A stretch of DNA of 64,000 nucleotides, taken from Parcubacteria group bacterium M6-OD1-1 (GTDB lineage: Bacteria; Patescibacteriota; Minisyncoccia; GWC2-36-17; M10-OD1-4). The notes beneath the pieces are model-generated. The model was not told where the DNA came from and did no database searches. It saw only the letters and a list, made by a program, of their open reading frames with translations. Positions 1 through 64,000 of the stretch are shown here, in pieces. The stretch covers positions 28,326-92,325 of the forward strand of contig LSNK01000004.1 of assembly GCA_003056085.1 (NCBI GenBank), read 5' to 3'. The position numbers were made by a program, and so were the translations under genes. Position 1 is the first letter of the stretch, and each line of letters starts with the position of its first letter.

Positions 1-17
1 AACAAACTATATCTGAT

Positions 18-530
18 TTGGACGGCAAAAAATTTAATGTTTATCAGGTAATTGTTTGTGATGAAAAAGGAAGAAATCAAGAACTTCAAGATTATGGTAA
101 TTTTGTTAATTTGAGAAAAGTTGAAATTATAGCTCATCGGGGACGCTCAGTTAAGAAATTGAATATTGACTTGAATACTCATCAAAGTATTGTGGATTTT
201 CTTAATTATTATCATGCTAAGCAGGATTTATCTTTTGACTGCTACTCTTTTGTTAATATGGCGCATGAAGTCAAACAACACCACAAAATGATCTTAGAAG
301 ATTTTTGGGATATTAAACTATACCAGAAACGATTAAAAATTGGAGATGTAGTTTTTCTTGTTAATAAAAAAAGTAATTATTTTTATCATGCGGCAATTTA
401 TATCGGTTTTGGCTTGTATGTCTCGGTGTATGGGGTAGGCGGCGATATGGAAATTTCAACGCTAAAAGATATGAAAAAAGATTTTGGCGCTGAACTTGTT
501 TTGACGGCAACGCCTAAAAAAATAAGATGA
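18..530 (+). CDS. hypothetical protein
   Basis: 170-aa ORF with no confidently recognised motifs. Start of the ORF may lie upstream of the window. Confidence 0.4.
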   Translation: MDGKKFNVYQVIVCDEKGRNQELQDYGNFVNLRKVEIIAHRGRSVKKLNIDLNTHQSIVDFLNYYHAKQDLSFDCYSFVNMAHEVKQHHKMILEDFWDIKLYQKRLKIGDVVFLVNKKSNYFYHAAIYIGFGLYVSVYGVGGDMEISTLKDMKKDFGAELVLTATPKKIR

Positions 531-660
531 GGGAAGTATAGCTTCCCTCATTTTTTTATTTTTAAAATTTTAAACTTATTTTATTCTGACAATAAGTAAA
601 GAAAATTGATTTATCATTTTTTATTTTCTGGAGTATAATAAAAAGTAATTAAAATTTCTT

Positions 661-1056
661 ATGAATAATTCTATCTTGCGATTTTTAAAATATTTTGCGG
701 TTGGGTTTTCTACGTTTTTAATTGATTTAGCTTTACTGTACCTTCTGACGGATGTTTTCTTGCTTAACTATCTTTTGTCTGCGGGGTTAGCGTTTTTGAC
801 AGCAATTTCAATTAATTATTATTTTAGCCGGAAGATTGTTTTTAAAAAAACAGAAATAGATTTTTCTAAAGGATATTATGGTTTTATCATAATTGCGGGG
901 ATAGGGCTTTTATTTGTAATTTTTTTGATGGCCGTTTTTGTAGAAATATTTAATTGGAATTATTTAATTTCAAGGATTTTAACGGCAGGTGTTGTAGGAA
1001 TTTGGAATTATTTAATTAATTTATTTATCAACTTTAAAGTTGCGGGGAAGCATTAA
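661..1056 (+). CDS. GtrA-family membrane protein
   Basis: 131 aa with four predicted TM segments. N-terminal FLKYFAVGFSTFLIDLALLYLL pattern is typical of the GtrA family. Confidence 0.55.
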   Translation: MNNSILRFLKYFAVGFSTFLIDLALLYLLTDVFLLNYLLSAGLAFLTAISINYYFSRKIVFKKTEIDFSKGYYGFIIIAGIGLLFVIFLMAVFVEIFNWNYLISRILTAGVVGIWNYLINLFINFKVAGKH

Positions 1057-1115
1057 ATTGAAATTAAAAAAAGTCTATAAAAGCGTTTTTATTATTAAAT
1101 AAATTTAAAAATATT

Positions 1116-1532
1116 ATGCAAAATAATTTTGAAATAATAGCGCGAGCTATAATTATGAAAGATAACAAGATTTTGCTGTGTGCTGCAAAAGGCGCTGATT
1201 ATTTTTTTCTTCCGGGAGGGCATATTGAGTTTGGCGAGTTTTCAGAAGAAGCTTTAAGAAGAGAGTTGGTTGAGGAGTTGGGGAAAGAGGCAAAGAGCGT
1301 TGAATTTATTGAAGTTCTTGAAAATATTTTTGTACAAAATGAAAAGAAAAGACACGAGGTAAATATGATATTTAAAGTGGAGTTTGAGGATTATAATCTT
1401 TCTTCCGCGGAGGATCATATTGAATTTTCGTGGCATAATATTTCAGATATATTAGAAGTTAATCTTTTGCCGGAGATTATGAAAGAAAAAATTTTAGGAT
1501 TGATCAAGGGAAAAAATAATGAAAAATTATAA
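1116..1532 (+). CDS. NUDIX hydrolase
   Basis: Nudix box GGHIEFGEFSEEALRRELVEELG matches GX5EX7REUXEEXGU. Confidence 0.75.
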   Translation: MQNNFEIIARAIIMKDNKILLCAAKGADYFFLPGGHIEFGEFSEEALRRELVEELGKEAKSVEFIEVLENIFVQNEKKRHEVNMIFKVEFEDYNLSSAEDHIEFSWHNISDILEVNLLPEIMKEKILGLIKGKNNEKL

Positions 1533-1878
1533 AAAAATTATTTTTATAATAAGTTTAGGCGTTTGGTTTTTGTGGATTAGTTTATTTTCTTCTTATGAAA
1601 AAATATCCGGTGCAAAAAACATATATGAACCGGAAGCAACCGGTGGATTTCCTTTGACTGCATTTTGGTATCCTCATTCTCCTATGGGGAGCAACTATCC
1701 TCCTTCCGAAAGCTGGTTTCCGTTTCTTCTGAATTTTTTATTTTGGCTTATAGTTGCTTTTGCTGTTTATTTTATTTTTAAAGATAAAATAAAAAATAAA
1801 AGATTTGGATGGTTTATTTTTTCAGCTATTTCTATTTCCATTGTTGGAACAGCTTATTTGGTATTGATGTATGATTAA
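1519..1878 (+). CDS. membrane protein, hypothetical
   Basis: Hydrophobic segments. Overlaps the upstream stop, suggesting operon arrangement. Confidence 0.4.
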   Translation: MKNYKKIIFIISLGVWFLWISLFSSYEKISGAKNIYEPEATGGFPLTAFWYPHSPMGSNYPPSESWFPFLLNFLFWLIVAFAVYFIFKDKIKNKRFGWFIFSAISISIVGTAYLVLMYD

Positions 1879-2614
1879 ATTTTTAAAGGAAAAATTTTTT
1901 GTTGTTTTGCTTCTGAGTGTTATTTTTACATTTAGTTCTTTGTTTTGGACGAGTGATAAGGTTTATAATCAAGAAGATTTAAAGAGCGTTGATCTTGGGT
2001 GGCCGATTAATTTTATTTCACAGAATCCGGCTTTTAGTCTTACTCCTCCGAATTCTTGGTTTCCAAAAGAGATGAGTTTTATGACGTTTCGAGAATACCC
2101 GACATCATTTAGTTTTATTTTATTTTTTCTTGATGTTATTTTTAGCTTTGCAGTTATTTTTGCCGTTGTATTTACTGCTTTTAAATTATATCCAAATTCA
2201 AAAATCTTGTATTATTCTTTCAGTACAAATGTAATAGTGGGTTTTATAATATTCGGTATTTTTCTTTTTATTTTTTCTTTTATGTTTTTGATATTTCAAG
2301 AAAAACTTAAAAAAGGAGTTGATGTTCCTTCTGAGGTAATAGAAAGGAAAATTCAAGACATGCCTTTCTTAAGCGGTAAAATAGAAGAAAATAAAATTAG
2401 AAGAGAAATTATTGAAGCCGGATATTGTGAGGTGTCGTCTGATTGTAAGGTTGTGCCGGCAAAATGTCCATTTGATTGTTTTGCGGCTGTTAATAAAAAT
2501 GAGGCTAATCGCATAGAAGACATGATAAACAACTACCAGAGTTTTTGTATATACGGCTGTATTGAAATAAAAGGAGTTGATTGCGTAGATAACAGGTGTC
2601 AGATATTAAAATAA
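1871..2614 (+). CDS. membrane protein with Cys-rich C-terminal domain
   Basis: Several TM helices followed by a C-terminal ~70 aa containing 8 Cys (CEVSSDC...CPFDC...CIYGC...CVDNRC). Confidence 0.4.
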   Translation: MIKFLKEKFFVVLLLSVIFTFSSLFWTSDKVYNQEDLKSVDLGWPINFISQNPAFSLTPPNSWFPKEMSFMTFREYPTSFSFILFFLDVIFSFAVIFAVVFTAFKLYPNSKILYYSFSTNVIVGFIIFGIFLFIFSFMFLIFQEKLKKGVDVPSEVIERKIQDMPFLSGKIEENKIRREIIEAGYCEVSSDCKVVPAKCPFDCFAAVNKNEANRIEDMINNYQSFCIYGCIEIKGVDCVDNRCQILK

Positions 2615-2653
2615 AATAAAAATATAAAGCATAGATTTTAATTTTAAATGCGG

Positions 2654-2688
2654 TTGACAATTGTTAGCTTTACACTTAGAGTGGTCAG
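2654..2688 (+). promoter_or_regulatory. putative sigma70-type promoter (TTGACA-N17-TAGAGT)
   Basis: TTGACA at 2654, 17-nt spacer, then TAGAGT. Lies upstream of the 2724 GTG start. Confidence 0.3.
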
Positions 2689-2723
2689 TGGTACTTAAAC
2701 TCACCAACTATTGGAGGTATATA

Positions 2724-3011
2724 GTGGAAAAGAAATATGCATATTTTTTTGTTGCTCACCCGGGGAAAACAAAGCAAGTTTCTGTAGATGTTGAAGTTGA
2801 TTTTAAAGAAAACAACTCAGAAAATGTTACCTATGGCGAAAACGGTTCTGTTTTGGATGATGAGATAATCCCGCTCTTAAACAGCTTTACTGAGTCGGGG
2901 TTAAAAGCAAACTATACAAGTACAGGTTTGCATAGCTCTTGTCGTCAAGTTGAATATATTGGCGGGATAGATGAAGTCATTCATCGTATTCTCAATGAGT
3001 CTGAGCAATGA
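2724..3011 (+). CDS. hypothetical protein (GTG start)
   Basis: GGAGG SD sits 7 nt upstream of GTG 2724. The in-window ATG at 2661 lacks an SD. An imperfect hairpin follows at ~3030-3058. Confidence 0.4.
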   Translation: MEKKYAYFFVAHPGKTKQVSVDVEVDFKENNSENVTYGENGSVLDDEIIPLLNSFTESGLKANYTSTGLHSSCRQVEYIGGIDEVIHRILNESEQ

Positions 3012-3135
3012 TAAATAGACTCAATATAAAAGCGGTCATTAAATATGGCCGCTTTTAAATTCTTTAATTTATATTTTTATTATGGTAATATTGCAGTTAT
3101 GTGATTTAAATATTTAGCAGTCTTAAATTAAAATT

Positions 3136-3873
3136 ATGGAGAAGCAAAAAATATTAACAAAAAAAGAACGAAAAGAAATTAAACGACAAGCCAAAAAAGA
3201 CAAAAAAGTGCATCAAGTACATGTAAAAAATACTAAAAAATACATTACGAAAAGCTTTATAGCTTTGATAGTCGTTTTGACTGTTGTCGGATTTTGGAAA
3301 TTATCTCAACAGCCGGCTGATTCACCTTTAGCTTCTTCCGACCTTTTGCAAATACAAAATGATGATTGGACAAAAGGTAATATTGATTCTTCTATTGTTC
3401 TTGTTGAATATCTTGATTTTGAGTGTGAAGCTTGCGGAGCGTATTATCCGCTTGTTAAACGACTTTCAGAAGAGTATGGTAATAAAATGGTATTTGTTTC
3501 CCGGTACTTTCCTTTATCAGGCCATAAAAATGGAATGACAGCCGCTTTGGCGGTTGAGGCTGCGGGGAAGCAGGGAAAATATTGGGAGATGCATGACCTT
3601 TTATTTGAAAAGCAGAGAATTTGGGGAGAAAAAAAGATATCTGATCCAACTATTTTTGAAGGATATGCAAAACAATTAAATTTAGATATGGAGCAGTTTA
3701 AAAAAGATGTAGATTCTAAAGAGGTCAGAAATCGTGTAATCGGAGACAGGCGCGTTGGTGATAAACTTGGTGTAAATTCAACTCCTACTTTTTTTCTAAA
3801 CGGTGAAAAAATACAAAATCCACGGGGATATGAAGCATTTAAGTCTTTACTTAATGAAGCGCTCTTAAAATAA
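3136..3873 (+). CDS. DsbA-like thiol:disulfide oxidoreductase, membrane anchored
   Basis: N-terminal TM anchor and thioredoxin-fold CxxC motif (FECEACGAYYP). Length and layout fit a DsbA/thioredoxin-like family. Confidence 0.65.
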   Translation: MEKQKILTKKERKEIKRQAKKDKKVHQVHVKNTKKYITKSFIALIVVLTVVGFWKLSQQPADSPLASSDLLQIQNDDWTKGNIDSSIVLVEYLDFECEACGAYYPLVKRLSEEYGNKMVFVSRYFPLSGHKNGMTAALAVEAAGKQGKYWEMHDLLFEKQRIWGEKKISDPTIFEGYAKQLNLDMEQFKKDVDSKEVRNRVIGDRRVGDKLGVNSTPTFFLNGEKIQNPRGYEAFKSLLNEALLK

Positions 3874-3881
3874 AAATACGC

Positions 3882-5105
3882 ATGAGAATTTTTGGCAATA
3901 AAAATAAAAAAGAAGAATCGGCGTCTTCAATAAGAAAGGATTTTGAGTATGTCTCTGAAGAGACGGTGTATTTGGATTCGGCATGCCAAACTTTGCGTCC
4001 TCAGCCTGTGCTTGATGCAATGAATGAATATTTTCACAAATATAATGCTTGCGGAGGAAGGGTAAAATATGAATGGGGTAGAAGGGTTGATGAAGAGGTT
4101 TCAGAAACCAGAGCAAAAGTTCTTGATTTTTTGGGTAAATCGGCAAAAGAATACCAGGTCGCGTTTACTTTAAATACGACTTATGGATTGAATATTCTTT
4201 TACATCAACTTCCGGTTGGGGTTTATAAGCAAGTTATAACATCAGAAGTTGAGCATAACTCTGTTTTTCTTCCAACAATCATTGCGGCCAAAAGGTTAAA
4301 TATTCCAAGAAAAATTCTTTCAAGAGCTGAAGATGGTTCGTTAATATATGAGAAAGAGGGTCTAACGGGGGCAGTCGTTGTTGTAAATGCAACTTCAAAT
4401 ATTGATGGTAGAATTTTACAAAATGCAAAAACTCTTGCAAGCGATGTTCATAATGCGGGAGGTATTCTTGTTGTTGATGGCGCGCAAAGTATAGTTGGCA
4501 GCGCATCGCTTTTGCGTGAAGTGGATTTTGATGCACTTTGTTTTTCCGGTCATAAAATGCACGCTCCGAGTATAGGAGTTATTGTTGTAAAAAAACAACT
4601 GATAGATTCATTGGATCTTTCGTTTGTCGGTGGAGGTATGGTGGAGAAGCTTGATGAAAATAGTTTTTCTGCTCCTTTAAATGATCCGTTTTGCAAGCTT
4701 GAGCCCGGGTTACAGGATTTTTCTGGAATTATAGGTTTAGGCGCTTCGATAGATTGGCTGAAAACTTATAAGCCGGAAGGTTTGAAGCAGGAGGATCAAA
4801 AACAAAAACTTGCTGATATGGTTTTTGAGGGGATTTCTTCTTTGGAAGGCATAAATATTTTAAATAACAAACCAAGCGCCACTATAAGTTTTTATTCACA
4901 AGACATTGATGCGCATAGGTTGGCCGCCTTTCTTTCACAACAAGATATAATGGTGCGCAGCGGTTATTTTTGCTGTCATTATTATCTTCAAAATTTAAAG
5001 AAATATCCGCCTTTGTTGCGTGTTTCTTTAGGGTTGCAAAACACAGAAAAAGATGTAAAGAAATTCCTCGAAGTTTTAAAAAAAATTATTAATAATGTAA
5101 AATAA
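3882..5105 (+). CDS. class V aminotransferase / cysteine desulfurase-like
   Basis: PLP-lysine motif SGHKMHAP, C-terminal RSGYFCC Cys loop and ~400 aa length are typical of the SufS/CsdA family. Confidence 0.6.
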   Translation: MRIFGNKNKKEESASSIRKDFEYVSEETVYLDSACQTLRPQPVLDAMNEYFHKYNACGGRVKYEWGRRVDEEVSETRAKVLDFLGKSAKEYQVAFTLNTTYGLNILLHQLPVGVYKQVITSEVEHNSVFLPTIIAAKRLNIPRKILSRAEDGSLIYEKEGLTGAVVVVNATSNIDGRILQNAKTLASDVHNAGGILVVDGAQSIVGSASLLREVDFDALCFSGHKMHAPSIGVIVVKKQLIDSLDLSFVGGGMVEKLDENSFSAPLNDPFCKLEPGLQDFSGIIGLGASIDWLKTYKPEGLKQEDQKQKLADMVFEGISSLEGINILNNKPSATISFYSQDIDAHRLAAFLSQQDIMVRSGYFCCHYYLQNLKKYPPLLRVSLGLQNTEKDVKKFLEVLKKIINNVK

Positions 5106-5107
5106 TT

Positions 5108-6178
5108 ATGTTTTGTATTGCTGCATTTATCGTTTTTGTTATTTTGGGTATTTTTTCAGCTCGCTATCGCAAACTTGCTAAAAAAGCCTGGTCATGCGTG
5201 GTGCGAAAAATTACTTTTCGTCCGTGTGAGATTGGATTTAAAGAAGATGCAAAAAACGTGCTTTTAGGCAAGTTAATTTTAACTAAACCAAGACTCGCAA
5301 AATTTTTGGACAAATGGATTGAAGTTTTTGCTACGATATTTGTCGTTTTAAGTGTTTGGAGTTTGCTTGTAGTGTTTCAAAGTGGTCTGAATTTATTTGT
5401 TTATGATACTTGCAGTCCTAAAAATGTTGAATCTTGCTCATTGGGTGGGGAGGCATGCGGAGTGTCTACCGGTCAGCAAACCTTTTTTGAAGCTGTGAAA
5501 GATTTAAATGTCTTTGACTGGACAAAAGAAGAGATATTTTTCTTTGCAGAAACGGTATCCAGGATTCCTGATCGTTTCAAAAATTGGAATCCGGAAGAAT
5601 ACATAGATAAAACAGCAACTTATTTAAAGCCCTTTGACCCGAAAAAACAGGTTGCTTTGGAAATTATTGATCCCGGTTGTAAATTTTGCGCGAAATTATT
5701 AAAAAATATAGAAACTGCGCAGTTTGAAGATATATATAATTTAACTTACATACCATATGCAATACCGGATCCGACTGCTCCCAATGGTTTTAAATTTCCA
5801 AATTCACCGTTAGTTATATCTTATCTTGAAGCTGTGAAGCTTTATCCTTCTAACTCTGAAGTTCCGGCAGATTGGCAAATTTTAGAGAAACTATTTTTAG
5901 GTAAAACACCAGAAGGCGCGTCTTACCAAGAAAATTTTAATCTTTTATATTCTAAAAAAGAAGCCGAAGATATTTTAGTTGGGTGGCTTTCAGATATTGG
6001 CTACAGCAGTGAGCAAATAGAAAAAATACAAGAGACAGCTAAGTCTGACGATATAAAGAAAAAAATAGAGAGGCAGGTGGATATTGTTGAGAATAAAATA
6101 AGGACTATTAAAATTCCGACAATTATTTTCAATGAACGAAGATATGATCGTGTAATCGGTCCTGAAAAGTTAAAGTAA
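5108..6178 (+). CDS. membrane-anchored thioredoxin-like protein
   Basis: N-terminal TM helices, Cys pairs, and a DsbA-like CxxC (DPGCKFCAKL) in the C-terminal soluble domain. Confidence 0.45.
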   Translation: MFCIAAFIVFVILGIFSARYRKLAKKAWSCVVRKITFRPCEIGFKEDAKNVLLGKLILTKPRLAKFLDKWIEVFATIFVVLSVWSLLVVFQSGLNLFVYDTCSPKNVESCSLGGEACGVSTGQQTFFEAVKDLNVFDWTKEEIFFFAETVSRIPDRFKNWNPEEYIDKTATYLKPFDPKKQVALEIIDPGCKFCAKLLKNIETAQFEDIYNLTYIPYAIPDPTAPNGFKFPNSPLVISYLEAVKLYPSNSEVPADWQILEKLFLGKTPEGASYQENFNLLYSKKEAEDILVGWLSDIGYSSEQIEKIQETAKSDDIKKKIERQVDIVENKIRTIKIPTIIFNERRYDRVIGPEKLK

Positions 6179-6250
6179 ACAAAATCAAAAAGAGCTCGCT
6201 TTAAAATATATATAGCTTGACGAAGTGTTATATTATGTGTTATTTTCATT

Positions 6251-6270
6251 CTAACCTTTAGTAAGGTTAG
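6251..6270. promoter_or_regulatory. perfect 8-bp-arm palindrome (CTAACCTT-TAGT-AAGGTTAG), putative operator
   Basis: Located between a TTGACG-like element and the SD of the 6317 ORF. Confidence 0.3.
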
Positions 6271-6316
6271 TTGTTTTACAATTCTATTCATAAGTGCTTT
6301 ATTAAGGAGGTTTACT

Positions 6317-6640
6317 ATGAATTTAATAGGTCTTTTAAGGACTTTACAGCCGGAAATTATGACATTCATAGGGTTTATAATCCTTATCTCAATTGTATTC
6401 TTTTGGATGCTTCATTATAAGGAGGTCATATCAAATGAGTTAGAATCTACCCCTGGACAAGTAAAAAAAATTGTGTTAATTTTTTATGCTTTATCGTTTT
6501 TGATAGCTTCGGTTATTTTTGGTTGGAGGTTTGTGCAGGTCATTTCCTATGACAGAATGCCTCGTGCAGACGTTGACACCAGTACCGTGTATCAAGATAT
6601 ACAAAACAGAAAGAAAAAAGCTCTAAATTCCGAACATTAA
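6317..6640 (+). CDS. small membrane protein
   Basis: Strong SD (AAGGAGG) and two TM helices. Confidence 0.45.
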   Translation: MNLIGLLRTLQPEIMTFIGFIILISIVFFWMLHYKEVISNELESTPGQVKKIVLIFYALSFLIASVIFGWRFVQVISYDRMPRADVDTSTVYQDIQNRKKKALNSEH

Positions 6641-6671
6641 ATCTCAATAAATCACCTCAGGAGACATAATA

Positions 6672-7547
6672 ATGAAAATGTATAAAATGACAGGTTTGGT
6701 TTTAATTTGTTCTATGTTTTTTATCTCGGGATGCACAGATACCGTCAAGGATGTACCCCCAAATTATCTTGGGATGAAACTTACTCCCACTGGATATGAG
6801 GGTAAAATCTATACCACCGGTCAGGTGGATATTGGAACAAAAGACTTTGATGGCAGGTGGACCAAACTGGTACTGATACAACGAAGTGCTGTTACGATAA
6901 AGGAAGCTTTTGCTAAAAAGAAAGATGAAGATCATCGTTGTACTACTGCCGATCAGAAACCGGTATCAATAGATGTACGTTTTTTACTTGCTCTTCCTGA
7001 CCGTACAACCCCAGAAGGAGAAAAAGCGGTAAAACGTATTTTGACACTTGGTAATCCCATAGAAGAGAAAGGGGAAGCACGAGTGTTGAAGATGTCCTCA
7101 AGGTTAATTTATAAAGAGCAGGCTATGATGGTAGTCCGAGGAAAGATTCGTTCAATTTGTGCCGGATATTCCGACTATGACACGCTATTTAAAGCGTTTG
7201 CAGACGAATCTTTAAACACAAAGATAAACGCTAAAATAATCTCGGTATTCAGTAAACAAAGAATACCATTCGTTGTCGCTGACACTCAGGTTTCAAATAT
7301 CAAGCCTGATGAGGCAGTTTGGAAGGCGAAGGTTCAGGTGAGTACGGTTGATGACCAAATAAAAGCAATAAAAAAGATGGGCGAGTTCTTGGATAAAAAT
7401 CCTAAATATTGGCCAATCTTTAAATTCGTTGCATTAAAAGATATCGCAAAAACCGGGAGTAAGCAAGGGAATACAATTCTGTATATGACGGATATTTCCG
7501 ATACCAATGGAAGACAGGTGGTTCTTTTGCCGAAGAGTAGAAAGTAA
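6672..7547 (+). CDS. lipoprotein, hypothetical
   Basis: Signal peptide with lipobox (FISGC), SD AGGAGA, followed by a terminator. Confidence 0.5.
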   Translation: MKMYKMTGLVLICSMFFISGCTDTVKDVPPNYLGMKLTPTGYEGKIYTTGQVDIGTKDFDGRWTKLVLIQRSAVTIKEAFAKKKDEDHRCTTADQKPVSIDVRFLLALPDRTTPEGEKAVKRILTLGNPIEEKGEARVLKMSSRLIYKEQAMMVVRGKIRSICAGYSDYDTLFKAFADESLNTKINAKIISVFSKQRIPFVVADTQVSNIKPDEAVWKAKVQVSTVDDQIKAIKKMGEFLDKNPKYWPIFKFVALKDIAKTGSKQGNTILYMTDISDTNGRQVVLLPKSRK

Positions 7548-7573
7548 AAAATATTCTATCTTATAGAAGATAA

Positions 7574-7602
7574 GCCGCTGCGAAATTTGCAGCGGTTTTT
7601 TT
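7574..7602 (+). terminator. rho-independent terminator
   Basis: GCCGCTGC / GCAGCGG stem followed by an 8-T run. Confidence 0.6.
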
Positions 7603-7813
7603 ATGCAGTTGTTGATTATTTTCATTACAATGTAGATGTTAGATGTAAATATTGAAAACAAAAGCAAATATGTGCATAAAATTAATACTTTTGTTGTATA
7701 ACTTATGGTATAATATTAAAAATAGAGTTATTTGATAAGATTTATTTTGATTAATTCATTTTTATATCAAGTATTTTTTATTTAAAATTATTAATTTGAG
7801 ATAAATAATAATA

Positions 7814-8062
7814 ATGTCTGAGAAAAATGGATTTAAAGTATTTTATGCCATTTCTATTGCATTGCAGTTAGGATTCGTTATTGTATTTTCCATTATTGGA
7901 TTTTTGTGGTTGGGGGTTTGGGCTGATAAAGCGTTTGGAACATCCCCTCTTTTTTTGTTAACAGGAGTGATTGTGGGAATTACCATAACTATATATGAAA
8001 CATATCATATGCTTACGCCGTTAATAAAAAATAACTCAAAAGACAAAAAAGAAAATGATTAA
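7814..8062 (+). CDS. small membrane protein upstream of atpB (AtpI/AtpZ-like)
   Basis: 82 aa with 2 TM helices, immediately preceding and overlapping atpB. Assignment is by position. Confidence 0.4.
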   Translation: MSEKNGFKVFYAISIALQLGFVIVFSIIGFLWLGVWADKAFGTSPLFLLTGVIVGITITIYETYHMLTPLIKNNSKDKKEND

Positions 8063-8789
8063 TATAGCATTGCAGCAAGAATATATTTTTTCAGTATTTG
8101 GACTTAATATAACAAATACTTTTTTTACTTCCGTTTTGGTGTCTTTGGGTCTTATTTTATTGAGTATTTTTATTTATTTTAAAAAGAATAATGAAAAAGG
8201 TAAGTTGGTAAATGGAATGAGAGTTTTGATGTTTGAGTTGTTAAAGATGGTTGATGCGGTTACAGGTGACAGAAAACTCTCTAAAAAAGTTCTTCCCTTG
8301 GTGGCAACTTTTTTTATTTTTATTATAACTGCTAATCTTGTATCTTTGGTTCCTGGGTTTTTAGGGTCTTTTTTGATAAATACAGAGTCCGGACCGGTTA
8401 CCGTTTTGAAGTCGCCAAATAGTGACTTAACTACAACTCTGGCATTGGCGTTGTTTTCCGTTTTTTTTATACAGTTTTTTTCTTTAAGGGAGCTTGGTGT
8501 TAAAAGATATTTGGGAAGATTTTTTAATTTTACGAGCCCTATCAAATTTATTCTTGGATTTTTTGAAATTCTTTCCGAAAGCGTTAAAATTTTATCATTT
8601 TCCTTCAGATTATTTGGTAATATTTTTGCCGGAGAGATACTTCTCATTATTATTGCATTTTTAGTTCCTTTTATAATTCCTGTTCCGTTTATGCTTCTTG
8701 AAGTTTTTGTCGGTATTATTCAAGCCTTTATTTTTTCCATACTAACTTTGGTATTTATCAAAACCAGCATTGTAAAGTATGCCGAGTAA
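8055..8789 (+). CDS. atpB: F0 ATP synthase subunit a (operon 1)
   Basis: RLFGNIFAGE motif containing the conserved Arg. Multi-TM protein. Confidence 0.85.
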   Translation: MINIALQQEYIFSVFGLNITNTFFTSVLVSLGLILLSIFIYFKKNNEKGKLVNGMRVLMFELLKMVDAVTGDRKLSKKVLPLVATFFIFIITANLVSLVPGFLGSFLINTESGPVTVLKSPNSDLTTTLALALFSVFFIQFFSLRELGVKRYLGRFFNFTSPIKFILGFFEILSESVKILSFSFRLFGNIFAGEILLIIIAFLVPFIIPVPFMLLEVFVGIIQAFIFSILTLVFIKTSIVKYAE

Positions 8790-9047
8790 ATTATTAATAA
8801 TTAAGTTTAAAAATATGAGAAATAAATCAAAAAAAGAAATAAACAATTGGATTATTTCCGAGGTTTCATTTTTTGCATTTTTGTACTATGCACAATACCT
8901 TTTAGGCGTTGATGGAAGCTTGCTTTTTAGTACATTTATATTGTGGGCGTTATTGAATTTAACGATTGTTTTCTGTCCTGTTATGAAAGAGTGTTATAAA
9001 AAATAAAAATATTTATTATTTTAAATTATAATTAATCAAACAAAATT

Positions 9048-9263
9048 ATGTTACAAGATCCTTCCGCTTTTACAATGGCTATCGGAACCATAGGTCCCGC
9101 TTTAGCAATTGGTTTAATAGGGGCCGCTGCTATGTTTGCTATAGCAAGAAATCCTCAAAGTTCCGACAAGATTCAGGTTGCTATGATAATTTCTATAGCT
9201 TTTGCTGAGGCAATAGCTATTTACGCATTAGTTATGGCTTTAATTCTTAAATTTGTATCTTAA
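9048..9263 (+). CDS. atpE: F0 ATP synthase subunit c (operon 1)
   Basis: 71-aa helical hairpin with an ARNPQ loop and a carboxylate in helix 2 ([11 protein letters not shown]). No Q/S/T Na+ signature, so likely H+-coupled. Confidence 0.85.
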
Positions 9264-9270
9264 ATAAAAA

Positions 9271-10095
9271 ATGGATTTTCTAAGTCAACTTGGAATTGAT
9301 TTGAATTTACTGATTGCTCAAATTATTAATTTTGGAGTACTTTTATGGCTGTTGTCTAAATTTTTGTATAAACCCATAGTAAAACGCATTGAAAAAGATG
9401 AAAGTGAATTGCGGCAGTCTAAAATTTTGAAAGAAAGTCTTGCTGTAGAGGTGGAAAATTTTAAAAAACAAAAAGATGAAGAAATTAAAGAAATTAAAAA
9501 ACGTTCAAGAGATATCATTAAAGAGGCAGAAAGTGTTTCTTTAAATATAAAAAATAAATCAAAAGAAGAATCTGAAAAGATAAAAAATGCAATATTAGAC
9601 AAAGCCAACAAACGAGCGGAGTTATATGAGTCTGAATTGAAGAAAAAATATATTGAGGATATTAAAAAAACTTCAATTAAAGAATTTAAAAACAAGCTGA
9701 AAGAATCTATTGCTTCAGATCTTAAAGAAAATATGCATAAGATGTTTTTTAAGTTTTTACTTGAAAATACAGAAAAGATTGTTGTACAAAAAAATAAAAT
9801 TTTTCAAATTCCATATTCAAAAAATGGGGAGAAAGAAACAAAAAAAGAATTTAAAGACGACGTAAAAAAAGAAGTTGGAGATATTGTTTTGGAGTATGCT
9901 TTTTCTCCGACTAAAAAAGAAAAAGAGGAGATTTTAAATGTTATATCCAAAAAAATAGGAGTTGATGCCAATATGATAAAAATGGAATGCAAAAAAAATC
10001 CGGAATTGATAGCCGGATTTAAACTGGAATTTTTAGGCGTTCTTGTAGAAAGTAATCTTTTAAGTGAAATAAACAATGCCACAAAAACAAGATAA
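9271..10095 (+). CDS. atpF: F0 subunit b fused to delta-like C-terminal domain (operon 1)
   Basis: N-terminal TM helix plus a K/E-rich coiled coil typical of subunit b. C-terminal ~60 aa resemble the delta/OSCP C-terminal domain (K.N..ID.SL.GG). No separate atpH exists in this operon. Confidence 0.65.
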   Translation: MDFLSQLGIDLNLLIAQIINFGVLLWLLSKFLYKPIVKRIEKDESELRQSKILKESLAVEVENFKKQKDEEIKEIKKRSRDIIKEAESVSLNIKNKSKEESEKIKNAILDKANKRAELYESELKKKYIEDIKKTSIKEFKNKLKESIASDLKENMHKMFFKFLLENTEKIVVQKNKIFQIPYSKNGEKETKKEFKDDVKKEVGDIVLEYAFSPTKKEKEEILNVISKKIGVDANMIKMECKKNPELIAGFKLEFLGVLVESNLLSEINNATKTR

Positions 10096-11533
10096 AAATA
10101 TAAAAGAAATAGGTCACATTGTATCTTATTTTTCCGGAGTTGCAAAAATTCAGGGGCTTCCTCATGTTTTTTTGAATGAAACTCTTTTAGATGAAAATGA
10201 CAATAAAGTTGCTATTGTTATAGGTTTTGACGAAAGATACGTTGAAGCTATATTTTTTAATGATGGCTTTGATGAGGAGAAACCATTGTTTAGAAGTCGT
10301 GAGCTATTTTCTATTCCGGTTTCTGATGATTACATAGGAAAGATTGTAGATGGATTTGGACAGCCGATAAATAAAAAAGATAAAATTTTTGGAGAGAGAG
10401 CAAGTATTTTTAAAAATTCTCCGGACATTATAGACAGAGAACCTGTGGTTGAACCGCTCTCTACCGGAATAAAAATAATTGATACCTCGCTTCCATTAGG
10501 GAAGGGTCAAAGAGAGTTAATCGTTGGAGATAGAAAAATAGGGAAAAGCTCCATAGCGCAAGATGTTGTTTTAAATCAAAAAGATAAAAATCCGGAGGTT
10601 TATTGTGTTTATGTTTTATGCGGCAAGAAAAAAAGCCAAATTGAAGATTTAGTGCATTTATTTAAAAAAAATTATGCATTTGCGTACTCTTGTGTTGTTG
10701 TTGCCTCAGCAGACGACACTTTTGCCAGCCAGTATTTAGCTCCTTTTGTCGGATGCGCCATAGGCGAGTATTTCCGTGATAAGGGAAAAGATGCGTTAGT
10801 TGTTTACGATGATCTTTCAAATCATGCTAAAGTTTTTAGAAATATATCTTTATTGCTTGAGCGCGCTCCGGGGAGAGAGGCTTACCCGGGAGATATATTT
10901 TCACTTCATGCCGGACTTCTTGAAAGAGCGGCAAAATTATCCAAAAAAAATGGAGGAGGGTCTTTGACAGCGCTTCCTATAATAGAAACTCAGGAAGGCG
11001 ATATAACATCTTTTATTCCAACAAATTTAATTTCCATAACAGACGGTCAAATATATTTGGATATTGGTTTGTATCAGAAAAGATTTATGCCGGCTATCAA
11101 TGTCGGGCTTTCCGTTTCCAGAGTTGGCTCACAAGCTCAACCCAAAATATTAAAAGGAGTAACCGAGGGAATAAGATTAGCTTTAGCTCAGCATAAAGAA
11201 TTACAGAAACTGACTCAATTGGAAACAGTTGTAAGTAAAGAAGCAAAAGATAAGATAAAAAGAGGGGATCTTATTTTGGAGCTTTTAAAACAAAACAAAC
11301 ATACAAATGTAAGGTGGGAAGAGCAGGTTATTTTATTTTATGTCGTGGAGTCCGGTTTTTTTGATGACACAGAAAAAGAGCATTGGTCTGAATTTGAAAA
11401 TCTGCTTCTTGAATTAATAAGAAATCATTATCAAAATGTTTTAGGAAAAATAAGCAGCGGTTTGTTTGATGATGATGTTAAAAAAAGCATAAAAGAAATT
11501 GTTGATGACTTCAAAAGGGAGTTTTTGCCTTAA
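10076..11533 (+). CDS. atpA: F1 ATP synthase alpha subunit (operon 1, divergent)
   Basis: P-loop GDRKIGKSS and ITDGQIYL. Lies between b and gamma. Confidence 0.85.
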   Translation: MPQKQDKNIKEIGHIVSYFSGVAKIQGLPHVFLNETLLDENDNKVAIVIGFDERYVEAIFFNDGFDEEKPLFRSRELFSIPVSDDYIGKIVDGFGQPINKKDKIFGERASIFKNSPDIIDREPVVEPLSTGIKIIDTSLPLGKGQRELIVGDRKIGKSSIAQDVVLNQKDKNPEVYCVYVLCGKKKSQIEDLVHLFKKNYAFAYSCVVVASADDTFASQYLAPFVGCAIGEYFRDKGKDALVVYDDLSNHAKVFRNISLLLERAPGREAYPGDIFSLHAGLLERAAKLSKKNGGGSLTALPIIETQEGDITSFIPTNLISITDGQIYLDIGLYQKRFMPAINVGLSVSRVGSQAQPKILKGVTEGIRLALAQHKELQKLTQLETVVSKEAKDKIKRGDLILELLKQNKHTNVRWEEQVILFYVVESGFFDDTEKEHWSEFENLLLELIRNHYQNVLGKISSGLFDDDVKKSIKEIVDDFKREFLP

Positions 11534-11572
11534 GATATTAGATTTTAGTTTTTTGGAATATAAAATTTATTT

Positions 11573-14055
<2,483 letters not shown>

Positions 14056-14061
14056 AATTAA

Positions 14062-16170
14062 ATGGATTATTTAACATCGTTGTTGCCGGCCATAGATACT
14101 TTTCATAGTATCGGTTATTGGCTGGCATTTTTTTCGGCATTTTTTGAAACAGTTATTGGAGTCGGGCTGCTTTTGCCGGGAACCTCTATAATAGTTATTT
14201 TGGGTGCATTTGCCGCTCAAGGGTATTTAGATGTGGGGGACTTAATTTGGTTTGCAATATTTGGAGCTATTTTGGGAGACAATATTAATTATTTTTTAGG
14301 CAAAAAATACGGAGCTAATTGGATAAAAAATGGAGTATGGTTTATAAAGCCGGAACACTTAAAAAAAAGCAGAGAGTTTTTAAATAAACACGGAGTAAAA
14401 AGTATTTTTTTGGCTAGATTTGTTCCTGGTTTAAAGGAGCTGGTTCCTCTTATTGCGGGTATGGTAAAAATGAAGAGAAAACCATTTTTTATATGGAATG
14501 TGTTTGGCGGGATAGGTTGGGGAATTGTGTTTGTTCTTTTTGGATATATCTTTTCCCAGTCGTTAAATTTAGCGCAAACTTGGTTGTCTAAAATAGGGTT
14601 TTTCTTTGCTATTTTAATATTATTTTTTATTTTATTTTATATCTTAAAATGGATAATAATAAAACAAGGCAGACAGTTTTTCTTGATTATAAAATCTCTT
14701 TTAAAGTCAATAAGACATTCAATAAATACAAATTCTGATGTAAAAAAGTTTATTGAAAATCATTCTAAGTTTGTAAATTTTTTAAAACGCAGGTTTGATA
14801 AAACAGTTTTTTCAGGGCTTCCATTAACCATTTCAGCGATAGCATTTTTATATGTTTTTTCATTATTTGGAGGGATTGTGGAAGATATAATAACATCAGA
14901 TATTATTGTTGCTGCAGATGTAAGAATAGAAAATTTACTTCAAATATTTAGAACAGATATACTTACAAATATATTTTTTTGGATTACATTGCTTGGCAAA
15001 GCCGAGATTATTTTAGTATTTTCTTTGGTTGTTGCAGCTTTATTTTGGCTATCAAATAAGCGTTTTTATATAATCCCATTTATCACAGCTATTTTAGGAA
15101 GCAGTTTATTTACATATCTTGGGAAAATTGCTTTTCATAGGGCTCGTCCGGATGTTGCAATATATATTGAAAATTCATTTTCTTTTCCTTCGGGTCATGC
15201 CACTATTGCGGTGGCGTTTTATGGATTTTTAGTTTATGTTTTTATGCGTGCCATTGATAGCTGGAAAGGAAAAGTTAATATTTTCTTTTTTGGTTTTATA
15301 ATAATATTAGCCATTGGATTTAGCAGGTTGTATTTGGGTGTTCATTATTTAAGCGATATTTGGGCCGGTTATTTGGTTGGGGCGTTGTGGCTTATTATAG
15401 GGATAACTATTTCAGAATGGCTGCTATTTAAAAAAAATAATAAAGTTATAAATGTTAATAAAAATAAAATAAAATTTATTTCAAGTGTCTTAGTTATTGC
15501 ATCATTGCTGTTTTATATAGGGTTTGCAATGCGATATAATCCACCGATTAATACATTTTATAAAAATAGTAAGATTATTAAAAATAATGATGTATTAAAT
15601 TTGCTTTCAGAAAATAACTTAAAGTATACAGAAAGCATCTTAGGACAACGCCAAGAGCCGATAAATTTTATAATTTTTGCAAAAAATGATGAGGTTTTAA
15701 TAGATGCCTTTAAAAAGTCAGGATGGTATTTAGCAGATAGGGTGAGTTTTTATTCGGTGTCAAAAACCTTAAAAGACTCATTTTTAAATTCCCAATATTT
15801 AACCGCTCCTATGACTCCTTCGTTTTGGAATTCTGAAGTTAATGATTTTGGCTTTGAAAAACCAACTCAAGAAAACACAGTAAAGCAAAGACATCATGCA
15901 AGGTTTTGGAAGACCAATTACAAAACCATTAAGGGTTATAAAGTATATGCAGGTGCCGCAAGTTTAGATTCTGGAGTGAAATGGTTTATTACTCATAAAA
16001 TAAAATCAGATATAGACACTGAAAGGGAATTTTTGTTTGATAGTTTAAATTCAACAGGTGTTGTAAGTGAGATTAGTAAGGTTGAGTTTGTAAAACCTTA
16101 TATTGGAGTTAATTTTTCCGGTGACCAGTTTTTTACTGATGGCTTTGTTTATATTTTAAAATTAAAATAA
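14062..16170 (+). CDS. DedA-family / PAP2 phosphatase / LssY_C-like tri-domain membrane protein
   Basis: N-terminal DedA/SNARE-associated pattern (LLPGTSIIVILGAFAAQGY). Central PAP2 motifs KxxxxxxRP (HRARPD), PSGH (SFPSGHAT) and SRxxxxxHxxxD (SRLYLGVHYLSD). C-terminal ~220-aa soluble domain of the kind often found after PAP2. Confidence 0.6.
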   Translation: MDYLTSLLPAIDTFHSIGYWLAFFSAFFETVIGVGLLLPGTSIIVILGAFAAQGYLDVGDLIWFAIFGAILGDNINYFLGKKYGANWIKNGVWFIKPEHLKKSREFLNKHGVKSIFLARFVPGLKELVPLIAGMVKMKRKPFFIWNVFGGIGWGIVFVLFGYIFSQSLNLAQTWLSKIGFFFAILILFFILFYILKWIIIKQGRQFFLIIKSLLKSIRHSINTNSDVKKFIENHSKFVNFLKRRFDKTVFSGLPLTISAIAFLYVFSLFGGIVEDIITSDIIVAADVRIENLLQIFRTDILTNIFFWITLLGKAEIILVFSLVVAALFWLSNKRFYIIPFITAILGSSLFTYLGKIAFHRARPDVAIYIENSFSFPSGHATIAVAFYGFLVYVFMRAIDSWKGKVNIFFFGFIIILAIGFSRLYLGVHYLSDIWAGYLVGALWLIIGITISEWLLFKKNNKVINVNKNKIKFISSVLVIASLLFYIGFAMRYNPPINTFYKNSKIIKNNDVLNLLSENNLKYTESILGQRQEPINFIIFAKNDEVLIDAFKKSGWYLADRVSFYSVSKTLKDSFLNSQYLTAPMTPSFWNSEVNDFGFEKPTQENTVKQRHHARFWKTNYKTIKGYKVYAGAASLDSGVKWFITHKIKSDIDTEREFLFDSLNSTGVVSEISKVEFVKPYIGVNFSGDQFFTDGFVYILKLK

Positions 16171-16217
16171 AAAACTCAAAAAATTGTTTGGTGTATTTAA
16201 GCGTTGCCTAAAATACC

Positions 16218-16252
16218 TTGACATAATGCTAATATTAGTATATTATTTCGGT
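16218..16252 (+). promoter_or_regulatory. putative promoter TTGACA-N17-TATTAT
   Basis: Consensus-like -35 and -10 elements upstream of the LysM gene. Confidence 0.35.
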
Positions 16253-16350
16253 TGTTATTTTTATTTAATCATATTAGAAGGAGAAATAAAAATACGGAGT
16301 TTTTTGACAATTTTTTTCAATTCCTAAACCTAAATCTCGAGGAGATATTA

Positions 16351-17268
16351 ATGAAAAGTGCAAGTAAATTCATATTTTACAATGTTTTTTTGTTTTCTGT
16401 TATTTTTGCCTTTTTTACTTCATCCGCTTTTGCGGGGCAGTGGAAGGTGAAGCGAGGCGATAATTTATCAAGTATCGCGGCGAAATATCCCGGTGTAACA
16501 TATCGTGAAATTTGCAAAGCAAACTCTCATATTGTGAAGGATTGTACTCATATTGAACCTGGTTGGCTTCTGGTTATTCCGGAAGTTGGTGAATGTTTTG
16601 ATGCCACTATGACGGTAGCGTCCAAACAGAAAGCATTTGACAACTGGAATCGCAAAGTTGTAAGTAATTATCAGGACGGAAAACCAGACTGTAATTTTGG
16701 AGAACTTTCAAAAAAGTCTGATGCCGTTCCTACGGTTATTAATCTTACCGCCATAGATGAAGGGTTGTTGAGTCGTATTGACTCAATGGACGATACTTTA
16801 ACGAAGCACATTAACGACAAGCCGGAAATATTTATTTTTACCGCTTTTAGTAATAATGATACATTCGGTGTCGGTGGTTTGTTTAAATATCCATCAGACT
16901 ACTTGTTGTCTTATCAATTCAGCAAAGGGGAAAAAGGCTATGCCAACCAATTGCTTTTTGGTAAATATGTTTCCAAGGACATTGCTTTTATAGCAGGTCC
17001 GAGAGTGGAAAATGACAGCAATAACAGTTCCGATGCGCTCGGTGTGAAAATAGCGCTTTTATATACACCGGAAATTACAAATTCAATTTTTGGTTATATG
17101 GAAGTTGGCGTTTCCGGCATGAGAGTAATGGAGGATAAAATAAATGGTGCCCCAAATCTTTCACTTAGCGGGAACACACTATCTCTTAATACACCTGTAA
17201 TAAGAGAAAAAAATAATTACTGGAATACAGATTTCAGTATTTCTGTCGGTCTTGCATATAAATTCTAA
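16351..17268 (+). CDS. secreted LysM domain protein
   Basis: ATG at 16351 with a GGAGAT SD. Signal peptide, then LysM (GQWKVKRGDNLSSIAAKY). The track ORF begins upstream at 16252. Confidence 0.55.
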   Translation: MKSASKFIFYNVFLFSVIFAFFTSSAFAGQWKVKRGDNLSSIAAKYPGVTYREICKANSHIVKDCTHIEPGWLLVIPEVGECFDATMTVASKQKAFDNWNRKVVSNYQDGKPDCNFGELSKKSDAVPTVINLTAIDEGLLSRIDSMDDTLTKHINDKPEIFIFTAFSNNDTFGVGGLFKYPSDYLLSYQFSKGEKGYANQLLFGKYVSKDIAFIAGPRVENDSNNSSDALGVKIALLYTPEITNSIFGYMEVGVSGMRVMEDKINGAPNLSLSGNTLSLNTPVIREKNNYWNTDFSISVGLAYKF

Positions 17269-17297
17269 GGAATTTAAAACTATATAAAAGGAGATTA

Positions 17298-18389
17298 ATG
17301 ATGTTTAAGAATGTTTGGTTGGTTTTGTTTGTTTCTTTTTTAGCCGCTTGCGGTGGAGGGGAAACAACTGTTGGAACGGGTGATTCTTCGGTGGATATTT
17401 CACCGTTGAACGGAAAGGATGGCGTCGACGGTACAAGCTTTACTTCGCTTGTTGCCCCTATTGTCTGTAAGGATGGTCAGAATGGGTTTAAAGATAGTAC
17501 TGGCCCTGACAATAACCCAAAGAACGGGAAGCTGGATAGCGCTGAGGTAACAAGTAGTGTTTCTATTTGTCCTCCGCCTGCTCCGGTTGGTTGGGGTCAA
17601 AGACTCAGCTACTTGGAACCTTCTGAAGATCTTTGTGGAGGTGACCCACAGGGTGGGATGCTTTTTGAAGTCTGGAAGGAGGAAAATGGAGATGGTGAGC
17701 TTGACGGTAGTGAGGTTATTGCCAATCATGTCAAATGGTGTAATGGAGCACAAGGACCAAAAGGAGACACAGGTGCGCAAGGTCCAAAAGGAGATACAGG
17801 AGCACAAGGACCAAATGGGCTCATGCCACTCTTTCATATGCAAGAATTTTATGATTCTAAAGGACGGAGTTGTCATCGTTGGAGTGTTGGATTCGACACT
17901 GTTCGCAAGAATAACGAGCTGGACATGGGTACAAGTGAAGTAAAAGTATCTTCTACTTTTTGTGAAGACCCGTACACACCTACAGCAAACATTGGATTAA
18001 TCTTTGTTCACACTTTTGGTGTGATATCGAAAAATCCAAAACACTTCAGCTTTGTGGTGACAAAAACAAATCCAGTAAATGTGTTTCCTTTAGAAAATCC
18101 TGAAATATTTGATATTTCATATATCAAGATTACAGGTATTTTCAACAGGCCTCGTCCAGATGGACTTGTCACTGTTCATTTTCTAAAGTCGGAGCTACAG
18201 TGTTTGATCGGAGATCAAGACCCACGGCACATTGGCACAGATACATATTCAGTGCTTTGTCCTGCCTACGGTACGTATATCCCTGCCAATGAAAACGTAA
18301 AAGCTGTATGGCAGGTTGGACCAAGACGCAACTTTTTCGAGCTGAAGAAGATTGAAGTCTTTGGTGTTATTTCACCGGAAACAAACTAA
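17298..18389 (+). CDS. lipoprotein with collagen-like G-X-Y repeats
   Basis: Lipobox LAAC with SD AAGGAGA. Contains GAQGPKGDTGAQGPKGDTGAQGPNG (8 consecutive G-X-Y triplets). Confidence 0.55.
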   Translation: MMFKNVWLVLFVSFLAACGGGETTVGTGDSSVDISPLNGKDGVDGTSFTSLVAPIVCKDGQNGFKDSTGPDNNPKNGKLDSAEVTSSVSICPPPAPVGWGQRLSYLEPSEDLCGGDPQGGMLFEVWKEENGDGELDGSEVIANHVKWCNGAQGPKGDTGAQGPKGDTGAQGPNGLMPLFHMQEFYDSKGRSCHRWSVGFDTVRKNNELDMGTSEVKVSSTFCEDPYTPTANIGLIFVHTFGVISKNPKHFSFVVTKTNPVNVFPLENPEIFDISYIKITGIFNRPRPDGLVTVHFLKSELQCLIGDQDPRHIGTDTYSVLCPAYGTYIPANENVKAVWQVGPRRNFFELKKIEVFGVISPETN

Positions 18390-18524
18390 AAAGGGAAAAT
18401 TGAAAAATTAAGGAAAATCAAAAGCCTGGAGATATCATCTCCGGGCTTTTTTATATCTTCAATAATTACAGAACAAAAAAAGAGAATATAATTTCACGGA
18501 TTTTTGATTTTTAATCCTGTGTCC

Positions 18525-18553
18525 TTGACAAAACTTAAAAAGCGTACTATCAT
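18525..18553 (+). promoter_or_regulatory. putative promoter TTGACA-N17-TATCAT
   Basis: Lies upstream of the 18606 small ORF. Confidence 0.35.
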
Positions 18554-18605
18554 TATAATTAAGCAATTTGTTCATTTGAATTTTAAATTAGAAGGAGAAA
18601 ATTTC

Positions 18606-18788
18606 ATGAGAATCAGTCGTGGATTTGTTGTTGGTGCGGCTGTGCTTTATTTGGGCACAGGAACACTTTTTACTGCAGTCGGTCATCTTACTTCGGCCGG
18701 CTCAAAATATTCGTCCGGTCCGCAAAAAGAAGTCATGGTTCCTATGATATTTGAACCGGTACGTTTTGTCATAGATAAACTTTTTTAA
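18606..18788 (+). CDS. small membrane protein
   Basis: ATG with a GAAGGAGAA SD and one TM helix. The track ORF starts earlier, at 18504. Confidence 0.35.
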   Translation: MRISRGFVVGAAVLYLGTGTLFTAVGHLTSAGSKYSSGPQKEVMVPMIFEPVRFVIDKLF

Positions 18789-18804
18789 TCACAAGGAGTA
18801 AAAA

Positions 18805-19056
18805 ATGGCACTACAAGATTATTGTGGAGTGCGGACGCATAAGCAAAAAACAAAACTACGCAAACAAAGAAAGTTGGTGGGAAAAATTTGTTTATTTGTA
18901 GGGTTTGTTGTTTTGTTTTTGTGTGGTTCAAATAAGATGCTAACCGATGTATCGATTATTTGGAATATGATAATTGGTGTTTCGAGCTTCGGTGTTGGTA
19001 TAATAGGTTTATATCTTTTAGATTTAATCCCTTCTTCAAAAACAGAGTGGAAATAA
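18805..19056 (+). CDS. small membrane protein
   Basis: SD AAGGAG and 2 TM helices. Confidence 0.4.
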   Translation: MALQDYCGVRTHKQKTKLRKQRKLVGKICLFVGFVVLFLCGSNKMLTDVSIIWNMIIGVSSFGVGIIGLYLLDLIPSSKTEWK

Positions 19057-19070
19057 AATTTTCATTAATG

Positions 19071-19104
19071 AACCGGATTCTAAATAGAATCCGGTTTTCA
19101 TTTT
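19071..19104 (+). terminator. rho-independent terminator
   Basis: AACCGGATTC / GAATCCGGTT stem followed by a T-run. Confidence 0.55.
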
Positions 19105-19124
19105 GTAAAATAAATGCAAAAAAC

Positions 19125-19153
19125 AAACCCCGGTGATTGCCGGGGTTTTTTAT
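19125..19153. terminator. bidirectional terminator hairpin
   Basis: AAACCCCGG / CCGGGGTTT stem flanked by A-run and T-run. It can terminate the convergent minus-strand pair. Confidence 0.55.
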
Positions 19154-19167
19154 TTGCTTTGATATTT

Positions 19168-19350
19168 CTATCTTCGTCGCAGTCTTTTGTTTTGACTCAT
19201 TTTTTGAAAGTGTCTTTTAAAAGCACTTCGCGATAATTTTTTACGGCTGCTTCTTAACAGCCTAAATGAAACAGGTCTTAAACCGGTATGAAGCTGTAAA
19301 TGTTCTATGCACGGAGACATTCTAAGCATAGTGAAAAAAATAATTCTCAT
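19168..19350 (-). CDS. small Arg-rich protein, hypothetical
   Basis: 60 aa. AAGGAGG SD 7 nt upstream. Start overlaps the stop of the upstream 67-aa ORF (GCATGA). Confidence 0.35.
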   Translation of the reverse strand: MRIIFFTMLRMSPCIEHLQLHTGLRPVSFRLLRSSRKKLSRSAFKRHFQKMSQNKRLRRR

Positions 19351-19550
19351 GCGCCCTCCTTTTGGATAAGGTTACGATGATTGTAATATTGTTTTAATGC
19401 TTCTCTGAAACTTCTTGCCTTTCTTAATTCTTGTGAGAATTTCTTCGGCTTGTAGTGGCTTCCTGCCGGTTTTTTTGTTTCTGCTTTTGGAGTATGTCCG
19501 GTTTGCGGGCTTATTCCTCGTTTTACAAGATTTTTAACTCTTGTACACAT
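19347..19550 (-). CDS. small Lys-rich basic protein, hypothetical
   Basis: 67 aa, very basic. GGAGA SD. Local GC is higher than the surroundings. Confidence 0.4.
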   Translation of the reverse strand: MCTRVKNLVKRGISPQTGHTPKAETKKPAGSHYKPKKFSQELRKARSFREALKQYYNHRNLIQKEGA

Positions 19551-19731
19551 GGTGTCTCCTTATAAAGGGCAGTTTAAGAACGTATTTCATACATACAATA
19601 CCACATTATTTTAAAATTACAAGTCGTTATGGTAATGTGTACATATATACTACCAATATTGCTGGACGTATTTTTATTTTGTGGTATGCTGTATTTACAA
19701 AAAATATTTTTTGTAAAAGGAGTGTATTTTT

Positions 19732-20013
19732 ATGACACGACAAATGTTTATTGACTTTGTTACTAAGAAAATTGAAAATCAAATAAAAGATTCTCGTGAT
19801 ATTTATGATAATTTTTGCAGAACTCTTATAATGGATCCTAAAAAAGTTGAAAGTTGGATTAAAGAGAATATGGAGGGTTGGAAAATTTTTGCTATTATGG
19901 AGACTGGTAAAGATGTTCGTTATTTTAATGATTGGGATATGGATTTATTGGTTAAAAAATTCATTGGAAATTTTAAGAAAGTGTTCTTAAAATTAAAGCT
20001 TGTTAAGATATAA
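19732..20013 (+). CDS. hypothetical protein
   Basis: SD AAAGGAG. Has its own terminator downstream. Confidence 0.45.
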   Translation: MTRQMFIDFVTKKIENQIKDSRDIYDNFCRTLIMDPKKVESWIKENMEGWKIFAIMETGKDVRYFNDWDMDLLVKKFIGNFKKVFLKLKLVKI

Positions 20014-20027
20014 AAGAGATATAAAGT

Positions 20028-20062
20028 ATACCGCCGCCTTAAAATAAGGTGGCGGTATTTTA
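20028..20062 (+). terminator. rho-independent terminator
   Basis: ATACCGCCGCCTT / AAGGTGGCGGTAT stem followed by a T-run. Confidence 0.6.
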
Positions 20063-20149
20063 AATAAAAAGAATTAGAATTATTTATATTTTTTGACCTA
20101 TAAATTATATTAAGGTAGCTTTAATAAAGATATAAAACCAAGTTATGAG

Positions 20150-20434
20150 GTGGAAATTATGGCAGAATATGACTATATGTTTTTTTACAAAAAAGAGCCT
20201 ACCGTCTTGCAAAGCGATGATATTGCGAAAGTGGATATTACTGTAAAGACAGTAGCCTTCATTAGAAGAAATGAAAGGATATACACGAGTTTTGGGGATG
20301 ATAAGATTTATATTGAGGATATTAATATAAATAATTCATCACAAATAATACAGGATATTTCCGGGCTTACACCGGTTCTTGATACAAATGGCAGTAATGA
20401 TATTCTTATTTTTAAACTTAGTGGAAAGTTGTAA
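20150..20434 (+). CDS. hypothetical protein
   Basis: SD GAGGTGG. Has its own terminator downstream. Confidence 0.45.
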   Translation: MEIMAEYDYMFFYKKEPTVLQSDDIAKVDITVKTVAFIRRNERIYTSFGDDKIYIEDININNSSQIIQDISGLTPVLDTNGSNDILIFKLSGKL

Positions 20435-20463
20435 AAAATGAGAATATATTAAATATCTTTTAA

Positions 20464-20488
20464 GAGCGGCGTAATGCCGCTTTTTTTA
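20464..20488 (+). terminator. rho-independent terminator
   Basis: GAGCGGC-GTAAT-GCCGCTT stem-loop followed by a T-run. Confidence 0.55.
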
Positions 20489-20647
20489 TTTAAATGTCTC
20501 AAATACACCATTTGAAGCGTTTGATATTTTATATAGGAGATAAAAATATATTTTAAAATCCTTGACTGTATTATATTTATATGGCAGAATTCTTTACGAA
20601 ATGCACTTTAAAATATTTAAATTATTGCTACTTAAGAGGGTGTTTAT

Positions 20648-21508
20648 ATGAATGATGATAAGACGGAGCAAATATATTATTCAGGAATGAATAAAGTTAA
20701 ACTTCTTACAAAGGAGGAAGAAATTGAATTGGCTTATCGTATTGAAAAAGGTGATGAAGCTGCAAGAAAAAAATTCATTGAAGCAAATTTACGACTTGTG
20801 GTAAGTATTGCAATACCACTTTCACGTGGTGATAGAGCTTTGAAAAAAGATCTTATACAAGAAGGCAACAAAGGTCTTATAGAGGCTGTTGAAAGATTTA
20901 ATCCAAGTTTGGGGTATAAATTTTCTTCATATGCTGATTGGTATGTTAAGGGGCCTATGCTGGATTATCTTAATAAAAATGGTTTTATGGTGATTCCTGC
21001 AGATTGCAAAAGAAAAGTAAATAGAATACTCAAAGTGGCACGTGAGTATGGTATTGTTGATATGTATACTAACGAGGCTATTATAAAATTAACGGAAGGT
21101 TTCAATAAAAGATATCCTAAAGAGGAAGGCAAGGAATATACAAAAAAAGAAATTGAAAAAATAATAGATGATTATAATCTAATGTTTCCTATTTCTCTTG
21201 ATTCGGCAAAATTTGATGATAGCGATAAAAAATTGTCTAATTATACGGAAGATGTGAAATCGGAAAATCCTCAGAATATGGTAAATAAAGCGTTGATGCA
21301 CATGAAGGTGGCGGATTTAATTCATAAATTAACTAAAACAGAGCAAGATGTTATTGTAAGACGATTTGGTCTTGATGGAAGAGAATTTGATACATTAGAA
21401 AAAATTGGCAAGTCAAAAGGTGTTACGAGGGAAAGAATAAGACAGATTGAAGCTAAAGCATTAAGAAAGCTAAGAGATATAATGTCTCATTTGCATGAAG
21501 AAATTTAA
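20648..21508 (+). CDS. sigma-70 family RNA polymerase sigma factor (alternative, group 3-like)
   Basis: Region 2 (DLIQEGNKGLIEAVERFNP...YADWYVKG) and region 4 HTH (TLEKIGKSKGVTRERIRQIEAKALRKLR). 286 aa. Confidence 0.8.
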   Translation: MNDDKTEQIYYSGMNKVKLLTKEEEIELAYRIEKGDEAARKKFIEANLRLVVSIAIPLSRGDRALKKDLIQEGNKGLIEAVERFNPSLGYKFSSYADWYVKGPMLDYLNKNGFMVIPADCKRKVNRILKVAREYGIVDMYTNEAIIKLTEGFNKRYPKEEGKEYTKKEIEKIIDDYNLMFPISLDSAKFDDSDKKLSNYTEDVKSENPQNMVNKALMHMKVADLIHKLTKTEQDVIVRRFGLDGREFDTLEKIGKSKGVTRERIRQIEAKALRKLRDIMSHLHEEI

Positions 21509-21542
21509 ATAAGAGCATCTTTTAGGTATAAGTAATATATCA

Positions 21543-21580
21543 AAACCCTGAATCAAATATGATTTAGGGCTTTTTGTTTT
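21543..21580 (+). terminator. rho-independent terminator
   Basis: CCCTGAATC / GATTTAGGG stem followed by a T-run. Confidence 0.5.
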
Positions 21581-21649
21581 TTAAATACTTGACTTTTTAT
21601 TTTTACTAATATACCATATAGGGGTATTAGTTATTAATGTATAAATATT

Positions 21650-21931
21650 ATGAAAAATAAAGATATTAAAAAAAGAGCCGAGCATAGAATAAAGATAATA
21701 TTGGGGCAGACTAAAGGTATTTTAAAAGCTATTGAGGAAGATAAATATTGTATAAATATTTTAAATCAGTCGCTTTCCATTCAAGAGTCTTTAAAGAGTC
21801 TTGACGCATTGCTTTTGGAAAATCATATAAATACCTGCGTGAAAAAAAATATAAACAAAAAAAGCAGCGAAAGTGAAAAAACAATAAAAGAATTAATTAA
21901 AATTTATAAATTATCAAGAAAAAACAATTAA
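21650..21931 (+). CDS. csoR: CsoR/RcnR-family metal-sensing transcriptional repressor
   Basis: 93 aa. YCINILNQSLSIQESL and LENHINTC match the CsoR W-X-Y-Z Cys/His/Cys signature. Immediately upstream of copA. Confidence 0.8.
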   Translation: MKNKDIKKRAEHRIKIILGQTKGILKAIEEDKYCINILNQSLSIQESLKSLDALLLENHINTCVKKNINKKSSESEKTIKELIKIYKLSRKNN

Positions 21932-21997
21932 AATAAAACTTTCACACCCGATGTATTTTGCCCCAAGCTGCATTTAAGTGAATAAGTTTTTAAATAT

Positions 21998-24559
21998 ATG
22001 CAAAAGAAAACATACAAAATAATAGGAATGCACTGCGCAAGTTGCGTAAGAATAATTGAAGGCGCGCTTCTAAAAACTCCGGGAGTAAAGTCAGCCTCTG
22101 TTAATTTTGCTTCTGAGACGGCGTTTATTGAGTTTGATGAAAATGTTGCTTTGGAAACGGATATCATTAAGACCGTTAAGTCTATCGGGTATCAGTTGAG
22201 CGGTGTAAAGGAAGATGAAACGGAGTCTAAAAATGAAGCAGAAAAAAATGGGAGCGGTGAAGATGCTGAGAAGGTCTCTATAAAAGTTATTGGTATGGAC
22301 TCTCCTCACTGCGCTATGGTTGTTTCCGGAGCTATAAAAAAATTAGATGGAATTTTAGGCGTAGATGTTGATTTTTCAAATAATCGCGCAAAGGTGATAT
22401 TTGACGGATCTAAGATTAAAATAGAAAAAATATTTGATGTAATTGTAGATGCGGGATATAAGCCGATTGAAGAAGAGGGTCAGGTGGAGGATGTTTTGGA
22501 TAAAGAAAAAATTGAACATGAAAAACATGTAAAGACAATTAAAAGAAAGCTTTTTTTGGGAGGCATTTTATCTATTATAGTGTTTTTAAGCACTTATAAT
22601 AAATTCTTTTCTTTTATTCCGGATTTTTTAGCCAATAATTGGGCGCTTTTGATATTGACAACGCCAGTACAGTTTTGGGTTGGTTGGCAGTTTTATGCGG
22701 GTCTTAAGCTTTTATTTAAATACAGAACAGCCGACATGAATACTCTAATATCTATAGGAACATTATCAGCTTATTTTTATAGTGTTGCTATAACTGTTTT
22801 CCCCGAATTTTTTACAAGAGGCGGGTTTAAGCCGGAAGTTTACTTTGATACTTCAGCTATCATTATTGTTTTAATTTTGTTAGGAAAATACTTTGAAGAG
22901 ATTATGAAGGGAAGAGCTTCGGAGGCTATTAAAAAATTGGTGGGGTTGCAACCAAAAACGGCAAAAATTTTTAAAGACGGCAAAGAAATAGAAGTGAAAA
23001 TAGCAGATGTTAAAGTTGGAGATGTGGTTGTCGTGAGACCCGGTGAAAAAATACCTGTTGATGGAAAAATTATAGAAGGTAATTCTGAAATTGACGAGTC
23101 TATGGTGACCGGTGAGTCTATGCCCGTGCATAAAACGATTGATGATCTTGTTATTGGAAGTACTATAAATAAATTTGGAACACTTAAATTTACTGCAACA
23201 AAAATCGGCAAAGATACCGTGTTGTCTCAAATTATCAAAATGGTGGAAGAGGCTCAAGGATCAAAAGCGCCAATTCAAAGATTGGCTGATGTGGTATCGT
23301 CTTATTTTGTTCCCGTGGTTCTTGTTATAGCCGCTGTAACTTTTGTTATTTGGTATTTTCTAGGACCGGTACCGGCATTTAGTTTTGCCCTTATTAACTT
23401 TGTTTCTGTTTTAATTATCGCTTGTCCTTGCGCATTGGGTCTTGCAACTCCGATGGCTATAATGGTTTCATCCGGAAGTGCCGCAACAAAAGGAATTTTA
23501 ATAAAAGATGCGAGCTCACTTGAGATTGCAAACAAAATAGATGCAGTGGTTTTGGATAAAACAGGGACCCTTACCGAGGGTAAGCCGGAATTAACTGATA
23601 TTATTGTTTTTGATGATGGAGGGGAAATAGAAATTATTAATTTTGCGGCTTCATTGGAAAAAAATTCGGAACATCCTCTTGCTCAGGCTATTTTGCAATA
23701 TGCTGCGAGCTTAAACCAAAGTTCATCGCATTCTTTGGATAAAGCAATAACCACAGGAGCAAAAAATAAAAAATTAAATTTATATAAACTTCATGACTTT
23801 AAAGCCATCTCCGGTAAAGGAATTCATGGACATTTGGAGGTTGGATCTGAAAGGGTTGAGACTTATTTAGGTAACAGAGCTTTAATAAACGGTTTAAATT
23901 TAAATGTAGATGCTTATGAAGATGAAATAAAAGCTCTCGAAAGTGATGGTAAGACAGTTATGATTCTTGTTGTTGGCGGAGTAATAAAAGGCGCTTTGGC
24001 TGTTGCTGATGTTATAAAGGAAGAGTCAAAAAAGGCTGTTGAGGTTTTGAAGAAAAAAGGTATAGAAGTTTGGATGCTAACGGGGGATAATAAAAGAACG
24101 GCTGATGCAATAGGAAAACAAGTAGGAATAGAAAACATAATAAGTGAAGTTATGCCGGACAAAAAGTCCGAAAAGGTGAAAGAACTTCAAAGTAAAGGAA
24201 AAATTGTTGCAATGGTGGGTGATGGTATAAATGACGCTCCTGCGTTAACACAGGCGGATATTGGCATAGCGATGGGAGGCGGAACGGATATTGCTATGGA
24301 GTCTGCAAATATTACTTTAATGAGAGGAGACCTTATGTTGATCCCTGAAACAATAGAGTTGTCAAAAAAAACTATGCATATAATAAAACAAAATCTTTTC
24401 TTTGCATTTTTTTACAACTCCGCTTTCATACCTGTAGCCGCCGGCGTTTTGTATCCATTTTTTGGCATTTTGCTTAACCCTATCTTTGCGGCTATAGCGA
24501 TGGCATTTAGTTCGTTGTCAGTTGTGTTTAATTCACTAAGGCTTAAAAAGAACGCCTAA
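21998..24559 (+). CDS. copA: copper-translocating P1B-type ATPase
   Basis: Two HMA domains (GMHCASC, DSPHCAMV), CPC motif, DKTGTLT, and GDGINDAPAL. Confidence 0.9.
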   Translation: MQKKTYKIIGMHCASCVRIIEGALLKTPGVKSASVNFASETAFIEFDENVALETDIIKTVKSIGYQLSGVKEDETESKNEAEKNGSGEDAEKVSIKVIGMDSPHCAMVVSGAIKKLDGILGVDVDFSNNRAKVIFDGSKIKIEKIFDVIVDAGYKPIEEEGQVEDVLDKEKIEHEKHVKTIKRKLFLGGILSIIVFLSTYNKFFSFIPDFLANNWALLILTTPVQFWVGWQFYAGLKLLFKYRTADMNTLISIGTLSAYFYSVAITVFPEFFTRGGFKPEVYFDTSAIIIVLILLGKYFEEIMKGRASEAIKKLVGLQPKTAKIFKDGKEIEVKIADVKVGDVVVVRPGEKIPVDGKIIEGNSEIDESMVTGESMPVHKTIDDLVIGSTINKFGTLKFTATKIGKDTVLSQIIKMVEEAQGSKAPIQRLADVVSSYFVPVVLVIAAVTFVIWYFLGPVPAFSFALINFVSVLIIACPCALGLATPMAIMVSSGSAATKGILIKDASSLEIANKIDAVVLDKTGTLTEGKPELTDIIVFDDGGEIEIINFAASLEKNSEHPLAQAILQYAASLNQSSSHSLDKAITTGAKNKKLNLYKLHDFKAISGKGIHGHLEVGSERVETYLGNRALINGLNLNVDAYEDEIKALESDGKTVMILVVGGVIKGALAVADVIKEESKKAVEVLKKKGIEVWMLTGDNKRTADAIGKQVGIENIISEVMPDKKSEKVKELQSKGKIVAMVGDGINDAPALTQADIGIAMGGGTDIAMESANITLMRGDLMLIPETIELSKKTMHIIKQNLFFAFFYNSAFIPVAAGVLYPFFGILLNPIFAAIAMAFSSLSVVFNSLRLKKNA

Positions 24560-24575
24560 CTTAAATATTTTTCTA

Positions 24576-24618
24576 ATTGTGATATTATTTATATTGATAA
24601 TATAAATAATATCACAAT
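24576..24618. terminator. 19-bp perfect inverted repeat with 5-nt loop (terminator or operator)
   Basis: ATTGTGATATTATTTATAT-TGATA-ATATAAATAATATCACAAT. Lies between the copA stop and the permease start. Confidence 0.45.
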
Positions 24619-24624
24619 CAATTT

Positions 24625-25965
24625 ATGGATTTAAAAGACAATCAAAAATTGTCCTTAACAGGGTCTGTTGCATTGGGTACGGGAGTCATGATAGGCGCGG
24701 GGATTTTTGTTCTTATGGGGCAGATAGCCGAACTGGTGGGCAGTTTATTTCCGTTAGCATTTTTAGTAGGAGCAATAGTAGTTGGATTCAGCTCGTATTC
24801 TTATGTTAAATTCTCCGATGCTTATCCTTCGTCCGGAGGAGTTGCTAAATTTTTAACAAAAGCTTACGGTCCCGGCACTGCCACAGGAACATTTTCATTA
24901 TTGATGTATGTTTCAATGGTTGTTGCCGAGAGTTTGGTTGCCGGCACTTTTGGAGCATACACTTTAAGGTTGTTTCCGGAAGAATATGCAGGATATGCTT
25001 CTTTATTGGGAGTGATACTTATAGCGATGGCTTTTATAATAAATATATCGGGTAACAAGATTATTGAAACCGCAGCAACATTTACGGCGGTTATTAAAGT
25101 GGTTGGTATTGCGTTGCTTGCTATTGCGGGGTTGGCGATAGCGGGTTTTCCTGATATTAATAGCGGTTATATTTCAGAAGTAGGCGCATCTATGCCTATT
25201 TGGCTTAGTTTTATTGGGGCATTAGCGTTGTCTATTTTGGCTTATAAAGGGTTTACAACCATAACCAATCAAGGAGCTGATATAAAAAACCCGCATAAAA
25301 ATGTAGGACGCTCTATTATTATTTCTATTTCAATTTGCACATTGATTTACATAACCTTGGCATTGTCTGTGGCCGCGGGATTAAGCGTTTCGGAAATTAT
25401 TATCGCAAAAGACTATGCTTTAGCAGAAGCCGCCAGACCAATCTTTGGAGAGTGGGGAATAGTATTTACTGTTTTACTTGCTATTGTGGCTACTGTATCC
25501 GGGGTAATAGCCAGTGTTTTTTCGGCATCAAGGTTGTTGGGAATGTTAAGCAAGATGAAACAAGTGCCTAACCTGAGCATGAGTAAGATTAAAAACCCCG
25601 CTCTTATTTTTACCGTATCTTTGGCGATGCTTCTGACCATCTTATTTGATTTAACCAGAATTGCCTCAATAGGAGCTATTTTTTATTTAATAATGGATAT
25701 TGCTATACATTGGGGTCTTTTCCGGCATTTAAGAAAAGATGTTAAATTTATTCCCGCCATCCCTTTTATAGCTATAATAATGGATGTTATTATTCTTACT
25801 GCGTTTATTTATATAAAATATTTAAATGACCCATTTGTTCTAATGGTGGCTTCAATAGGAATAATTCTTATTATTCTTGCCGAGCGTCTTTTTATGATAT
25901 CTCATACTGACAGTGACGGAAATATGCATATGGGGATGGATGATGAAAAAATGAGTATGAAATAA
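24625..25965 (+). CDS. APC-family amino acid permease
   Basis: 12 TM helices. N-terminal GTGVMIGAGIFVLMGQ signature of the APC superfamily. Confidence 0.7.
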   Translation: MDLKDNQKLSLTGSVALGTGVMIGAGIFVLMGQIAELVGSLFPLAFLVGAIVVGFSSYSYVKFSDAYPSSGGVAKFLTKAYGPGTATGTFSLLMYVSMVVAESLVAGTFGAYTLRLFPEEYAGYASLLGVILIAMAFIINISGNKIIETAATFTAVIKVVGIALLAIAGLAIAGFPDINSGYISEVGASMPIWLSFIGALALSILAYKGFTTITNQGADIKNPHKNVGRSIIISISICTLIYITLALSVAAGLSVSEIIIAKDYALAEAARPIFGEWGIVFTVLLAIVATVSGVIASVFSASRLLGMLSKMKQVPNLSMSKIKNPALIFTVSLAMLLTILFDLTRIASIGAIFYLIMDIAIHWGLFRHLRKDVKFIPAIPFIAIIMDVIILTAFIYIKYLNDPFVLMVASIGIILIILAERLFMISHTDSDGNMHMGMDDEKMSMK

Positions 25966-26059
25966 TTTTAAATATAATTTTTTTTAAAGTATGGTATTAT
26001 AGTAATGAAAAATTATAAAAAATCTAAAAATATTTAATATTTTTTCTAAACTCTAATAT

Positions 26060-26989
26060 ATGTTTAATAAAGTTTATTCTTTATTTGTTGAATCTTATCT
26101 TTCTGTGGTTATCCTTGCTCTTTTTTTGGGGATTTTGTTTTCTCAAGAAGTTCTATTTCTTGCAGAATACAGCACTATTGTGCTTGGAGCAATTTTCTTT
26201 TTAAGCGCACTCAAAATAAATATAAGAGAAGTTGCAGACTCTCTTACGGATAAAAAAATGTTGATTGTTGTTAATGTCTTTATGCTGATTTTGTTTCCGG
26301 TGTTAATTTATTACGGCACGCTTGCGTTAGTGCCCTCACTTGCAATCGCATTTCTTCTTCTTGCAGCTATGCCGGTAGGGATGACCGCGCCATTGTTGTC
26401 TGAAATAGTTGGAGGGAAACAGAGTCTTGCATTAGTACTTACAGTTTCTACATCACTTCTTGCGCCCATTACAGTACCTTTCGTTATGAATATGCTTGCG
26501 GGGGCCACTGTTTCAATAGATTTTTTTGATATGTTTTTTTCTCTTGCCAAAGTAATATTTATTCCATTTATACTTGCTAATATTTTAAAACTATTTTGGC
26601 GGAAAAAAATTAATAAAGTTACTGTGCATTTTAAATCAATTTCTGTGCTTCTTCTCGGTGTTCTTATTATGTCAATTGTGGCGAAACAAGCAGATGTAAT
26701 CATTGAAGGTTTGTATGGCGGGAGCGCTTTGGTGGATCTTGGACTTCTTTTTATACTTTTTATTGTTTTTCATATATTTGGATATTTTACTATTTTTTGG
26801 CGAGAAAAGTCGGATCGCATCACAACAACAGTATGTCTTACGTACATGAACTTTACATTGGCAATTTACCTTGCCGATAAATTTTTTCAAGAACCGGCTA
26901 TTGTTATTCCTGTAGTGCTTTCGGTAATTCCTTGGGCAATTCTTCTTACACCATTTAAATATTTAATAATTGGGCTGCAAAAAGTATAA
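26060..26989 (+). CDS. membrane transporter (possibly BASS/AEC-like)
   Basis: About 10 TM helices. Family assignment is tentative. Confidence 0.4.
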   Translation: MFNKVYSLFVESYLSVVILALFLGILFSQEVLFLAEYSTIVLGAIFFLSALKINIREVADSLTDKKMLIVVNVFMLILFPVLIYYGTLALVPSLAIAFLLLAAMPVGMTAPLLSEIVGGKQSLALVLTVSTSLLAPITVPFVMNMLAGATVSIDFFDMFFSLAKVIFIPFILANILKLFWRKKINKVTVHFKSISVLLLGVLIMSIVAKQADVIIEGLYGGSALVDLGLLFILFIVFHIFGYFTIFWREKSDRITTTVCLTYMNFTLAIYLADKFFQEPAIVIPVVLSVIPWAILLTPFKYLIIGLQKV

Positions 26990-27089
26990 AGTTTAATATT
27001 TTTTATTAATAATCTATTGATGAAATGATATTGTTGTGCTATGTTTATATTAAATTTAAATTCTAAATTATCATTTAATATATATTTAT

Positions 27090-27221
27090 ATGGCAAAACG
27101 AGATACTGGGATTGGGAAAAAAAGAAAATCACATTCCCACAAAACCGCAAAACGGCTTGAAGCCAAAAAGCTTATGCTTGAAAATAAAGCTAAAAAACCG
27201 GCGGCAAGAAAACAAAAGTAA
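27090..27221 (+). CDS. small highly basic 43-aa protein (not in the ORF track)
   Basis: Manual translation gives MAKRDTGIGKKRKSHSHKTAKRLEAKKLMLENKAKKPAARKQK, ending at TAA 27219-27221. A terminator follows. No clear SD. Confidence 0.3.
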   Translation: MAKRDTGIGKKRKSHSHKTAKRLEAKKLMLENKAKKPAARKQK

Positions 27222-27229
27222 AATAAAAC

Positions 27230-27258
27230 AAAAAATCCGCTTTAAGCGGATTTTTTGT
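27230..27258. terminator. bidirectional terminator
   Basis: AAAAATCCGC-TTTAA-GCGGATTTTTT. Serves cspA on the minus strand and the small ORF on the plus strand. Confidence 0.6.
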
Positions 27259-27282
27259 TTTTGCTATAAAAATTTTATAGTC

Positions 27283-27486
27283 TTATGCTTTTGCTACATT
27301 TGTAGCGTTAGGTCCTTTTTGTCCCTCACTAACTTCAAATGTTACTGCATCACCTTCTCTCAAGTCATCGAACTGCACGTTCTGAAGTTCACTTGAGTGA
27401 AAGAAAAGGTCTTTGTCTTCACCTTCTTGTGAGATAAAGCCAAACCCTCTGTCTGACACAAGCTTAGATATTGTTCCTTGATTCAT
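27283..27486 (-). CDS. cspA: cold-shock protein (CspA family)
   Basis: 67 aa. RNP1-like motif DRGFGFI and the CSD fold pattern. Confidence 0.85.
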   Translation of the reverse strand: MNQGTISKLVSDRGFGFISQEGEDKDLFFHSSELQNVQFDDLREGDAVTFEVSEGQKGPNATNVAKA

Positions 27487-27780
27487 TTGTAATATAAACT
27501 AAGTTGTTTATTATATAAACTTATAAAATAAGTCTATTATCAAAAAAAATTCCGTATAATAAAACCCGACTTAGTTTTCTTACAGACATAATTTGATGTT
27601 TATTATTTTATTATGAAATATAGACTTTGTCAAGGACAATTATTTTTTAAAACATTTTGATTTTGTTATTGAAATACTATATTTTTATTTTTCTAAAAAA
27701 ATCTTTCAAAATAAATTTGCCTCAAACTCAATATTCTTATACAATTAAACAAACAATACATTATCAATAAAGCATAAGAC

Positions 27781-30700
27781 ATGCCAAAAATTAAAAATGT
27801 TTTCATTCTTGCATCCCTATTAGCAGTTTTTATCTTAATCCCAACAGGAATATTAAATGCTCAAACCGCTCCAACAAACGGACTAGTGGGATACTGGACG
27901 TTTGATGAAGGGTCAGGAACAACAGCAAGTGATTCTTCTGGTAATGGAAATACAGGAACTCTTACAAACGGACCAACGTGGACAAGTGGGCAAATAGGCG
28001 GTGCTCTTTCATTTGATGGGGTGAATGATGTTGTGGAGATAGATTCTGTTTCTTCTTTAAAACCATCAACTGTAATCACTGTTTCTGCATGGGTTAAATT
28101 AAAAGTGGATGCAACCGCTTTTAATGCATATATTATTGCCTTTGATAATATTAACTATGCTTATCATTTAAGTTGGACTGATGCAGCCCCTGATAGATTT
28201 ATATGGAGAGTAAGAAATACTAATGGTGTAAAAGAAGCCTCTTACAAGATTAACCCAAAAGGTGTATGGGTAAATGTGGTAGGTACTTTTGATGGAACAA
28301 CTCAAAAAATTTACACGGATGGCGTAGAAAGAGATTCGATAGCAGTGTCCGGGAATATTGATTATACTTTTGCTAGTCAATTAAATATAGGTGCGCAACG
28401 TAAATCTAATATATGGGATGGCACCATCGACGACGTCCGCATCTACAACCGCGCTCTTTCTACCACAGAAATAGCTGATATATACAATGCGGGGATAGGT
28501 GTAGGAACCGTCACGACCTATCAATGCTCAGACTCTATAGACAATGACTCCGACGGACTAACAGACTATCCCAACGACCCGGGATGTACATCTACAACTG
28601 ACAACGATGAATATAACGCAGTCTCAGACACAACCCCACCAACAACCCCAACCAACCTTCAAGCAACAACAAACTCATCATCACAAATCTCTCTAACATG
28701 GAGTGCATCAACAGACAACACAGCAACAGCAGGCTACAGAGTATACAGAAACGGAACACAGATAACCACAACAACAAACACTTCATACACAGACAACAGT
28801 CTTTCTGCAGGAACGTTATACACATATACAGTGTCGGCATACGACGCCGCAGGAAACGTTTCATCACAATCAACAAGTGTTAGCGCTGCTACAAATATAA
28901 CCATATCAACAAAATTTAACATAAACGACACAATAGAAGTCTCCACAAGAGATGGCTCAAGTCTCAACGTACGCGGAACTGCAAATGGAATACTACTGGG
29001 TCAACAATTAAACGGAAGACGAGGAATTGTCATAGGAGGGCCAACCGTAGCCGGAGGATTAATATGGTGGAATATAAACTTCAATAATGCTCCTGATGGA
29101 TGGGTGGCAGAAGGATATATTACTGCGTCATTGATTTCAGGAAATTCAATTACAATTGGGACATTAGAATCTGACCCTCCAACTATCAAAAATTTAGGAG
29201 TCTCCCTCCCTATTATCAGTGGTGATAATAATTATAATGCACAAGCTTTTGTTTCTTATCGGAAGCAGGGGGTTTCTGCTTGGAATGAAGGATTGCCATT
29301 GCTACGTGTTCGTCCAGATAAACTTAGTACCGATACACAATTATTCACAGTTGTAAATCAATTTGCTGGTAGTATATTTAACTTAGAGCCAGATACTTCT
29401 TATGAGTTTAGAGTTCGAGTTGTGGATTCAGATGGTGTTAATGGTAACAGTTCTCAAATTATTACAATGCATACCAGGCCATATCCTAAAGCTAATCCTC
29501 TTGTAGCACGAATTGTGAATGTTTCAACTATGACCGAGTTGAGGTCAGCCGTAGCTTCTGCTAAACCTGGAGACGTAATCACGTTAGCTAATAATACATA
29601 CAACGGTTCTATCACTATTAATAATAGTGGTACTGCAGATAATCCTATTATTCTTCGTGGGCAGTCTCAGGTCGGTGTGATTATTGATGCTTCGGGCGCG
29701 TTAGGGGGTATTGATATTGCCGCCTCACATGTATATGTAGAAAACCTTACTGTAACAAGCAGTGATTATGGAATTCGTATGCCATCTGATGCTATTGACG
29801 TAGTTGTTCGTTTTACTCGATTAACAAATGTAAATAAAGGTATTAAAGCTAAGAATTATTCTCATCGAAACTTTTATATTTGTGACAATGTACTTGAAGG
29901 CAAATCGGTCTGGCCGGACACAAGTAAAGCTACTTGGGATATGGAAGGTATTGTCATAACAGGTAGCGGTCATGTGGTTTGTAATAATACACTTTCAGGT
30001 TTTGGGGATTCAATCGGGTTTTCTAGATACACTAATATTCCCAACTTGGCAAATGATTTTTATGGAAATGAAGTTTTGTGGGGTGGCGATGATGGAATTG
30101 AATTAGATGAAGGACAGCGTAATATTCGTGCTTATCGAAATCGGATTTTAAATACAGCTTCAGGCATCAGTATGCAACCAGTTTGGGGTGGACCAACTTA
30201 TATTTTTCAGAATATATTTTATAACCAGAAAAATGCACCATACAAATTAAATAATGCACCGAGCGGATTCTATATTTTTAACAATACAGCAGTACGAGTG
30301 GGTTGGGCATGGAAACAATATTCCAACCGAATCATGAATTTCCAGTTTTTTAATAATCTAACAGTTGGCACAGATAATGGCGTCGATATGTCTTCTGTGG
30401 TTACGTTGGGCGAAATTGATTATAATGGCTGGTATCCAGATGGACAATTTAGATTTGGTACACGCTGGAACAGTTTCAGTGATTTACAAGCGAGATCACC
30501 ATTTGAAACAAATGGTCGGCTTTTAACTTCGTCAATATTTCAGAACGATATACCTATTCTCACTGAGACAGCTCCAGATAAGAACACTTTCAGAGCCCCA
30601 GTTAATTTAACTCTCTCTTCTGTCTCCAATGCAGTTGATGCTGGGCGTTTATTGCCAAATATTAATAATGACTATATTGGGAGTGGGCCTGATCTTGGTG

Positions 30701-33231
30701 CTTTAGAGCGTGGGAAACCTGTACCGATTTATGGTGCTCGGACTTTTGATACAACTGCTCCAACAACGCCAATAATAATAAAAGCTAAAGCGATAAGTGG
30801 TTTCCAGGCCGATCTTTCTTGGACTAAGTCAGTGGATCCCGATAGTGGAATTTCAGGTTATAATATTTATCGCAATGGACTTAATATTGGTTTTACTTCA
30901 CAGACAAATTATCGTGATAGTGGGTTGCAAGAGTTTGCTAATTATAGATATCAAGTCTCTGCTATAAATAGATCTGGACTCGAAGGGTCTAAGAGCATCG
31001 TAGTAAATACCACAACATCAGGAGATATAACTCCTCCTAGAATTGAATCAGTAAATGCTGCTACGGATTTAAATAAAGTGACGGTTGTGTTTAGTGAGCA
31101 ATTAAATTCAATTGATGCTCAGACAGTAAGTAATTATAGTATTAATAATAATATTCAAATTATTGGAGCGGTACTGGAGAATAACCAAACCACTGTAACT
31201 CTAACAACGACAAGTTTGAGCAAGGGGATAAATTATACGCTTACAGTTAACAATATTACTGATAGTTCTGTTGCACGAAATATGATTATTCCCAACAGTC
31301 AAGTATATTTTACTTATATTGCAACCCTATTAATTAGTGATATATTTCCTGCAACTTATCAGAGGGATAGTTTAGTTGAAAAAAAAGAAGTCTACATTGA
31401 TAGAACCTATACCTATACGAACGTGCCATCAAGCTTTAAAAATTTTAATTATCTTCGTACTGCTAATAATGATAAGTCAGCGACTGGTGGTAATTTTCTA
31501 TCATTCACTGTAAATCAACCAGTTACCGTGTATGTAGCATATGATGTACGAATCTTAACGAGACCTTCATGGTTATCTTCTTGGGTAAGTGTCGGTGCTC
31601 AATTAAAGACTACAGATACCACTCTACGATTATATAGAGCGGACTTTTCAGCTGGCACAGTAACTCTTGGAGGGAATGAGGGTGGTGGAGGTAGTATGTA
31701 TACGGTTTTGGTGTCTCCTTACACAGGAGAAAGTGTCATCTCAACTCCACAACCTACTCCGACACCAGCCGACACCACTCCACCAACCATAACCACCCCA
31801 ACCATCACAACCACAATAAACTCAGCAACGATAACCTTCACAACAAACGAAACAGCAACAGCATACATAAACTACGGTCTGTCTTCAGCATACTCAAGCC
31901 AAACAAACACACATCAAGGCGCCACTCACACATTCACACTATCTAACCTCTCAGACAACACAACATATAATTATCGAACAACAGCAGCAGACCAAGCAAA
32001 CAATACAACCCAATCAATAAACAGAACATTCACGACAAAACAAGCAATACAACAAGACACAACGCCACCATCACAAACAACAAATCTATCGTCATCAAAC
32101 ATCACACAAACATCTGTTGACCTAACATGGACAGCATCAGGAGATAATAATATGCAAGGACAATCATCAAGCTACGACATAAGATATTCAGCAACACCGC
32201 TAACAAACACAAACTACACACAAGCAACTCAAGCAACAGGAGAACCAACACCAAAACAAGCAGGACAAACAGAAACAGCATATATTGCAGTCGGACTCCA
32301 ACCAAACACAACATACTACTTTGCTCTAAAAACAACAGATGAAGCAAACAACACATCACCACTTTCAAACATCATCACAATAACAACATTAGACACACAA
32401 ACACAACAAGAAGAAACACAATCAACAGGTAGTGGTTCATCAGGTGGAGGTACACAACACTCATCATCAGGAAGCACACAAACATCATCAGGCGGAGGCG
32501 GAGGAGGAATATTCACCGACACAACCCCTCCAAAACAAGCATCCAACACAACAACAGAGTCAGCAGACAGACAGATAACTCTAAAATGGAACAACCCCAA
32601 AGACAACGACTTTGCACGTATAATCATAATCAGAAAAGAAGGTTCAAAACCAACATCACAAACAGACGGTACTACAATATACGAAGGAACAAACGAAGAA
32701 TACACAGACATCAACCTAAACAACAACAAAAAATACTACTACGCAATATATACCTACGATAAAAAACCAAACTACTCATCACCAATATACATAGAAGCAC
32801 AACCAAAAGAAGGAAAGACACAAATACAAACAAAATCAACCCCCATCAAAGAAGGAGATCTAATCCGAGGCCCGGACGGCATCAAAGTATACATAATCAA
32901 CCAATACGGATACAAACGCCATATATTCAACCCCGTAGTCTTTGAAATGTACGGACATCTTAAATGGGAAGACATCAAAGAAGTCTCCCAACAAACATTA
33001 GACTCCTTTACCACCTCAGACTTTTATCAAGCAGAGAACGATTACAGAGTATTCTCCCTAAAAGAGATAAACGAAAAAGAAGGATTCGCCCAAAAACGAT
33101 GGATGAACCTTCCCGCACAACGATTTCTCTCACTCGGATACAACTGGAAACAAGTATTCACCATAAACGAAAAAGAAAGAGATTATTACCAAGAAGGAAC
33201 TCCTTTAACTGAGCAGGAGTTGGAGAGGTAG
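27781..33231 (+). CDS. giant secreted surface protein: LamG-like + FN3 repeats + right-handed beta-helix + Thr/Gly-rich linkers
   Basis: Signal peptide. LamG_3-type N-domain (GLVGYWTFDEGSGTTASDSSGNGNTGTL...ALSFDG). Multiple FN3-like units (TPPTTPTNLQA...GYRVYRNG; ISGYNIYRNG). Parallel beta-helix/pectate-lyase-like region (NPIILRGQSQ...). T-rich and GGGGGG linkers. Confidence 0.8.
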   Translation: MPKIKNVFILASLLAVFILIPTGILNAQTAPTNGLVGYWTFDEGSGTTASDSSGNGNTGTLTNGPTWTSGQIGGALSFDGVNDVVEIDSVSSLKPSTVITVSAWVKLKVDATAFNAYIIAFDNINYAYHLSWTDAAPDRFIWRVRNTNGVKEASYKINPKGVWVNVVGTFDGTTQKIYTDGVERDSIAVSGNIDYTFASQLNIGAQRKSNIWDGTIDDVRIYNRALSTTEIADIYNAGIGVGTVTTYQCSDSIDNDSDGLTDYPNDPGCTSTTDNDEYNAVSDTTPPTTPTNLQATTNSSSQISLTWSASTDNTATAGYRVYRNGTQITTTTNTSYTDNSLSAGTLYTYTVSAYDAAGNVSSQSTSVSAATNITISTKFNINDTIEVSTRDGSSLNVRGTANGILLGQQLNGRRGIVIGGPTVAGGLIWWNINFNNAPDGWVAEGYITASLISGNSITIGTLESDPPTIKNLGVSLPIISGDNNYNAQAFVSYRKQGVSAWNEGLPLLRVRPDKLSTDTQLFTVVNQFAGSIFNLEPDTSYEFRVRVVDSDGVNGNSSQIITMHTRPYPKANPLVARIVNVSTMTELRSAVASAKPGDVITLANNTYNGSITINNSGTADNPIILRGQSQVGVIIDASGALGGIDIAASHVYVENLTVTSSDYGIRMPSDAIDVVVRFTRLTNVNKGIKAKNYSHRNFYICDNVLEGKSVWPDTSKATWDMEGIVITGSGHVVCNNTLSGFGDSIGFSRYTNIPNLANDFYGNEVLWGGDDGIELDEGQRNIRAYRNRILNTASGISMQPVWGGPTYIFQNIFYNQKNAPYKLNNAPSGFYIFNNTAVRVGWAWKQYSNRIMNFQFFNNLTVGTDNGVDMSSVVTLGEIDYNGWYPDGQFRFGTRWNSFSDLQARSPFETNGRLLTSSIFQNDIPILTETAPDKNTFRAPVNLTLSSVSNAVDAGRLLPNINNDYIGSGPDLGALERGKPVPIYGARTFDTTAPTTPIIIKAKAISGFQADLSWTKSVDPDSGISGYNIYRNGLNIGFTSQTNYRDSGLQEFANYRYQVSAINRSGLEGSKSIVVNTTTSGDITPPRIESVNAATDLNKVTVVFSEQLNSIDAQTVSNYSINNNIQIIGAVLENNQTTVTLTTTSLSKGINYTLTVNNITDSSVARNMIIPNSQVYFTYIATLLISDIFPATYQRDSLVEKKEVYIDRTYTYTNVPSSFKNFNYLRTANNDKSATGGNFLSFTVNQPVTVYVAYDVRILTRPSWLSSWVSVGAQLKTTDTTLRLYRADFSAGTVTLGGNEGGGGSMYTVLVSPYTGESVISTPQPTPTPADTTPPTITTPTITTTINSATITFTTNETATAYINYGLSSAYSSQTNTHQGATHTFTLSNLSDNTTYNYRTTAADQANNTTQSINRTFTTKQAIQQDTTPPSQTTNLSSSNITQTSVDLTWTASGDNNMQGQSSSYDIRYSATPLTNTNYTQATQATGEPTPKQAGQTETAYIAVGLQPNTTYYFALKTTDEANNTSPLSNIITITTLDTQTQQEETQSTGSGSSGGGTQHSSSGSTQTSSGGGGGGIFTDTTPPKQASNTTTESADRQITLKWNNPKDNDFARIIIIRKEGSKPTSQTDGTTIYEGTNEEYTDINLNNNKKYYYAIYTYDKKPNYSSPIYIEAQPKEGKTQIQTKSTPIKEGDLIRGPDGIKVYIINQYGYKRHIFNPVVFEMYGHLKWEDIKEVSQQTLDSFTTSDFYQAENDYRVFSLKEINEKEGFAQKRWMNLPAQRFLSLGYNWKQVFTINEKERDYYQEGTPLTEQELER

Positions 33232-33300
33232 GTTTGTTTGGTTAGTTTTTATTTTTATAGTATAATGTTTTATGTTATTAATTTTTTAATTTAAACAATT

Positions 33301-34059
33301 ATGAATAATGAAGATAATTTAATAGAAGAGGAAAATAGGAACGAAGATATGAATGTGAGTCAAAATAAAGATACTAAAGGCAAAAAAACAATTTTTGCAG
33401 TAAGTTTGGCTATTATAATAGTTTTAATTGTAGTTGCTGTCTTTTATTATAAAAATACAAAAATATCCGAAGCTCCAACTATTGAAGATAAAATTGTAGC
33501 AACGGTAGATGGATCATCTATAAATCAGTCAGAATTAGATGTTCGTTTAGGACAGATTATATCTCAGATGGAGGCGCAGGGGAGAGTGGTGGTAAAAGAT
33601 TCTGAGGAAGAAAAACAATTAAAATCGCGAGTTTTAGAAAATCTTATAAACGATGAAATTCTATTGCAAAATGCAAAGAAAGCAGGGATTAGCGCAACTC
33701 CCGAAGAGATAGATGGAGAGATTAAGAGTATAATAAGTCGGGTTGGAAGCGAAGAAAAGTTTAAAGCGCAACTTAAGAGTGAGAATATAAAAGAAGAAGA
33801 ATTCAGAGACATTGTAGCTAAACAATTTTTGATACAAAAATATATATTGGCAAATGTTGATATAAATTCAATTAGTGTAACAGACGAAGAAGTTTCTAAA
33901 TTTTACGAACAAATAAGTGCTACTCAAAAAGGAGTTCCTCCTTTGGAGGATATACGTTCACAAGTGGAAAATGACATTCTTGCGAACAAACAACGACAAA
34001 TGGTAAGTGATTTCATAGATTCATTGCGTAAATCTGCAAAAATTAATATTTCTTTATAA
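33301..34059 (+). CDS. membrane-anchored SurA-N-domain-like chaperone, hypothetical
   Basis: One TM helix followed by a helical domain. Family call is weak. Confidence 0.35.
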   Translation: MNNEDNLIEEENRNEDMNVSQNKDTKGKKTIFAVSLAIIIVLIVVAVFYYKNTKISEAPTIEDKIVATVDGSSINQSELDVRLGQIISQMEAQGRVVVKDSEEEKQLKSRVLENLINDEILLQNAKKAGISATPEEIDGEIKSIISRVGSEEKFKAQLKSENIKEEEFRDIVAKQFLIQKYILANVDINSISVTDEEVSKFYEQISATQKGVPPLEDIRSQVENDILANKQRQMVSDFIDSLRKSAKINISL

Positions 34060-34142
34060 AAATATATAAAGAAATCAAAAAACTCAACTTTTAAGTTGAG
34101 TTTTTTGATGAATTAATTTAAAAGCTTGTTTGTGTAAATAAT

Positions 34143-34445
34143 ATGGTTAGCAATATATACAAAATAAAAGCAAAAGTTTGGTTACATAAAAGAACAACCA
34201 AGTGGTATTCAGTTTCTATTCCTAAAAAAGAGTCAAAGGAGATAAAAGAGCGATTTGAGTTTTTAAAAAGAGGGTGGGGTTCGCTTAAGGTTACTGTAAG
34301 TATAGGCAATACGAAATGGAGTACTTCAATTTTTCCGGATAAAAAATTAGGAGTTTATGTTTTGCCTCTTAAGGCTGAGGTGCGCAAGAAAGAAAAAATA
34401 AAAAATAATGATATCATAATATTTTCTATGGAAATATTAGTGTAA
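34143..34445 (+). CDS. DUF1905-like small protein
   Basis: About 100 aa, with a pattern resembling DUF1905. The preceding hairpin at 34078-34107 terminates the upstream gene. Confidence 0.35.
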   Translation: MVSNIYKIKAKVWLHKRTTKWYSVSIPKKESKEIKERFEFLKRGWGSLKVTVSIGNTKWSTSIFPDKKLGVYVLPLKAEVRKKEKIKNNDIIIFSMEILV

Positions 34446-34506
34446 TATTTCTCTTATTTAAATTGCGTGTTATTATTGAATATATAATAATTAAAAATAA
34501 AATACT

Positions 34507-34947
34507 ATGAATTGGAAAAAATACACGACACAAAAAAATCTTGATGAGTATTCGTTTTTGTGGTCGGAAGCAAGGTTAATTATAGCGGCTTTGTCTTTGC
34601 TCATTGGTGGTACGCCTATTATTTTTGTTTTGGGCTACAACAGCGTTTTTACTTCTTTGCTTAATTTATCATGGATAATATCCGGAATTGCTTCTGTATA
34701 TATGCTTTACAGATGGAACTTAAGTCATAAAAAAGTTTTTGGCAAAAAAGATTTAAAAGACATGATTGCATTTTTTGTCAGTGTGATTTCAGGTATAAAC
34801 TTAGGAATTGCCGGTTTGTTGACAAATAATATTGGAATGTCTATATCTCAAAATCGTTTTGTATTTATTATTGTTGCCGCTTTATATATTTGGGCAGCGG
34901 TGCATCTTTTTTTAAGATGGAAAGAGTCAGAGAAAAAAGTGTTTTAG
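34507..34947 (+). CDS. membrane protein, hypothetical
   Basis: 4 TM helices. Terminator hairpin at 34975-35005. Confidence 0.4.
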   Translation: MNWKKYTTQKNLDEYSFLWSEARLIIAALSLLIGGTPIIFVLGYNSVFTSLLNLSWIISGIASVYMLYRWNLSHKKVFGKKDLKDMIAFFVSVISGINLGIAGLLTNNIGMSISQNRFVFIIVAALYIWAAVHLFLRWKESEKKVF

Positions 34948-35061
34948 TTGTTAATGTTTCATAAATTATTTTTTAAAAGCACCCAAACATCGGGTGCTTT
35001 TAATATTTCTTTATCTATGATAGTATGGTTGCAATGTTTATAAAAACAAAAGAGGTTTCAA

Positions 35062-35679
35062 ATGAGAAAATTAACTTTTGTTTCTTTTTTAGTTCTTTCT
35101 ATTATATTATCCGGATGTGCTTCTATATTAAATTCAGAAAGAGGGGAGAAGTTTTTCAAAGGGGACACATGGGGAGAGAGCAAGCGGCAAATTTTATCTT
35201 GGGTAGAAAATGGAATAGGTAAAATATCAGAAGAAGAAGCATATGCAAGATTGGGGTTGCCGATGCAAGAGCAGGAAAATCGATTTTTAAGGGTTAAGGG
35301 TTGGTTTTTTGTAGAAAATTCAGTTAAAAAAATCAATATCGGTGTTTATAAAAGGATATCCGGTTATGAAAAACAACGAATATTAGCTCTTGTTTTTAAT
35401 AAAAAAGGAATTTTGATAGATTTTGAAACAAGAATTACAAACATTCCATCGAGCTCCAATATGTTTTCTTCTGAAATTTTAATTCAAATTGCTATCTTTG
35501 ATTATACATTACAGCGTTTGGATAACATGCTGTCTGATGTTTTGGATAGATCATTGGAAAAATTCAGATTAAAAGTGCATGGCGATATTAAAAATGTAGG
35601 AGCCAACATAGGAGCTAATATAGAAGGAATTAGTCAGGATGATATAGATGGTATTTTAGGATCAACACTTAAAAAATAA
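35062..35679 (+). CDS. lipoprotein, hypothetical
   Basis: Lipobox LSGC and SD AAGAGG. Confidence 0.5.
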   Translation: MRKLTFVSFLVLSIILSGCASILNSERGEKFFKGDTWGESKRQILSWVENGIGKISEEEAYARLGLPMQEQENRFLRVKGWFFVENSVKKINIGVYKRISGYEKQRILALVFNKKGILIDFETRITNIPSSSNMFSSEILIQIAIFDYTLQRLDNMLSDVLDRSLEKFRLKVHGDIKNVGANIGANIEGISQDDIDGILGSTLKK

Positions 35680-35684
35680 GTTTT

Positions 35685-35715
35685 AACGGCTGAAAATATT
35701 AAATTTTCAGCCGTT
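35685..35715. terminator. bidirectional terminator
   Basis: AACGGCTGAAAAT-ATTAA-ATTTTCAGCCGTT followed by a T-run. Sits between convergent genes. Confidence 0.6.
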
Positions 35716-35717
35716 TT

Positions 35718-36041
35718 TTATTTCTCAATTGGCAGTTTTTCTTCTTCCCATTTAAGCATTCCTCCGGTTGTATTTTTTACATTTTTATATCCCTTATCTT
35801 CTATTATATTTTTTGCCATTTGACTTCTCATGCCGCTTCTACAGACAATGCATATATAAGAATCTTTATTTGGTATTTTGTTTTCAATTTTTTCTTCCAA
35901 TATCTCAAGAGGAATTAAAACACTTTCTTTTATATGTCCGTTATTGTATTCTTCTTCTGTTCTGACATCCAAAACGATTATATCAGTTTTTTCTTCTAAT
36001 TCTTTATATAAATCTTTAACATCTATTGAGTCTGATTTCAT
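35718..36041 (-). CDS. rhodanese-domain sulfurtransferase
   Basis: Active-site loop CRSGMRS. 107 aa single rhodanese domain. Confidence 0.75.
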   Translation of the reverse strand: MKSDSIDVKDLYKELEEKTDIIVLDVRTEEEYNNGHIKESVLIPLEILEEKIENKIPNKDSYICIVCRSGMRSQMAKNIIEDKGYKNVKNTTGGMLKWEEEKLPIEK

Positions 36042-36105
36042 ATTATTTTGATAAAATGATTATTTTATGGTAATTATATAAGATATAATTAGATTAGTAA
36101 ATATT

Positions 36106-37491
36106 ATGTATTCTGTAATTTTATGCGGAGGCTCAGGCACAAGGCTGTGGCCGTTAAGCAGAAAAAATTTTCCCAAACAATTTTTAAATTTGTACAGTGA
36201 CAAGTCTCTTTTGCAGGAAACTTTTTTGAGGATGTCTGAAGTTATGCCAAAGGAAAATATATTTTTTTCAACCAACAACGATCATTTTTTTAATGTATTT
36301 AATCAGATAAAAGAGGTGTATCCAGGTTTTAAAAAAGAAAATATTCTTATAGAGCCAAAAAGTCTAAATACGGCGCCCGCTATTTTACTTGCCGTTAAAC
36401 ATTTAAAAGAGAACATAGGAGTAAGCAGGAAAGATCTGATTTTTTTTCTTCCGGCTGATCATTTTATATCAGATAAAAAAGCATATCAAACTCTTTTTGA
36501 AAAAATTAAAAATAAAATTAAAGACGAAGTGGGGATAATAGGGATTGTTCCAAAAAAGCCGGAAACGGGATATGGGTATATAAAAAAAGGAGAAAAAAAA
36601 GAAGGGTATTTTAAGGTCTCTGAGTTTAAAGAAAAACCGAGTCTGGAGGTTGCAGAAAAATATTTAGAGTCGGGAGATTATCTGCAAAATTCAGGAATAT
36701 ATTTTTTTAATACAGAAACATTTCAAAAAGAACTTAAAAAATATGCTCCAAAAATGTATGAATTTTTTGGTAAAAACTTTGAAGATTTCATAAAAGATTT
36801 TAAAGAATTGCCGGCTATTTCCATAGACTGCGCAATATCTGAAAAATCAAACAATATTATAGTTTTTGAAGGAGATTTCGGCTGGAATGATATAGGGTCT
36901 TTTGACAGTTTGGCGGGAGCTCTTTTTGAAACAAAAGAGTATAATAAAAAACATATAGGAATAAATTCAAAAAATATTTTTACTCATAGTACGGGTGATT
37001 ATCTTGTGGTTACTTCAGGGGTGGAGGATTTAATAATAGTTGAAAACAATGACAGTATATTGGTTCAGAAAAAAGGCAAGAGCGAAGATGTCAAAAAAAT
37101 AACTGATTTTTTAAAAGAAAAAAAACATAAAGAAATAGAGCATAACATAGTAGTTCACAGACCGTGGGGGAAATATGAAATTTTAATAGATTCTCCAACT
37201 TATAAAGTAAAAAAAATTACTGTCTATCCTGGGGCAAAACTAAGTTTGCAGTCGCATCAACACAGAGCGGAGCATTGGGTTGTTGTCAGTGGTGTTGCCG
37301 GCGTTGTAAATGGAGACAGAGAATTTCAGCTTAAGGAAAACGAAAGCACATATGTTCCGGCGCTCAATCGCCATCGTTTAAGCAATCTAGGGAAGGTAAA
37401 TTTAGAAATGATAGAGGTGCAGACCGGAGATTATTTGGAGGAAGATGACATCGTAAGATACGATGATATTTACAACAGGATAAAAGAATAG
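36106..37491 (+). CDS. manC: mannose-1-phosphate guanylyltransferase / mannose-6-phosphate isomerase (bifunctional, cupin C-term)
   Basis: N-terminal LCGGSGTRLWPLSR nucleotidyltransferase motif and a C-terminal cupin. Confidence 0.8.
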   Translation: MYSVILCGGSGTRLWPLSRKNFPKQFLNLYSDKSLLQETFLRMSEVMPKENIFFSTNNDHFFNVFNQIKEVYPGFKKENILIEPKSLNTAPAILLAVKHLKENIGVSRKDLIFFLPADHFISDKKAYQTLFEKIKNKIKDEVGIIGIVPKKPETGYGYIKKGEKKEGYFKVSEFKEKPSLEVAEKYLESGDYLQNSGIYFFNTETFQKELKKYAPKMYEFFGKNFEDFIKDFKELPAISIDCAISEKSNNIIVFEGDFGWNDIGSFDSLAGALFETKEYNKKHIGINSKNIFTHSTGDYLVVTSGVEDLIIVENNDSILVQKKGKSEDVKKITDFLKEKKHKEIEHNIVVHRPWGKYEILIDSPTYKVKKITVYPGAKLSLQSHQHRAEHWVVVSGVAGVVNGDREFQLKENESTYVPALNRHRLSNLGKVNLEMIEVQTGDYLEEDDIVRYDDIYNRIKE

Positions 37492-37561
37492 ATATTGCTA
37501 AAATTAAATTCAGCTTGTGTGATTGCAAAATCGTTGTTTTTGAGGTATAATTTTCAGTTAT

Positions 37562-40375
37562 ATGAAAAAGAATACATCAAAAAACAATGAAATAGTTGTA
37601 AGAGGGGCAAGGATGCATAATCTTAAAAATATTAATCTTAAGATTCCAAGAAATCAACTGGTTGTTATCACGGGGCTTTCCGGTTCCGGTAAATCTTCTT
37701 TGGCTTTTGACACTATTTATGCAGAAGGACAAAGGAGATATGTTGAGTCTTTGTCGTCTTATGCAAGACAGTTTCTTGGTGTTATGGGAAAGCCAGATGT
37801 TGATTCTATAGATGGGCTTTCTCCGGCAATCTCAATAGATCAAAAAAGTGTTTCTCAAAACCCAAGATCAACCGTGGGAACTATTACAGAGATATATGAC
37901 TACTTAAGGCTTCTTTTTGCAAGGGTCGGTTCTCCTTTTTGTCCGGAGTGCGGCAAGCCTATATCAAGCCAAAGCACAACCCAAATAGTAGACAGCATAT
38001 TAAAAATTCCAAAAAAATCAAAAATAGAAGTTTTGGCTCCTGTTGTCAGAGGAAAGAAAGGAGAACATTTAAATATTTTTTCAATGATTGAAAAAGCGGG
38101 ATATGTAAGAGTTCGGGTAAATGGTGAGGTTATGACTGTTAAAGATGCTCTTTTATTGAATCTTGATAGATACAAAAAACACAGCATTGAGGTTGTTGTA
38201 GATAGACTTGTTGTAGAAAAAAATATAGATAGAGTTCGTTTGGCGGACTCTGTTGAATCGGCTTTAAAGATGGGCGAAGGTCTTGTTATTGTTTCTCAAA
38301 AAGAAAAAAAAGATAAGCTTTTTTCCGAAAAATTTGCTTGCGCTGATTGCGGTATTTCAATAACAGAGATAGAGCCAAGAAGTTTTTCTTTCAATAGCCC
38401 ACATGGAGCATGTTATTCTTGTACAGGTATTGGAAAAAAGCTGGAGGTTGATCCGGATCTTATTATAGCAAATGAAAAACTTACTTTGGCGGAAGGCGCT
38501 ATAAAACCTTGGTCGCAGGCATCAAGGTCAAATTGGCATTGGCTTGCTTTGGAAGACTTAGCAAATAATTTAGATTTTTCTTTAAATACACCGATAAATA
38601 AATTGCCGAAAGATGTTTTTCAGATTGTTTTATACGGCGATCCAAAATCACAGTTTGAAGGAGTTATTCCAAATCTTGAAAGAAGGTGGAAAGAAACAGA
38701 TTCTGATTGGATTCGTTCAGAAATAGAAAAGTATATGGTGGTAAAAAAATGTCCAGCCTGTGGAGGGAAAAGACTAAAAAAAGAAATGCTTTCTGTTTTG
38801 TTCAATAACAAAAATATTTCAGAGGTAACCGCTTTGTCTATCTTGGACACAAAAGAGTTTTTTTCAAATGTAAAACTTACAAAAACTCAGGCAAAGATAG
38901 CCAACTTAATAATAAAAGAAATATTATCTCGCCTTCAATTTTTAACGGATGTTGGCTTGGGGTATTTGTCTTTAGATAGAGAGTCTGAGACATTGTCCGG
39001 CGGAGAAGCGCAGAGAATTCGTTTAGCTACGCAAATCGGCTCTCGTCTCGTTGGGGTTTTGTATATTTTAGATGAGCCGTCCATTGGCTTGCACTCAAAA
39101 GACAATGAAAAACTTATAAAAACTCTTAAAGATTTAAGAGACTTAAATAACACGGTTATAGTTGTTGAGCACGACGAAGAAACTATTCTTGCGGCGGATT
39201 GGGTTATTGAAATAGGTCCTGATGCGGGAGCAAAAGGCGGTAAAGTTGTTTTTGAAGGAACACCGGGTCAGCTTAAAAAGTCAAAAACTATAACCGGTCT
39301 TTATCTTTCCGGGAAAAAGAAAGCTTACGAGGAAAGCCAAAAGCTCAAAAACAACAACTTAGGGGTTGAACCCCTAAGTGGGTTTTTGGAGGTTGTTGGA
39401 GCTGAGGAAAACAATTTAAAAAATATCAATATCAAAATACCGCTTTCTGAGTTTGTTTGTATTACGGGAGTTTCCGGTTCCGGAAAAAGTACTTTTGTGG
39501 ACAATATATTGGCAAAGGCTTTAGCTCAGAAGTTTTACAACTCAAAAGAAACCCCGGGAAAGCATAAAGAAATTTTAGGGGCTGAAAATCTAAATAAAGT
39601 AATACACATAGATCAGTCGCCGATCGGCAGAACTCCAAGGTCAAACTCGGCTACATATACCGGTGTCTTTACTTATATCAGAGAACTTTTTGCAAATACG
39701 CAGGAGGCAAAAATAAGAGGATATAAAGTAGGAAGGTTTAGTTTTAATGTAAAAGGCGGCAGATGCGAGAGCTGCGAAGGACAGGGAATTAAAAAAATAG
39801 AAATGCATTTTCTTCCGGATGTATATGTTGAATGTGAAGAGTGTGAAGGGACAAGATACAATAAAGAAGTTTTAGAAATAAAATACAAAGATAAAAATAT
39901 CGCAGAGGTTTTGGAGATGAGCGTTAATGAAGCAGAAAAATTTTTTGAAAATATTCCAAAGATAAAAAATATTTTAGCGACCTTAAAGGAAGTTGGTATC
40001 GGCTACATTCATCTTGGACAAAGCGCAACGACGCTTTCTGGCGGTGAGGCGCAGAGAATAAAACTTGCAGATGAACTTTCAAGGCGTGATACGGGAAAAA
40101 CTCTGTATATATTGGACGAGCCGACAACAGGACTTCATTTTGATGATGTTTCAAAACTTTTAGTGGTCTTAAGAAAATTGGTTAATAAAGGAAATACGGT
40201 TTTAGTTATAGAGCATAATATGGATGTTGTAGCGGCGTCTGACTGGATAGTGGACTTGGGTCCTGAAGGCGGCAATGGCGGAGGTCAATTGGTTGCGGAA
40301 GGAAGACCAAAAGATATAATAAAAACAAAGGCAAGCTATACTGGAAAGTTTCTTAAGAAATATATTTCCAGTTAA
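37562..40375 (+). CDS. uvrA: excinuclease ABC subunit A
   Basis: Two ABC modules ([23 protein letters not shown] x2), zinc-finger Cys clusters, 937 aa. Confidence 0.95.
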
Positions 40376-40404
40376 TCACACAGGAGATTCAATCTTCTAC
40401 AAAA

Positions 40405-40430
40405 AAGCGGGCTTTTAGCCCGCTTTTTTG
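40405..40430 (+). terminator. rho-independent terminator of uvrA
   Basis: AGCGGGCT-TTTA-GCCCGCT followed by TTTTTT. Confidence 0.7.
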
Positions 40431-40476
40431 TTTGCAAGTTCATGTTTTTAACTGTGCATAACTTTTATAAAGTGGT

Positions 40477-40505
40477 TTGACTTTGTATATAAGTGGGGAT
40501 ATAAT
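40477..40505 (+). promoter_or_regulatory. consensus sigma70 promoter TTGACT-N17-TATAAT
   Basis: Exact 17-nt spacer and perfect -10. Lies ~265 nt upstream of the mraZ ATG. Confidence 0.5.
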
Positions 40506-40511
40506 TAACTG

Positions 40512-40770
40512 TAGTGGTAGGAAGTGGGGAAAAGTGGTAAATACATTTGTCTCTGCTTAAAACCGCAAAGGTCATTATTAGCGGTAAATAGAGCTAAGTC
40601 CCACAGATTTGTCTTAAGCAAACAAATCTGTAGAATCTCTCAATACGGCTTAGCTCTGTTTGCTTGCATAGGGACACTAAGATCTTTTGTAAAAAAATTT
40701 AACTTGGGGTTATACATTTGGGTGTTCCTATTTTGTAAGGGAGCAAAGAAATGTGTAAGTCTTAGAAATT
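40512..40770 (+). ncRNA. ~260-nt structured 5' leader / candidate cis-regulatory RNA upstream of mraZ
   Basis: Non-coding by inspection; the only ORFs here are implausible. Nested stems: GAGCTAAG...CTTAGCTC enclosing CAGATTTGT-cttaagcaa-ACAAATCTG, and CCGC...GCGG. Confidence 0.35.
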
Positions 40771-41202
40771 ATGTTTTTAGGAGAGTATAAGCATTCAATA
40801 GACGAAAAAAGCAGATTGGCTATTCCTTCAAAATTTAGGAGTTCCTTAAAAGGTGGTGTGGTTATAACAAAAGGTTTGGATAGTTGCCTTTTTTTACATC
40901 CGATGTCTGAATGGAAAAAATGGGCAGATGAACTTTCAAAACTTCCGGTTTCAAAGTCCGACTCAAGAGCCATCAAAAGGCATATGTTTGGCGAGGCTAT
41001 TGATGCGAAACTTGATAAGCAGGGAAGAGTTGTTTTGCCTGACCGTTTAAAAAAGTTTGCAAATATAAAAAACAATGCTGTTTTGCTTGGGCTTTACAAT
41101 AGGCTTGAGATTTGGGACGAGAAGACGTGGGAAAAATATAAACTAAAGACAGAGAAACAAAGCACGGAAATAGCGGAAAGGATGAGTGACTTGGGAATAT
41201 GA
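40771..41202 (+). CDS. mraZ: transcriptional regulator MraZ
   Basis: MFLGEYKHSIDEKSRLAIPSKFR and a duplicated SpoVT/AbrB-like fold. First gene of the dcw cluster. Confidence 0.85.
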   Translation: MFLGEYKHSIDEKSRLAIPSKFRSSLKGGVVITKGLDSCLFLHPMSEWKKWADELSKLPVSKSDSRAIKRHMFGEAIDAKLDKQGRVVLPDRLKKFANIKNNAVLLGLYNRLEIWDEKTWEKYKLKTEKQSTEIAERMSDLGI

Positions 41203-42083
41203 TTCATAAACCAGTACTTTTAAATGAAATATTGGAATTTTTTAATCCGAAACAGGGGGATATTTTTATAGACGGCACTGCAAACGGAGGCGGACATACT
41301 CTTGCTTTATGGGATAGGGTAAAGCCAACAGGGAAAGTTTTAGCTATAGATAAAGATAAGGATATAGTCAAGAAACTAAAAGAAAAGGTAAAAGAGGATA
41401 ATAAAAATATTCAGATTGTGTCTGACAGTTATGCAAATTTAAAAAATATCGTAGATCAAAAAGAGTTCGGAAAAGTTTCTGGAATCTTGTTGGATTTAGG
41501 ATATTCAAGTTATCACATAGATGTTTCGGGGCGCGGTTTCTCGTTTCAAAAAGATGAACCCTTGATAATGAGATACGAACCGGACATTGAGATTGGAAAA
41601 GATTTGACGGCGTATGAAGTTATTAATAGTTTTTCTGAAAATGATATCGCAGATATTATTTACAAATACGGAGAGGAGAGAGCTTCCAGGAAAATAGCAA
41701 AAAGAATAGTTTTAAAAAGAAAACAAAAAAATATAGAAACTTCAGGTGAGTTGGCGGAAATAATAGAGGAAGTATTTTTTAAAAAACATTTTAAGATACA
41801 TCCGGCCACCAAGTCTTTTCAAGCTTTAAGAATATTTGTAAATGATGAATTGGGAAACTTGGAAAGGGCGCTTCCTCAGATGCATGAAATCTTAAAGACG
41901 GGAGGCAAGGTTGCTATTATATCTTTTCATTCGTTGGAGGACAGAATAGTTAAGAATTTTTTTAGGGATAATAAAGATAAATTTAAGATAATTACAAAAA
42001 AACCTGTTGTTGCCGACAAAGAAGAAACAAAAGAAAATCCAAGGGCAAGGTCAGCTAAATTAAGAGTAGCGGAAAAAATATGA
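41199..42083 (+). CDS. rsmH: 16S rRNA (cytosine1402-N4)-methyltransferase
   Basis: HKPVLLNE N-terminus and SAM-MTase motifs (DGTANGGGH, DLGYSS). Confidence 0.9.
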   Translation: MIHKPVLLNEILEFFNPKQGDIFIDGTANGGGHTLALWDRVKPTGKVLAIDKDKDIVKKLKEKVKEDNKNIQIVSDSYANLKNIVDQKEFGKVSGILLDLGYSSYHIDVSGRGFSFQKDEPLIMRYEPDIEIGKDLTAYEVINSFSENDIADIIYKYGEERASRKIAKRIVLKRKQKNIETSGELAEIIEEVFFKKHFKIHPATKSFQALRIFVNDELGNLERALPQMHEILKTGGKVAIISFHSLEDRIVKNFFRDNKDKFKIITKKPVVADKEETKENPRARSAKLRVAEKI

Positions 42084-42397
42084 AAATAAACAGAAAAATA
42101 AAAACAAAAGATAGGGTGGGGTTGGCGGTATTTGCATTATCCTTTTTTTCTATTTTCCTGTTCTTTTTCGCTATATTTCAAGTTATTGATACAAATGATA
42201 TGAGATATGAAAAAATATCTAAAATAAATTTTATAAAAAATATCAAAATAGAGAACGAAAAATTAGAAATTCAATTAGCGAAATTAAAAAACTCTCAAAA
42301 TTTAAAAGAATCTGCTGCAAATCTTAATATGGTGAGTGTTTTGGGTGTGAGTTATGTCGGTGTTTCAGGAGGAGATGTTGCATTTAATGGGCGATAG
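42080..42397 (+). CDS. ftsL: FtsL-like cell division membrane protein
   Basis: Small single-TM protein between rsmH and ftsI. Assignment is by position. Confidence 0.45.
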   Translation: MKINRKIKTKDRVGLAVFALSFFSIFLFFFAIFQVIDTNDMRYEKISKINFIKNIKIENEKLEIQLAKLKNSQNLKESAANLNMVSVLGVSYVGVSGGDVAFNGR

Positions 42398-42452
42398 TAA
42401 TTATTAGACCTATTCGGAAAGAGATTATTTACGAAAAAGTCTTATTATCTTT

Positions 42453-44180
42453 ATGTCTTTTTTGAGAGGTATAATAAAAAGCAGAGGAACTGATTTAAGA
42501 ATAAGTATGCTATTTGTATTTATTCTTTTTTTGGCCTTTTCTATTATTGCGAGATTAGTTTTTTTGCAGATAATAAATTACGATGATTTTACCGCAGAAG
42601 CTGGAGGTCAGAGAGGATTTTCTTCTGTTGTCGGAGCGGAGCGCGGGAAAATATTTTTAACCGATAGATTTGGAACGACAATTCAGTTGGCAACCAACGG
42701 CAGTGAATACTCGGTTTATGCTGTTCCAAAAGACATTAAAGATAAAGAAGATTTTGCCAAGAAAATTTCAGAATTTTTAGAAGTTGATTATGATATTTTA
42801 TTGAAACGAGTTTCTAAAAAAGATGATCCGTATGAGCCTGTAAAATCTATTATAACTGAAGAGAAAAAAATAGAAGTTGAAAAATTAGGACTTCCCGGGA
42901 TAGGTTTTTTGGAAAAAAAAGGGAGAGTGTATCCCAACGGAACATTTGCTTCTCATATATCCGGTTTTTTAAGCAACAGGAGACAACAAGGAGTGGGACA
43001 ATACGGTATAGAAGAATTTTATAATAAGAATTTAACAGGGAAACCGGGCTTTATTTCCGGGGAAAAAGATTCTTTTGGATTGAACACTATAAATCAAGAT
43101 TCTCAGTCCTATTCTGCTATAAATGGAGATTATATATTTTTAACAATTGATCCGAATGTTCAGTTTAAAATTGAAGATGAACTTAAAAAAGCAGTTGAAA
43201 AATGGAAAGCGGAATCGGGGTCTGTGATTGTTATGGAGCCATCCTCGGGGAAAATTCTTGGAATGGCAAATTATCCGGATTTTAATCCAAATAAATATTC
43301 ATCGGTTGAAAATATTTCCATTTTCCCAAATAAGTCAGTATCAAGCCAGTATGAGCCGGGTTCCATATTTAAGCCAATAACAATGGCAATAGGGATAGAC
43401 ACCGGCGTTATAACTCCGGAAACCGAGTATGATGATACGGGTTATGTCTCAATTTCAGGGTATACCATAAGAAACTATGACGGAAAAGCATACGGAATAA
43501 AAACAATGACAGAGGTTTTAGTGAAATCTTTAAATACGGGAACTGTATTTGCGGTTAATAAAATTTCTAAAGAAGATTTTTCAAATTATGTTAAGAAGTT
43601 TGGTTTTGGAGAAAAAACAGGGATAGATTTGCCGTCTGAAGCAAGAGGAAATATAAGAAATTTAAATACAAAAAGAGATATAAATTTTGCCACCGCTTCT
43701 TTTGGTCAAGGAATAGCTGTTACGCCGATACAGATGATAACCGCAATCTCCGTCATTGCAAATAATGGCACGCTTTACAGGCCTTTTGTTGTTAATCAGA
43801 TACTTCGCGCAAACGGATCAAAAGAATATATTCAAAAAAAAGAAGTTAGGAGAGTTTTGTCGGAAAATACCGCAAAAAAAGTTCAGCAAATGCTTGTGTC
43901 TGTGGTGGAAGATGGGTTTGACAGGGCGAAGATTCCGGGATATTTTGTAGCGGGGAAAACAGGAACGGCGCAAATAGCAAAAAATGACGGAAGAGGGTAT
44001 TCTGAAGAAATGATACATTCTTTTATCGGTTTTGCCCCGGCGTATAATGCTAAATTTGCCGTTTTGGTAAAGTTGGAAAAACCGCAAGATGTTAAATATG
44101 CTTCCCAGTCTCTAACTCCTGTTTTTCGGGAAATTATGAGTTTTCTTTTAAATTATTATGAAGTAACACCGGATTATTAA
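42453..44180 (+). CDS. ftsI: penicillin-binding protein transpeptidase (FtsI/PBP2-like)
   Basis: SIFKP (SxxK), KSLN (SxN), and KTGT motifs. N-terminal TM anchor. Confidence 0.85.
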   Translation: MSFLRGIIKSRGTDLRISMLFVFILFLAFSIIARLVFLQIINYDDFTAEAGGQRGFSSVVGAERGKIFLTDRFGTTIQLATNGSEYSVYAVPKDIKDKEDFAKKISEFLEVDYDILLKRVSKKDDPYEPVKSIITEEKKIEVEKLGLPGIGFLEKKGRVYPNGTFASHISGFLSNRRQQGVGQYGIEEFYNKNLTGKPGFISGEKDSFGLNTINQDSQSYSAINGDYIFLTIDPNVQFKIEDELKKAVEKWKAESGSVIVMEPSSGKILGMANYPDFNPNKYSSVENISIFPNKSVSSQYEPGSIFKPITMAIGIDTGVITPETEYDDTGYVSISGYTIRNYDGKAYGIKTMTEVLVKSLNTGTVFAVNKISKEDFSNYVKKFGFGEKTGIDLPSEARGNIRNLNTKRDINFATASFGQGIAVTPIQMITAISVIANNGTLYRPFVVNQILRANGSKEYIQKKEVRRVLSENTAKKVQQMLVSVVEDGFDRAKIPGYFVAGKTGTAQIAKNDGRGYSEEMIHSFIGFAPAYNAKFAVLVKLEKPQDVKYASQSLTPVFREIMSFLLNYYEVTPDY

Positions 44181-44181
44181 G

Positions 44182-45441
44182 ATGAGAAAAATTTTACAAA
44201 TAATATTAAAAATATTGGCAAAAATAATGCTTTTAAGATACAAGCCGAAGGTTATTGCTATAACGGGAAATGTCGGCAAGACCAGTGCAAAAGATGCTGT
44301 TTATATTGTTTTAAAAGAAAGTTTTAAAGTTAGAAAGAGCGAAAAAAGTTTTAATAATGAAATAGGCGTTCCTCTTACCATTTTGGGCATAAAGCCCGCA
44401 GGAAAAAATATTTTAATATGGTGTTTAAATTTTTTAAAAATATTTTTAAGTTTTTTTTGGGTTTCTTATCCAAAAATATTAATTTTAGAATTTGGGGCTG
44501 ATAAACCGGGGGACATTGACTACCTTTTAAGTATTGCAAAGCCTGACATTGCTGTTGTCACCGCTATTGGAGAAGTGCCGGCCCATGTTGAAAATTTTAT
44601 AAGTCCGGCTGAGGTTATAAGAGAAAAAACGAAACTTGTCAGAGCGGTTTCAAAAGACGGTATGGTTATTCTAAACACAGATTATGAGCCTGTTATAACT
44701 ATGAGGTCAAAAACAAAGGCAAAAGTTATAACTTACGGTTTCTCAGAAAATGCTGACTTAAGAGTGTATCGTCCGGATTTTGGAGAGCAAAACACATCAG
44801 AAACAAAAACTTCTTTAGGAGCTTCTTTTAAAGTGGAATATGAAGGAAGTATCGTTCCTGTAAGGTTAAATGCCTACGGGACGCCAAATGTTTATGCTGC
44901 ATCAGCTGCTTGCGCTATTGGTGTTGTTTTTGGTTTAAATTTAGTTGATATATCGGAGTCTTTGCTTAAATACAAAGCACCTCAAGGGAGACTGAATATT
45001 TTAAATGGAATTAAAAGTTCGGTTATTTTAGACGATAGTTATAATGCTTCTCCGTCTTCAATGAAAGAAGGACTTAAAACTTTGGCAAATATAAAAGGAG
45101 GAAGGAAAGTGGCGGTTTTGGGAAGTATGCTTGAGATTGGAAAATACACAGAAGAAACACACAGAGAAATGGGAAAATTTGCTTCTTCTTTTTGTGATAT
45201 TATTATTACAGTCGGGGATCAAGCAAGATTTATAACAGATGAGGCTTTAAAACATAGTTTTAAAAAAGATAAAAATCTTTTCGTTTTTGACACTTCAAAT
45301 GATTTGGCTAAAAAAATTAAAGACTTAATTGAAGGGGATGATATTATTTTATTTAAAGGATCAAGAGGTATTAAGCTTGAAGTTGCTATAAAAGAAATTT
45401 TGGCAGAACCGGAAAATGCAAAAAAATTACTCGTTTCTTGA
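44182..45441 (+). CDS. murF: Mur ligase, UDP-MurNAc-pentapeptide synthetase-like
   Basis: P-loop ITGNVGKTS. DDSYNASP is MurF-type rather than the MurE DNPR motif. Confidence 0.65.
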   Translation: MRKILQIILKILAKIMLLRYKPKVIAITGNVGKTSAKDAVYIVLKESFKVRKSEKSFNNEIGVPLTILGIKPAGKNILIWCLNFLKIFLSFFWVSYPKILILEFGADKPGDIDYLLSIAKPDIAVVTAIGEVPAHVENFISPAEVIREKTKLVRAVSKDGMVILNTDYEPVITMRSKTKAKVITYGFSENADLRVYRPDFGEQNTSETKTSLGASFKVEYEGSIVPVRLNAYGTPNVYAASAACAIGVVFGLNLVDISESLLKYKAPQGRLNILNGIKSSVILDDSYNASPSSMKEGLKTLANIKGGRKVAVLGSMLEIGKYTEETHREMGKFASSFCDIIITVGDQARFITDEALKHSFKKDKNLFVFDTSNDLAKKIKDLIEGDDIILFKGSRGIKLEVAIKEILAEPENAKKLLVS

Positions 45442-45531
45442 TTTTTAATATTAAATAATGTAGTATTTTTTTATTATACAAGATTAAAATTCTTGTTTGT
45501 TGACGGACAGCGACAATCCAAAAACTAACAC

Positions 45532-45603
45532 GGCCCCTTCGTCTAGTGGTTAGGACACATCCCTCTCACGGATGAAACAGGGGTTCAATTCCCCTAGGGG
45601 CTA
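45532..45603 (+). tRNA. tRNA-Glu (anticodon CUC)
   Basis: Hand-folded cloverleaf. Acceptor GGCCCCT/AGGGGCT, anticodon stem CATCC/GGATG with loop CTCTCAC (U33, CUC, A37), T-arm AGGGG-TTCAATT-CCCCT. No encoded CCA. Confidence 0.7.
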
Positions 45604-45610
45604 CTATCAA

Positions 45611-45658
45611 AACACCAAAAGCTCCGAAATTAATTTCGGAGCTTTTGGTGTTTTTTTT
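45611..45658 (+). terminator. 19-bp perfect stem terminator after tRNA
   Basis: AACACCAAAAGCTCCGAAA-TAA-TTTCGGAGCTTTTGGTGTT followed by T8. Confidence 0.7.
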
Positions 45659-45687
45659 GGTATATATTTACTGCACGATACTAATTT

Positions 45688-45747
45688 AAAACAACCCAAT
45701 GACAACTTTGGGGACGGTCGTCCCCAAAGTTGTCATTGGGTTGTTTT
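45688..45747. repeat. 27-bp perfect inverted repeat hairpin
   Basis: AAAACAACCCAATGACAACTTTGGGGA-CGGTCG-TCCCCAAAGTTGTCATTGGGTTGTTTT. Confidence 0.6.
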
Positions 45748-45858
45748 GTGTTTAATTTTTTAAATTTTGTATTCTTTTCTAATATTTAGCATTTTGTAAA
45801 TTAAGAAGAAAAATGAGCATTTTACAGTTTATTTAAAATATACTAATATATAATAGAT

Positions 45859-47004
45859 ATGATAAAAATAATTCACACAGGAGATTTGCATCTTGGGGCT
45901 AAGTTCAGCTCTTTTGGCAAGAAGTCCGGCAGTCAAAGGCGGGCTCTTTTGGATTCTTTTAAAAAAGTGATTGATGAAGCCATTTTAAAAAATGCTCATT
46001 TGGTTTTGATAGCGGGAGATCTTTTTGATTCTAATTTTCCTGCCTATGAAACTGTCAATTTGGTAAAAAGTGAACTGAAAAAATTAGACGAAGCAAAAAT
46101 ATTTACTGCAATTTTGCCGGGGACGCACGACTGCCTTTCTGTTGATTCAATCTACAAAAGAGAGAACTTTGCAGAAGGTCTTTCTCATATTTATATTTTT
46201 GATAATGAAAATATAACATCTAAGTTTTACCCTGAGCTTGATCTTGTTTTGTATGCTCAGGCAAATACTGCCAATAAATCTTTAAAAAGTCCTTTGGATT
46301 TTCTAAAGTCCTCTGATGAGGAGCACAAAAACGCAAAATACAAAATCGCCATGGCACATGGGTCTGTTCAGATAGAGGGTAAGTCCGCAAAAGATGATTG
46401 GCCTATAACTTTAGGGGAAATATCAAAGTCTGATATGCAGTACATTGCGTTGGGTCATTGGCATGGAGCTCAGGATTTTTCTTTTGGTTCAACAAAAGCT
46501 TGGTATTGCGGTTCCCCGGAGATTACCTACAAAGAAGGGAAAGGCGGACTGGGGCAAGGATATGCCATTGAAGTTGATATAACGGACAATGTGGAAGTTA
46601 AGCCTTTTTTGATTACTGATAAAAAAATTGAAGAGCTCAGTTTAGACATTGGTATGTTTTCTGATATTGGAGCAGTTTATAAAGAAATAGAAAACAAGGC
46701 CGGGGAAAATATTATTTTAATTTTAAATATTTCAGGAATTGCGAATCCGGATATGTTTTTGGATAAAGAAAAACTTAAAGAGGATCTTTCAGATAAATTT
46801 TTCAGCGTTACAATAAAAGATAATTCTTCACCCGGAGTGGACAATATTTTAGAAAGAGAGTATCCGGAAGATATGGTTTTGGGGCAGTTTATAAGACTGA
46901 TGCGGGACAAGATAAATTCAGCCCAAAATGAAGACGAAAAAAGGATTACAGAAGAAGCTTTGCAAATAGGAGTAGCTGAGCTGGAAGGAAAAGAAGTAAT
47001 TTAA
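45859..47004 (+). CDS. SbcD/Mre11-family metallophosphoesterase nuclease
   Basis: Calcineurin-like motifs I-V: GDLHLG, GDLFD, GTHD, AHGS, GHWHG. Confidence 0.75.
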   Translation: MIKIIHTGDLHLGAKFSSFGKKSGSQRRALLDSFKKVIDEAILKNAHLVLIAGDLFDSNFPAYETVNLVKSELKKLDEAKIFTAILPGTHDCLSVDSIYKRENFAEGLSHIYIFDNENITSKFYPELDLVLYAQANTANKSLKSPLDFLKSSDEEHKNAKYKIAMAHGSVQIEGKSAKDDWPITLGEISKSDMQYIALGHWHGAQDFSFGSTKAWYCGSPEITYKEGKGGLGQGYAIEVDITDNVEVKPFLITDKKIEELSLDIGMFSDIGAVYKEIENKAGENIILILNISGIANPDMFLDKEKLKEDLSDKFFSVTIKDNSSPGVDNILEREYPEDMVLGQFIRLMRDKINSAQNEDEKRITEEALQIGVAELEGKEVI

Positions 47005-47176
47005 TAAGTATAAAGTAAAAAGTTTAAAGTAAACGACAATGAATAATACGCAATATAAAAAATGGAAAAGGTTTTAATTTAGAGGTGATAGAATGAATTA
47101 TTTAATTTAAAATTTATTTTTTAATATTATATATTTCAATTTTTAACTTTTTACTTTCGACTTTTAACCTACCAAT

Positions 47177-49255
47177 ATGTATTTAAAATCAATAACAGTT
47201 AAAAACTTTAGAAAATTCAAAGATTTTTCAATTAATTTTCCTTCGGATATTACGGTTATTAAAGGACCGAATGAAAAAGGAAAATCAACCATACTTTCTG
47301 CCATTTTAGCAGGATTTTTCTATGATCCAAAAAAATCAAACAGAGAGATAGATGCTTTAAAATCGTGGCATTCAGACCAATTATATGAAATGAGGCTTGA
47401 GATTGAAAATGACGGCAATGAGATTGTTCTTGAGAAAAATTTCAATGAAAAAGAGATGCTTCTTGAAAATAAAACAACAGGCGAGAAGATAAAAAATTTC
47501 AAAGATATATCCGATTATTTATACAAAATAGGTTCGTTAAGGTCTCTTTCCTTATTTGAGAATACGGCTTGTGTTAAACATGACGCTCTTTCTTTGATAA
47601 CTCAAGGAAAACGGGAGATATCCCAGGCTTTGCAAAGCCTACTTACTTCGTCTTCTGAAAATGTTAGTCCTGATAAAATTATAAAAAAAATTAATGATCT
47701 TTTAACGGAAATACAAAAAGGTTTAAAACAGCCATCAAAAACTCCCGGAGTTTTAAAGGAGATAGAAAGCAATATACTTGAGCTTGAAGACAAAAAGTCA
47801 AAACTTAAAGCTGAGTTGGATGATGTTTCAAAAAAATCAGATTATTTAGGTTCTATTCAAACAGAATACAACAATCTCAAAGAAAAGTTTGATATTAAAT
47901 TTCGCCAGTATGAAATGAATAAGAAATATTTTCAAACAATAAAAGAGCTGGAAAGTTTAAGCTCTCAATTTAAAAAAATAGAAAGTGATATTGAAGTTCT
48001 TGAAGAATTGGAAAAAAATAAAGAATATATTTTATTTCAGCTCAAAAAAATGAGCTTTCTTGAAGGATTTGACATAAGAGAGTTTTACAAAAAGGTAAAT
48101 AATCTTAAAGACAAAGAAGCAAAACTTCAATACTTAAAAAAATATTATAAAAATACAAAAGAAACAGAATCAAAAAAGGGTAAAAACAGCTTTTTTCTCA
48201 TGGGTCTTTTTGTGGCGTTTTTTATCGTCGGGTTTTTAGGATTTTTAGAACCTTGGCTATTCTCATCTTTTGCTATTTCAATTTTATTTTTTATTTTAAA
48301 TTTTGTTTTCAAGAAAAAAAGCTCAGAAAGCAAAAAAATAAAAACAGTTAAAGACATAAAAATTTTAGAAAAAGAAATTGATTTTTTAAGTGATGAAATA
48401 AATTTAATATTTGAAAAAAGCCATATAAAAAATGACAAAGAACTCATTGATAAAATAAAAGAATATAATGAATTTTGCAAAGAGTTGGAAAAAACAGAAA
48501 GTAAGGAAGAGGGGATACTGAGAGGATTTAGCTTTTCTGATGTTAAAAAAGAAAAAAGCAGTATTTTGAAAAATATAGGAATTTTAGAAGAAAAAATTTC
48601 GGAGGAGCAAAAGGTAAATGTTCCAACTCCGCAAGAACAGCGTCTCTTGGAGGTTGATTTGGAAAAATATGACAAAAAATTGGATGATTTAAAAAAAGAA
48701 ATACTGCAGGTTTCTGCTGTGTCAAATCAATATGCTATAGATAAAGAGAATATAATAAAGTTGGAGGAGGACTTGGAGTTTGAAAAAGAAAAGAAATTGA
48801 ACTTTGAGAAAAAAGTTAAAGTTTTAGAGTCTTTAGCTGAGAATTTAAAAGAAGCTCAGTCAAGAATACTGTCAAAGTCCAAGTCTCATATTGAAGATTA
48901 TATGAAAAAATATCTTATAACCATAACAGATGGAAGGTATGATAATATGAAGGTGAACGATGATCTTTCTTTTAATGTTTGGTCTGAAGAAAAAAAAGAT
49001 ATGGTTGTTCCGGAAGACCATCTTTCGCAGGGAACAGTAGACCAATTTTATCTTGTAGCGAGGTTTGCTATTTTGGACGTTTTAAATAAGGGAAATAAAT
49101 CTTTGGTTTTACTTGATGATCCTTTTCACTCTTTTGATTCAAAAAGACGAGAAAAAACCAAGCAAGTTTTAAATGACTTAACAGATAGATTTCAAATAGT
49201 GCTTTTTTCTCACTCCTCTGATTATGATGATTGGGGAGAAGTGGTTGAGATATAA
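47177..49255 (+). CDS. SbcC/Rad50-like ABC ATPase with central transmembrane hairpin
   Basis: N-terminal Walker A GPNEKGKST. Long coiled coils. Two hydrophobic TM helices at the coiled-coil apex (FFLMGLFVAFFIVGFLGFL, WLFSSFAISILFFILNFVF) in place of a CxxC zinc hook. Signature-like LSQGT, and Walker B/D-loop LVLLDDPFHSFD. Confidence 0.6.
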   Translation: MYLKSITVKNFRKFKDFSINFPSDITVIKGPNEKGKSTILSAILAGFFYDPKKSNREIDALKSWHSDQLYEMRLEIENDGNEIVLEKNFNEKEMLLENKTTGEKIKNFKDISDYLYKIGSLRSLSLFENTACVKHDALSLITQGKREISQALQSLLTSSSENVSPDKIIKKINDLLTEIQKGLKQPSKTPGVLKEIESNILELEDKKSKLKAELDDVSKKSDYLGSIQTEYNNLKEKFDIKFRQYEMNKKYFQTIKELESLSSQFKKIESDIEVLEELEKNKEYILFQLKKMSFLEGFDIREFYKKVNNLKDKEAKLQYLKKYYKNTKETESKKGKNSFFLMGLFVAFFIVGFLGFLEPWLFSSFAISILFFILNFVFKKKSSESKKIKTVKDIKILEKEIDFLSDEINLIFEKSHIKNDKELIDKIKEYNEFCKELEKTESKEEGILRGFSFSDVKKEKSSILKNIGILEEKISEEQKVNVPTPQEQRLLEVDLEKYDKKLDDLKKEILQVSAVSNQYAIDKENIIKLEEDLEFEKEKKLNFEKKVKVLESLAENLKEAQSRILSKSKSHIEDYMKKYLITITDGRYDNMKVNDDLSFNVWSEEKKDMVVPEDHLSQGTVDQFYLVARFAILDVLNKGNKSLVLLDDPFHSFDSKRREKTKQVLNDLTDRFQIVLFSHSSDYDDWGEVVEI

Positions 49256-49381
49256 TAGAATTTTCAAAACTGAGTGCAGTTTAAGATGAAAGCGAGAGAC
49301 GAAAGAAGCTGTACTAAAAAATATAGTGAATTGAGACTCGCAGTTTTCAACGAAAAAATGCACCAGTTTTGAAAATTCTAT
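49255..49381. repeat. 18-bp perfect terminal inverted repeats flanking ~91 bp
   Basis: AATAGAATTTTCAAAACTG at 49255-49272 and CAGTTTTGAAAATTCTAT at 49364-49381. Confidence 0.4.
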
Positions 49382-49405
49382 AATCGTTTTTAATTATCAA
49401 AATAA

Positions 49406-49780
49406 ATGAAAGTGGTTTTATTTTTTAAAAATATAATAGAGAGTATAAAAAAATCACTTTTTTTAAGAGATCCGTTTGTTTGGGGGATGATTTTTTTGAG
49501 TATCTTGTTTTTTGCGGCATTTTTATATTATACAAAATTGAAATTAAACGATTTTAAAAATGTGGCGGATGCATCTTTAACGGGTATTGGGTATGAATTT
49601 ATTTCAGACGGGGGCAGTTTATATCAAATTCCTATTTTTGTAGCTATTTTCTCAATTTTAAATATTATAGGGTCAAAAATTGTTTATAATTATGATGTCT
49701 TGGCGTCCTATGTTTTGATTGTTTCCGTTCCCATTTTAAATGCTTTGTATTTTTTCGGAGCTTTTGTATTTTTGTCCTAA
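49406..49780 (+). CDS. membrane protein, hypothetical
   Basis: 3-4 TM helices. Confidence 0.4.
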   Translation: MKVVLFFKNIIESIKKSLFLRDPFVWGMIFLSILFFAAFLYYTKLKLNDFKNVADASLTGIGYEFISDGGSLYQIPIFVAIFSILNIIGSKIVYNYDVLASYVLIVSVPILNALYFFGAFVFLS

Positions 49781-49799
49781 ATTTTAATATTTGTATTGA

Positions 49800-50036
49800 C
49801 TTTTGCAAGAAAATACCTTAGTATAAGGATTAATTAAATATATAAACCGTAGACAAGGGGCTGTTCTCAGTGAGAGCATTAAGACCTCTCGAGGTGGAAT
49901 AAAGCTATTTTTAGCTTTTTATTTCCCATTTGAGTCTGCGATCTTAAAAAGGTCGTTTTTTATTTATTTTTTGAAATTTTTAGTTTATGGGAGTCTTAGT
50001 TTTTTCTAAGGATCTAATAAATTAAAAATTAAAAGT
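49800..50036 (+). promoter_or_regulatory. rplJ 5' leader (probable L10/L12 autoregulatory region)
   Basis: About 230 nt non-coding upstream of rplJ with hairpin potential. Assignment is by position. Confidence 0.35.
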
Positions 50037-50567
50037 ATGGCTTTAACCAGAAAACAAAAAGAAGAAATTTTAGCTTCAGTAAAAAAGAAGTTAAAAGATC
50101 AAAAGTCTGTAATTTTCACAGATTTTACAGGTCTTTCTGTTTCTAATTCAAGCAGCTTAAAAAGAAAGCTGAAAGAAACAGATACAGAATATAAGGTTGT
50201 CAAAAAAAATATTTTGGCAAGAGTCATAGAAGATTCCGACATAAAAGGAATTGACGTTAAAGACTTTGAAGGTTCTATGGGTGTTGCTTTCTCTTATGGT
50301 GATGAAGCCGCTCCTGCAAAAATTATTTATGACTTTTCTCAACAAAAAGATGTCGGAGAATTTAAAATTTTAGGAGGTATTTTAAGCGGCAAAGCGATAT
50401 CTGCCGATGAAGTTACAGCCTTAGCTAAACTTCCTTCAAAAGATCAGCTTTATGCAAACTTATTTGCACAAATAAATGCTCCTGTTTCCGGTTTTGTAAA
50501 TGTGCTTGCGGGCAATATTAAGAATTTAGTTTACGTGTTAGACGCAATAAAAGAATCCAAAGCATAA
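50037..50567 (+). CDS. rplJ: 50S ribosomal protein L10
   Basis: MALTRKQKEEILASVKKKL N-terminus. Followed by rplL. Confidence 0.85.
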   Translation: MALTRKQKEEILASVKKKLKDQKSVIFTDFTGLSVSNSSSLKRKLKETDTEYKVVKKNILARVIEDSDIKGIDVKDFEGSMGVAFSYGDEAAPAKIIYDFSQQKDVGEFKILGGILSGKAISADEVTALAKLPSKDQLYANLFAQINAPVSGFVNVLAGNIKNLVYVLDAIKESKA

Positions 50568-50695
50568 TAATTTTTCTAATGTTATTTTATGAAAATTAAT
50601 ATGTTTTAGATTATAAAATTCAAATAACCAAAATCTAAGGTATTTTAATAAAGTATCTAAAAATATTTTATCAAGAGAACTTCGGTTTTAAAATT

Positions 50696-51103
50696 ATGTC
50701 AGAAGACAAAGAAAAAAAAGTAGAAGTACCTGCTAAATTTAAAGATTTAGTGGAATCAATTGAAAAGTTAAGTGTTATTGATCTTTCAGAACTTGTTAAA
50801 GTTTTAGAAGATAAATTTGGAGTTTCCGCTTCCGCTCCTGTAGCGGTTGCTGCAGCACCAGCTGCCGGAGGTGAAGATGCCGCAGCTGAAAAAACAGAGT
50901 TTTCAGTTGAACTTAAAGCCGCAGGAGATCAGAAAATCCAAGTTATTAAAGCGGTTCGCGAAATAACAGGATTGGGTCTTAAAGAGGCAAAAGATATTGT
51001 TGACAGTGCTCCTAAGGTAATAAAAGAAAATGCAAAAAAAGAAGAGGCTGAAGAAATGAAAAAGAAGATAGAAGAGGCAGGAGGAGTTGTAGAACTTAAA
51101 TAA
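50696..51103 (+). CDS. rplL: 50S ribosomal protein L7/L12
   Basis: Ala-rich hinge and the C-terminal domain motif [24 protein letters not shown]. Confidence 0.9.
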
Positions 51104-51117
51104 CTCACAAAATAACG

Positions 51118-51156
51118 AAAAGCCCCTAAGAATTAGGCTGGGGGCTTTCGTTTTTT
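51118..51156 (+). terminator. rho-independent terminator
   Basis: AAAGCCCC...GGGGCTTT followed by a T-run. Confidence 0.6.
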
Positions 51157-51159
51157 AAG

Positions 51160-51906
51160 ATGGACGAAATACAAATAGCGCTTTCCGCTGAAACAATTAC
51201 AGAGTTTTTAGGAGTACCTATAACAAATACACTCATTATGAGTTGGATTGTAGTCGGGTTGCTTTTGTTTTTGGGTCTTTTTGTCGGGAAAAACTTAAAA
51301 ATGATTCCCGGAAGAATTCAGGTGATGTTTGAATCCTTGTTTGTTTATGTTTTGGAATATATGGAGGAGACTTTGGAAAGCAAGAAATTGGCAAGAGTTT
51401 TCTTTCCTCTCATTTTAACCATTTTTTTGTTTGTGTTTATTGCAAATCTTATTGAATTTACTCCGGGGATAGGAAGTATAGGGTTTTTTGAAGTCCATGG
51501 TGGGAAAGAGGAGTTTATCCCGCTTTTACGTTCTATGAACACCGACCTTAATGTTACTTTGGCGCTTGCTATCATTTCATTTTTAGTTGTTGAGGTTACG
51601 GGAGTTCTTACAATTGGTTTCTTGAAATATTTTTCAAAATTTGTTAACTTTAAATCTGTTATTGGATTTTCAATAGGCATAATAGAGTTGTTTTCCGAGA
51701 TGGTTAGATTGGTTGCTTTCTCATTTCGTCTTTTTGGAAATATATTTGCGGGTGAAGTGTTGATATTAGTAGTTATATTCTTTGTTCCTTATATACTCCC
51801 TGTGCCGTTAATGCTCTTTGAAGTATTTGTAGGGTTTATACAAGCGGCAATTTTTTCTTTGCTTACTTTATTTTTTATAAAGATAGCGATAACAGAACCG
51901 CATTAA
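51160..51906 (+). CDS. atpB: F0 ATP synthase subunit a (operon 2)
   Basis: RLFGNIFAGE motif. Confidence 0.85.
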   Translation: MDEIQIALSAETITEFLGVPITNTLIMSWIVVGLLLFLGLFVGKNLKMIPGRIQVMFESLFVYVLEYMEETLESKKLARVFFPLILTIFLFVFIANLIEFTPGIGSIGFFEVHGGKEEFIPLLRSMNTDLNVTLALAIISFLVVEVTGVLTIGFLKYFSKFVNFKSVIGFSIGIIELFSEMVRLVAFSFRLFGNIFAGEVLILVVIFFVPYILPVPLMLFEVFVGFIQAAIFSLLTLFFIKIAITEPH

Positions 51907-52020
51907 GTTAGAAAAGTTTAAAGTTATTAAAGTCGAAAATTTAAAAGATAGTAATTAATTTCTTAGTAATCATTTTTTAGTTTAAGTAAGTTGATAAGCT
52001 TAGTTAAGCTGAAAAATTAA

Positions 52021-52254
<234 letters not shown>

Positions 52255-52299
52255 AACTTTAAAAATTGGTATATCTTACGACTCGGCTGAAGCCTCTTT

Positions 52300-52479
52300 G
52301 TATTGCGTTTTATAACCAATCGCTTCACCTGAAGGTATTGCGTTTATAACCAATCGCTTCACCTGAAGGTATTGCGTTTTATAACCAATCGCTTCGCTCT
52401 TGGATAAAACGGGAACGCTCTTGGACAAAACGGGAACGCTCTTGGATAAAACGGGAACGCTCTTGGATAAACAGGGAGC
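52300..52479. repeat. compound tandem direct repeat: ~35-nt unit x2.8, then 21-nt unit x4
   Basis: GTATTGCGTTTTATAACCAATCGCTTCACCTGAAG repeated (52300-52395), then GCTCTTGGATAAAACGGGAAC x4 (52396-52479; copy 2 has T to C, copy 4 is degenerate). Lies in the atpE-atpF intergenic region. Confidence 0.75.
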
Positions 52480-52568
52480 TGCGATCTATGCTTAATTTTT
52501 AAAGTTTTTAGGGGGGTGTTTAAATATAAAAATTCTTAACTCTTAATTTATTATTTTTAGCCAAAGTT

Positions 52569-53030
52569 ATGGATGAAATATTAAAAGTATTTGGAATAAA
52601 TTGGAAACTCGTTTTGATTCAAACGGTTAATTTTGGTTTGCTTTTGATTCTTTTGCAGATATTTTTGTATAAACCTGTAATGAAAATGATAGATAAAAGA
52701 GCAAAAAAAATAGAAAAAGGAGTGAAGGATTCTGAAGAGGCGGAAATAAAACTTAACAGTGCAGAGGAGGAGAGAAAAGCTATATTGTCCGTTGCAACAA
52801 AAAAAGCGGAAAATATTATAGATTCATCAAGAAAAAAAGCGGAGGATGTAAAGTCTGAAATATTAAAGGACGCGGAAGATAAAGGCAATGAAATTCTTAA
52901 TGAAACAAAAAAGAAGGCGGAGGAAAAAATAAAAAAGGCGGTTGAAAGCAGTAGGGCGGAAATTGCGAAAATAGCGGTTTTAACAGCAGAAAATATTTTA
53001 AGAGAAAAAGAAAGAAACAGTACGCAGTAG
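52569..53030 (+). CDS. atpF: F0 ATP synthase subunit b (operon 2)
   Basis: N-terminal TM helix followed by a charged coiled coil. Confidence 0.75.
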   Translation: MDEILKVFGINWKLVLIQTVNFGLLLILLQIFLYKPVMKMIDKRAKKIEKGVKDSEEAEIKLNSAEEERKAILSVATKKAENIIDSSRKKAEDVKSEILKDAEDKGNEILNETKKKAEEKIKKAVESSRAEIAKIAVLTAENILREKERNSTQ

Positions 53031-53062
53031 TTTTTTTAATTTTTGTGTGCTCAATTTAAGTT

Positions 53063-53455
53063 ATGTTATCTGAAAAATATGCTCAAGCTTTATATTATAT
53101 TGCAAAGGATAAGTCCGAAAAAGAACAGGAAGGATTTTTTGATAACTTTATAAAACTTTTAAAAAGAAATGGACATCTTAGTCTTTTACCTAAAATATTA
53201 AAAAATTTAAATGAAATTTCTTTAAAAGAACATAAGAAAGATAAAATAGATTTTATTGTTTCAGATGAAAAATTTAAAGATAAATACAAAGAAAAGATTA
53301 AAGATTATAAAAAATACCTCAATCTTAAGCAGGAGGTTCAAACAAAAGTGGATGATGCGATAGTTGGAGGGTTTATTATACGCACAAAAGATACAATAAT
53401 AGACGGAAGTTACAGGAGAGGTCTTGTAAATTTATATAATAAATTTATTAAATAG
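53063..53455 (+). CDS. atpH: F1 ATP synthase delta subunit (short)
   Basis: C-terminal VGGFIIRTKDTIIDGSYRRGL OSCP motif. Confidence 0.7.
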   Translation: MLSEKYAQALYYIAKDKSEKEQEGFFDNFIKLLKRNGHLSLLPKILKNLNEISLKEHKKDKIDFIVSDEKFKDKYKEKIKDYKKYLNLKQEVQTKVDDAIVGGFIIRTKDTIIDGSYRRGLVNLYNKFIK

Positions 53456-53513
53456 ATCTACTGAGTAATTTTATGAAGATATATTACACAGTGAGTTTAA
53501 TAACTAATAAAAA

Positions 53514-55085
53514 ATGAGTGATTTTATTATAGAGAAGTTAAAAAAAGAGATTGAAAAATTTTCACCAAAAACAGAGGTGGAAAGAATTGGTACTGTGACG
53601 AAAGTTGCAGATGGAATTTGTGAAATTGATGGGCTTGATGGAGCTTTAATGTCAGAGATGATTGTTTTTTCCGATCAAGAAAGCAAAACTCTTTCGGAAA
53701 CCATTTCAAATCCGGATGTTATAACAGGACTTATACTTAATTTAGAAGAAGATTCCATAAAAGCTGTTATTTTGGGCGACACTCAAAAAATTAAGGAAGG
53801 GATGCTTGTAAAAAGCACAGGACAAATTCTTTCTGTTTCCGTCTCTGAAAAATTAATTGGCAGAGTTGTGAATGCTCTTTCAGAGCCGATTGATGATGAG
53901 GGGAGTATTGACGCTTCAGATTCCAGAAAAATAGAAAGAACCGCCTATGGAGTTATGGATCGTTCTCCTGTTGATACACCTTTGCATACGGGTATTAAGG
54001 CCATTGATTCTATGATTCCTATCGGTCGCGGACAAAGAGAGCTTATTATCGGTGATCGTTATACCGGTAAAACAACTATAGCTGTTGATACTATTTTAAA
54101 TCAAAAAAATGAGCCGGAAGGTGAGAGACCAATTTGCATATATGTTGCCATTGGGCAAAAAGAATCAAAAACAGCAAGAATAGTTTATGATCTAAAAAAA
54201 CGCGAAGCTATGAAATATACAATAGTTGTTTCTGCGTCGTCTTCCGAACCGGCCTCTTTGCAGTTTCTTGCTCCGTTTACTGGCGTTGCGATAGCGGAAT
54301 ATTTTATGGAAAAAGGAAAAGATGTTCTTATTATTTACGACGACCTTTCAAAGCATGCTGTTGCTTACAGACAAATGTCACTTCTTTTGAGGCGTCCTCC
54401 CGGAAGAGAAGCCTATCCCGGAGATATTTTTTATCTTCACTCAAGACTTCTTGAAAGATCGGCAAAATTAAACAAGAAATTAAAAGGCGGGTCTATAACT
54501 GCATTGCCTATTATTGAAACTCAAGAAGGAGATGTTTCCGCATACATCCCGACAAATGTTATATCTATAACAGACGGTCAGATATTTTTAAATTCAGATT
54601 TGTTTAATAAGGGGTTGAAGCCCGCAATTGACGCCGGTATTTCAGTTTCTCGTGTGGGTTCTGCTGCGCAAACAAAAGCGGTTAAAAAAGTTGCCGGCAA
54701 GATAAAACTTCAATTGGCTCAGTTTCGAGAACTGGAGGCATTTATGCAATTTAGTCAGGACTTGGATCCGGACACAAAAGCCAGCATTGAAAAGGGAAGA
54801 AGACTTTCAGAAATATTAAAACAAAAAAACAATAATCCATTGGGATTTGAAAAGCAAGTGGTTTCTATTTATTCTGCAATATCAGGAATGTTTGATGACG
54901 CGGAGGTTGACGATGTTGTAAAAATTGAAGGAAAACTTCTTTGCTATATTGGAGATCAGAAAGATGAGATATTTAAAAGCATTAAGAAGGAAAAAGACTT
55001 AACAAAGGAAACGGAAGAAAAATTGAAAGAGGCGCTTAAAAGCTTCAAAGAAACACACAGCGAGTTGTTTACTTTAAAAAAATAA
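53514..55085 (+). CDS. atpA: F1 ATP synthase alpha subunit (operon 2)
   Basis: P-loop GDRYTGKTT and ITDGQIFL. Confidence 0.9.
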   Translation: MSDFIIEKLKKEIEKFSPKTEVERIGTVTKVADGICEIDGLDGALMSEMIVFSDQESKTLSETISNPDVITGLILNLEEDSIKAVILGDTQKIKEGMLVKSTGQILSVSVSEKLIGRVVNALSEPIDDEGSIDASDSRKIERTAYGVMDRSPVDTPLHTGIKAIDSMIPIGRGQRELIIGDRYTGKTTIAVDTILNQKNEPEGERPICIYVAIGQKESKTARIVYDLKKREAMKYTIVVSASSSEPASLQFLAPFTGVAIAEYFMEKGKDVLIIYDDLSKHAVAYRQMSLLLRRPPGREAYPGDIFYLHSRLLERSAKLNKKLKGGSITALPIIETQEGDVSAYIPTNVISITDGQIFLNSDLFNKGLKPAIDAGISVSRVGSAAQTKAVKKVAGKIKLQLAQFRELEAFMQFSQDLDPDTKASIEKGRRLSEILKQKNNNPLGFEKQVVSIYSAISGMFDDAEVDDVVKIEGKLLCYIGDQKDEIFKSIKKEKDLTKETEEKLKEALKSFKETHSELFTLKK

Positions 55086-55109
55086 CTTTTAACTTTTAAT
55101 TAAGCAAAA

Positions 55110-56042
55110 ATGTCTTTAAAGGCGATTAAAAATAAAATAAAATCTATTAACAAGACAAGACAGGTGACTAAAGCAATGGAGTCTGTCGCTGCTGTTAAGA
55201 TGAGAAAAAGTCAAAAAACAGCATTTGATACAAGGCCTTACGCCATGCATGCTTTTGGAATATTAAAAAGAATAAGCGGGAGCATTGACGGCAAAAGCCA
55301 CTTTTTGATGCTGGAAAGGGAAGTAAAAAAAACATGTATATTTATAATCACAAGTGATAAAGGGCTCGCAGGAAGTTTAAACAGCGCAGTTATTAAAAAA
55401 GTTGTTCGGGAAATGGATAAGGACGGGCTTGATAAAGAAAATACAAGTTTTATATGTATAGGCAAAAAGGGTTATGAATATTTTTTAAAAAGGGGTTTTA
55501 AAATAGAAAAATATTATGAAAAGCTCGGAGAAAATGTTTCGGTAGAGCTTTTAAAAGAAGTTTCAGACCTTTTAGTCAGTCTTTATGAAAATAAAAAATA
55601 TGATAAATTTAAAATTTTTTATACAAATTTTATTTCAACAGCAGACCAAAAACCCGTAGCAAGAACAATTCTTCCCATAAAATATGATGAAGTCAAAAGA
55701 ATTATTAAGCGTATTTTGCCAAAAACGGGGAGATACTCTGAGTTTAAAAATACCATTGACATAGATCAAAGTGATGATGTGAGAGCGTATTTATTTGAGC
55801 CAAGCGCGAAAGATATTTTAAAAGAGCTCTTGCCGTTTTTATTGAATATTCAACTTTATTATTCACTTCTTGAATCTCAGGCGTCAGAGCATTCTGCAAG
55901 AATGGTTTCAATGAAAAATGCTTCAGATAAGGCAGATGAATTATCAAAAGATTTGAAGTTGGTGTTTAACAAAGCAAGACAAGCTTCCATAACAAGTGAA
56001 ATATCAGAAATTACCGGAGGCATTGAAGCATTATCAAATTAG
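55110..56042 (+). CDS. atpG: F1 ATP synthase gamma subunit (operon 2)
   Basis: MSLKAIKNKIKSINKTRQVTKAMESVAAVKMRK N-terminus typical of gamma. Confidence 0.8.
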   Translation: MSLKAIKNKIKSINKTRQVTKAMESVAAVKMRKSQKTAFDTRPYAMHAFGILKRISGSIDGKSHFLMLEREVKKTCIFIITSDKGLAGSLNSAVIKKVVREMDKDGLDKENTSFICIGKKGYEYFLKRGFKIEKYYEKLGENVSVELLKEVSDLLVSLYENKKYDKFKIFYTNFISTADQKPVARTILPIKYDEVKRIIKRILPKTGRYSEFKNTIDIDQSDDVRAYLFEPSAKDILKELLPFLLNIQLYYSLLESQASEHSARMVSMKNASDKADELSKDLKLVFNKARQASITSEISEITGGIEALSN

Positions 56043-56063
56043 TATAAGATTTTAACCATTTAA

Positions 56064-57461
<1,398 letters not shown>

Positions 57462-57616
57462 AAAATAAAAAATTTGAAAGTAAAAAATACTAAGCAGCAA
57501 GTAACAATAATCAAGAAACAAACAAATTTCAAGATACAATAACCAAAACGACGATGTATCTGTAATCCGTTTCTTATAATTTTTGTTTTACTCGCGACTT
57601 TATTCTTGTTTAAATT

Positions 57617-57853
57617 ATGTTTTTTTTAACAATAGCAAAAATAAATGAAACTTTGTTTCAGGGAATGGTAAGGTCAGTAAACTGTCCCGGAGTTGAGGGT
57701 GAAATGACCGTACTTCCAAACCATATTCCTTTGGCGACAATTTTAAAAGCTGGAGAGATAAGAATAAGAGTTGATGAGGACAAAGAGGAAAAGCTCAAAA
57801 TAGAAAAGGGAATACTTGAAATAAGCAAAAAAGAAGTTGTTATTTTGCTTTAG
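57617..57853 (+). CDS. atpC: F1 ATP synthase epsilon subunit (short, operon 2)
   Basis: 78 aa, beta-sandwich domain only. Confidence 0.65.
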   Translation: MFFLTIAKINETLFQGMVRSVNCPGVEGEMTVLPNHIPLATILKAGEIRIRVDEDKEEKLKIEKGILEISKKEVVILL

Positions 57854-57885
57854 ATATTTAAAATTCAAAGTTGCAAAATAAATAA

Positions 57886-57912
57886 AAAAAGCGGCCATTG
57901 TGGCCGCTTTTT
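57886..57912. terminator. bidirectional terminator
   Basis: AAAAAGCGGCCA-TTG-TGGCCGCTTTTT. Confidence 0.65.
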
Positions 57913-57933
57913 GATTTTACGTTTTTACGCGAT

Positions 57934-58398
57934 TTATTTTTCGGAGTATACAACCTCAATATTCCAGTCTTCATTTACAAAAAGGCCAAACACAGGAATC
58001 CCCAATTGCCATTTTGAAAGTACTTTTCTGCAAAATTCCTTGATTTCTTCAATGTGTTCTTCTTTTGAGATTGGATTGCCGGCACAATCATGATGTCCGC
58101 ATATCACAATGCCGCAAGAGAGGTGTTTTTCTATAGAAAATAAAGCTTTTTTTTGGACAGTTTCTTCATGTAGTCCTGAACCGTCGTTTGTCAAATTGTC
58201 CATCCCCGGCTCGGTTATTGTGTCTACATATTTAACGTTGAATTGTTCCTTGACCCATTTTGTAACAGGCTCTTGGGTCCGGCCGTCTATGCAGTTTAGT
58301 GCGGTTGCAAATGTATCATCTTTATGCATTTTTTTTGCTCCATTCTTAATTTTAAAAAGCACTTTTGATATTATAGAATACTTTTCCTTAAAAGTCAA
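57934..58398 (-). CDS. beta-class carbonic anhydrase-like protein (minimal)
   Basis: NCIDGR and GHHDCAG resemble the beta-CA Zn-ligand motifs CxDxR and HxxCG. Only 154 aa. Confidence 0.45.
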   Translation of the reverse strand: MTFKEKYSIISKVLFKIKNGAKKMHKDDTFATALNCIDGRTQEPVTKWVKEQFNVKYVDTITEPGMDNLTNDGSGLHEETVQKKALFSIEKHLSCGIVICGHHDCAGNPISKEEHIEEIKEFCRKVLSKWQLGIPVFGLFVNEDWNIEVVYSEK

Positions 58399-58478
58399 AT
58401 CTTCAGGGCTTTTTAAATTTCAGTTTGATGGGAAATTTAATTATTTATTTTCGGTTTTTATGTATTTTAATGATAATT

Positions 58479-59039
58479 TTAATCCACATACTTTTTAATA
58501 TTCTCTAACAATAATTCAAATTTCTTATATCCCGCCTTTTCATTAAAGTGTCCTGCATTTTTTATTTTTATAACTTTACTATCTAATTTTTCAGCAAGTT
58601 CTGTAGCTTTTTTTATTGGAATATAAGGATCATTATCAGAATGATAGATATTAAATTTTTTACAATTTTGTTTTATTTTTTCCCAATTAAAATTTCTATC
58701 AGTAAATGTTTTATTAATTTCATCAAAGTCAGGATTACTTAATAATCCAAGAAAGCCAGAAATAAAAAAAGCGGATTTCACAGGTTTGTCTAAGCTTTCA
58801 AGTAAATTTAATAAAAATGCGGGACCCAAACTATGACCGATTAAAATTGTATTTTCGTTTATATGTCGTTTATATTTTTTAAATTCCTTTTCCCAGCTTT
58901 TCAAAGATTGATTTTCAGGAGTTGGAAATTTAGGAATAAAAACATTACATTTTAACTTTTTAAGTTCAGACTTTAACCAAGGGAACCAATTTTCATTTGG
59001 ATTGCCATAGGAGCCGTGAATTATAATTATATTGGTCAT
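58479..59039 (-). CDS. alpha/beta-hydrolase (YdeN/RBBP9-like serine hydrolase)
   Basis: GHSLG nucleophile elbow. 186 aa. Confidence 0.55.
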   Translation of the reverse strand: MTNIIIIHGSYGNPNENWFPWLKSELKKLKCNVFIPKFPTPENQSLKSWEKEFKKYKRHINENTILIGHSLGPAFLLNLLESLDKPVKSAFFISGFLGLLSNPDFDEINKTFTDRNFNWEKIKQNCKKFNIYHSDNDPYIPIKKATELAEKLDSKVIKIKNAGHFNEKAGYKKFELLLENIKKYVD

Positions 59040-59107
59040 AGTTTATGAAAAATTAAGACAATTGTAAGTTTATTGGCATAAATCGTGATTATAAAGTATG
59101 TTATTAA

Positions 59108-60757
59108 TTATTTATTTTCGGTTTTAAAAACCTCTCTTTCAGACAATAAATATATAAACTTATTATCTTCAGATATTGTAAAATCTCTTATTCTTATCAA
59201 AGAAAGAAAATTAAAGTATTTTTCTGTTTCACCTTCTTTTTTGATTATTTGATTTCTATCCATAGAGAAATTTATATCTTTAAAGTCTTTATTGTATGGG
59301 GTTGGTTTCAGTTTTAATAGTTTTCTTAGCTGTTTTTCCGATTCTATGGTGTATATCTTTTCGTCTTTGGGGTCAAAATAATAAACTTGTTTTTTTATAT
59401 AATTTATAAAATAAAATAAACCATCACTTAAAAAAGCTTTTTCTATTTCAAAAGGAGATTGATCTAAAAACAAAAAAGATCCTGACTTGTCGTCCGATTT
59501 TATTTTGTAAAACATATTTAATGTGTCCGAAAATACATAAATATTGTCTTTGCTTTCAAATATGAACTTTGGGGAAAAGCCTAATGATTTGCCGGGTATT
59601 TTACCGAATCTTTCAAGAGATATAATATTAAACAATCCTTTGGTTTCGTTTTCTTTTTCCTCTATTATTTTTATAATATCATCAGATTTTTTTGAAAAAA
59701 ATGGATATGATTTTAATATTAAAGTTGTGTTTTTCGCTTCTTTAAAAATATCCAATGCTTTTTCTTTGTTTTTTTGAGCTGTGGCTTCAGCCTCTGCTAT
59801 TTTAACGTTTATAACATCTGCAAGTTTATAGGCATTGCTCATTTTTATGTAAAAAGAGATTGAGGCGATGAGTATTATAATAATAAAGGAGGATCCGATA
59901 AATACTTTTTTTCTTTTTAAAAATTCTAAAATTGCAGGGAAATAATTATTTATTTTTTCTTTATATTTTGAGACCGGTTCTTCCTGTTCTTCTTTGGAGT
60001 ATTTTGATATTTTGTCTTCAATGTTTATATTTTTTGATGTTCCAAAAACATTTTTTAATATTTTAGATCTTTTAGGTGATATTACTTCAAGAAGCAGGGC
60101 TGCTTGAGGCGGTAAGGGGATCTCTTTTGATTCAGCTTCATAAATACGATTTATTGTTTCCGCTTGTTTTTCTATTTTATCATCCAAAACTCTTCCTATG
60201 CTTTTTTTAGAAAATAAATCTCCAAGCTTGGATGTTCCAAATATGTATTTATCCCCGACATTTATATCCCCTGAAATAACGGCGGAAAATCTATTTTTTG
60301 ACTCTTTAGATGACCCAATGTCCAAAACAACCTCATTTTTTAAAAGATATATAAAATGTTCTCCAATTTGAGAGAATCTCATTTTGTTTTTTGATGTATT
60401 TAAAATACAAAAAGAAATATGGCGTCTTAAATTTTTATGTTCTCGGCTTATATCAAGCAATGCGGCATTTGCCTTTTTCAGGCAATTTTCAAAACTCGTC
60501 TCAGGGTCTTTGTCTGAAAGTTTATAAAACTCCCTTTTTGCAATGGACGCAATAAGATTTGGCAAAAATTCCAAGTCTTTTTTTTGACTTTTTACCCAGC
60601 CTATTATATAAAGATTTCCAAGAGATTCCTCTTCTATATTTGAGGGTTCATAAACAAAAGTCTCGCAACTAAAAGTCTTTTTGTCACTTGTCAGTATTAA
60701 TTCCCGTATTTTAATATTATGCTCTTTCATAAAAATAATTTTATCACAAAAAATCAA
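59108..60757 (-). CDS. large single-pass membrane protein, hypothetical
   Basis: 549 aa with a central TM helix (VFIGSSFIIIILIASISFYI) and no recognised catalytic motifs. True start may be an internal Met. Confidence 0.4.
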   Translation of the reverse strand: MIFCDKIIFMKEHNIKIRELILTSDKKTFSCETFVYEPSNIEEESLGNLYIIGWVKSQKKDLEFLPNLIASIAKREFYKLSDKDPETSFENCLKKANAALLDISREHKNLRRHISFCILNTSKNKMRFSQIGEHFIYLLKNEVVLDIGSSKESKNRFSAVISGDINVGDKYIFGTSKLGDLFSKKSIGRVLDDKIEKQAETINRIYEAESKEIPLPPQAALLLEVISPKRSKILKNVFGTSKNINIEDKISKYSKEEQEEPVSKYKEKINNYFPAILEFLKRKKVFIGSSFIIIILIASISFYIKMSNAYKLADVINVKIAEAEATAQKNKEKALDIFKEAKNTTLILKSYPFFSKKSDDIIKIIEEKENETKGLFNIISLERFGKIPGKSLGFSPKFIFESKDNIYVFSDTLNMFYKIKSDDKSGSFLFLDQSPFEIEKAFLSDGLFYFINYIKKQVYYFDPKDEKIYTIESEKQLRKLLKLKPTPYNKDFKDINFSMDRNQIIKKEGETEKYFNFLSLIRIRDFTISEDNKFIYLLSEREVFKTENK

Positions 60758-60896
60758 AAATATGAAGCATTGCTTAAGTTTTCAAATTGGCGTTTTATGT
60801 CTTGTATTTTCAATAATCTAAGATATTGCTTTGATTTTTTTTCATTTTTTAATTATAATAAATAAAACATTTAAGTTAATTTTAAATTTTATAATT

Positions 60897-61466
60897 ATGG
60901 TTACATTTGAGCAATTTTTTAATTCAGAAGTAAAAGCAAGATTGATTAAGTTTTTTATTTATAATGGTGACTTATCATTTGAGCCGAAAGAAATAGCAGA
61001 AAGGTTAAATCTTAAGTTGAATGTGGTTAAAAAGTATTCGCAGGCTCTTGTAGAAGAAGGTTTTTTAAAGTCAAAAACAATAAAATCCAAGAAGTCTTAT
61101 ATGAGAGATCCAAAATGTTTGTATCAAAAAGAGTTAAGAGATCTTGTTTTGGAGTTTTCAGCCGCCTCACATAAAAAACTTTTAAGGGATGTCAAAAAAA
61201 TAGGTGTTGTTAAATTGGCTATTTTAGGGGGAGTGTTTTTAAATGTGGAAAAATTCAGAGTTGATATTTTTATTGTGGCTGACAAAATAAAAGAATCGCA
61301 ATTTAAAAAATTCTTGAAAAATCTTGAAGCTGAAGTTGGGAAAGAGATATCTTATGCCATTATAAGTACAGTCGAATTTAAATACAGAATGGATATGTTT
61401 GATAGGTTTACAAGAGATGTATTGGAATTTCCTCATGAAAAAATTATCAATAAATTAAAAATATAA
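60897..61466 (+). CDS. hypothetical protein, possible wHTH N-domain
   Basis: ATG 60897 is preferred over the track start at 60831. No motifs recognised. Confidence 0.35.
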   Translation: MVTFEQFFNSEVKARLIKFFIYNGDLSFEPKEIAERLNLKLNVVKKYSQALVEEGFLKSKTIKSKKSYMRDPKCLYQKELRDLVLEFSAASHKKLLRDVKKIGVVKLAILGGVFLNVEKFRVDIFIVADKIKESQFKKFLKNLEAEVGKEISYAIISTVEFKYRMDMFDRFTRDVLEFPHEKIINKLKI

Positions 61467-61533
61467 CAGAATTTACACAGTTTTATTTTCAGTTAGAAAA
61501 AAAACACGAGATAATTTAAAATTATTAATTCTC

Positions 61534-64000
61534 TATGGATCTTGAAAATATAAATTTTTCATCTCTTTCTTCTTCTGATATCTTAAAAAAATTAGAAACC
61601 TCACAGAACGGATTATCGGACGAGGAGGTTAAAAAAAGAATAAAAGAATTCGGAGAAAACAAGCTCCCTGAAAAGAAAAAAGGCGGGGGGCTTTTATTGT
61701 TTCTTAAGCAATTTAACAGCTCCTTAATATACATTCTTTTTATTGCTGCTTTTATATCTTGGCAATTTGAGCATTTTATAGATGCTTATGTAATTTTGGT
61801 TATAGTATTTATAAATGCCATTATAGGATTTTTTCAGGGGTGGCGCGCCGAGAAGATTTTAGAAGCTTTAAAAAAGATGGTTAAGGTTTATACGAGGGTC
61901 ATCAGAGATGGAATAGAAAAAAAAGTATCAGCAGAAAAAATTACAATAGGGGATATTATTGTTTTGGAAGCCGGAGACAGAGTTCCTGCCGATATGAGGA
62001 TTTTGGAAGAAGAAAATTTACGCTCAGACGAATCTCCCTTAACAGGAGAATCTATGCCGGTGGAAAAAAGCAGCGGTATTTCAAAAGACGTTTCTCCTGG
62101 TGAATCTCCTAAAAATATGCTTTTGATGGGGACCACCATTGTTGCCGGATACGGAAGAGGCATTGTAACTGCCGTGGGAGTAAATACCCGTTTTGGAAAA
62201 ATTGCCGAACAAATAAAAAAAATAAAATACAAAAAAAGCCATTTTGAAAAAAAAGTAAATGAGCTCGTAATTCAAATGAGTGTAATTGCTTTTTTTGGGG
62301 CGTTTATAACTTTTTTGTTGGGATTTTATTTAAAAGGTCTCAACTTTTTTGATATTTTCTTATTTTCAGTCGCTTCTTTGGTGGCCGGTATTCCCGAGGG
62401 CTTACCCGCGGTGCTTACTATAGTTTTAGCTATAGGAGTATCAAGGATGGCGAAAAAAAATGCTATTGTAAAGCATTTGCCTTCTGTGGAAACTTTGGGA
62501 GTTGCAAATGTTATTTGTACGGATAAAACGGGGACATTAACGGAAAATATTTTAACTGTTAAAAAAATATTTGTTGGCTCAAAGCTCATTGATGTGTCCG
62601 GCATCGGCATTCAAACTAAGGGAGGATTTAGTTTGGATGAAGCGGACATTTTACCGAAATATTATCCCGACCTTGACCGAATATTAAAAAATGCATTATA
62701 CAGTTCAGACGCATCTGTTGTTGTAGAAAAAAATGAGGTAAAAACCGTGGGAGAGCCGGTTGAAGTTGCTATGGAAATAGCGGCTGTTAAAGGAGATATT
62801 CTAAAATCAGATATTTATAAAAATATAAGCATTTTAGACAAGATACCGTTTGATACTAAATATAAATTTAAAGCAAATTTAATTAATGTGGGGAGTGAGG
62901 GGCATCCTGATAAAAAGATATTTGTTTCGGGAGCGTTTGAAATATTGCTTCAAAAATCATCTTATATTTATGAAGATGGAGAAGTAAAAGAATTAACTGA
63001 AGCAAAGAGAAAAGAGATTTTAAATTATGCTTTGGATATGGCTGGGGATGCGCTTAAAGTTATCGGTTCTGCATTTAAGGATGCTTCTTTTGAGGCGACT
63101 GATATCACAAAAGATGATATTTCTGATTTGGTGTTTTTAGGATTTTTTGGGATGATGGATCCTCCAAAGGATAATATAAAAGATGCAATAGCAAAATGTA
63201 AAACCGCAGGAATAAAAGTTTTAATGCTTACGGGTGATCATAAAATAACAGCGGTTGCAGTAGCAAAAGAAATAGAGCTTATTTCCAAAGAAACTCATGA
63301 AGAGGGAAAAGTTATAACGGAGTCTGATTTAGAAGGTGTGTCTGACGATCAATTTAAAAAAATAGTAAATGAAGCCGTAATTTTTGCAAGAGTTACTCCG
63401 GAAACCAAACTTAAGATAGCGGAATTTCTTCAGGAAGATGGAAATATCGTAGCTATGACAGGAGATGGAATTAATGACGCGCCGGCCTTAAAACAGGCAA
63501 ATATAGGAGTTTCTATGGGTATTTCAGGAACGGATGTGGCAAAGGAGGCTTCTGAGATTATTCTTACCGATGATAATTTTGCTTCAATAGTCAATGCTAT
63601 TATTGAGGGAAGAATAGTTTTTAATAATGTCAAAAAAACAAGTTTTTATTTAATAACCACAAATGTTGCAGAAACCGCAACCATAATAACAGCCTTGGCT
63701 TCAGGATTTGCTTTGCCTCTTTTACCAATACAGCTTTTGTGGCTTAACTTGGTTACTGACGGAATAACCGTTATAGCGCTCGCAACTGAACCAAAAAAAG
63801 ACGGCATTTTAAATCAAAAACCGAGATCTAAAAAAGAAAAAATACTATCAAAAGATGTTTTGCCGCTTTTGTTTTTTACGGTTACTCTTATGGTTGCGGG
63901 AACTTTGGCTTTGTTTACCTATTTCTTACCTCAAGGAATAGATAAAGCAAGGACCGTAGCGTTTTCTTTTATGGCATTTTCACAACTTTTTAATGTTATA
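61534..64000 (+). CDS. P2-type cation-transporting ATPase (Ca2+/Mg2+-type), 3'-truncated by window end
   Basis: Manual translation: MDLENINFSS...GLSDEEVKKRIKEFGENKLPEKK. Also TDKTGTLTEN (~62527) and GDGINDAPALKQANIGVSMG (~63460). Absent from the ORF track because no stop codon falls in the window. Confidence 0.85.

Follow-up and report, generated by a model that had tools for sequence, protein, structure and literature searches.

Sigma factors of groups 1 and 2 of the sigma-70 family (RpoD/SigA, RpoS) share the domain order region 1.2, sigma-2, sigma-3, 3.2 linker and sigma-4, and the motif WWIRQAITR is nearly invariant among group 1 proteins, including those of reduced genomes. In the classical layout of a sigma/regulator pair, a small conserved gene is located directly 5′ of the gene for an alternative sigma factor. 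The islet described here occupies positions 18400-21600 of the window, the whole 64-kb stretch of DNA that was analyzed, and consists of six small ORFs followed at its end by the gene for a sigma-70 family factor of 286 aa (20648..21508, plus strand) that has regions 1.2, 2, 3, and 4. Pfam scores for regions 1.2, 2, and 4 were well over threshold and the region 3 match was weak, which bears out the clear regions 2 and 4 reported in an earlier, sequence-only reading of this DNA. The domain order is that of groups 1 and 2, and identity to RpoD is ~40% across 94% of the length. The AF2 model (pLDDT 75.6) comprised sigma-2, a three-helix sigma-3, a disordered 3.2 linker and sigma-4, and the best matches among solved structures in the PDB were SigA and RpoS. 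Region 4.2 (VTRERIRQIEAKALRKLR) is canonical, with the same sequence as in sigma-70, and conservation extends to regions 2.1-2.2, which bind core. Unlike group 1 and 2 factors, however, the protein lacks region 1.1, is one residue longer in the 2.1/2.2 loop, carries 14 inserted aa in sigma-3, and has the non-canonical sequences WYVKGPMLDYL in region 2.4 and IPADC in region 3.0. Substitutions (Q437G, T440L, R441D, H455D) are found at the residues through which sigma-70 contacts the -12 position and the TG motif, and the residues of the -11A pocket are retained (Y425, Y430, W433). The best NCBIfam scores were 186 bits (RpoD cut-off 572) and 185 bits (RpoS cut-off 379), and the protein fell far under all RpoD, RpoS, and SigB equivalog cut-offs. 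The failure to reach any RpoD or RpoS cut-off, together with the non-canonical regions 2.4 and 3.0, supports the view that the protein is not a canonical housekeeping RpoD.

By analogy, the locus resembles those of ECF (group 4) and group 3 factors with an anti-sigma protein, in that a small gene, ORF91, lies directly upstream of the sigma gene. In contrast to sigma/regulator pairs, a terminator separates ORF91 from the sigma gene and each is transcribed as its own unit, and unlike ECF factors the window protein carries regions 1.2 and 3. ORF91 had no detectable similarity to anti-sigma or sigma-binding families of the Crl, Rsd, and AsiA type. The sole PADLOC match of the sigma protein was to MzaA, the sigma component of the anti-phage system MZA (97.5 bits), and the NCBIfam MzaA model gave 146 bits. 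However, the latter value is far under the 800-bit cut-off, and the match is confined to a C-terminal portion, generic to RpoD-like proteins, of a ~700-aa protein. Other defense genes were not detected in the islet.

The closest named relatives of the UvrA protein encoded in the window belong to Candidatus Azambacteria and other Parcubacteria (71%), and UvrA is present at 80-83% identity in at least eight further relatives. These matches indicate that the host is a Parcubacteria-like CPR bacterium with a reduced genome, in agreement with the minimal-genome host previously claimed. An exhaustive phmmer search with the sigma protein recovered a handful of proteins of 282-314 aa at 166-238 bits, compared with an RpoD background of at most ~162 bits (P0367, P0369/P0516, P0370, P0371, P0373, P0375, P0376). 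Members bear no annotation beyond "sigma-70 family RNA polymerase sigma factor," for example HEC30759.1 from Candidatus Yonathbacteria, and the cluster-mate of one member is annotated from this lineage. They have in common an extra residue in the 2.1/2.2 loop, an insertion of 10-14 aa in region 3 and the lack of region 1.1, and vary from one another in region 2.4. In a neighbor-joining tree the subfamily was monophyletic with 100% bootstrap support, and the window protein and its homologue at locus L008 of a second organism were sister to the genes at loci L012 and L014 (94% bootstrap). Judged from these alignments, the protein belongs to a small, RpoD-derived, Parcubacteria-specific and fast-evolving subfamily; the phage sigma that the sequence-only reading had allowed for was not borne out.

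In five other lineages the gene order is efp, sigma, recA, Glucodextran_B-like and ftsK, and neither efp, recA nor ftsK is found in the 64-kb window. The motif TTGACw-N13/14-TG[G/A]CAnnnT precedes all seven of the subfamily genes examined and reads TTGACT-N14-TGGCAGAAT in the window (20562..20590, plus strand), where the -10 element is extended and has C at -12. Further copies of the TGGCAGnAT promoter were absent from the 64-kb window, and no regulon is pointed to. The window gene shares with the genes of the efp-recA slot the insertions, the length, the missing region 1.1 and the promoter and, with the closest members, a similar leader, the start of which (TCTTTACG; TCTTTATG in L008) is common to the window, L012, and L008. 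It differs from them in lying outside the slot and in its pairing with ORF91, which those loci lack. Moreover, the window protein has a canonical region 4.2, and the window-L008 type evolves much more slowly, with 74% identity between its two sigma proteins compared to 38% between the slot sigmas at L012 and L014, two loci at which RecA is 96% identical. In the slot sigmas of L012 and L014 the residues of region 4.2 that read the -35 box are lost, yet TTGACA boxes are still present at these sigma genes themselves and at ftsK, so that this clade must contain another sigma factor whose region 4.2 is canonical.

A conserved block of 1.5 kb (20080..21586, plus strand) comprises ORF91, the sigma gene and the promoter and terminator of each, and aligns with positions 118-1574 of L008 at 74.7% nucleotide identity over 1512 alignment columns; the left and right flanks are unalignable between the two organisms. 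ORF91 encodes an acidic protein of 91 aa with a pI of 4.6 (20159..20434, plus strand; 94 aa from a GTG at 20150) and is preceded by the promoter TTGACC-17-TAGCTT (20093..20121, plus strand), whose L008 counterpart at the same place is TTGACC-17-TAGCCT. The homologues adjoin in L008 with both promoters conserved, the stem of the plus-strand terminator between the genes (20462..20484) is maintained there by changes on both sides, and the hairpin 3′ of the sigma gene (21546..21569, plus strand) also is conserved. The ORF91 proteins are 76% identical with a dN/dS of 0.11, and the sigma proteins are 74% identical with a dN/dS of 0.21, or 0.13 in the sigma-specific central segment. Overall, the comparison indicates that this block is the one clearly functional module of the islet and is under purifying selection. 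A partnership between ORF91 and the sigma factor is suggested by this linkage, which is known from the two organisms. The AF2 model of ORF91 had a pLDDT of 40, and the gene is a hotspot of variation between strains, with 16 of 26 strain-level differences located in it.

The sequence-only reading had described six small ORFs, four strong hairpin terminators and TTGACA-type promoters for several units, that is, a cluster of small genes that are promoted and terminated individually. This description was upheld. All six ORFs are present, four on the plus strand and two on the minus strand, and TTGAC-N17-xAxxxT sites were located at 18525 (60-aa ORF), 20093 (ORF91), 20562 (sigma), and 21589 (csoR). 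At least five strong intrinsic terminators, plus one with a weak T-tract, were found, an ~8-fold density relative to the window (5 in 3.2 kb compared to 11 equally strong in the remaining 60.8 kb; Poisson P = 3e-4). The left edge is marked by the terminator of the preceding gene, which encodes a collagen-repeat lipoprotein; this terminator has a 14-bp stem and a T-run (18420..18450, plus strand). It is followed by a unit comprising ORF60+ and ORF83+ with the promoter-like site TTGACA-17-TATCAT (18525..18553, plus strand; 11/12 matches). ORF60+ (18606..18788, plus strand; AGGAG Shine-Dalgarno) specifies 60 aa, or 94 aa from a TTG at 18504, and translation more likely begins at the ATG at 18606 because the promoter falls inside the longer reading. 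The protein has a single hydrophobic segment, and its codon score of 0.31 is native-like on a scale with a null mean of -0.15 (sd 0.26) and a 5th percentile of real genes of 0.12. ORF83+ (18805..19056, plus strand; AAGGAG Shine-Dalgarno) encodes a predicted two-span membrane protein of 83 aa with a borderline codon score (0.12) and is followed by a terminator (19070..19097, plus strand). Homologues of ORF60+ and ORF83+ were sought and none was found. A further hairpin (19125..19148) scores as a terminator on both strands, ending the minus-strand pair and backing up the plus-strand unit. This pair consists of the orphans ORF67- (19347..19550, minus strand; 67 aa, pI 10.5, AAGGAG Shine-Dalgarno) and ORF60- (19168..19350, minus strand; 60 aa, pI 12.0, AAGGAGG Shine-Dalgarno). 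The two are basic and overlap at start and stop through ATGA as had been stated, but the term convergent applies only with respect to the upstream plus-strand genes as the ORFs have the same direction. The right boundary, outside the conserved block, is formed by the promoter TTGACT-17-TACCAT and csoR (PF02583; 21589..21931 with the promoter, plus strand), after which comes copA.

Judged from its sequence, the window protein is most likely an alternative sigma factor. It would bind core RNA polymerase via regions 2.1-2.2 and sigma-4 and, with a region 4.2 identical to that of sigma-70, would read a canonical TTGACA-type -35 box, whereas recognition of the extended -10 and of the upstream part of the -10 element would differ, as the residues that contact -12 and TG are replaced. 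We infer this promoter specificity from the protein sequence. The gene itself may be transcribed from TTGACw-N13/14-TGGCAGnAT, and the sigma factor acting there is probably a separate, conserved primary one. Alternatively, the protein could be the principal sigma factor and the slot gene a short, fast-evolving RpoD of Parcubacteria, such that, following duplication in the low-GC clade, the relocated copy kept both -35 recognition and the housekeeping duty while the L012/L014-type slot copy diverged. The short branch of the window-L008 pair beside the long branches of the L012 and L014 sisters is the asymmetric divergence expected after duplication, and region 4.2 is canonical in a protein that is the most RpoD-like of the subfamily (168 bits against a Firmicute RpoD, where the slot sigmas of L012 and L014 reach 109-122). 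The putative housekeeping promoters in the window have TTGACw as -35 box and conform to TTGACw-N17-TAnnnT, which the protein could in principle read. Also in keeping with a principal role, the slot members P0371 and P0373 are near-canonical in regions 2.4 and 4.2, an L014-type slot sigma (P0369/P0516) is present in assemblies that also contain the window organism (VAPM01, VAPL01, SRR6439371), and neither a second sigma nor a canonical RpoD was found in the window or in the ~240 kb of related loci examined. However, Q437, T440, R441, and H455 are replaced although at least nine putative window promoters have T at -12, and WYVKGPMLDYL departs from the near-invariant motif of group 1. Furthermore, a single protein among 5.8 billion is >43% identical to the window sigma, despite at least eight relatives with UvrA at 80-83% identity, a pattern that would be unusual for a housekeeping gene that is essential and conserved. 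A principal role is unlikely on this evidence.

The explanation that we favor for the islet, and hold with moderate confidence as a whole, is that it belongs to the native chromosome of a Parcubacteria (CPR) bacterium, as a variable segment densely filled with short orphan transcription units and containing a cassette of ORF91 and an alternative sigma gene, the latter having been relocated or duplicated, together with its promoter and 5′ leader, out of the efp-recA slot to a site beside ORF91. The Parcubacteria-specific subfamily, the conserved slot and the conserved promoter argue for vertical descent with local relocation or duplication, and the synteny comparison indicated that the region is variable because gene neighborhoods around the islet differ between relatives. 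The proposal made previously of a horizontally acquired island or prophage remnant, which would have brought a foreign, phage-type sigma, also accommodates this lack of conservation, as it does the small orphan genes terminated one by one, the gene pair on the minority strand, the dissimilar cassette flanks in the window and L008, and a match of the sigma protein to PHROG 351. Nevertheless, the tetranucleotide distance of the islet from the window-wide profile lies at the 42nd percentile among same-size windows, Arg codon choice is native-like, and the reported rise in GC at 19160-19560 is trivial (0.345-0.385, where the window averages 0.333 and ranges from 0.26 to 0.42). Integrase and transposase genes are absent among the islet ORFs, as are tRNA genes at the borders, and the small ORFs had no PHROG or PADLOC relatives. 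Relatives were absent from phage genomes and IMG/VR for ORF91 and ORF67-, and from IMG/VR for ORF60- and ORF93+. Matches to the sigma protein in phage collections were at most 40% identical and no better than bacterial RpoD, and its nearest kin are Parcubacteria chromosomal genes between efp and recA that have the promoter in common. Acquisition of this kind is largely refuted by these data and is highly improbable. The basic pair poses a separate question as ORF67- and ORF60- may be chance reading frames in a spacer, transcribed or not, in which case the islet comprises four small genes and the sigma gene. Their codon scores (0.03 and -0.20) are within the non-coding range and below the 5th percentile of real genes and leave their coding status uncertain, and ~90 chance ORFs of at least 60 aa are expected per 64 kb at this GC by our estimate. 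The pair had no homologue in any library or collection searched, and no family match in Pfam, NCBIfam, PADLOC, or the PDB speaks to the toxin/antitoxin-like or nucleic-acid-binding role suggested in the sequence-only reading. Their basicity is compositional, as the A-rich strand yields K/R/N-rich peptides in all three minus frames. On the other hand, AAGGAG-type Shine-Dalgarno sequences with correct spacing precede both ORFs and are found at only 3.2% of window ATGs, so that the joint chance for the pair is ~1e-3. The ATGA overlap, the bidirectional terminator just 3′ of the pair and a 180-bp divergent promoter region 5′ of it likewise argue for genes, and the minus-strand transcript is more stably folded than shuffled sequence (z = -3.6). 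Chance frames thus are a serious possibility, albeit one to which we give somewhat less than even weight.

The orphan gene ORF93+ (19732..20013, plus strand; 93 aa) has a codon score of 0.36 and differs from its counterpart in a 98.5%-identical strain by three synonymous and two non-synonymous changes. A sixth hairpin, read from the sequence, lies 3′ of this gene (20030..20056, plus strand) and has an 11-bp stem, including one G-T pair, with the weak T-tract noted above.

The element of interest in the islet (18400–21600) is the cassette that carries its sigma gene, together with the family to which that sigma factor belongs. The 286-aa protein encoded at 20648–21508 (+) is a sigma-70 factor whose regions 2 and 4, already recognized in the sequence-only reading, match PF04542 (E = 1.7e-13) and PF04545 (E = 1.6e-13), respectively. 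Region 1.2 also is present (PF00140, E = 5e-10). The Pfam match for sigma-3 is weak (E = 0.027) and the alignment with RpoD is continuous except for a 14-aa insertion. No match to PF03979 (region 1.1) was found, and 7 residues of the protein precede region 1.2. An AF2 model from the sigma alignment A5 (pLDDT 75.6) predicted sigma-2, a three-helix sigma-3 (residues 118–179) and sigma-4 with a disordered 3.2 linker, and placed the sigma-3 insertion in loops. The best PDB matches to this model in Foldseek were S. aureus SigA and E. coli RpoS.

Among NCBIfam models, the top ranks for the sigma protein were held by RpoD NF006666 (185.8 bits, cut-off 572) and RpoS (184.5 bits, cut-off 378.7), and TIGR02393 scored 164 bits against a cut-off of 354. 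All equivalog cut-offs were missed; the generic sigma-70 superfamily model alone was passed. Regions 2.1–2.3 are conserved in alignment to RpoD proteins, and region 4.2 (VTRERIRQIEAKALRKLR) is identical to that of E. coli sigma-70. In contrast to group 1 RpoD/SigA proteins, which possess region 1.1, a near-invariant region 2.4 of WWIRQAITR(AI) and a region 3.0 of IRIPVHM, the window sigma is without region 1.1 and reads WYVKGPMLDYL in region 2.4 and V-IPADC in region 3.0. Its architecture and region 4.2 fit group 2 (RpoS-like) factors, whereas region 2.4 differs. Group 4 (ECF) factors consist of sigma-2 and sigma-4 only, unlike the window protein which also has region 1.2 and sigma-3. In E. 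coli sigma-70 numbering, Q437, T440, R441 and H455, the contacts to position -12 and the extended -10 element, are replaced, and the protein retains Y425, Y430 and W433 of the -11A pocket and melting wedge. No second sigma gene was found within the 64-kb window.

Exhaustive searching of 1.84 billion representatives with phmmer yielded seven proteins of 282–314 aa (P0367, P0369, P0370, P0371, P0373, P0375, and P0376) with scores of 166–238 bits, above the RpoD background, which reached ~162 bits at most. Three longer proteins (P0368, P0372, and P0374; 434–541 aa) scored in the same range, matched over two to four separate stretches; canonical RpoD motifs are present in P0368 and P0372, the two that were aligned. 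All seven have one extra residue in the 2.1/2.2 loop and lack region 1.1, and the subfamily shares a 10–14-aa insertion in region 3 with the motif NxRY..Y[TS]..D[IV]. Region 2.4 across the seven ranges from the near-canonical WWIRQTIIRSL to the unrecognizable KRILAPILDFF. A cluster-mate of P0370, HEC30759.1, is named [quoted passage not shown]. A phylogeny to decide among ECF, group 3 and phage affinities had been suggested earlier for the window sigma. It proved to be a non-ECF, RpoD-like protein whose nearest kin is this Parcubacteria subfamily, monophyletic at 100% in a neighbor-joining tree with 200 bootstraps; affiliation with phage sigma factors was unsupported. The pair formed by the window gene and its counterpart in a second organism (contig L008) is sister to the genes of two further loci, L012 and L014, at 94% and on a much shorter branch.

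In five lineages the subfamily gene occupies a fixed chromosomal slot in the order efp(-), sigma(+), recA(-), a Glucodextran_B-like gene and ftsK. The window sigma gene sits between ORF91 and csoR, outside the efp-recA slot, and no efp, recA, or ftsK gene was found in the window. An unusual promoter, TTGACw-N13/14-TGGCAGnAT (an extended -10 element with C at -12), lies 5′ of seven of seven genes, those of the window and L008 included. The window copy is TTGACT-N14-TGGCAGAAT (20562–20590, +) and that of L008 is slightly deviant (TGACACAAT). The start of the leader also is common to the window, L008, and L012, and reads TCTTTACG (TCTTTATG in L008); RNAalifold predicted no conserved pairs in the sigma 5′ leader. 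The TGGCAGnAT promoter was found nowhere else in the window or the other loci, and TTGAC-N17-19-CANAAT likewise occurs only at the sigma gene. As judged from sequence, the window gene is a true member of the subfamily. The shared indels, monophyly and promoter, and the lack of efp, recA, and ftsK in the window, thus indicate that the window gene left its slot with the promoter attached.

The slot genes of L012 and L014 are strongly diverged. The two loci are 96% identical in RecA and 77% in FtsK, and 38% in the sigma protein (amino acids), and in blastn comparison of the two loci both flanks align and the sigma gene does not.

As separate observations on these loci, L012 269–1129 and L014 2674–3558 are hyperdivergent slot sigma genes with a promoter that is still conserved. 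Between the strains represented by L014 and L020, the sigma gene accounts for 9 of 19 substitutions, six synonymous and three non-synonymous (P ~1e-3, based on all 26 differing columns, of which a single 7-nt insertion makes up 7).

The window cassette (20080–21586) comprises ORF91 (20159–20434, +) and the sigma gene, and is conserved in a second organism. In a search of 5.8 billion clusters, P0002 (74%) alone exceeded 43% identity to the window sigma; it is encoded on L008, a 1.7-kb contig from ERR2639423, with a 92-aa homolog of ORF91 directly upstream. Positions 118–1574 of L008 and 20080–21586 of the window formed one blastn alignment with 74.7% identity over 1512 columns, and blastn detected no similarity between the two beyond the cassette block. 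The ORF91 promoter is kept (TTGACC-17-TAGCTT in the window, TAGCCT in L008), as is the ORF91 terminator in which both sides of the stem are altered (GAGCGGC/GCCGCTT versus GAACGAC/GTCGTTC, respectively). The sigma promoter, ~40 nt of the sigma leader, and the sigma terminator also are common to both. ORF91 is confirmed as a gene by its 76% amino-acid identity with the L008 homolog and a dN/dS of 0.11. The sigma gene has a dN/dS of 0.21, with 0.13 in the sigma-specific central segment (residues 130–225). These ratios point to purifying selection on both genes.

Within the species the pattern is uneven. Between the window and VAPM010653522.1 (L009), an NCBI metagenome contig that represents a 98.5% identical strain variant, 16 of 26 differences are inside the 276 nt of ORF91 (eight synonymous, eight non-synonymous), and there are none in the 780 nt of the sigma gene that are covered; the binomial probabilities are 2e-7 for the excess and 1e-7 for the depletion. 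This distribution points to a tract of recombination or to a selective regime that differs locally. A diversity-generating mechanism was rejected, since the 16 changes, transitions without exception, show no specificity for adenine, and no gene for a reverse transcriptase was found. Recombination is the more likely of the two mechanisms. Across window positions 19718–21427, 23 of 24 substitutions relative to L009 are transitions.

ORF91 is acidic (pI 4.6) and may be beta-rich, a low-confidence feature of a single-sequence AF2 model (pLDDT 40); no homolog other than that in L008 was found. The gene adjoins the sigma gene in two organisms and is absent from the slot loci, which suggests a functional tie between the two products, with ORF91 either a regulator or a co-regulated product. 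That ORF91 binds the sigma factor directly is a tentative proposal, somewhat unlikely on present grounds.

The window protein probably acts as an alternative sigma factor. This role is favored because the residues for recognition of -12 and of the TG motif are replaced, whereas the putative housekeeping promoters in the window have the form TTGACw-N17-TAnnnT (mraZ, TTGACT-17-TATAAT at 40477; others at 2654, 16218, 18525, and 49796). Such a factor would need TTGACA and would tolerate or prefer a non-T base at -12 (TGGCAGAAT versus TGGTATAAT). The slot sigmas of L012 and L014 are without R584, E585, and Q589 of region 4.2, and the TTGACA boxes of their sigma genes and ftsK are retained; hence that clade must possess a further sigma whose region 4.2 is canonical. 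Moreover, as the promoter is invariant and the sigma variable, it is argued that the promoter is read by a conserved factor. The rival reading is that the window protein serves as the principal (housekeeping) sigma. The window copy is the most RpoD-like of the subfamily with a perfect region 4.2, the sister pattern of a short and a long branch is compatible with a duplication after which the relocated copy retained the principal role, and an L014-type slot gene (P0369/P0516) is present in assemblies with the window organism (VAPM01, VAPL01, and SRR6439371). However, the equivalog RpoD models were missed and regions 2.4 and 3.0 are non-canonical, and a housekeeping role is considered unlikely. 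In further support of an alternative role, no sigma more than 43% identical to that of the window was found among at least eight relatives with 80–83% UvrA identity. P0369/P0516 (loci L014, L015, and L020–L024) also occurs in sister runs, and L014 resembles the window in G+C (34.6%) and in tetranucleotide usage. L014 and the window may belong to the same genome, making the window sigma a second copy.

A further reading, originally advanced for the islet as a whole, is that it is a prophage or genomic island that brought in a foreign sigma factor, as the remnant of a horizontally acquired module. This is very improbable. The GC rise at 19160–19560 on which it drew (0.345–0.385) is within noise. 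The k-mer comparison, made with strand-symmetrized tetranucleotide vectors as the distance from the window-wide profile, puts the islet at the 42nd percentile of all 3.2-kb windows and the cassette at the 73rd. No small ORF matched a PHROG or PADLOC family; tblastn of ORF91 and ORF67- against 50,697 phage genomes returned nothing, as did searches of IMG/VR with ORF91, ORF67-, ORF60-, and ORF93. Matches of the sigma protein in the phage collection did not exceed 40% identity, which does not surpass that of cellular RpoD. MzaA of the MZA anti-phage system scored 146 bits against a cut-off of 800, with no further PADLOC match in the islet. No phage or mobility genes were found among the islet ORFs, and the sole tRNA gene in the window is at 45532, not at the islet. 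The typical composition, the native-like codons, and the lack of phage-type relatives thus led to rejection of the imported origin. The islet is native chromosome; it is real but largely unremarkable, a set of orphan genes specific to the lineage in a variable portion of a CPR chromosome.

The window has a G+C content of ~33% with nearly all genes on the + strand. UvrA (37562–40375) has 71% identity with proteins of Candidatus Azambacteria and 61–67% with those of other Parcubacteria/Patescibacteria, with metagenomic relatives up to 80–83%; the host therefore is a CPR/Parcubacteria genome, and the earlier premise of a minimal genome is reasonable. CPR genomes are ~1 Mb. Logan contigs from SRR6439371, SRR6439370, and SRR14803397 carry the window DNA at 100% identity. 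No close relative was found in a search of genome contigs, in which only unrelated genomes matched, and neighborhoods around the UvrA (83%) and AtpD (72%) anchors in relatives differ from the window. Left of the islet lie the genes for a LysM protein and a collagen-repeat/DUF7151 lipoprotein; to its right come csoR (PF02583) and the gene for a copper P-type ATPase.

To our knowledge, almost no transcriptional regulation has been characterized in CPR bacteria. The subfamily hallmarks are a fixed slot, a strictly conserved unusual promoter, and a highly variable -10 recognition region, which make it a natural experiment on the pace of change in the promoter-recognition surface of a sigma factor. 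A hypervariable, slot-fixed CPR sigma system is a further possible reading. The fuller scenario, in which a fast-turnover Parcubacteria sigma is held in a fixed slot behind a fixed promoter and the slow window copy escaped with a dedicated 91-aa partner, is improbable in its entirety. Were it true, each cell would have a two-sigma system with one conservative and one hypervariable copy, ORF91 would be a new sigma-binding regulator, and the driver could be conflict with sigma-targeting phages or hosts, or fast rewiring of a small regulon. The combination of a single promoter, a small protein, and a sigma factor offers a tractable entry to gene-set switching in CPR bacteria. No prior description of a CPR-specific sigma subfamily was found, one named record stating only "sigma-70 family", and no statement on the sigma-70 repertoires of CPR/Parcubacteria was found in the literature. 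Sigma-54 is missing in CPR (PMC6744442).

All six small ORFs reported for the islet were recovered, each with a GGAG/GAGG Shine-Dalgarno motif 5–9 nt 5′ of its ATG; such motifs precede 5.5% of all ATGs in the window. Codon usage was scored as log-odds trained on 31 long window genes, for which real genes in 60-codon chunks have a mean of 0.34 (5th percentile 0.12) and antisense and off-frame ORFs a mean of -0.15 (sd 0.26). Scores were 0.42 for the sigma gene, 0.41 for ORF91, 0.36 for ORF93 (19732–20013), 0.31 for ORF60+ (18606–18788), 0.12 for ORF83+ (18805–19056), 0.03 for ORF67-, and -0.20 for ORF60-. ORF93 differs from the L009 strain by three synonymous and two non-synonymous changes.

The coding status of the two minus-strand ORFs is doubtful. 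ORF67- (19550–19347; 67 aa, pI 10.5) and ORF60- (19350–19168; 60 aa, pI 12.0) indeed overlap in an ATGA at 19347–19350, and are co-directional. Every minus-strand frame at this location is rich in K, R, and N and the strand is A-rich, so the extreme basicity of the pair does not by itself point to a function. The arginine codons are native-like, mostly AGA. An AAGGAG motif precedes both ORFs (joint chance ~1e-3), and the ATGA coupling, a bidirectional terminator at 19125–19148, and a 180-bp divergent promoter region also lend support; the chances that the pair is translated are judged even or slightly better. No relatives were found in Pfam, NCBIfam, PHROGs, PADLOC, PDB, or IMG/VR, nor, for ORF67-, in phage genomes, and each protein is a singleton 90%-identity cluster in a 15-billion-protein collection. 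The pair has the layout of type II toxin-antitoxin modules (two small, overlapping, co-directional genes), and no homology to toxin or antitoxin families was detected in Pfam, NCBIfam, PADLOC, or PDB. A zinc finger in ORF60- was dismissed: the PDB matches cover just the HTGxxP linker (E = 0.006, spurious) and the protein has a single Cys. A frameshifted pseudogene also was discounted, as the fused translations lack any Pfam match. At 19150–19600, the fold z-score is -2.4 for the + strand and -3.6 for the - strand, and no RNA family matched.

The islet holds five strong intrinsic terminators within 3.2 kb, one more than had been counted by eye, against 11 of equal strength in the remaining 60.8 kb (Poisson P = 3e-4); a sixth hairpin lies at 20030–20056, 3′ of ORF93. 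The proposed TTGACA-type promoters are borne out as TTGAC-N17-xAxxxT 5′ of the ORF60+/ORF83+ unit, ORF91, the sigma gene, and csoR. At gathering thresholds, Rfam recognized tRNA-Glu only. Amino-acid-operon leader RNAs suggested at 19053–19155 by relaxed Rfam searches scored below gathering and are two tandem terminator hairpins.

Intergenic promoters across the window resemble TTGACw-N17-TA(G/T)nnT (2654, 16218, 18525, 20093, 21589, 40477, 49796, and 60584), and G is frequent at -10 (TAGAGT, TAGTAT, TAGCTT); this possibly is a lineage-specific -10 consensus. In tetranucleotide usage, the gene for an 1816-aa fn3/LamG surface protein (27781–33231) departs most from the window-wide profile, with extreme skews at 32–33 kb (AT skew +0.52, GC skew -0.33) that suggest repetitive or biased coding sequence. 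Two long, perfect hairpins with 20-bp stems (45609–45654 and 45694–45741) lie directly 3′ of tRNA-Glu(CTC) (45532–45604), and the second of them is scored as a terminator in either orientation. In the related contig L007, an epsilon-subunit gene (ATP-synt_DE_N, 7071–7331) comes next after atpD; in the window (13835–16170), the next long ORF 3′ of atpD encodes 702 aa (14062–16170), and an epsilon gene was not noticed there by inspection. In contig L006, tandem AAATCTT repeats adjoin the mraZ region at ~14100–14147 (minus strand).

Follow-up and report, generated by a model that had tools for sequence, protein, structure and literature searches.

A conserved structured leader RNA between a predicted MraZ-controlled promoter and mraZ in Patescibacteria

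The promoter and GTGG boxes upstream of mraZ

In the 64 kb stretch of DNA analysed here (the window), which is from an uncultivated member of the Patescibacteria (CPR), mraZ is present at 40771–41202 on the + strand as the first gene of an mraZ-rsmH-ftsL-like-PBP series. The canonical MFLGEY N-terminus, together with a match to the Pfam MraZ family (PF02381, 3.9e-38), fixes its start, and the genes downstream match the Methyltransf_5 and PBP families of Pfam. The encoded MraZ retains residues D11, K13, R15, D82, and R86, and both of the DXXXR DNA-binding motifs are present (D11-E-K-S-R15 and D82-K-Q-G-R86). Upstream of mraZ, the uvrA coding region ends with a stop at 40375 and is followed by an intrinsic terminator hairpin (40399–40431, + strand), which is a perfect 15 nt inverted repeat (ACAAAAAAGCGGGCT/AGCCCGCTTTTTTGT) with a 3 nt loop and then T6. 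Equivalent hairpins are present in the relatives, and the terminator is absent from the output of a consensus scan of 39800–41400. This terminator shields the mraZ promoter from uvrA read-through. In the earlier note the promoter was placed directly after it; the terminator does exist, but it is 45 nt upstream of the -35 hexamer and does not adjoin it.

The promoter region, Pmra, occupies 40472–40505 (+ strand). The textbook TTGACT-N17-TATAAT promoter reported previously was confirmed at 40477–40505, with the -35 TTGACT at 40477–40482, a 17 nt spacer, and the -10 TATAAT at 40500–40505, together matching the consensus at 11 of 12 positions. It is the sole such site in 39800–41400 in the consensus scan, and for TTGACN-N17-TATAAT the 64 kb window has two matches where 0.11 would be expected. 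All 11 members of the family described below have the same TTGACT, and nine of them have TATAAT, with TATACT in L065 and L067. Near-consensus hexamers with a spacer in the 16–18 nt range of sigma-70-type promoters are therefore present here and conserved at the orthologous position. The distance from the end of the -10 hexamer to the mraZ ATG (40771) is 265 nt, in agreement with the figure given earlier, and transcription is predicted to start at about 40511–40513. The same scan of 39800–41400 found no second promoter in the leader, where there would be no space for one; a weak TTGTCT-N16-TAGAAT (40609–40636) was rejected, since it is inside the apical hairpin P2 and is not conserved.

A DnaA-box-like 9-mer (TTATGCACA, 40453–40461, - strand) is located upstream of the -35 hexamer. 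All 11 family members have TTATNCACA upstream of the -35 hexamer, with variation confined to the N position, although its offset ranges from -24 to -98 and its orientation is flipped in L065 and L067. Across the whole window there are seven matches to the 9-mer against 3.2 expected, with no cluster. It is possible that this sequence provides an extra DNA-level input.

Three direct GTGG boxes separated by 6 nt spacers (10 nt period) are present at 40514–40537 (+ strand), starting 1–3 nt past the predicted transcription start. This candidate MraZ operator was overlooked in the earlier note. GTGGN6GTGGN6GTGG occurs once in the 64 kb, against 0.00 expected, and is just upstream of mraZ in 32 loci. 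At least three direct GTG(G/T) boxes with a 10 nt period are thus found at the promoter of an operon beginning with mraZ, in the same layout in all 32. The repeat agrees with published MraZ boxes, which are GTG(G/T)-N6 (PMC12957436), and with the Firmicutes MraZ-box consensus GTGGNNNNNAGTGGNGNNNNGTGG (bioRxiv 10.1101/2022.02.09.479790). Two extra GTGG boxes (40472–40475 and 40493–40496, + strand), one just upstream of the -35 hexamer and the other in the promoter spacer, are each followed by the next box at a distance of 21 nt (two helical turns), making five phased boxes in total. The promoter hexamers and both extra boxes are in register in most of the 11 family members. As far as can be judged from the sequence, the MraZ operator is an already known kind of regulation, in which the first ~25 nt of the transcript correspond to the MraZ DNA operator.

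The Pmra promoters of E. coli, B. subtilis, and Mycoplasma likewise have direct GTG(G/T) boxes with 6 nt spacers at or just past the promoter of an operon in which mraZ is first, and the similarity extends to three contiguous boxes, a predicted start at box 1, and the retained MraZ residues. Unlike those systems, there are two additional phased boxes inside the promoter here, at -40 and in the spacer. In E. coli the mraZ leader is 38 nt, whereas in the present family the operator is followed by a leader of 150–260 nt rather than a few tens of nt.

Folding and conservation of the leader

The leader (40512–40775) folds at -84.9 kcal/mol compared with -55.8 +/- 4.1 kcal/mol for dinucleotide shuffles (z = -7.1), and none of 200 shuffles folds as well. 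The long structured leader proposed in the earlier note is real on this measure, but conservation as RNA is limited to 40566–40667, and 40668–40770 is lineage-specific. The conserved, folded RNA element of ~100 nt at 40566–40667 is a new part of the leader. It was found in 11 distinct sequences from seven lineages, all metagenomic, which came from look-ups anchored on proteins and from a single pattern scan of metagenomes.

The element begins with a single-stranded linker (40566–40580, + strand), made up of CAAAGGUCAUU at 40566–40576 and a 4 nt variable spacer. CAAAGGUCAUU is invariant or nearly so in the 11 sequences, with unalignable flanks, and is unpaired in each per-sequence fold. It is followed by a helix, P1, for which the RNAalifold consensus places the 5′ strand at 40581–40600 (GCGGUAAAUAGAGCUAAGUC) and the 3′ strand at 40647–40667 (GGCUUAGCUCUGUUUGCUUGC, with one bulged U), both on the + strand. 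P1 has 20 bp, and 99.1 % of its 220 cells across the 11 sequences are paired. Variation is seen in ten of the 20 pairs, of which three have changed on both sides, and the changes are compensatory or to G-U; the other half of the pairs show no variation, and nine invariant base pairs are at the top of P1. When one strand is slid out of register by 1–3 nt, pairing falls to 30–50 %, in a control that is biased in favour of P1 because P1 was derived from the same 11 sequences.

Stacked on P1 is a variable apical hairpin, P2 (40603–40631, + strand), which in the window is formed by 10 bp between 40603–40612 and 40622–40631. The position of P2 is constant, although its sequence and length are unrelated between lineages (5–11 bp, with two hairpins in L062). 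The nested inverted repeats seen previously correspond to these helices: the outer repeat, GAGCTAAG (40591–40598) with CTTAGCTC (40649–40656), is in P1 and does enclose a hairpin, although the inner hairpin is of 10 bp and not 9. On the 3′ side, P2 is separated from P1 by a bulge (40632–40646, + strand) containing an invariant 10 nt sequence, CUCUCAAUAC (40637–40646), which does not differ between the 11 sequences and remains unpaired in every fold. Linker and bulge together provide 21 invariant unpaired nucleotides and, as they are invariant beside unalignable neighbouring segments, the alignment indicates that they are under sequence-level selection. All 11 sequences fold into P1 and P2 (z -4.6 to -7.5; shuffle counts for related sequences are not equivalent to probabilities), giving 25–31 quasi-continuous base pairs, with P1 stabilities of -28 to -44 kcal/mol.

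Approximately 33 of the P1 cells are G-U, which on the opposite strand would be A-C mismatches, and model R1 scores the + strand at 75–104 bits and the - strand at 18–35 bits. The G-U pairs and the strand-asymmetric scores show that the element RNA is the + (mRNA) strand. It has the features expected of a cis-regulatory leader in the generic sense, as judged by comparison of sequences: its secondary structure is conserved on the mRNA strand, and it is always located in a 5′ UTR with the same gene context.

Ahead of the element, the transcript is predicted to begin with a hairpin, P0 (40514–40566, + strand), in which the operator RNA is paired with a downstream segment of lineage-variable sequence that terminates just before CAAAGG. 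In the window, P0 folds at -19.9 kcal/mol (z = -5.2). It is predicted in nine of 11 relatives with z of -2.3 to -5.3, and in each of the nine box 1 pairs with the last 4–10 nt. These predictions are suggestive of P0 as a shared 5′ hairpin, judged from per-sequence folds, the MAFFT alignment (A3) leaving the variable 3′ half unaligned.

At the gathering threshold, Rfam gave no match to the element in the whole window and 20 related loci, where the only matches were tRNAs. At E values up to 10, the remaining matches in three leaders were the uvrA terminator or generic long-hairpin miRNA models far below threshold. Thus there is no Rfam match, yet ~100 nt are strongly conserved with covariation in 11 sequences, and the proposal of a leader RNA is not refuted. 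The mraW motif (RF01746) had no match in the window or relatives, either at the gathering threshold or at E up to 10. That the element is not RNase P RNA, as the earlier note had concluded, is upheld by the lack of an Rfam RNase P match and by its size of just ~100 nt. The resemblance to the RNase P P4 3′ strand mentioned there is spurious, since relatives show RR variation at the GG of ACGGCUUA, which is paired inside P1. ARAGORN found no tRNA-like fold in the element. Likewise, the scan of 39800–41400 found no intrinsic terminator or attenuator within the leader, and the sequence 3′ of P1 is A-rich, not U-rich, in all members. An sRNA of the UpsM type was rejected on the basis that there is no terminator inside the mraZ 5′ UTR, and a free-standing small RNA, also suggested previously, is unlikely, there being neither a terminator nor a second promoter.

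Distribution, spacing to mraZ and the open frame

Every one of the 11 copies is in a uvrA-mraZ leader, with the promoter on one side and mraZ on the other, and all are from closely related Patescibacteria. The relatives that carry the element have MraZ proteins that are at least 65 % identical, and more distant relatives do not have it. A search with model R1 covering the rest of the 64 kb window and about 65 other mraZ loci gave no further copies. A metagenome scan with a 19-mer core gave five true matches, all of them in mraZ leaders, and six chance matches in unrelated sequence. In L071 the element is 90 nt long.

In eight of the 11 sequences (L001, L063, L065/67, L068, L069, L071, and L085) the base of P1 is 7–10 nt from the AUG, and in these eight the start codon has no Shine-Dalgarno (SD) sequence. 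Across the 10 relatives, P1 ends 7–17 nt before the ATG. An SD-like purine run is present in the three longer-spaced members, namely L062, L064, and the window; in the latter two, an ORF also extends to the mraZ start. In the genome, 9 of 38 genes use an SD sequence against a 19 % background, and leaders are normally very short. Since SD sequences are rarely used, local structure should dominate initiation. The predicted folds do not sequester the mraZ AUG, for which P(unpaired) is 0.3–0.8 in most members, and repression by structure alone is therefore not evident.

In the window, unlike in the relatives, 103 nt (40668–40770, + strand) are inserted after the conserved element and before the mraZ ATG. 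This insert is missing in all 10 relatives and the sole other copy is in L084, which is from the same organism. A mobile repeat was rejected, since the insert is present as a single copy in the window. It contains a hairpin at about 40703–40765 (z = -3.6), an SD-like AAGGGAG (40737–40743), and a 4-codon mini-ORF (40751–40765). The distance of 103 nt from element to AUG in the window fits a distance-tolerant role, in stability, processing, or transcription, better than strict ribosome docking.

Contrary to the statement that the leader has no plausible ORF, a GTG open frame of 88 codons (40524–40790, + strand) traverses it and ends 20 nt inside mraZ, a length reached by none of 2000 dinucleotide shuffles. 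All 11 members share an open frame (QRS[LF]xAxNRAK) that spans the linker and continues through the P1 5′ strand. A conserved leader peptide was nevertheless rejected, and to that extent the statement holds: the starts differ, there are frameshifting +1 indels (L062, L071, and L085), and synonymous sites are invariant. For example, the synonymous sites of CAA AGG TCA, if read as codons, have no variation.

Several additional pairings were considered. An interaction in which the anti-SD-like CCUCUC of the bulge would sequester an SD sequence was rejected, because SD sequences are little used in this genome and L062, L064, and the window are the only members with complementary purine runs. By inspection, the window sequence alone allows the mraZ start region to pair with the bulge or the P1 3′ strand, and this pairing is not conserved. 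A linker-bulge pseudoknot, GU(C)AUU:AAUAC, could form 5 bp in 10 of 11 sequences, however four of the five pairs are invariant, there is one mismatch in L068, and there is no covariation. Similarities of the element to 16S rRNA around C1402 (the RsmH target) and to tRNA anticodon loops are presumably just coincidences of 4–5 nt.

Interpretation of the leader and comparison with known systems

It is very likely that this locus combines a promoter operated by MraZ with a conserved structured leader RNA. The element probably adds a second, post-transcriptional control on the cell-division operon. In the arrangement proposed here, the first layer would be a strong sigma-70-type promoter embedded in the five helically phased GTGG boxes, to which MraZ would bind, repressing its own operon. 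The second layer would be the 5′ UTR of ~150–260 nt, in which the P0 hairpin (the transcribed operator) is followed by the conserved ~100 nt element, which may be a cis-acting translational operator. The ending of P1 7–10 nt before a start codon without an SD sequence in eight of 11 members points to this function. In most members, P1 would sit at the place on the 30S subunit that is normally taken by the SD duplex. A putative trans-acting factor, most likely a protein, would recognise the invariant unpaired nucleotides, and its binding would set ribosome access and, secondarily, mRNA decay. For the transcription start, the translational level of action, and the existence and nature of the factor, we infer rather than observe. 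A two-layer control region of the dcw operon, taken as a whole and including a translational operator, has a little under an even chance of being correct, and the specific translational-operator mechanism is offered tentatively, as a doubtful proposition in its own right. The earlier proposal of an undescribed cis-regulatory RNA therefore holds for an undescribed structured leader RNA upstream of dcw genes, whereas its regulatory role is putative.

Coupling to an upstream ORF would be another route to mraZ. Initiation at GUG or AUG in the 5′-proximal boxes, with translation through the linker and the P1 5′ strand, would melt P1, and ribosomes would reach the SD-less mraZ by termination-reinitiation or coupling; translation and not the peptide would matter, and the RNA structure would be a gate. 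The open frame in all 11 members and the window ORF that runs into mraZ fit this reading, as do the L085 ORF, which overlaps the mraZ ATG, the L064 ORF, which is in frame with mraZ, and ORF lengths that exceed those of shuffles in the window, L064, and L085 (p about 0.001–0.007). In addition, in an SD-poor genome with short leaders, a long structured leader needs a ribosome-loading route. However, three GTGs 10 nt apart give a start in every frame by construction, and the 11 sequences share ancestry and are not independent; when the conserved block is discounted, only the extension of the window ORF is unusual (about 0.01, uncorrected, by our own estimate). Neither the position nor the type of the start codon is conserved, close relatives differ by +1 indels that alter the frame (the L062 linker, L068 versus L071, and L068 versus L085), and ORF length is at chance level in four lineages. 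The ORF stops within P2 in L001, L063, and L065 and at the top of the P1 5′ strand in L062, although the bulge and P1 3′ strand past those stops are equally conserved, and the invariant synonymous sites indicate selection at the nucleotide level. This coupling is considered rather unlikely. To the same degree improbable is a constitutive structural element with no ligand or regulator, in which P0 would be a 5′ stabiliser and P1/P2 a stabilising or RNase III processing hairpin, together setting the half-life of dcw mRNA. P0, which most members form stably, starts about 3 nt or less from the predicted 5′ end, the 25–31 bp of P1 and P2 are of the size class cut by RNase III, for which the 20 bp P1 helix is a plausible substrate, a distance-tolerant function suits the 103 nt insert, and the AUG is not sequestered. 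This would leave unexplained the 21 invariant unpaired nucleotides and nine invariant top P1 pairs, while P2 and the flanks change freely, and the 7–10 nt spacing to the AUG in four lineages.

A new clade-specific sensor RNA, whether a riboswitch or a translational operator with a helix in place of the SD sequence, tying translation of the division operon to a metabolite or factor that is possibly host-derived, is improbable, and a riboswitch as such is slightly more so. In a riboswitch the bulge and 5′ linker would be the ligand pocket, possibly via the GU(C)AUU:AAUAC pseudoknot, and a cell-wall or division metabolite would be sensed. As expected of an aptamer, covarying helices and a stem of variable length border the invariant unpaired nucleotides, the 5 bp linker-bulge pairing is available to 10 of 11 sequences, and the element is immediately upstream of the start codon. 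However, a 20 bp P1 of -28 to -44 kcal/mol is far too stable for switching, and there is no conserved alternative pairing, terminator, or RBS sequestration that could be an expression platform. The pseudoknot does not covary and has a mismatch, and with a single gene context in a very narrow clade there is no regulon to hint at a ligand. An element acting on transcription, by processive antitermination or pausing in the manner of put or EAR, would modify RNA polymerase for the long dcw operon; a promoter-proximal position in a long operon, tolerance of distance as in the window insert, and a bulged hairpin with conserved unpaired bases are compatible with it. Neither EAR nor any other antitermination family in Rfam shows similarity to the element, whatever the threshold, and the conserved AUG spacing of most members is left unexplained, making it very improbable. 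Even less credible are readings in which there is no RNA element at all, such as a DNA inverted repeat (a protein site or cruciform), residual ancestry, an RNase P fragment, or a free small RNA. GAGCTAAG/CTTAGCTC is a DNA palindrome and the family is small and closely related; furthermore, RNase P RNA adjoins mraZ in some bacteria, such as Pelagibacter (PMC2704228). The non-RNA readings are already largely refuted by the 33 G-U cells and the strong strand asymmetry of the model scores, and the half-sites of the palindrome are 35–65 variable nt apart. Residual ancestry does not account for invariant blocks in flanking DNA that is saturated with change, and an RNase P or small RNA is opposed by the lack of an Rfam RNase P match, of its own promoter or terminator, and of a tRNA-like fold.

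Structured dcw leaders have been described previously, and the earlier remark that most characterised mraZ leaders are short ignores both UpsM (PMC8266604) and the mraW motif RF01746 (PMC3890552). In Rhodobacteraceae, the long mraZ 5′ UTR of UpsM is involved in post-transcriptional control of division genes; UpsM ends at an intrinsic terminator within the 5′ UTR and is an Hfq-bound sRNA that is cleaved by RNase E upon pairing with StsR (PMC8266604). The leader described here is similar in being long, structured, and located between the sole dcw promoter and mraZ, but it has no terminator, shows no similarity to UpsM in sequence or structure, and is from a different phylum. The mraW motif is a structured RNA in the dcw (mraW/rsmH) 5′ UTR of Actinobacteria (PMC3890552). 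It is likewise a clade-restricted structured dcw leader RNA, and the motif and the present element appear to be independent inventions. The family is also comparable to attenuation of the ermC type, in which the regulated start is near a hairpin whose 5′ strand is overlapped by a short ORF, except that here the start codon, frame, and peptide are not conserved and the AUG is outside the hairpin. In the thrS and rpsO leaders of E. coli, a folded RNA just upstream of the start has unpaired bases that are read by a protein. By analogy, the present element may resemble these translational operators in its fold before the start and its conserved unpaired bases, in contrast to them having no SD sequence and no evident mimicry of a tRNA or rRNA site.

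The dcw operon governs the timing and manner of bacterial division. To our knowledge, its control is poorly understood outside MraZ autorepression, and regulation of division is essentially unknown in the Patescibacteria, ultrasmall organisms that apparently depend on bacterial hosts and most of which are uncultivated. Located after the MraZ operator and ahead of mraZ, a conserved RNA element would provide a second checkpoint, acting post-transcriptionally, and would be the third independent structured dcw leader after UpsM and the mraW motif, suggesting that dcw leaders are recurrent sites of RNA control. Should the helix indeed act in place of the SD sequence, it would be an intramolecular 20 bp helix at the ribosomal platform site in ultrasmall bacteria without SD sequences. 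The distribution is very narrow (11 sequences) and there is no cultivated host, however the 90 nt element of L071 is small enough to be tractable in vitro.

Promoter, operator and neighbouring sites upstream of mraZ

The host genome is a low-GC (33 %) member of the Patescibacteria/CPR, and the nearest relatives of its mraZ are all in Patescibacteria MAGs. The gene order is manC-like, uvrA (37562-40375), mraZ (40771-41202; start codon backed by an MFLGEY N-terminus), rsmH, ftsL-like and class B PBP. Downstream of uvrA is a perfect inverted repeat of 15 nt with a T-run after it (40399-40431), despite which the consensus terminator scan returned no sites in 39800-41400; its negatives are to be read accordingly. 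The TTGACT-N17-TATAAT promoter claimed in the earlier note is present at 40477-40505 (Pmra, the promoter of the mraZ operon), with 11 of 12 consensus matches and 265 nt between the end of the -10 hexamer and the mraZ ATG. There are two matches to TTGACN-N17-TATAAT in 64 kb (0.11 expected), the only other copy being on the reverse strand at 58370-58398 (TTGACTTTTAAGGAAAAGTATTCTATAAT). Just 3′ of the first dcw genes is a tRNA gene (45532-45603, + strand, 63.8 bits), the sole Rfam gathering-level match in the 64 kb window.

The -10 hexamer is immediately followed by a predicted MraZ operator of three GTGG boxes separated by 6-nt gaps (GTGGTAGGAAGTGGGGAAAAGTGG, 40514-40537), which was absent from the earlier account of the region. 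This three-box pattern occurs once in the window (0.00 expected) and just 5′ of mraZ in 32 fetched loci. It fits both published descriptions of the MraZ box: GTG(G/T) with six spacer nucleotides and usually three boxes, where in M. genitalium the start site is within box 1 (PMC12957436), and the Firmicutes consensus GTGGNNNNNAGTGGNGNNNNGTGG (bioRxiv 10.1101/2022.02.09.479790). Two extra GTGG boxes, at 40472 and 40493, are kept in most relatives; each is 21 nt from the next box, placing all five on one helix face. The encoded MraZ retains D11, K13, R15, D82 and R86. Judged by its sequence, this layer is the usual autorepression of Pmra by MraZ, acting on DNA rather than RNA, and is already-known biology; the arrangement is standard, although the version here has five phased boxes.

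Similar arrays were seen elsewhere. In mraZ loci L007, L011, L012, L014, L015, L060 and L061, repeated boxes GTGGATAA or CTGGGGATAA lie 50-100 nt 5′ of mraZ, and boxes of this type are found in many other Patescibacteria. These also fit the DnaA-box core TTATCCAC in reverse, so that the MraZ-box arrays there overlap DnaA-box-like words. Four contigs labelled 'uncultured Gammaproteobacteria' (L013, L018, L049 and L056) carry the same GTGG box arrays; their mraZ loci are closest to Patescibacteria (≤54 % identity), and their bins may be mislabelled.

A DnaA-box consensus, TTATNCACA, is located 5′ of the mraZ promoter (40453-40461, − strand) and in the same setting in 11 of 11 sequences (window, L001, L062-L065, L067-L069, L071 and L085). 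The copies differ at the N position only, their offset from the -35 hexamer ranges from -24 to -98, which puts them before or after the uvrA terminator, and in L065/L067 the orientation is reversed. Such a pattern suggests a genuine binding site for a protein, perhaps one through which DnaA acts on dcw transcription. The window has no DnaA-box cluster (7 matches, 3.2 expected).

A conserved structured element in the mraZ leader

Comparison of mraZ loci, gathered by protein look-up and one metagenome scan with the invariant 19-mer CTCTCAATACRRCTTAGCT, identified an element of ~90-118 nt between operator and mraZ, common to 11 distinct sequences in seven lineages: the window, L001, L062, L063, L064, L065/L067 and the L068/L069/L071/L085 group. 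The MraZ proteins of these members are 65-90 % identical to that of the window, and uvrA is the neighbour wherever upstream sequence is readable. The element is absent at 57-63 % MraZ identity (L002, L074, L087, L088 and L090) and in ~60 more distant mraZ loci. The metagenome scan gave five true matches, all mraZ leaders and one of them the window's own contig (VAPM010703639.1), and six by chance in unrelated sequence; no second copy was found in the 64 kb window with R1, the covariance model of the element.

The element comprises a single-stranded linker (CAAAGGUCAUU, 40566-40576), a 4-8 nt spacer, the 5′ strand of a 20-bp helix, P1 (40581-40600), an apical hairpin, P2 (40603-40631), a 3′ bulge ending in the invariant CUCUCAAUAC (40637-40646) and the P1 3′ strand (40647-40667). 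The folding energy of the presumed transcript (40512-40775) is -84.9 kcal/mol, with z = -7.1 relative to dinucleotide shuffles, and the same P1 and P2 architecture was recovered in all ten members folded singly (z -4.6 to -7.5). RNAalifold gives P1 as the sole consensus helix for the whole leader alignment, with standard pairs in 99.1 % of its 220 cells. When the 3′ partner is shifted by 1-3 columns, pairing falls to 30-50 %, a control biased towards P1, which was derived from the same sequences. In this small set of related sequences half of the pairs are invariant and ten vary. Seven change on one side, mostly G-C/G-U or U-A/U-G, and three on both; L062, for example, has G-C to A-U and A-U to G-C, and column 25 has C-G versus U-A. 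About 33 P1 cells hold G-U pairs that would turn into A-C mismatches if the RNA were the other strand, and R1 scores are 75-104 bits on the + strand versus 18-35 on the − strand. Together these results argue for an RNA structure on the mRNA strand, and a conserved structured leader RNA very probably exists.

Sequence is invariant in the linker (11 nt), the bulge (10 nt) and the uppermost 9 bp of P1, whereas P2, the 3′ half of a 5′-terminal hairpin (P0) and the DNA 5′ of the -35 hexamer are too diverged for alignment; this points to sequence-specific recognition by some factor. P2 is constant in position across lineages and unrelated in sequence and length; in L062 it consists of two hairpins, and in L065 of a nested one. 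In P0, the operator RNA (first ~50 nt) would pair with a lineage-variable downstream segment ending just before CAAAGG. Per-sequence folds gave z = -5.2 in the window and -2.3 to -5.3 in nine of 11 members; because scoring on the alignment is not possible, P0 is suggestive, weaker than P1 and P2.

Only the window lineage and L084, from the same organism, carry a 103-nt insert (40668-40770), single copy in the window and absent in all relatives, where the distance from the end of P1 to the ATG is 7-17 nt. It contains a hairpin (~40703-40765, z = -3.6), an SD-like AAGGGAG (40737-40743) and a mini-ORF of four codons (ATG TGT AAG TCT TAG, 40751-40765) ending 5 nt before the mraZ ATG. Taken as a whole, the earlier observation of promoter, distance, repeats and fold is borne out, the nested inverted repeats being present as named except that the inner hairpin is 10 bp. 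Of the leader proposed as an undescribed structured RNA, ~100 nt is conserved RNA, ~25 nt is operator and ~100 nt is lineage-specific.

Leader open reading frame and possible function

A GTG ORF of 88 codons (40524-40790, + strand) runs through the entire leader and stops 20 nt into mraZ, a length reached by none of 2000 dinucleotide shuffles (mean 31 codons); it has no Pfam match. Across linker and P1 5′ strand, the frame CAA AGG TCA TTn nnn GCG GnA AAT AGA GCT AAG (QRS[LF]xAxNRAK) is open in 11 of 11 members, and the ORF is conserved in relatives solely where the RNA element is. A conserved leader peptide was nevertheless rejected. The three GTG boxes give a start in every frame by construction, and in four lineages the ORF is no longer than chance. 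Frame changes by +1 indels (L062, L071 and L085), invariant synonymous sites, and equal conservation of the bulge and P1 3′ strand past the ORF stop in four lineages indicate that the peptide is not what is conserved. The ORF overlaps the mraZ ATG in L085. In L064 it shares the mraZ frame, which accounts for the 195-aa 'MraZ' annotation P0003 (L064 3001-3588, WFOG01000107.1); this call is an annotation artefact, the true start being the MFVGEY ATG at L064 3157.

SD sequences precede nine of the 38 long ORFs in the window, the background level (19 %), so that SD usage in this genome is close to nil, and TATAAT-like hexamers are often 10-20 nt before start codons (e.g. uvrA 37562, manC-like 36106). 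Very short leaders therefore appear to be the norm, and the long structured mraZ leader exceptional. The distance from P1 base to AUG is 7-10 nt in four lineages (eight sequences), the exceptions being L062 (16 nt), L064 (17 nt) and the window (103 nt); an SD-like purine run is present in all three, accompanied in L064 and the window by an ORF reaching the mraZ start.

The conserved P1-AUG spacing and the invariant unpaired bases favour a translational operator of mraZ, in which a trans-acting factor, probably a protein, would read those bases; this mechanism is put forward tentatively. Translation through P1 might instead couple ribosomes to the SD-less mraZ start, consistent with the frame open in every member, but this rival is less likely. 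A role that is structural only, as a stabiliser or an RNase III site, would account for the helix, yet leaves the 21 invariant unpaired bases unexplained. A riboswitch is now less favoured, as a 20-bp P1 is too stable for a switching helix and there is no conserved expression platform. The small RNA raised in the earlier note is unlikely, as is an attenuator: no terminator was found in 39800-41400, by a scan that missed the uvrA hairpin, and there is no room for a second promoter.

Comparison with known leader RNAs

No Rfam family, mraW (RF01746) and RNase P among them, matches the leader element. The supposed P4 bases of RNase P vary and pair inside P1; the association made in the earlier note was not absurd, as RNase P RNA adjoins mraZ in Pelagibacter (PMC2704228). 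The element would act in the manner of two other structured dcw leaders but belongs to neither: UpsM of the Rhodobacteraceae (PMC8266604), from which it differs in having no terminator, and the mraW motif of the Actinobacteria (PMC3890552), whose covariance model it does not match. The proposal of an undescribed structured RNA stands in part: the region combines a known promoter and operator with an undescribed, clade-restricted structured leader RNA. Narrowly distributed (11 sequences), the element is a compact and well-defined candidate, open to testing, from a lineage with uncharacterised division control.

Within the Patescibacteria phylum, structured leaders of mraZ may be a recurring, lineage-specific feature. 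A different conserved block, AGCCTGCCYTNNTCTGGACAGCRGG, with no Rfam match, is found in long mraZ leaders of Woykebacteria and other Patescibacteria, 65-97 nt before the mraZ ATG in L023 (~2760), L024 (~2936), L025 (~2935) and L028 (~2916).

What the first reader, a model, noticed from the sequence alone, without database searches (positions are those of the whole stretch)
45859..49255. Membrane-anchored SbcD/SbcC-like (Mre11/Rad50-like) pair adjacent to a tRNA
The 381-aa protein carries all five Mre11/SbcD phosphoesterase motifs. The downstream 692-aa protein has Rad50/SbcC-like N-terminal Walker A and C-terminal signature and D-loop regions, separated by coiled coils. The coiled-coil apex holds two consecutive transmembrane helices where a CxxC zinc hook would normally sit. 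The ATPase is also about 300 aa shorter than typical SbcC. A membrane-tethered Mre11/Rad50-like machine resembles B. subtilis YhaO/YhaN-type proteins and some anti-phage nuclease modules. The location is also suggestive: just downstream of a tRNA and two long hairpins, with an 18-bp inverted-repeat element and a small membrane protein following. That context fits a defence or membrane-proximal DNA-processing role better than canonical hairpin repair.
Basis: partly seen in the sequence, partly recalled or inferred. Interest (0 to 1): 0.65.

Follow-up and report, generated by a model that had tools for sequence, protein, structure and literature searches.

The report
Membrane-anchored Mre11/Rad50-like repair pair (SbcEF/YhaON)
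This is a real gene pair for a DNA-end-cutting nuclease and a Rad50-like ATPase whose coiled-coil tip is a membrane-spanning hairpin, but it belongs to the large, known and little-studied SbcE/SbcF (YhaN/YhaO) family and sits among housekeeping genes, so it is an ordinary member rather than a new defence system.

Summary
ORF 45859-47004 encodes a 381-aa Mre11/SbcD-type phosphoesterase with all metal-binding motifs; motif III reads GTHD rather than GNHD. ORF 47177-49255 encodes a 692-aa Rad50-like ABC ATPase with two coiled-coil arms, two hydrophobic helices (aa 338-377) at the apex and no CxxC hook.

The apex hairpin is not special to this locus. It occurs in 141 of the 146 best cluster representatives and in 65 of 70 genomic loci from many bacterial and archaeal phyla. 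Those loci include a Virgibacillus yhaO-yhaN-yhaM operon. The C-terminal head half matches Bacillaceae YhaN at 99.9% profile probability. The pair is therefore a Patescibacteria (Azambacteria-like) member of the SbcE/SbcF family.

The defence reading is not supported. Neighbours are housekeeping genes (UvrA, mraZ, rsmH, PBP, murF; rplJL, atp). The murF-tRNA-Glu-pair synteny recurs in relatives. No Lamassu partner, plasmid match or phage match was found. The upstream hairpins look like terminators.

The most likely function is a membrane-tethered DNA-end-processing complex for break repair and/or incoming DNA.

One minor new point: a conserved 3-helix membrane protein (49406-49780) follows the ATPase in this lineage.

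The parts
45859..47004 (+). SbcF/YhaO-like Mre11/SbcD-family phosphoesterase (381 aa), predicted soluble
   Evidence: Passes Pfam Metallophos. Sub-threshold SbcD/Mre11 NCBIfam hits; the S. aureus SbcD model aligns over residues 2-365. PDB SbcD 7dog at E 2.4e-13. Catalytic motifs conserved in 78 relatives; motif III is GTHD. Minimum Hessa sum is +11.
47005..47176 (+). AT-rich 172-nt spacer between the two genes, with an imperfect inverted repeat (47006-47028 / 47141-47163)
   Evidence: The RNA fold is not significant (z -1.5). The spacer is absent in relative L093, where the gap is 3 nt.
47177..49255 (+). SbcE/YhaN-like Rad50-type ABC ATPase (692 aa): head 1-157 plus 584-692, two coiled-coil arms, apex hairpin
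48188..48307 (+). Codons for the two apex hydrophobic helices (aa 338-377), the predicted transmembrane hairpin with a short E-P-W turn
   Evidence: Hydropathy. Hessa sums of -3.4 and -0.7. AF2 helices at 338-356 and 359-377. K/R-rich flanks. Conserved in homologues.
49252..49384 (+). Structured inverted-repeat element (21-nt arms, 91-nt spacer) that starts within the ATPase stop codon. Probably a lineage-specific insertion, not part of the machine.
   Evidence: RNA fold -47.1 kcal/mol, z -8.9. No Rfam family. Absent in L093, L002 and L090.
49406..49780 (+). Small membrane protein (124 aa; N-terminal helix plus three long hydrophobic helices), a conserved third gene in Azambacteria-like genomes
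   Evidence: Homologues directly follow the ATPase in L001, L002/L003, L089, L090 and L093, in different flanking contexts. The family has 45 clusters and no Pfam match. AF2 pLDDT is 79 with no PDB fold match.
45532..45604 (+). tRNA-Glu(CTC): context only, part of conserved murF-tRNA synteny
45609..45747 (.). Two perfect palindromes (45609-45654, 45688-45747) flanked by A and T runs. Probable bidirectional terminators after the tRNA; context only.

Best explanation
The locus encodes the Patescibacteria (Candidatus Azambacteria-like) version of the SbcE/SbcF (YhaN/YhaO) complex, a distinct branch of the Mre11-Rad50/SbcCD family.

Shown from sequence: an Mre11-type two-metal nuclease and a Rad50-type ABC ATPase are encoded side by side. 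The ATPase has two antiparallel coiled-coil arms of roughly 140-200 residues. That would put the head at most about 20 nm from the apex. In place of the zinc hook the apex carries two hydrophobic helices joined by a 2-3 residue turn and flanked by Lys-rich segments.

Inferred: the hairpin inserts into the cytoplasmic membrane with both flanks in the cytoplasm. The ATPase head and the bound nuclease dimer then hang from the inner face of the membrane. Hairpins of two protomers probably pack together and do the dimerising job of the zinc hook. As in Mre11-Rad50, ATP-driven head engagement would clamp DNA ends and license the nuclease to trim or open them.

The most likely cellular role is constitutive processing of DNA ends near the membrane. 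That means double-strand-break repair and/or handling of DNA entering through the competence machinery, as reported for B. subtilis SbcE/SbcF. The small membrane protein encoded next to it may be a lineage-specific membrane partner (inferred from gene linkage only).
For: Homology. Rad50 and Mre11/SbcD are the closest solved relatives by sequence and by fold.

Family membership. PF13514 (YhaN-type AAA_27) scores 34.7 bits against a cut-off of 22. A 64%-identical homologue is named 'uncharacterized protein YhaN' by JGI. BLASTP against Oceanobacillus YhaN gives E 5e-18. hhalign against Bacillaceae YhaN gives 99.9% probability, E 1.3e-35. Both share the signature LSxGTxDQxY..R.A and LDD(P/A)F..FD..R. 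Virgibacillus locus L057 is nuclease - 1008-aa ATPase with a central hydrophobic block - YhaM equivalog at 517 bits.

Apex hairpin. Hydropathy, Hessa sums, AF2 helices and K/R-rich flanks all agree. It is conserved in 22 of 23 close-to-distant homologues, in 65 of 70 genomic loci and in 141 of 146 top representatives. No zinc hook was found: the only central C..C, in L047, lies inside the hydrophobic block.

Partner nuclease. It lies directly upstream in 56 of 70 loci, with a gap of 3 nt or less in 37.

Housekeeping character. The family has 14,023 clusters at E<=1e-30. The neighbours are UvrA, mraZ, rsmH, PBP, murF, rplJL and atp. The same synteny is seen in L001 and L093. There is no compositional anomaly. 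A distant hydrophobic-apex homologue sits in a NurA-HerA-Mre11-Rad50 resection operon.

Published function. In B. subtilis, sbcE mutants are sensitive to double-strand breaks and transform less well. SbcE and SbcF localise to the poles of competent cells in a ComK-dependent way. The central domain is hydrophobic, insoluble and lacks CxxC (PMC2811018).

Competence in this phylum. Com genes and type IV pili are widespread in Patescibacteria, and ComEC-dependent transformation has been shown in Saccharibacteria (PMC10633639).
Against: Membrane insertion is predicted only. No dedicated TM predictor was available and no experiment exists.

The B. subtilis paper describes SbcE-YFP foci on nucleoids that move from pole to pole within a minute. 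It does not report a peripheral membrane signal.

The Walker B catalytic Glu is Asp (LLDD) throughout the family, so ATPase kinetics may differ from Rad50.

Motif III has Thr in place of the metal-binding Asn.

The apex sequence itself is not conserved between Patescibacteria and Bacillaceae; only its hydrophobic character is.

The whole genome could not be checked for canonical SbcCD, AddAB, RecBCD or ComEC.

Pfam AAA_15 scores as well as AAA_27, so Pfam alone does not decide the family.
Confidence: 0.75

Rival explanations
1. Anti-phage or anti-plasmid defence module: a membrane-tethered SMC-like ATPase plus nuclease that destroys foreign DNA as it enters the cell.
For: The full-length PADLOC hit to an LmuB model scores 64.9 bits, E 2e-18. 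Lamassu LmuB structures appear among the Foldseek hits. SMC-like ATPase plus nuclease is a common defence design (general knowledge). There is a weak hit to an anti-phage phosphoesterase model at 16 bits.
Against: No LmuA or LmuC-like partner is present; the partner is an Mre11/SbcD homologue. The N-terminal-only hits to PtuA, GajA and AriA reflect the shared P-loop. The flanks are housekeeping genes and synteny is conserved in relatives. The tRNA is part of that synteny. Architecture is uniform across thousands of clusters and many phyla. There is no match on plasmids or phages. The B. subtilis phenotypes are in repair and competence.
Confidence: 0.08
2. An ordinary cytoplasmic SbcCD-type complex in which the hydrophobic apex is a buried protein-protein dimerisation core, a hook substitute, rather than a membrane anchor.
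For: Reported SbcE-YFP foci lie on nucleoids and are mobile. The AF2 confidence of the apex helices is only 49-72. The apex sequence is poorly conserved between phyla.
Against: The apex has two stretches of about 19 residues of Phe/Leu/Ile/Val with a KD maximum of 2.64 and a negative insertion free-energy estimate. Median block length is 45-49 aa, which fits two membrane spans. The flanks are K/R-enriched as expected for cytoplasmic flanks. The protein and its central domain were completely insoluble in E. coli.
Confidence: 0.08
3. A dedicated processor of imported DNA. Tethered beside the ComEC channel, it would trim or degrade incoming DNA for recombination or for nucleotide salvage in a bacterium that cannot make nucleotides. 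Chromosome repair would be secondary.
For: SbcE and SbcF show ComK-dependent polar localisation, and the B. subtilis mutant transforms less well. Com and type IV pilus genes are widespread in CPR bacteria, which lack nucleotide synthesis. Membrane tethering fits an entry-site role.
Against: ComEC delivers single-stranded DNA, whereas Mre11-Rad50 acts on duplex ends (general knowledge). comEC, comF and dprA were dispensable for growth of a Saccharibacterium, which argues against salvage as their role. The family also occurs in many phyla and archaea not known to be competent. One member sits with NurA-HerA resection genes. No com gene lies next to the locus.
Confidence: 0.12

Closest known systems
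B. subtilis SbcE (YhaN) / SbcF (YhaO); Pfam PF13514 AAA_27, COG4717
   Same: The gene order is nuclease then ATPase. The head is Rad50-like with the family signature LSxGTxDQ and LDDxF..FD..R. There are two coiled-coil arms and a central hydrophobic domain without CxxC. The nuclease is SbcD-like with the same motifs (PMC2811018).
   Different: It is about 270-310 aa shorter (692 aa against 981-1008 aa in Bacillaceae), so the coiled coils are shorter. No yhaM follows; a small 3-helix membrane protein gene follows instead. The apex sequence differs, with a GFLGF motif here. Motif III is GTHD.
Canonical Mre11-Rad50 / E. coli SbcCD
   Same: It has the ABC head fold, antiparallel coiled coils, an Mre11 phosphoesterase partner with a capping-domain-length C-terminal region, and adjacent genes.
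   Different: There is no CxxC zinc hook; a hydrophobic hairpin takes its place. The signature is SQGT instead of SGGE/Q. Walker B reads DD instead of DE. Scores are far below the NCBIfam equivalog cut-offs: 55.7 against 700 for Rad50 and 67 against 77.65 for SbcD.
Archaeal NurA-HerA-Mre11-Rad50 resection operon
   Same: A distant homologue with the same hydrophobic apex (P0041, locus L005) is encoded in exactly this operon arrangement.
   Different: The window has no NurA or HerA next to the pair.
Lamassu LmuB (defence SMC-like ATPase)
   Same: It shares the SMC-like head plus coiled-coil fold. The PADLOC LmuB model aligns end to end at 64.9 bits, and Foldseek hits 9hqx and 9uxh.
   Different: There is no LmuA effector or LmuC. 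The partner is Mre11-like, the context is housekeeping, and the apex is a membrane hairpin.

Membership tests
SbcE/SbcF (YhaN/YhaO) family | Rad50/SMC-like ABC head split between the N and C termini, with Walker A, signature and Walker B/D-loop | tested here: met
SbcE/SbcF (YhaN/YhaO) family | Specific sequence relationship to Bacillaceae YhaN (from a locus that also carries yhaM) | tested here: met
   BLASTP E 5e-18. hhalign 99.9% probability, E 1.3e-35 over 158 C-terminal head columns. YhaM equivalog in L057. Only the head halves align; the coils and apex do not.
SbcE/SbcF (YhaN/YhaO) family | Pfam PF13514 (AAA_27) above the gathering score | tested here: met
   34.7 bits against a cut-off of 22. 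Caveat: AAA_15 (35.9) and AAA_23 (32.0) of the same clan also pass.
SbcE/SbcF (YhaN/YhaO) family | Central hydrophobic domain between two heptad-repeat arms, with no CxxC hook | tested here: met
   Family-wide. Described for SbcE in PMC2811018.
SbcE/SbcF (YhaN/YhaO) family | SbcD-like nuclease gene immediately upstream on the same strand | tested here: met
   Present in 56 of 70 related loci.
SbcE/SbcF (YhaN/YhaO) family | yhaM exoribonuclease gene downstream (a feature of the Bacillus operon, not of the protein family) | tested here: not met
   The downstream gene is a 124-aa membrane protein with no family.
SbcE/SbcF (YhaN/YhaO) family | Physical nuclease-ATPase complex, and a role in double-strand-break repair or competence | not testable with these tools
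   Only published B. subtilis data are available.
Canonical SbcCD / Mre11-Rad50 | CxxC zinc hook at the coiled-coil apex | tested here: not met
   Cys occurs only at positions 132 and 434. No zinc hook in homologues; the single central C..C (L047) lies inside the hydrophobic block.
Canonical SbcCD / Mre11-Rad50 | Score above the NCBIfam SbcC/SbcD/Rad50/Mre11 cut-offs | tested here: not met
   Rad50 PRK03918 scores 55.7 against 700. The sbcd model scores 67.0 against 77.65. Mre11 models score 60-67 against 500-550.
Canonical SbcCD / Mre11-Rad50 | Mre11 phosphoesterase motifs I-V | tested here: met
   Motif III has Thr in place of Asn.
Lamassu (LmuA-LmuB[-LmuC]) | LmuB-type SMC ATPase | tested here: inconclusive
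   PDLC03859 scores 64.9 bits end to end. Coiled-coil and P-loop similarity is generic, and Rad50 profiles match better.
Lamassu (LmuA-LmuB[-LmuC]) | Adjacent LmuA effector (and LmuC) | tested here: not met
   Neither neighbour matches any Lmu model. The nuclease has only an 18-bit generic effector hit.

The most novel reading that the evidence does not exclude
The zinc hook of Mre11-Rad50 has been replaced, across a family of more than 14,000 clusters, by a membrane-inserted helical hairpin. These complexes would then work as membrane-bound DNA-end processors. In Azambacteria-like Patescibacteria the hairpin would additionally dock onto a dedicated small three-helix membrane protein (49406-49780). 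Together they would form a three-part membrane complex that links DNA entry or membrane-attached chromosome ends to end resection.
Probability: 0.2. Interest if true: 0.6.

Novelty: new member of a known kind. Interest (0 to 1): 0.3.

Why it matters
For this window it matters little. The pair is a routine, vertically inherited member of a very large family, and the defence reading can be dropped.

The wider point is about the family. SbcE/SbcF rests on essentially one experimental paper, which described the central domain only as hydrophobic and insoluble. The survey here shows that a two-helix hydrophobic apex without a zinc hook is the rule from Patescibacteria to Bacillota, Chloroflexota and archaea. 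If the hairpin really is a membrane anchor, a major branch of Mre11-Rad50 machines works tethered to the membrane. That would bear on how bacteria handle broken or incoming DNA.

The compact 692-aa patescibacterial form and its linked small membrane protein could be convenient subjects for structural work.

Tried and rejected
Literature. Searches for YhaN/YhaO, SbcE/SbcF, COG4717/PF13514 and 'transmembrane + Rad50/SbcCD' found only the 2009 B. subtilis paper and one citing paper. Nothing on membrane anchoring was found.

Rfam. At gathering and at permissive thresholds it gave no family for the two upstream palindromes (only chance-level sRNA/miRNA hits below cut-off) or for the 49252-49384 inverted repeat.

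Inverted-repeat arm. It has no other copy in the window, so a repeated mobile element could not be shown.

Nuclease-ATPase spacer. Its RNA fold is not significant.

Plasmids and phages. tblastn of the ATPase gave no match.

Small protein. It has no Pfam, NCBIfam or PADLOC family and no PDB fold match. The afdb50 library was unavailable.

Downstream partners in other phyla. Other phyla have unrelated downstream genes. By eye, the Chloroflexota ones look like multi-pass transporters. Others are YhaM, SpoIID-domain and Rce1-like genes. There is no universal third partner.

Paralogues. No paralogue of either protein lies in the window. Whether a canonical SbcCD or AddAB is encoded elsewhere in the genome could not be checked.

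Considered and rejected. Lamassu, Gabija, Septu and PARIS membership was rejected because only the P-loop region or generic SMC similarity matches. tRNA-linked island integration was rejected because the tRNA is syntenic with murF in relatives.
Full report
**What is there**

The window is AT-rich (about 33% G+C). In the part examined (about 22-57 kb) the genes lie on the + strand and are housekeeping genes. At the stated coordinates there are two long ORFs on the + strand. One runs 45859-47004 (381 aa) and the other 47177-49255 (692 aa). A 172-nt AT-rich spacer separates them, and a 124-aa ORF follows at 49406-49780. Close homologues, up to 99% identical, come from metagenome assemblies. Where named, they are from Candidatus Azambacteria or the Patescibacteria group.

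**The nuclease**

- It passes Pfam Metallophos.
- It gives sub-threshold but consistent SbcD/Mre11 NCBIfam hits. The S. aureus SbcD model aligns across residues 2-365.
- Its best solved relatives are SbcD (7dog, E 2.4e-13) and archaeal Mre11.
- In an alignment of 78 relatives taken from related loci, D9, H11, D54, H90, D91, H167, H200 and H202 are nearly invariant.
- Motif III reads GTHD here. Thr at this position is a recurrent family variant (28 of 78, against Asn in 42 of 78), not a local defect.
- The protein has no hydrophobic segment.

**The ATPase**

- Walker A is GPNEKGKS, the signature is LSQGT, and Walker B/D-loop is LLDDPFHSFD.
- It passes Pfam AAA_27 (the YhaN-type domain), AAA_15 and AAA_23.
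- A profile of it and its homologues hits archaeal Rad50 head structures at E about 1e-40, over both the N- and C-terminal halves.
- An AlphaFold2 model built on 42 sequences (pLDDT 84.5) has a split head (1-157 and 584-692). Long helices 192-291 and 300-329 lead up and several helices lead down. Two short helices, 338-356 and 359-377, sit at the turn.
- Foldseek places Rad50 (7zr1) first, followed by Smc5/6, archaeal Rad50, Lamassu LmuB and SbcC.

**The apex**

- Residues 338-377 are FFLMGLFVAFFIVGFLGFL-EP-WLFSSFAISILFFILNFVF.
- The Kyte-Doolittle maximum is 2.64.
- Summed Hessa-scale values over 19 residues are -3.4 and -0.7 kcal/mol, with no other window below +1. The scale values were recalled from memory.
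- The 15-residue flanks carry 5 and 7 Lys/Arg. That fits both flanks being cytoplasmic and the short turn facing outward.
- There is no CxxC.

**Is the hairpin special to this locus? No.**

- Among 23 homologues down to 16-25% identity, 22 have the central hydrophobic block and none has CxxC.
- A scan of one genome per species with the family alignment gave 80 loci. They come from Chloroflexota, Armatimonadota, Actinomycetota, Bacillota, Hydrogenedentota, Bathyarchaeota, Archaeoglobaceae and others.
- With my own ORF calling, 70 of these loci have a full-length ATPase. Of those, 65 carry a hydrophobic block at mid-length. The Mre11-like nuclease lies immediately upstream in 56, with a gap of 3 nt or less in 37.
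- A profile search of 1.84 billion representative proteins found 14,023 clusters at E<=1e-30.
- Of the best 146 representatives, 141 have the central block (median 49 aa, centred at 0.51 of the length). None has a central CxxC.
- Flanks are enriched in Lys/Arg family-wide: 3.1 and 3.7 per 15 residues against a background of 2.3.

**Family membership**

- The Virgibacillus locus L057 has a 412-aa nuclease, a 1008-aa ATPase with a hydrophobic block at 478-518, and a gene that passes the YhaM equivalog model (517 bits against a cut-off of 460). This is the yhaO-yhaN-yhaM operon of Bacillaceae.
- The window ATPase aligns to Oceanobacillus YhaN at E 5e-18.
- The patescibacterial profile aligns to a Bacillaceae YhaN profile at 99.9% probability, E 1.3e-35, over the C-terminal head half.
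- The two share the signature LSxGTxDQxY..R.A and LDD(P/A)F..FD..R. These differ from the Rad50 motifs LSGGE and DE.
- JGI names a 64%-identical homologue 'uncharacterized protein YhaN'.
- The only experimental paper found (PMC2811018) describes SbcE (YhaN) as SbcC-like. It reports a unique central domain that is hydrophobic, insoluble and lacks CxxC. SbcE interacts with the SbcD-like SbcF (YhaO). The paper reports roles in double-strand-break repair and transformation, and ComK-dependent polar localisation.

The window pair is therefore a compact member of this family, about 300 aa shorter than the Bacillaceae proteins.

**Context and the defence idea**

- Neighbours are UvrA, MraZ, RsmH, a PBP and MurF upstream. 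Downstream lie a near-threshold L10 leader, rplJ, rplL and the ATP synthase genes.
- The arrangement murF - tRNA-Glu(CTC) - nuclease - ATPase - small protein recurs in L093, whose ATPase is 63% identical. It recurs in L001 (64% identical) with an IMPDH gene inserted. The tRNA is thus conserved synteny, not an integration scar.
- In more distant Azambacteria-like genomes the module sits elsewhere, near SIMPL and GroES/EL, again among housekeeping genes.
- PADLOC gives an end-to-end LmuB hit (64.9 bits). The neighbours match no Lmu model, and the other defence-model hits cover only the P-loop.
- No plasmid or phage match was found, and base composition is unremarkable.
- The two perfect palindromes after the tRNA have A-runs and T-runs on their flanks and match the terminator pattern on both strands. 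Similar long palindromes occur elsewhere in the window.

Together these results do not support a defence role.

**Supporting a repair role**

One distant homologue with a hydrophobic apex (P0041) lies in a NurA-HerA-Mre11-Rad50 operon, the classical end-resection set.

**Mechanism proposed**

- Shown: the domain architecture, the motifs, and the gene linkage.
- Inferred: the hairpin inserts in the membrane with both flanks inside the cell. Two hairpins pair and replace the zinc hook. The head and nuclease hang at most about 20 nm below the membrane. ATP-dependent clamping of DNA ends then licenses the nuclease, as in Mre11-Rad50.
- The likely role is repair of breaks and/or processing of DNA at the entry site. 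Com genes and type IV pili are widespread in Patescibacteria, and ComEC-dependent transformation has been demonstrated in Saccharibacteria (PMC10633639).

Points against, or still open:
- Membrane insertion has not been tested experimentally.
- The published SbcE-YFP foci were described on nucleoids and as mobile.
- The invariant Asp in place of the Walker B Glu suggests altered ATPase kinetics.

**A small new point**

The 124-aa protein at 49406-49780 has an N-terminal helix plus three long hydrophobic helices (AF2 pLDDT 79). Homologues sit directly after the ATPase in L001, L002/L003, L089, L090 and L093, across at least three flanking contexts. The gaps there are short or overlapping. In L089 the pair ATPase - small protein persists even though the upstream gene is not Mre11-like.

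The family has 45 clusters, all unnamed or from Azambacteria. It has no Pfam domain and no PDB fold match. Eight of its contig lengths coincide with contigs that carry ATPase homologues. It was not found in the 80 loci from other phyla. It may be a lineage-specific membrane partner, but this rests on gene linkage alone.

**Verdict**

The YhaO/YhaN comparison is right and amounts to membership. The defence and context inferences are not supported. Novelty: a new member of a known kind. Interest is modest (0.3). The value lies mainly in documenting that the hook-to-hairpin replacement is family-wide.

Noticed in passing
window 49406-49780: A small membrane protein (124 aa, no known family) is a conserved third gene after the ATPase in Azambacteria-like genomes, in several flanking contexts. 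In L089 it stays with the ATPase even though the upstream gene is not the nuclease.
   Followed up: yes
window 49252-49384: An inverted repeat with 21-nt arms and a 91-nt spacer starts inside the ATPase stop codon. It folds very strongly (-47.1 kcal/mol, z -8.9), has no Rfam family and is the only copy in the window. Relatives L093, L002 and L090 lack the spacer. L001 has a different 21-nt inverted repeat with a 186-nt spacer at the same junction. It may be a small inserted element or an RNA-processing or stability structure.
   Followed up: partly
window 47005-47176; L001 9931-9994: The nuclease-ATPase junction also carries lineage-specific inserts. The window has a 172-nt AT-rich spacer with an imperfect 23-nt inverted repeat. 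L001 has a 32-nt near-perfect palindrome. L093 has only a 3-nt gap, and many other phyla have 4-nt overlaps.
   Followed up: partly
window 45609-45654 and 45688-45747: Two perfect palindromes (23-nt arms with no loop; 29-nt arms with a 2-nt loop) sit right after tRNA-Glu. They are the longest in the window. They have the same A-run/T-run style as other long palindromes at 516-562, 24576-24618, 27225-27261, 34063-34120 and 57879-57919, and are probably bidirectional terminators.
   Followed up: partly
window 49829-49971: A ribosomal protein L10 leader (RF00557) match scores 42.5 bits, just under the gathering score of 44, upstream of rplJ (50037-50567).
   Followed up: no
L005 3950-10744: An operon NurA - HerA - Mre11-like (381 aa) - Rad50-like ATPase (683 aa) with a hydrophobic apex (aa 326-361) - Rce1-like membrane protease. 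This is a hairpin-apex Rad50 inside the classical archaeal-type end-resection operon. The organism was not identified.
   Followed up: partly
P0039/L092 3001-5430; P0099, P0104, P0168, P0178, P0187: A sub-group of about 800-aa homologues lacks the central hydrophobic block. In L092 the pair follows a very large AAA_11/AAA_12 helicase with a Top1-type zinc ribbon.
   Followed up: no
window 47177-49255 (aa 646-647) and family alignments A1/A3: Walker B reads LLDD, with an invariant Asp where Rad50 and SMC proteins have the catalytic Glu. The signature motif is S-x-G-T rather than S-G-G-E/Q. Both are family-wide.
   Followed up: partly
L015, L016, L017, L019, L024, L027, L033, L051 (downstream of the ATPase): In Chloroflexota and Limnocylindria loci the gene after the ATPase is a 250-300-aa protein with 6-8 hydrophobic spans that looks transporter-like by eye. 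It was not checked against families.
   Followed up: no
window 27781-33231: A 1816-aa protein with Laminin_G_3, fn3 and Ig-like domains, probably a surface protein, lies in a stretch where GC skew drops to about zero (26-34 kb).
   Followed up: no

Follow-up and report, generated by a model that had tools for sequence, protein, structure and literature searches.

Two adjacent tandem repeats that separate atpE from atpF in a Parcubacteria genome are best read as the two arms of a nested copy of a hairpin element that has not been described before and that occurs across phyla. We regard the locus as a recent insertion of repeat DNA and not as a regulatory array within a housekeeping operon. The hairpin itself is notable: its tip is the same in different phyla, its stem covaries, it is absent from Rfam 15 and the literature that we searched does not mention it. 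In Patescibacteria, the intergenic sites at which it stands belong to the operons with the highest expression (tRNA, rRNA, r-protein, groEL, dnaK, pilin and atp).

The repeat array in the atpE–atpF spacer

The window (the whole 64-kb stretch of DNA that was analyzed) has two F-type atp operons. As the preliminary description had it, the array lies inside the second of them, between atpE and atpF, and its neighbors are atpB, atpE, atpF and atpH (Table 1). The c-subunit assignment is supported by a match to PF00137 in the AtpE-identical protein of contigs L001–L003. The spacer covers positions 52255–52568 (314 nt) and contains unit A (34/35 nt, 2.8 copies, 52300–52395), followed with no gap by unit B (21 nt, four copies, 52396–52479). 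These are the units and copy numbers reported earlier from the sequence, and both Tandem Repeats Finder and a pattern search agree with them. Tandem Repeats Finder assigned to unit A a period of 34, 2.8 copies and a score of 185 (52300–52395), and to unit B a period of 21, 3.7 copies and a score of 147 (52395–52471), with 96% matches in both cases; the two are by far the strongest arrays in the window. The pattern search located the B copies at 52396, 52417, 52438 and 52459, with 0, 1, 0 and 3 mismatches, respectively, where the number expected by chance was 0.00. Neither unit was found elsewhere in the 64-kb window. The repeats are indeed near-perfect and richer in GC than their surroundings (0.41–0.46 in the array versus 0.20–0.35 in the flanks). 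The copies stand head to tail without spacers, so that the earlier statement that this is not a CRISPR array also holds.

Three features of the array go beyond that description: unit B approximates the reverse complement of part of unit A, the last B copy belongs to a different subtype, and a 15-nt inverted repeat without mismatches brackets the whole array. The atpE stop codon extends over two bases at the start of this outer repeat. The longest inverted repeat obtained in 300 dinucleotide shuffles was 13 nt, and none of the 300 reached 14 nt.

Table 1. Positions of the array, its components and neighboring genes in the window, and of the terminal inverted repeats in two Brevundimonas-type contigs (numbered on those contigs)
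Feature	Position	Strand	Remarks
atpE (c subunit), upstream gene	52027..52254	+	75-aa ORF; stop codon 52252-52254
Left arm of perfect 15-nt inverted repeat (AAAACTTTAAAAATT)	52253..52267	.	encloses the insertion
5′ leader of the outermost element (ACGACTCGGCTGAAGCCTCTTT, small GGC-UGAA-GCC hairpin)	52277..52299	+	from flank comparison
A1: 5′ half-hairpin (GTATTGCGTTTTAT-AA-CCAATCGCTTC) plus 8-nt leader of the next inner copy (ACCTGAAG)	52300..52334	+	
A2: like A1, minus 1 nt in the T run	52335..52368	+	
A3: innermost 5′ half-hairpin, 27 nt, no leader after it	52369..52395	+	
Sole complete element: leader, 5′ arm, 2-nt bulge, 19-nt tip (52385-52403), 3′ arm, GGGAAC tail	52361..52419	+	covariance model R1
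B1-B3: 3′ half-hairpins, inner (T/A) subtype (GCTC-TTGG-AYAAAACG-GGAAC)	52396..52458	+	
B4: 3′ half, outer (C/G) subtype (GCTC-TTGG-ATAAACAG-GGAGC)	52459..52479	+	
Right arm of 15-nt inverted repeat (AATTTTTAAAGTTTT)	52494..52508	.	
atpF (b subunit), downstream gene	52569..53030	+	153-aa ORF; PF00430
L099 terminal inverted repeat arms	512-599 / 972-1059		
L109 terminal inverted repeat arms	2566-2651 / 3022-3110		

The two repeat units are halves of one hairpin

Unit A carries CGTTTTAT-AA-CCAA and unit B carries TTGG-ATAAAACG, which are inverted-repeat pairs. Since the two halves are complementary, the junction between A3 and B1 makes up a complete stem-loop, CGTTTTAT AA CCAA [TCGCTTCGCTC] TTGG ATAAAACG. 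In this single imperfect hairpin, an element of about 56 nt, unit A supplies the 5′ half and unit B the 3′ half. R1, a covariance model built from the family described below, scored the A3/B1 junction at 75.2 bits (E = 1.3e-20), and this was the only significant match in the window.

The preliminary description had likened the 21-nt copies to iterons or to a binding array for a transcription factor or an RNA-binding protein. This part of it did not stand: the units are not autonomous but are halves of a hairpin, and only the A3/B1 junction scores (75 bits). A direct-repeat array of the iteron type, bound by a DNA- or RNA-binding protein, would fit the regular spacing of the four 21-nt repeats, but we consider it highly improbable, given that the half-sites belong to a hairpin conserved as a whole, that single-copy forms are the rule elsewhere, that no replication initiator or regulator gene lies within 6 kb, and that relatives lack the array. 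In annotation, the array should be taken neither for an iteron nor for a small gene or a CRISPR-like array.

Coding readings were rejected on both strands. The repeated peptide LLDKTGT, which unit B could encode, stands in a frame closed by a TAA five codons upstream, and the plus strand has no ORF of 40 aa or more. A seemingly conserved minus-strand peptide (VPVLSKSEAIGYK) owes its apparent synonymous changes to stem covariation; its frame is closed in the Brevundimonas class, and of 120 DUF559 homologs only 2 have the peptide in frame. The LLDKTGT motif does account for part of an exact search with unit B over one genome per species. Four of the eight matches were kdpB genes of unrelated bacteria, because the 21-mer encodes this conserved phosphorylation motif of P-type ATPases. 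The other four came from Saccharibacteria, Parcubacteria and Minisyncoccia MAGs, each with one copy of the A/B junction beside tRNA genes.

The hairpin defines a conserved family

In the window, the 19-nt tip of the hairpin, CCAATCGCTYCGCTCTTGG, is present a single time. When metagenomes were scanned with the corresponding 20-mer (CCAATCGCTYCGCTCTTGGA), at least 120 loci were recovered, nearly all of them single-copy. The 19-nt tip is identical in at least 120 metagenome contigs ranging from Patescibacteria to Brevundimonas, and the stem beneath it covaries. It had been considered earlier that the units might turn out to be a generic repeat scattered over the genome. This is borne out for the whole hairpin, which is dispersed in many genomes, and not for the window, where it occurs a single time.

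Among the matches listed, the helix flanking the tip exists in 80 distinct versions. Over these, helix positions comprise 565 Watson–Crick pairs, 57 wobble-type pairs (G-T or A-C on the plus strand) and 28 mismatches, and 73 of the 80 versions have a 2–3-nt bulge on the 5′ side. In an alignment of 30 sequences the hairpin has 14 pairs, interrupted by a bulge and an internal loop; 99% of cells are paired and five pairs show compensatory changes. None of 500 shuffles reached the observed covariation score, and in slid controls of the same 30 sequences the paired fraction dropped to 32–50%. In the Patescibacteria class, an upstream A[T]TGC is accompanied by a downstream GGGA[A]C, and an upstream A[C]TGC by a downstream GGGA[G]C.

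Rfam 15 covariance models, searched against the window and 24 loci, gave no match on the element even at E values up to 1. This also removes SRP RNA, RNase P, tmRNA, 6S RNA or a ribozyme as identities for the copies beside tRNA-Ser. Literature searches by sequence string and by topic returned nothing relevant on the hairpin. An integron attC site was rejected as well, by eye, because the R′/R″ consensus is unmatched, and type III toxin–antitoxin RNA repeats (ToxI-like) were dismissed because the downstream gene is atpF and not a toxin endoribonuclease. The segment CGCTCTTGGACAA resembles TGCTCTTTAACAA, which we take to be the rrn/lambda boxA. Nevertheless, a boxA or NusB–NusE site is not a suitable identity: the orientation in rRNA and tRNA operons is the opposite one, the bases of this segment are paired, and such a site would not account for the 5′ half of the tip, which is conserved too.

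A nested array built from two subtypes

The window has unequal numbers of A and B copies and lacks the outer 5′ half, so the nesting was read from the sister contig L002 and not from the window alone. In L002, the second element lies inside the tip loop of the first, and the array of four A and four B copies is nested and consists of two subtypes. The first A copy of L002 is of the C/G subtype (GTACTGC-TGTTTAT; ACTGC, CTGTTTAT) and pairs at eight of eight positions, with the correct outer Y-R pair, only with the last B copy (ATAAACA-GGGAGC; ATAAACAG). The T/A subtype (ATTGC, CGTTTTAT) is found in the three inner A halves, which pair at eight or seven of eight positions only with the three inner B halves. 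The subtypes differ exactly at the positions that covary across the family, which indicates that the inner copies are not duplicates of the outer one. Moreover, when the L002 spacer was folded, its minimum-free-energy structure had the halves paired in the same nested manner.

The borders of the units point the same way. Each inner leader (ACCTRAAG) together with its A and B halves matches the extent of single-copy elements, for example those in L013 and L075 (CCTAAAGGAYTGCG...GGGARC), and the leader of the outermost element in the window (52277..52299) is homologous to single-copy leaders in L031, L064 and L101. The break between A and B falls in the middle of the loop of the conserved tip (TCGCTTC^GCTC). 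Two unrelated loci have small foreign hairpins at this position of a tip that is otherwise normal: in L094 the tip is split after TTC by a hairpin of 17–20 nt, and in L119 after TCC by 19 nt. In the window, B4 has no matching 5′ half, whereas its partner (GTACTGCTGTTTAT...) is present in L002 and L003; the window has lost the outer 5′ half, leaving B4 orphaned.

Copy number varies between strains, as the preliminary description had proposed to check. We counted three A and four B copies in the window, four and four in L002, and at least two A and three B in L004, although these contigs are assemblies of repeat-rich sequence and the exact numbers may be wrong. All eight same-species contigs from other assemblies have an end inside the atpE–atpF spacer, and the array accounts for such breaks in metagenome assemblies of this organism. 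These ends might suggest that the array is itself an assembly artefact of collapsed or expanded repeats. We give this almost no credence, because the units and their order agree between independent assemblies (two NCBI metagenome assemblies, one NCBI genome assembly and three Logan runs), with 3–4 copies.

A more serious alternative is that a single hairpin was inserted and that slippage then expanded its 5′ and 3′ halves separately into two minisatellites, with the tip never having been entered. The independent variation of A and B numbers between strains (3/4, 4/4, and at least two A with three B), the near identity of the inner copies to one another and the absence of a donor copy from the window would all agree with such a history. 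It leaves three observations unexplained, however. Slippage does not account for the different, self-consistent subtype of the outermost pair in L002 (ACTGC/CTGTTTAT with ATAAACAG/GGGAGC), for unit borders that coincide with the natural ends of the element and the middle of its tip loop, or for foreign hairpins at the same loop position in two unrelated loci. We regard separate expansion as unlikely and favor nesting by insertion into the tip.

The insertion is lineage-specific

The closest named AtpF belongs to Candidatus Azambacteria, with 64% identity, and assigns the organism to the Patescibacteria. Relatives L144, L145 and L146, whose AtpF proteins are 64, 66 and 44% identical, have atpE–atpF spacers of only 3, 23 and 4 nt, respectively. 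In the closer relative L143 (83% AtpF identity) the spacer is 88 nt long and consists of unrelated AT-rich sequence. The element was not found in the atpE–atpF spacer of any of these four relatives, and the array is therefore a lineage-specific insertion and not a conserved feature of operon design. The insertion is recent and strain-variable. The fallback offered earlier, a recently expanded minisatellite or the scar of an insertion, proved essentially right, as relatives lack the array and its copy number differs between strains. No target-site duplication was found at the insertion: the flanks read CAT on the left and TAG on the right, without a direct repeat. A second empty/filled pair is provided by the region 3′ of purK in Brevundimonas: L147 and L148 have the empty site, L057 the filled one.

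Dispersal of the element and nuclease neighbors

Elsewhere, the element is found in r-protein, groEL, dnaK, pilin, tRNA and rRNA operons, at intergenic positions. About 20 extra copies were present in 466 kb of flanking sequence from other genomes, or about one per 20 kb. Clusters or inverted doublets occur in L025, L055, L077 and L094, a 60-nt tandem array in L048, and in L133 the element lies inside the 3′ end of an ORF. All-against-all clustering of 668 neighboring ORFs revealed no recurrent linked gene and no recurrent RAYT candidate. Nucleases encoded near the element include GIY-YIG enzymes at four loci and an HNH enzyme at one; in the window there is no DUF559, GIY-YIG or HNH nuclease gene, nor is any transposase linked to the element there.

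A high-GC class of the motif occurs in Brevundimonas, as judged from PurK beside L057, which is 87–88% identical to that of named Brevundimonas species. Here the tip is part of terminal inverted repeats of about 88 nt. Between them lies a 117-codon DUF559 gene (Vsr-like PD-(D/E)xK), the only gene of the resulting 550-bp cassette (Table 1). Six of the seven DUF559 genes in motif-selected loci are within 63 nt of the motif, which corresponds to four independent loci. L057 represents a decayed cassette at a site where B. naejangsanensis has a terminator-like hairpin alone. A search of a plasmid collection with the Brevundimonas element gave no match. DUF559 as an obligate partner was rejected, because four Patescibacteria DUF559 loci chosen independently of the motif lack the tip and have a different hairpin in their inverted repeats. 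The link to DUF559 is real in Brevundimonas and not general; it offers a lead on the enzyme that is not proven. For DUF559, a very common domain of unknown function, the link to cassettes flanked by terminal inverted repeats suggests a role that can be put to the test.

Folding, strand preference and possible roles of the hairpin

In the window, the atp mRNA carries the plus-type strand of the element. Folding the array as RNA, a check suggested earlier, showed that the plus strand is 2.8 sd more stable than its shuffles and is closed by a 15-bp helix; on either strand, it is the 15-nt inverted repeat that closes the minimum-free-energy fold. We infer that in the atp mRNA the array folds as a long branched stem closed by this helix and is tolerated there, and that such folding may simply insulate it. 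At most, it could plausibly have a modest effect on the stability of the atpB–atpE segment relative to atpF. No terminator-like site (a GC-rich stem with a U tract) was detected on the plus strand of positions 51800–52700, and a scan of the spacer region for promoter-like sites was negative for both strands.

In E. coli, REP hairpins that lie within operons serve as protection against 3′ exonucleases, as processing sites or as barriers. By the same token, the array could be a selected cis-acting RNA, in which a stem-loop after atpE keeps 3′ exonucleases off atpB–atpE, or serves for processing or as a partial barrier, with a higher output of subunit c relative to b as the outcome. The stability of the plus-strand fold with its closing helix, the suggestive position after the highest-copy subunit, and the occurrence of the element in other highly expressed operons are in keeping with such a role. 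On the other hand, close and distant relatives manage without the element, with spacers of 3–23 nt, and it is thus not needed for atp expression. Terminator-like and promoter-like signals are absent and the copy number is unstable. Furthermore, the non-Watson–Crick positions in the array and the tip variants favor folding of the minus strand, which is antisense here. Taken together, selection for a cis-acting RNA appears distinctly unlikely, even more so than separate expansion of the two halves.

A preference for the minus strand is suggested by several features. On this strand the tip reads CCAA-GA-GC-GNA-GC-GA-TTGG, and the sole variable base of the 20-mer among the matches listed is the middle of the triloop. 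Natural variants keep the GNA loop: the left arm of L099 has GCA, and the right arm of L109 has an extra C-G pair with a GGA loop. The variants in L031, L075, L094 and L048 give a G-T wobble on the minus strand and a C-A mismatch on the plus strand, and likewise the T-to-C change in B2 of the window is a wobble on the minus strand and a mismatch on the plus strand. The wobble counts in helix 1, 34 versus 23, clearly favor neither strand. As for transcription, the minus-type strand is transcribed in 20 of 22 tRNA-adjacent cases, upstream of the 23S rRNA gene in L063, and right after the stop codons of some genes. The opposite orientation is also common, and relative to protein genes the element is found either way round. 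There is one class in which the start codon of a groEL, dnaK, rplK, rpsN, rpmA, rplP, rpsL or pilin gene lies within the 3′ arm. A sigma-70 promoter for the adjacent tRNA was rejected: the hexamers are poor and not conserved, and the promoter scan found none. We conclude that structure matters, that the tighter constraint probably lies on the minus-type strand, and that the element may act at the level of either DNA or RNA.

GCGAAGC and GCGGAGC are known as 'extraordinarily stable mini-hairpins' and are found at the phage G4 origin, at RSF1010 ssiA and in the N4 virion-RNAP promoters (PMC13037366). The element might by analogy be a signal in single-stranded DNA or antisense RNA, with the mini-hairpin acting as a primase, origin or promoter-type hairpin or as a small antisense RNA. 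Such a signal would be compatible with a minus-strand tip that, among the matches listed, varies only at the middle of the triloop, with variants (L031, L075, L048, L099 and L109) that keep the GNA loop or wobble on the minus strand only, and with the prevailing transcription of that strand beside tRNA genes. Yet neither strand has a promoter-like site, the element stands in both orientations relative to protein genes, and a recent, variable insertion confined to one lineage is hardly a required replication signal. We consider this role very improbable.

Proposed origin of the array

The reading that we favor, with moderate confidence, is a nested palindrome: a hairpin-in-hairpin array of a selfish-like dispersed element, produced by insertion into the tip loop combined with slippage. 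An element of about 56 nt would first have landed in an originally tiny atpE–atpF junction in a Patescibacteria lineage resembling Azambacteria. A second element of a different subtype would then have entered the single-stranded tip loop between TYC and GCTC (TYC^GCTC), a point that on the complementary strand lies just 5′ of the GNA triloop. Further copies may have accumulated at the tip by repeated self-insertion or by local re-copying. Under such a process 5′ halves pile up on the left as unit A and 3′ halves on the right as unit B. Finally, slippage or unequal recombination between near-identical halves could have changed the numbers of A and B independently. Independent changes of this kind would result in 3A/4B in the window, 4A/4B in L002 and three B in L004, and in the breaks seen in short-read assemblies. 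Tip insertion as the generating mechanism would operate on DNA, in an extruded or single-stranded hairpin.

Several points speak against this scheme. The 64-kb window holds no second copy of the element, so that a donor of the inner subtype is not seen. There is no linked transposase or nuclease gene there, no evident target-site duplication, and the A and B numbers of the window are unequal. The three inner copies could stem from local duplication rather than from repeated insertion.

The element itself is probably a small, palindromic piece of selfish DNA belonging to a dispersed low-copy family. Its selfish-like character is suggested by presence/absence polymorphism at two loci, by its occurrence in either orientation, by its intergenic sites in highly expressed operons, by the clusters, inverted doublets and tandem array at other loci and by the shared insertion point. 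Against this, the copy number is low, and conservation of the tip goes far beyond what selfish repeats usually show, which hints at a function. More speculatively, and as a tentative possibility, the tip hairpin (CCAATCGCTYCGCTCTTGG) could be the working module of an unrecognized type of mobile DNA whose targets are hairpin loops in single-stranded form; repeated entry would build 'Russian-doll' palindromes. Candidate loop targets may include its own tip, other palindromes and the anticodon loops of tRNA-Ser. Such DNA may be handled by small free-standing nucleases, as the DUF559 cassette of Brevundimonas would exemplify, and the invariance of the tip from Patescibacteria to Alphaproteobacteria may reflect recognition by a conserved enzyme or loop–loop pairing between sense and antisense copies. 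If tip insertion is true, palindromes grow from inside, and this offers a handle on how small genomes gain structured spacers.

Comparison with known systems

With its tandem units of about 35 nt in a genome of the Patescibacteria, the array calls to mind TIGR and CRISPR arrays. TIGR arrays consist of two alternating repeats of 8–12 nt and variable spacers of 9 nt, and lie beside a Tas gene with a Nop domain (PMC12045711). The array described here has no variable spacers, its units are 96% identical throughout and its flanks are atp genes. With spacers absent, both types of array are ruled out.

The GCGNAGC mini-hairpins of Hirao resemble the element in that its minus-strand tip contains GC-GAA-GC or GC-GGA-GC flanked by GA/GA (PMC13037366). 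They differ in being initiation signals of phages and plasmids with defined partner enzymes, whereas the element is chromosomal, intergenic and dispersed.

With MITEs, Correia elements and Rickettsia palindromic elements, it has in common that it is a small non-coding insertion with an inverted repeat (15 nt) around it, that its presence among relatives is patchy and that transcription units tolerate it. Unlike these palindromic insertion elements, it lacks a target-site duplication, and its conserved part is the center (the tip) and not the termini. The outer inverted repeats differ between the window, L031 and L087, and may thus be local features rather than termini of the element.

Single-strand transposition of the IS200/IS605 type, including PATEs, offers a parallel to the proposed mechanism, in which an element defined by a hairpin would enter single-stranded DNA at a short specific sequence without duplication. 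In the window as in L094 and L119, the trinucleotide that precedes the insertion on the plus strand is rich in pyrimidines (TTC or TCC). Against the parallel, no TnpA gene was found, there is one central hairpin in place of two subterminal ones, and the loci have no conserved flanking tetranucleotide in common.

As to form and location, the element compares well with the REP/BIME/REPIN sequences. Like them, it is a short imperfect palindrome (20–40-nt class) that is extragenic, often sits in operons or between convergent genes, occurs in either orientation and at times in clusters or inverted doublets, and shows presence/absence polymorphism. It differs in having no GTAG/CGTC tag, its ends being G(G/C)AYTGC...GGGARC, and in being present in few copies rather than hundreds, with one locus in 64 kb. 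Further differences are its tip, which is identical across phyla where REPs are species-specific, and the arrangement of its copies, which lie not side by side but in each other's loop.

Genomic contexts of the hairpin element

The element, a small hairpin of about 56 nt whose 5′ and 3′ halves correspond to units A and B of the atpE–atpF array, is found next to tRNA genes in several Patescibacteria. There, a tRNA-Ser 5′ half that ends at the anticodon (CUUG) is followed first by the element and then by an intact tRNA-Ser gene. In two of these loci, L018 and L026, a remnant of the tRNA-Ser 3′ part survives as well, from GAAAA onward. More small GC-rich hairpins are inserted in the D-loop of the pseudo-halves. 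The half genes together with the element look like the outcome of an anticodon-loop insertion at ^GAA.

In one class of the element, the 3′ arm of the stem includes the start codon of a gene, often as ATGGCA. The genes concerned are groEL, dnaK, rplK, rpsN, rpmA, rplP, rpsL and a type IV pilin gene. Because the start codon lies within the stem, the hairpin would be expected to occlude the initiation of translation in genes with very high expression.

Like the array in the window, single-copy elements of other genomes (L031 and L087/L093/L028) are surrounded by an outer inverted repeat, but each locus has a different repeat sequence (AAAAATCCAAACCG in L031, ATTCCCAG in L087 and AAAACTTTAAAAATT in the window). 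Two readings fit: a preference of the element for loops of pre-existing hairpins, or a closing helix that is created or selected after insertion. Head-to-tail copies occur elsewhere as well: an AT-rich contig (L048) carries 3.2 copies of a 60-nt unit that consists of a CCGCCAGAGGCGG hairpin and the tip motif (the invariant 19-nt tip at the centre of the element) or a variant of this motif (CCAATCACTTCATTCTTGG).

Similarity searches with unit B returned exact 21-nt matches in kdpB of Flavobacterium, Myroides, one proteobacterium and one actinomycete. These matches arise because unit B, in the frame starting at 52397, translates to LLDKTGT, the phosphorylation motif of P-type ATPases. Homology of unit B to kdpB was rejected, and the matches are a trap for similarity searches.

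Other features of the window

The window, a 64-kb stretch of a small Patescibacteria genome, holds two F-type ATP synthase gene sets. The first encodes the alpha, beta and gamma subunits together with a b-like protein. The second, a full set, begins directly after rplJ–rplL. Upstream of rplJ, a ribosomal protein L10 leader (RF00557) scores 42.5 bits, slightly below the gathering score of 44. In-frame tandem repeats of 27 nt and 24 nt occur inside long ORFs; the 27-nt one (GGAGCACAAGGACCAAAAGGAGACACA) looks like a collagen-like Gly-X-Y repeat.

Positions of the features described (L-numbers denote individual contig loci from other genomes or metagenomes)
Feature	Location
Unit B	window 52396-52479
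Outer inverted repeat around the array	window 52253-52508
ATP synthase set, first	window 8055-13835
ATP synthase set, second	window 51160-57853
L10 leader	window 49829-49971 (+)
27-nt in-frame repeat	window 17745-17815
24-nt in-frame repeat	window 32437-32499
Adjoining atpC and Pro_CA_2 genes	window 57617-58398
SbcD-like and SbcC/Rad50-like pair	window 45859-49255 (+)
60-nt unit array	L048:2040-2226
tRNA-Ser half genes	L018, L026, L009, L014, L016, L113, L119
Start codon in stem	L047, L132, L080, L035, L115, L094, L090, L042/L043
DUF559 cassette/motif	L099:512-1059; L109:2566-3110; L133:159-622; L076; L129; L062
DUF559 with a different hairpin	L159, L166
atpC–DUF559–Pro_CA_2	L151-L158
GIY-YIG/HNH neighbors	L024, L046, L108 (≤300 nt from the motif); L014

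Nuclease genes near the element

Brevundimonas genomes contain compact cassettes of ~550 bp, in which one DUF559 (PF04480) nuclease gene is located between 88-nt terminal inverted repeats that contain the 19-nt tip hairpin. Among loci selected for carrying the tip motif, six of the seven DUF559 genes touch it. DUF559 genes of Patescibacteria likewise lie between inverted repeats, but these carry a different hairpin (CCTCCTTT..AAAGGAGG). In Buchananbacteria, a DUF559 gene is present between the atpC and Pro_CA_2 genes; these two genes also adjoin in the window, where the DUF559 gene is absent.

Small free-standing GIY-YIG nuclease ORFs (PF01541) of 84–98 aa and one HNH ORF adjoin the element in tRNA-rich regions. 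In the window itself, a gene pair encoding SbcD-like (Metallophos) and SbcC/Rad50-like (AAA_23/SMC_N) proteins is located 3 kb upstream of the array. Enzymes of the SbcCD type cut DNA hairpins at the loop.
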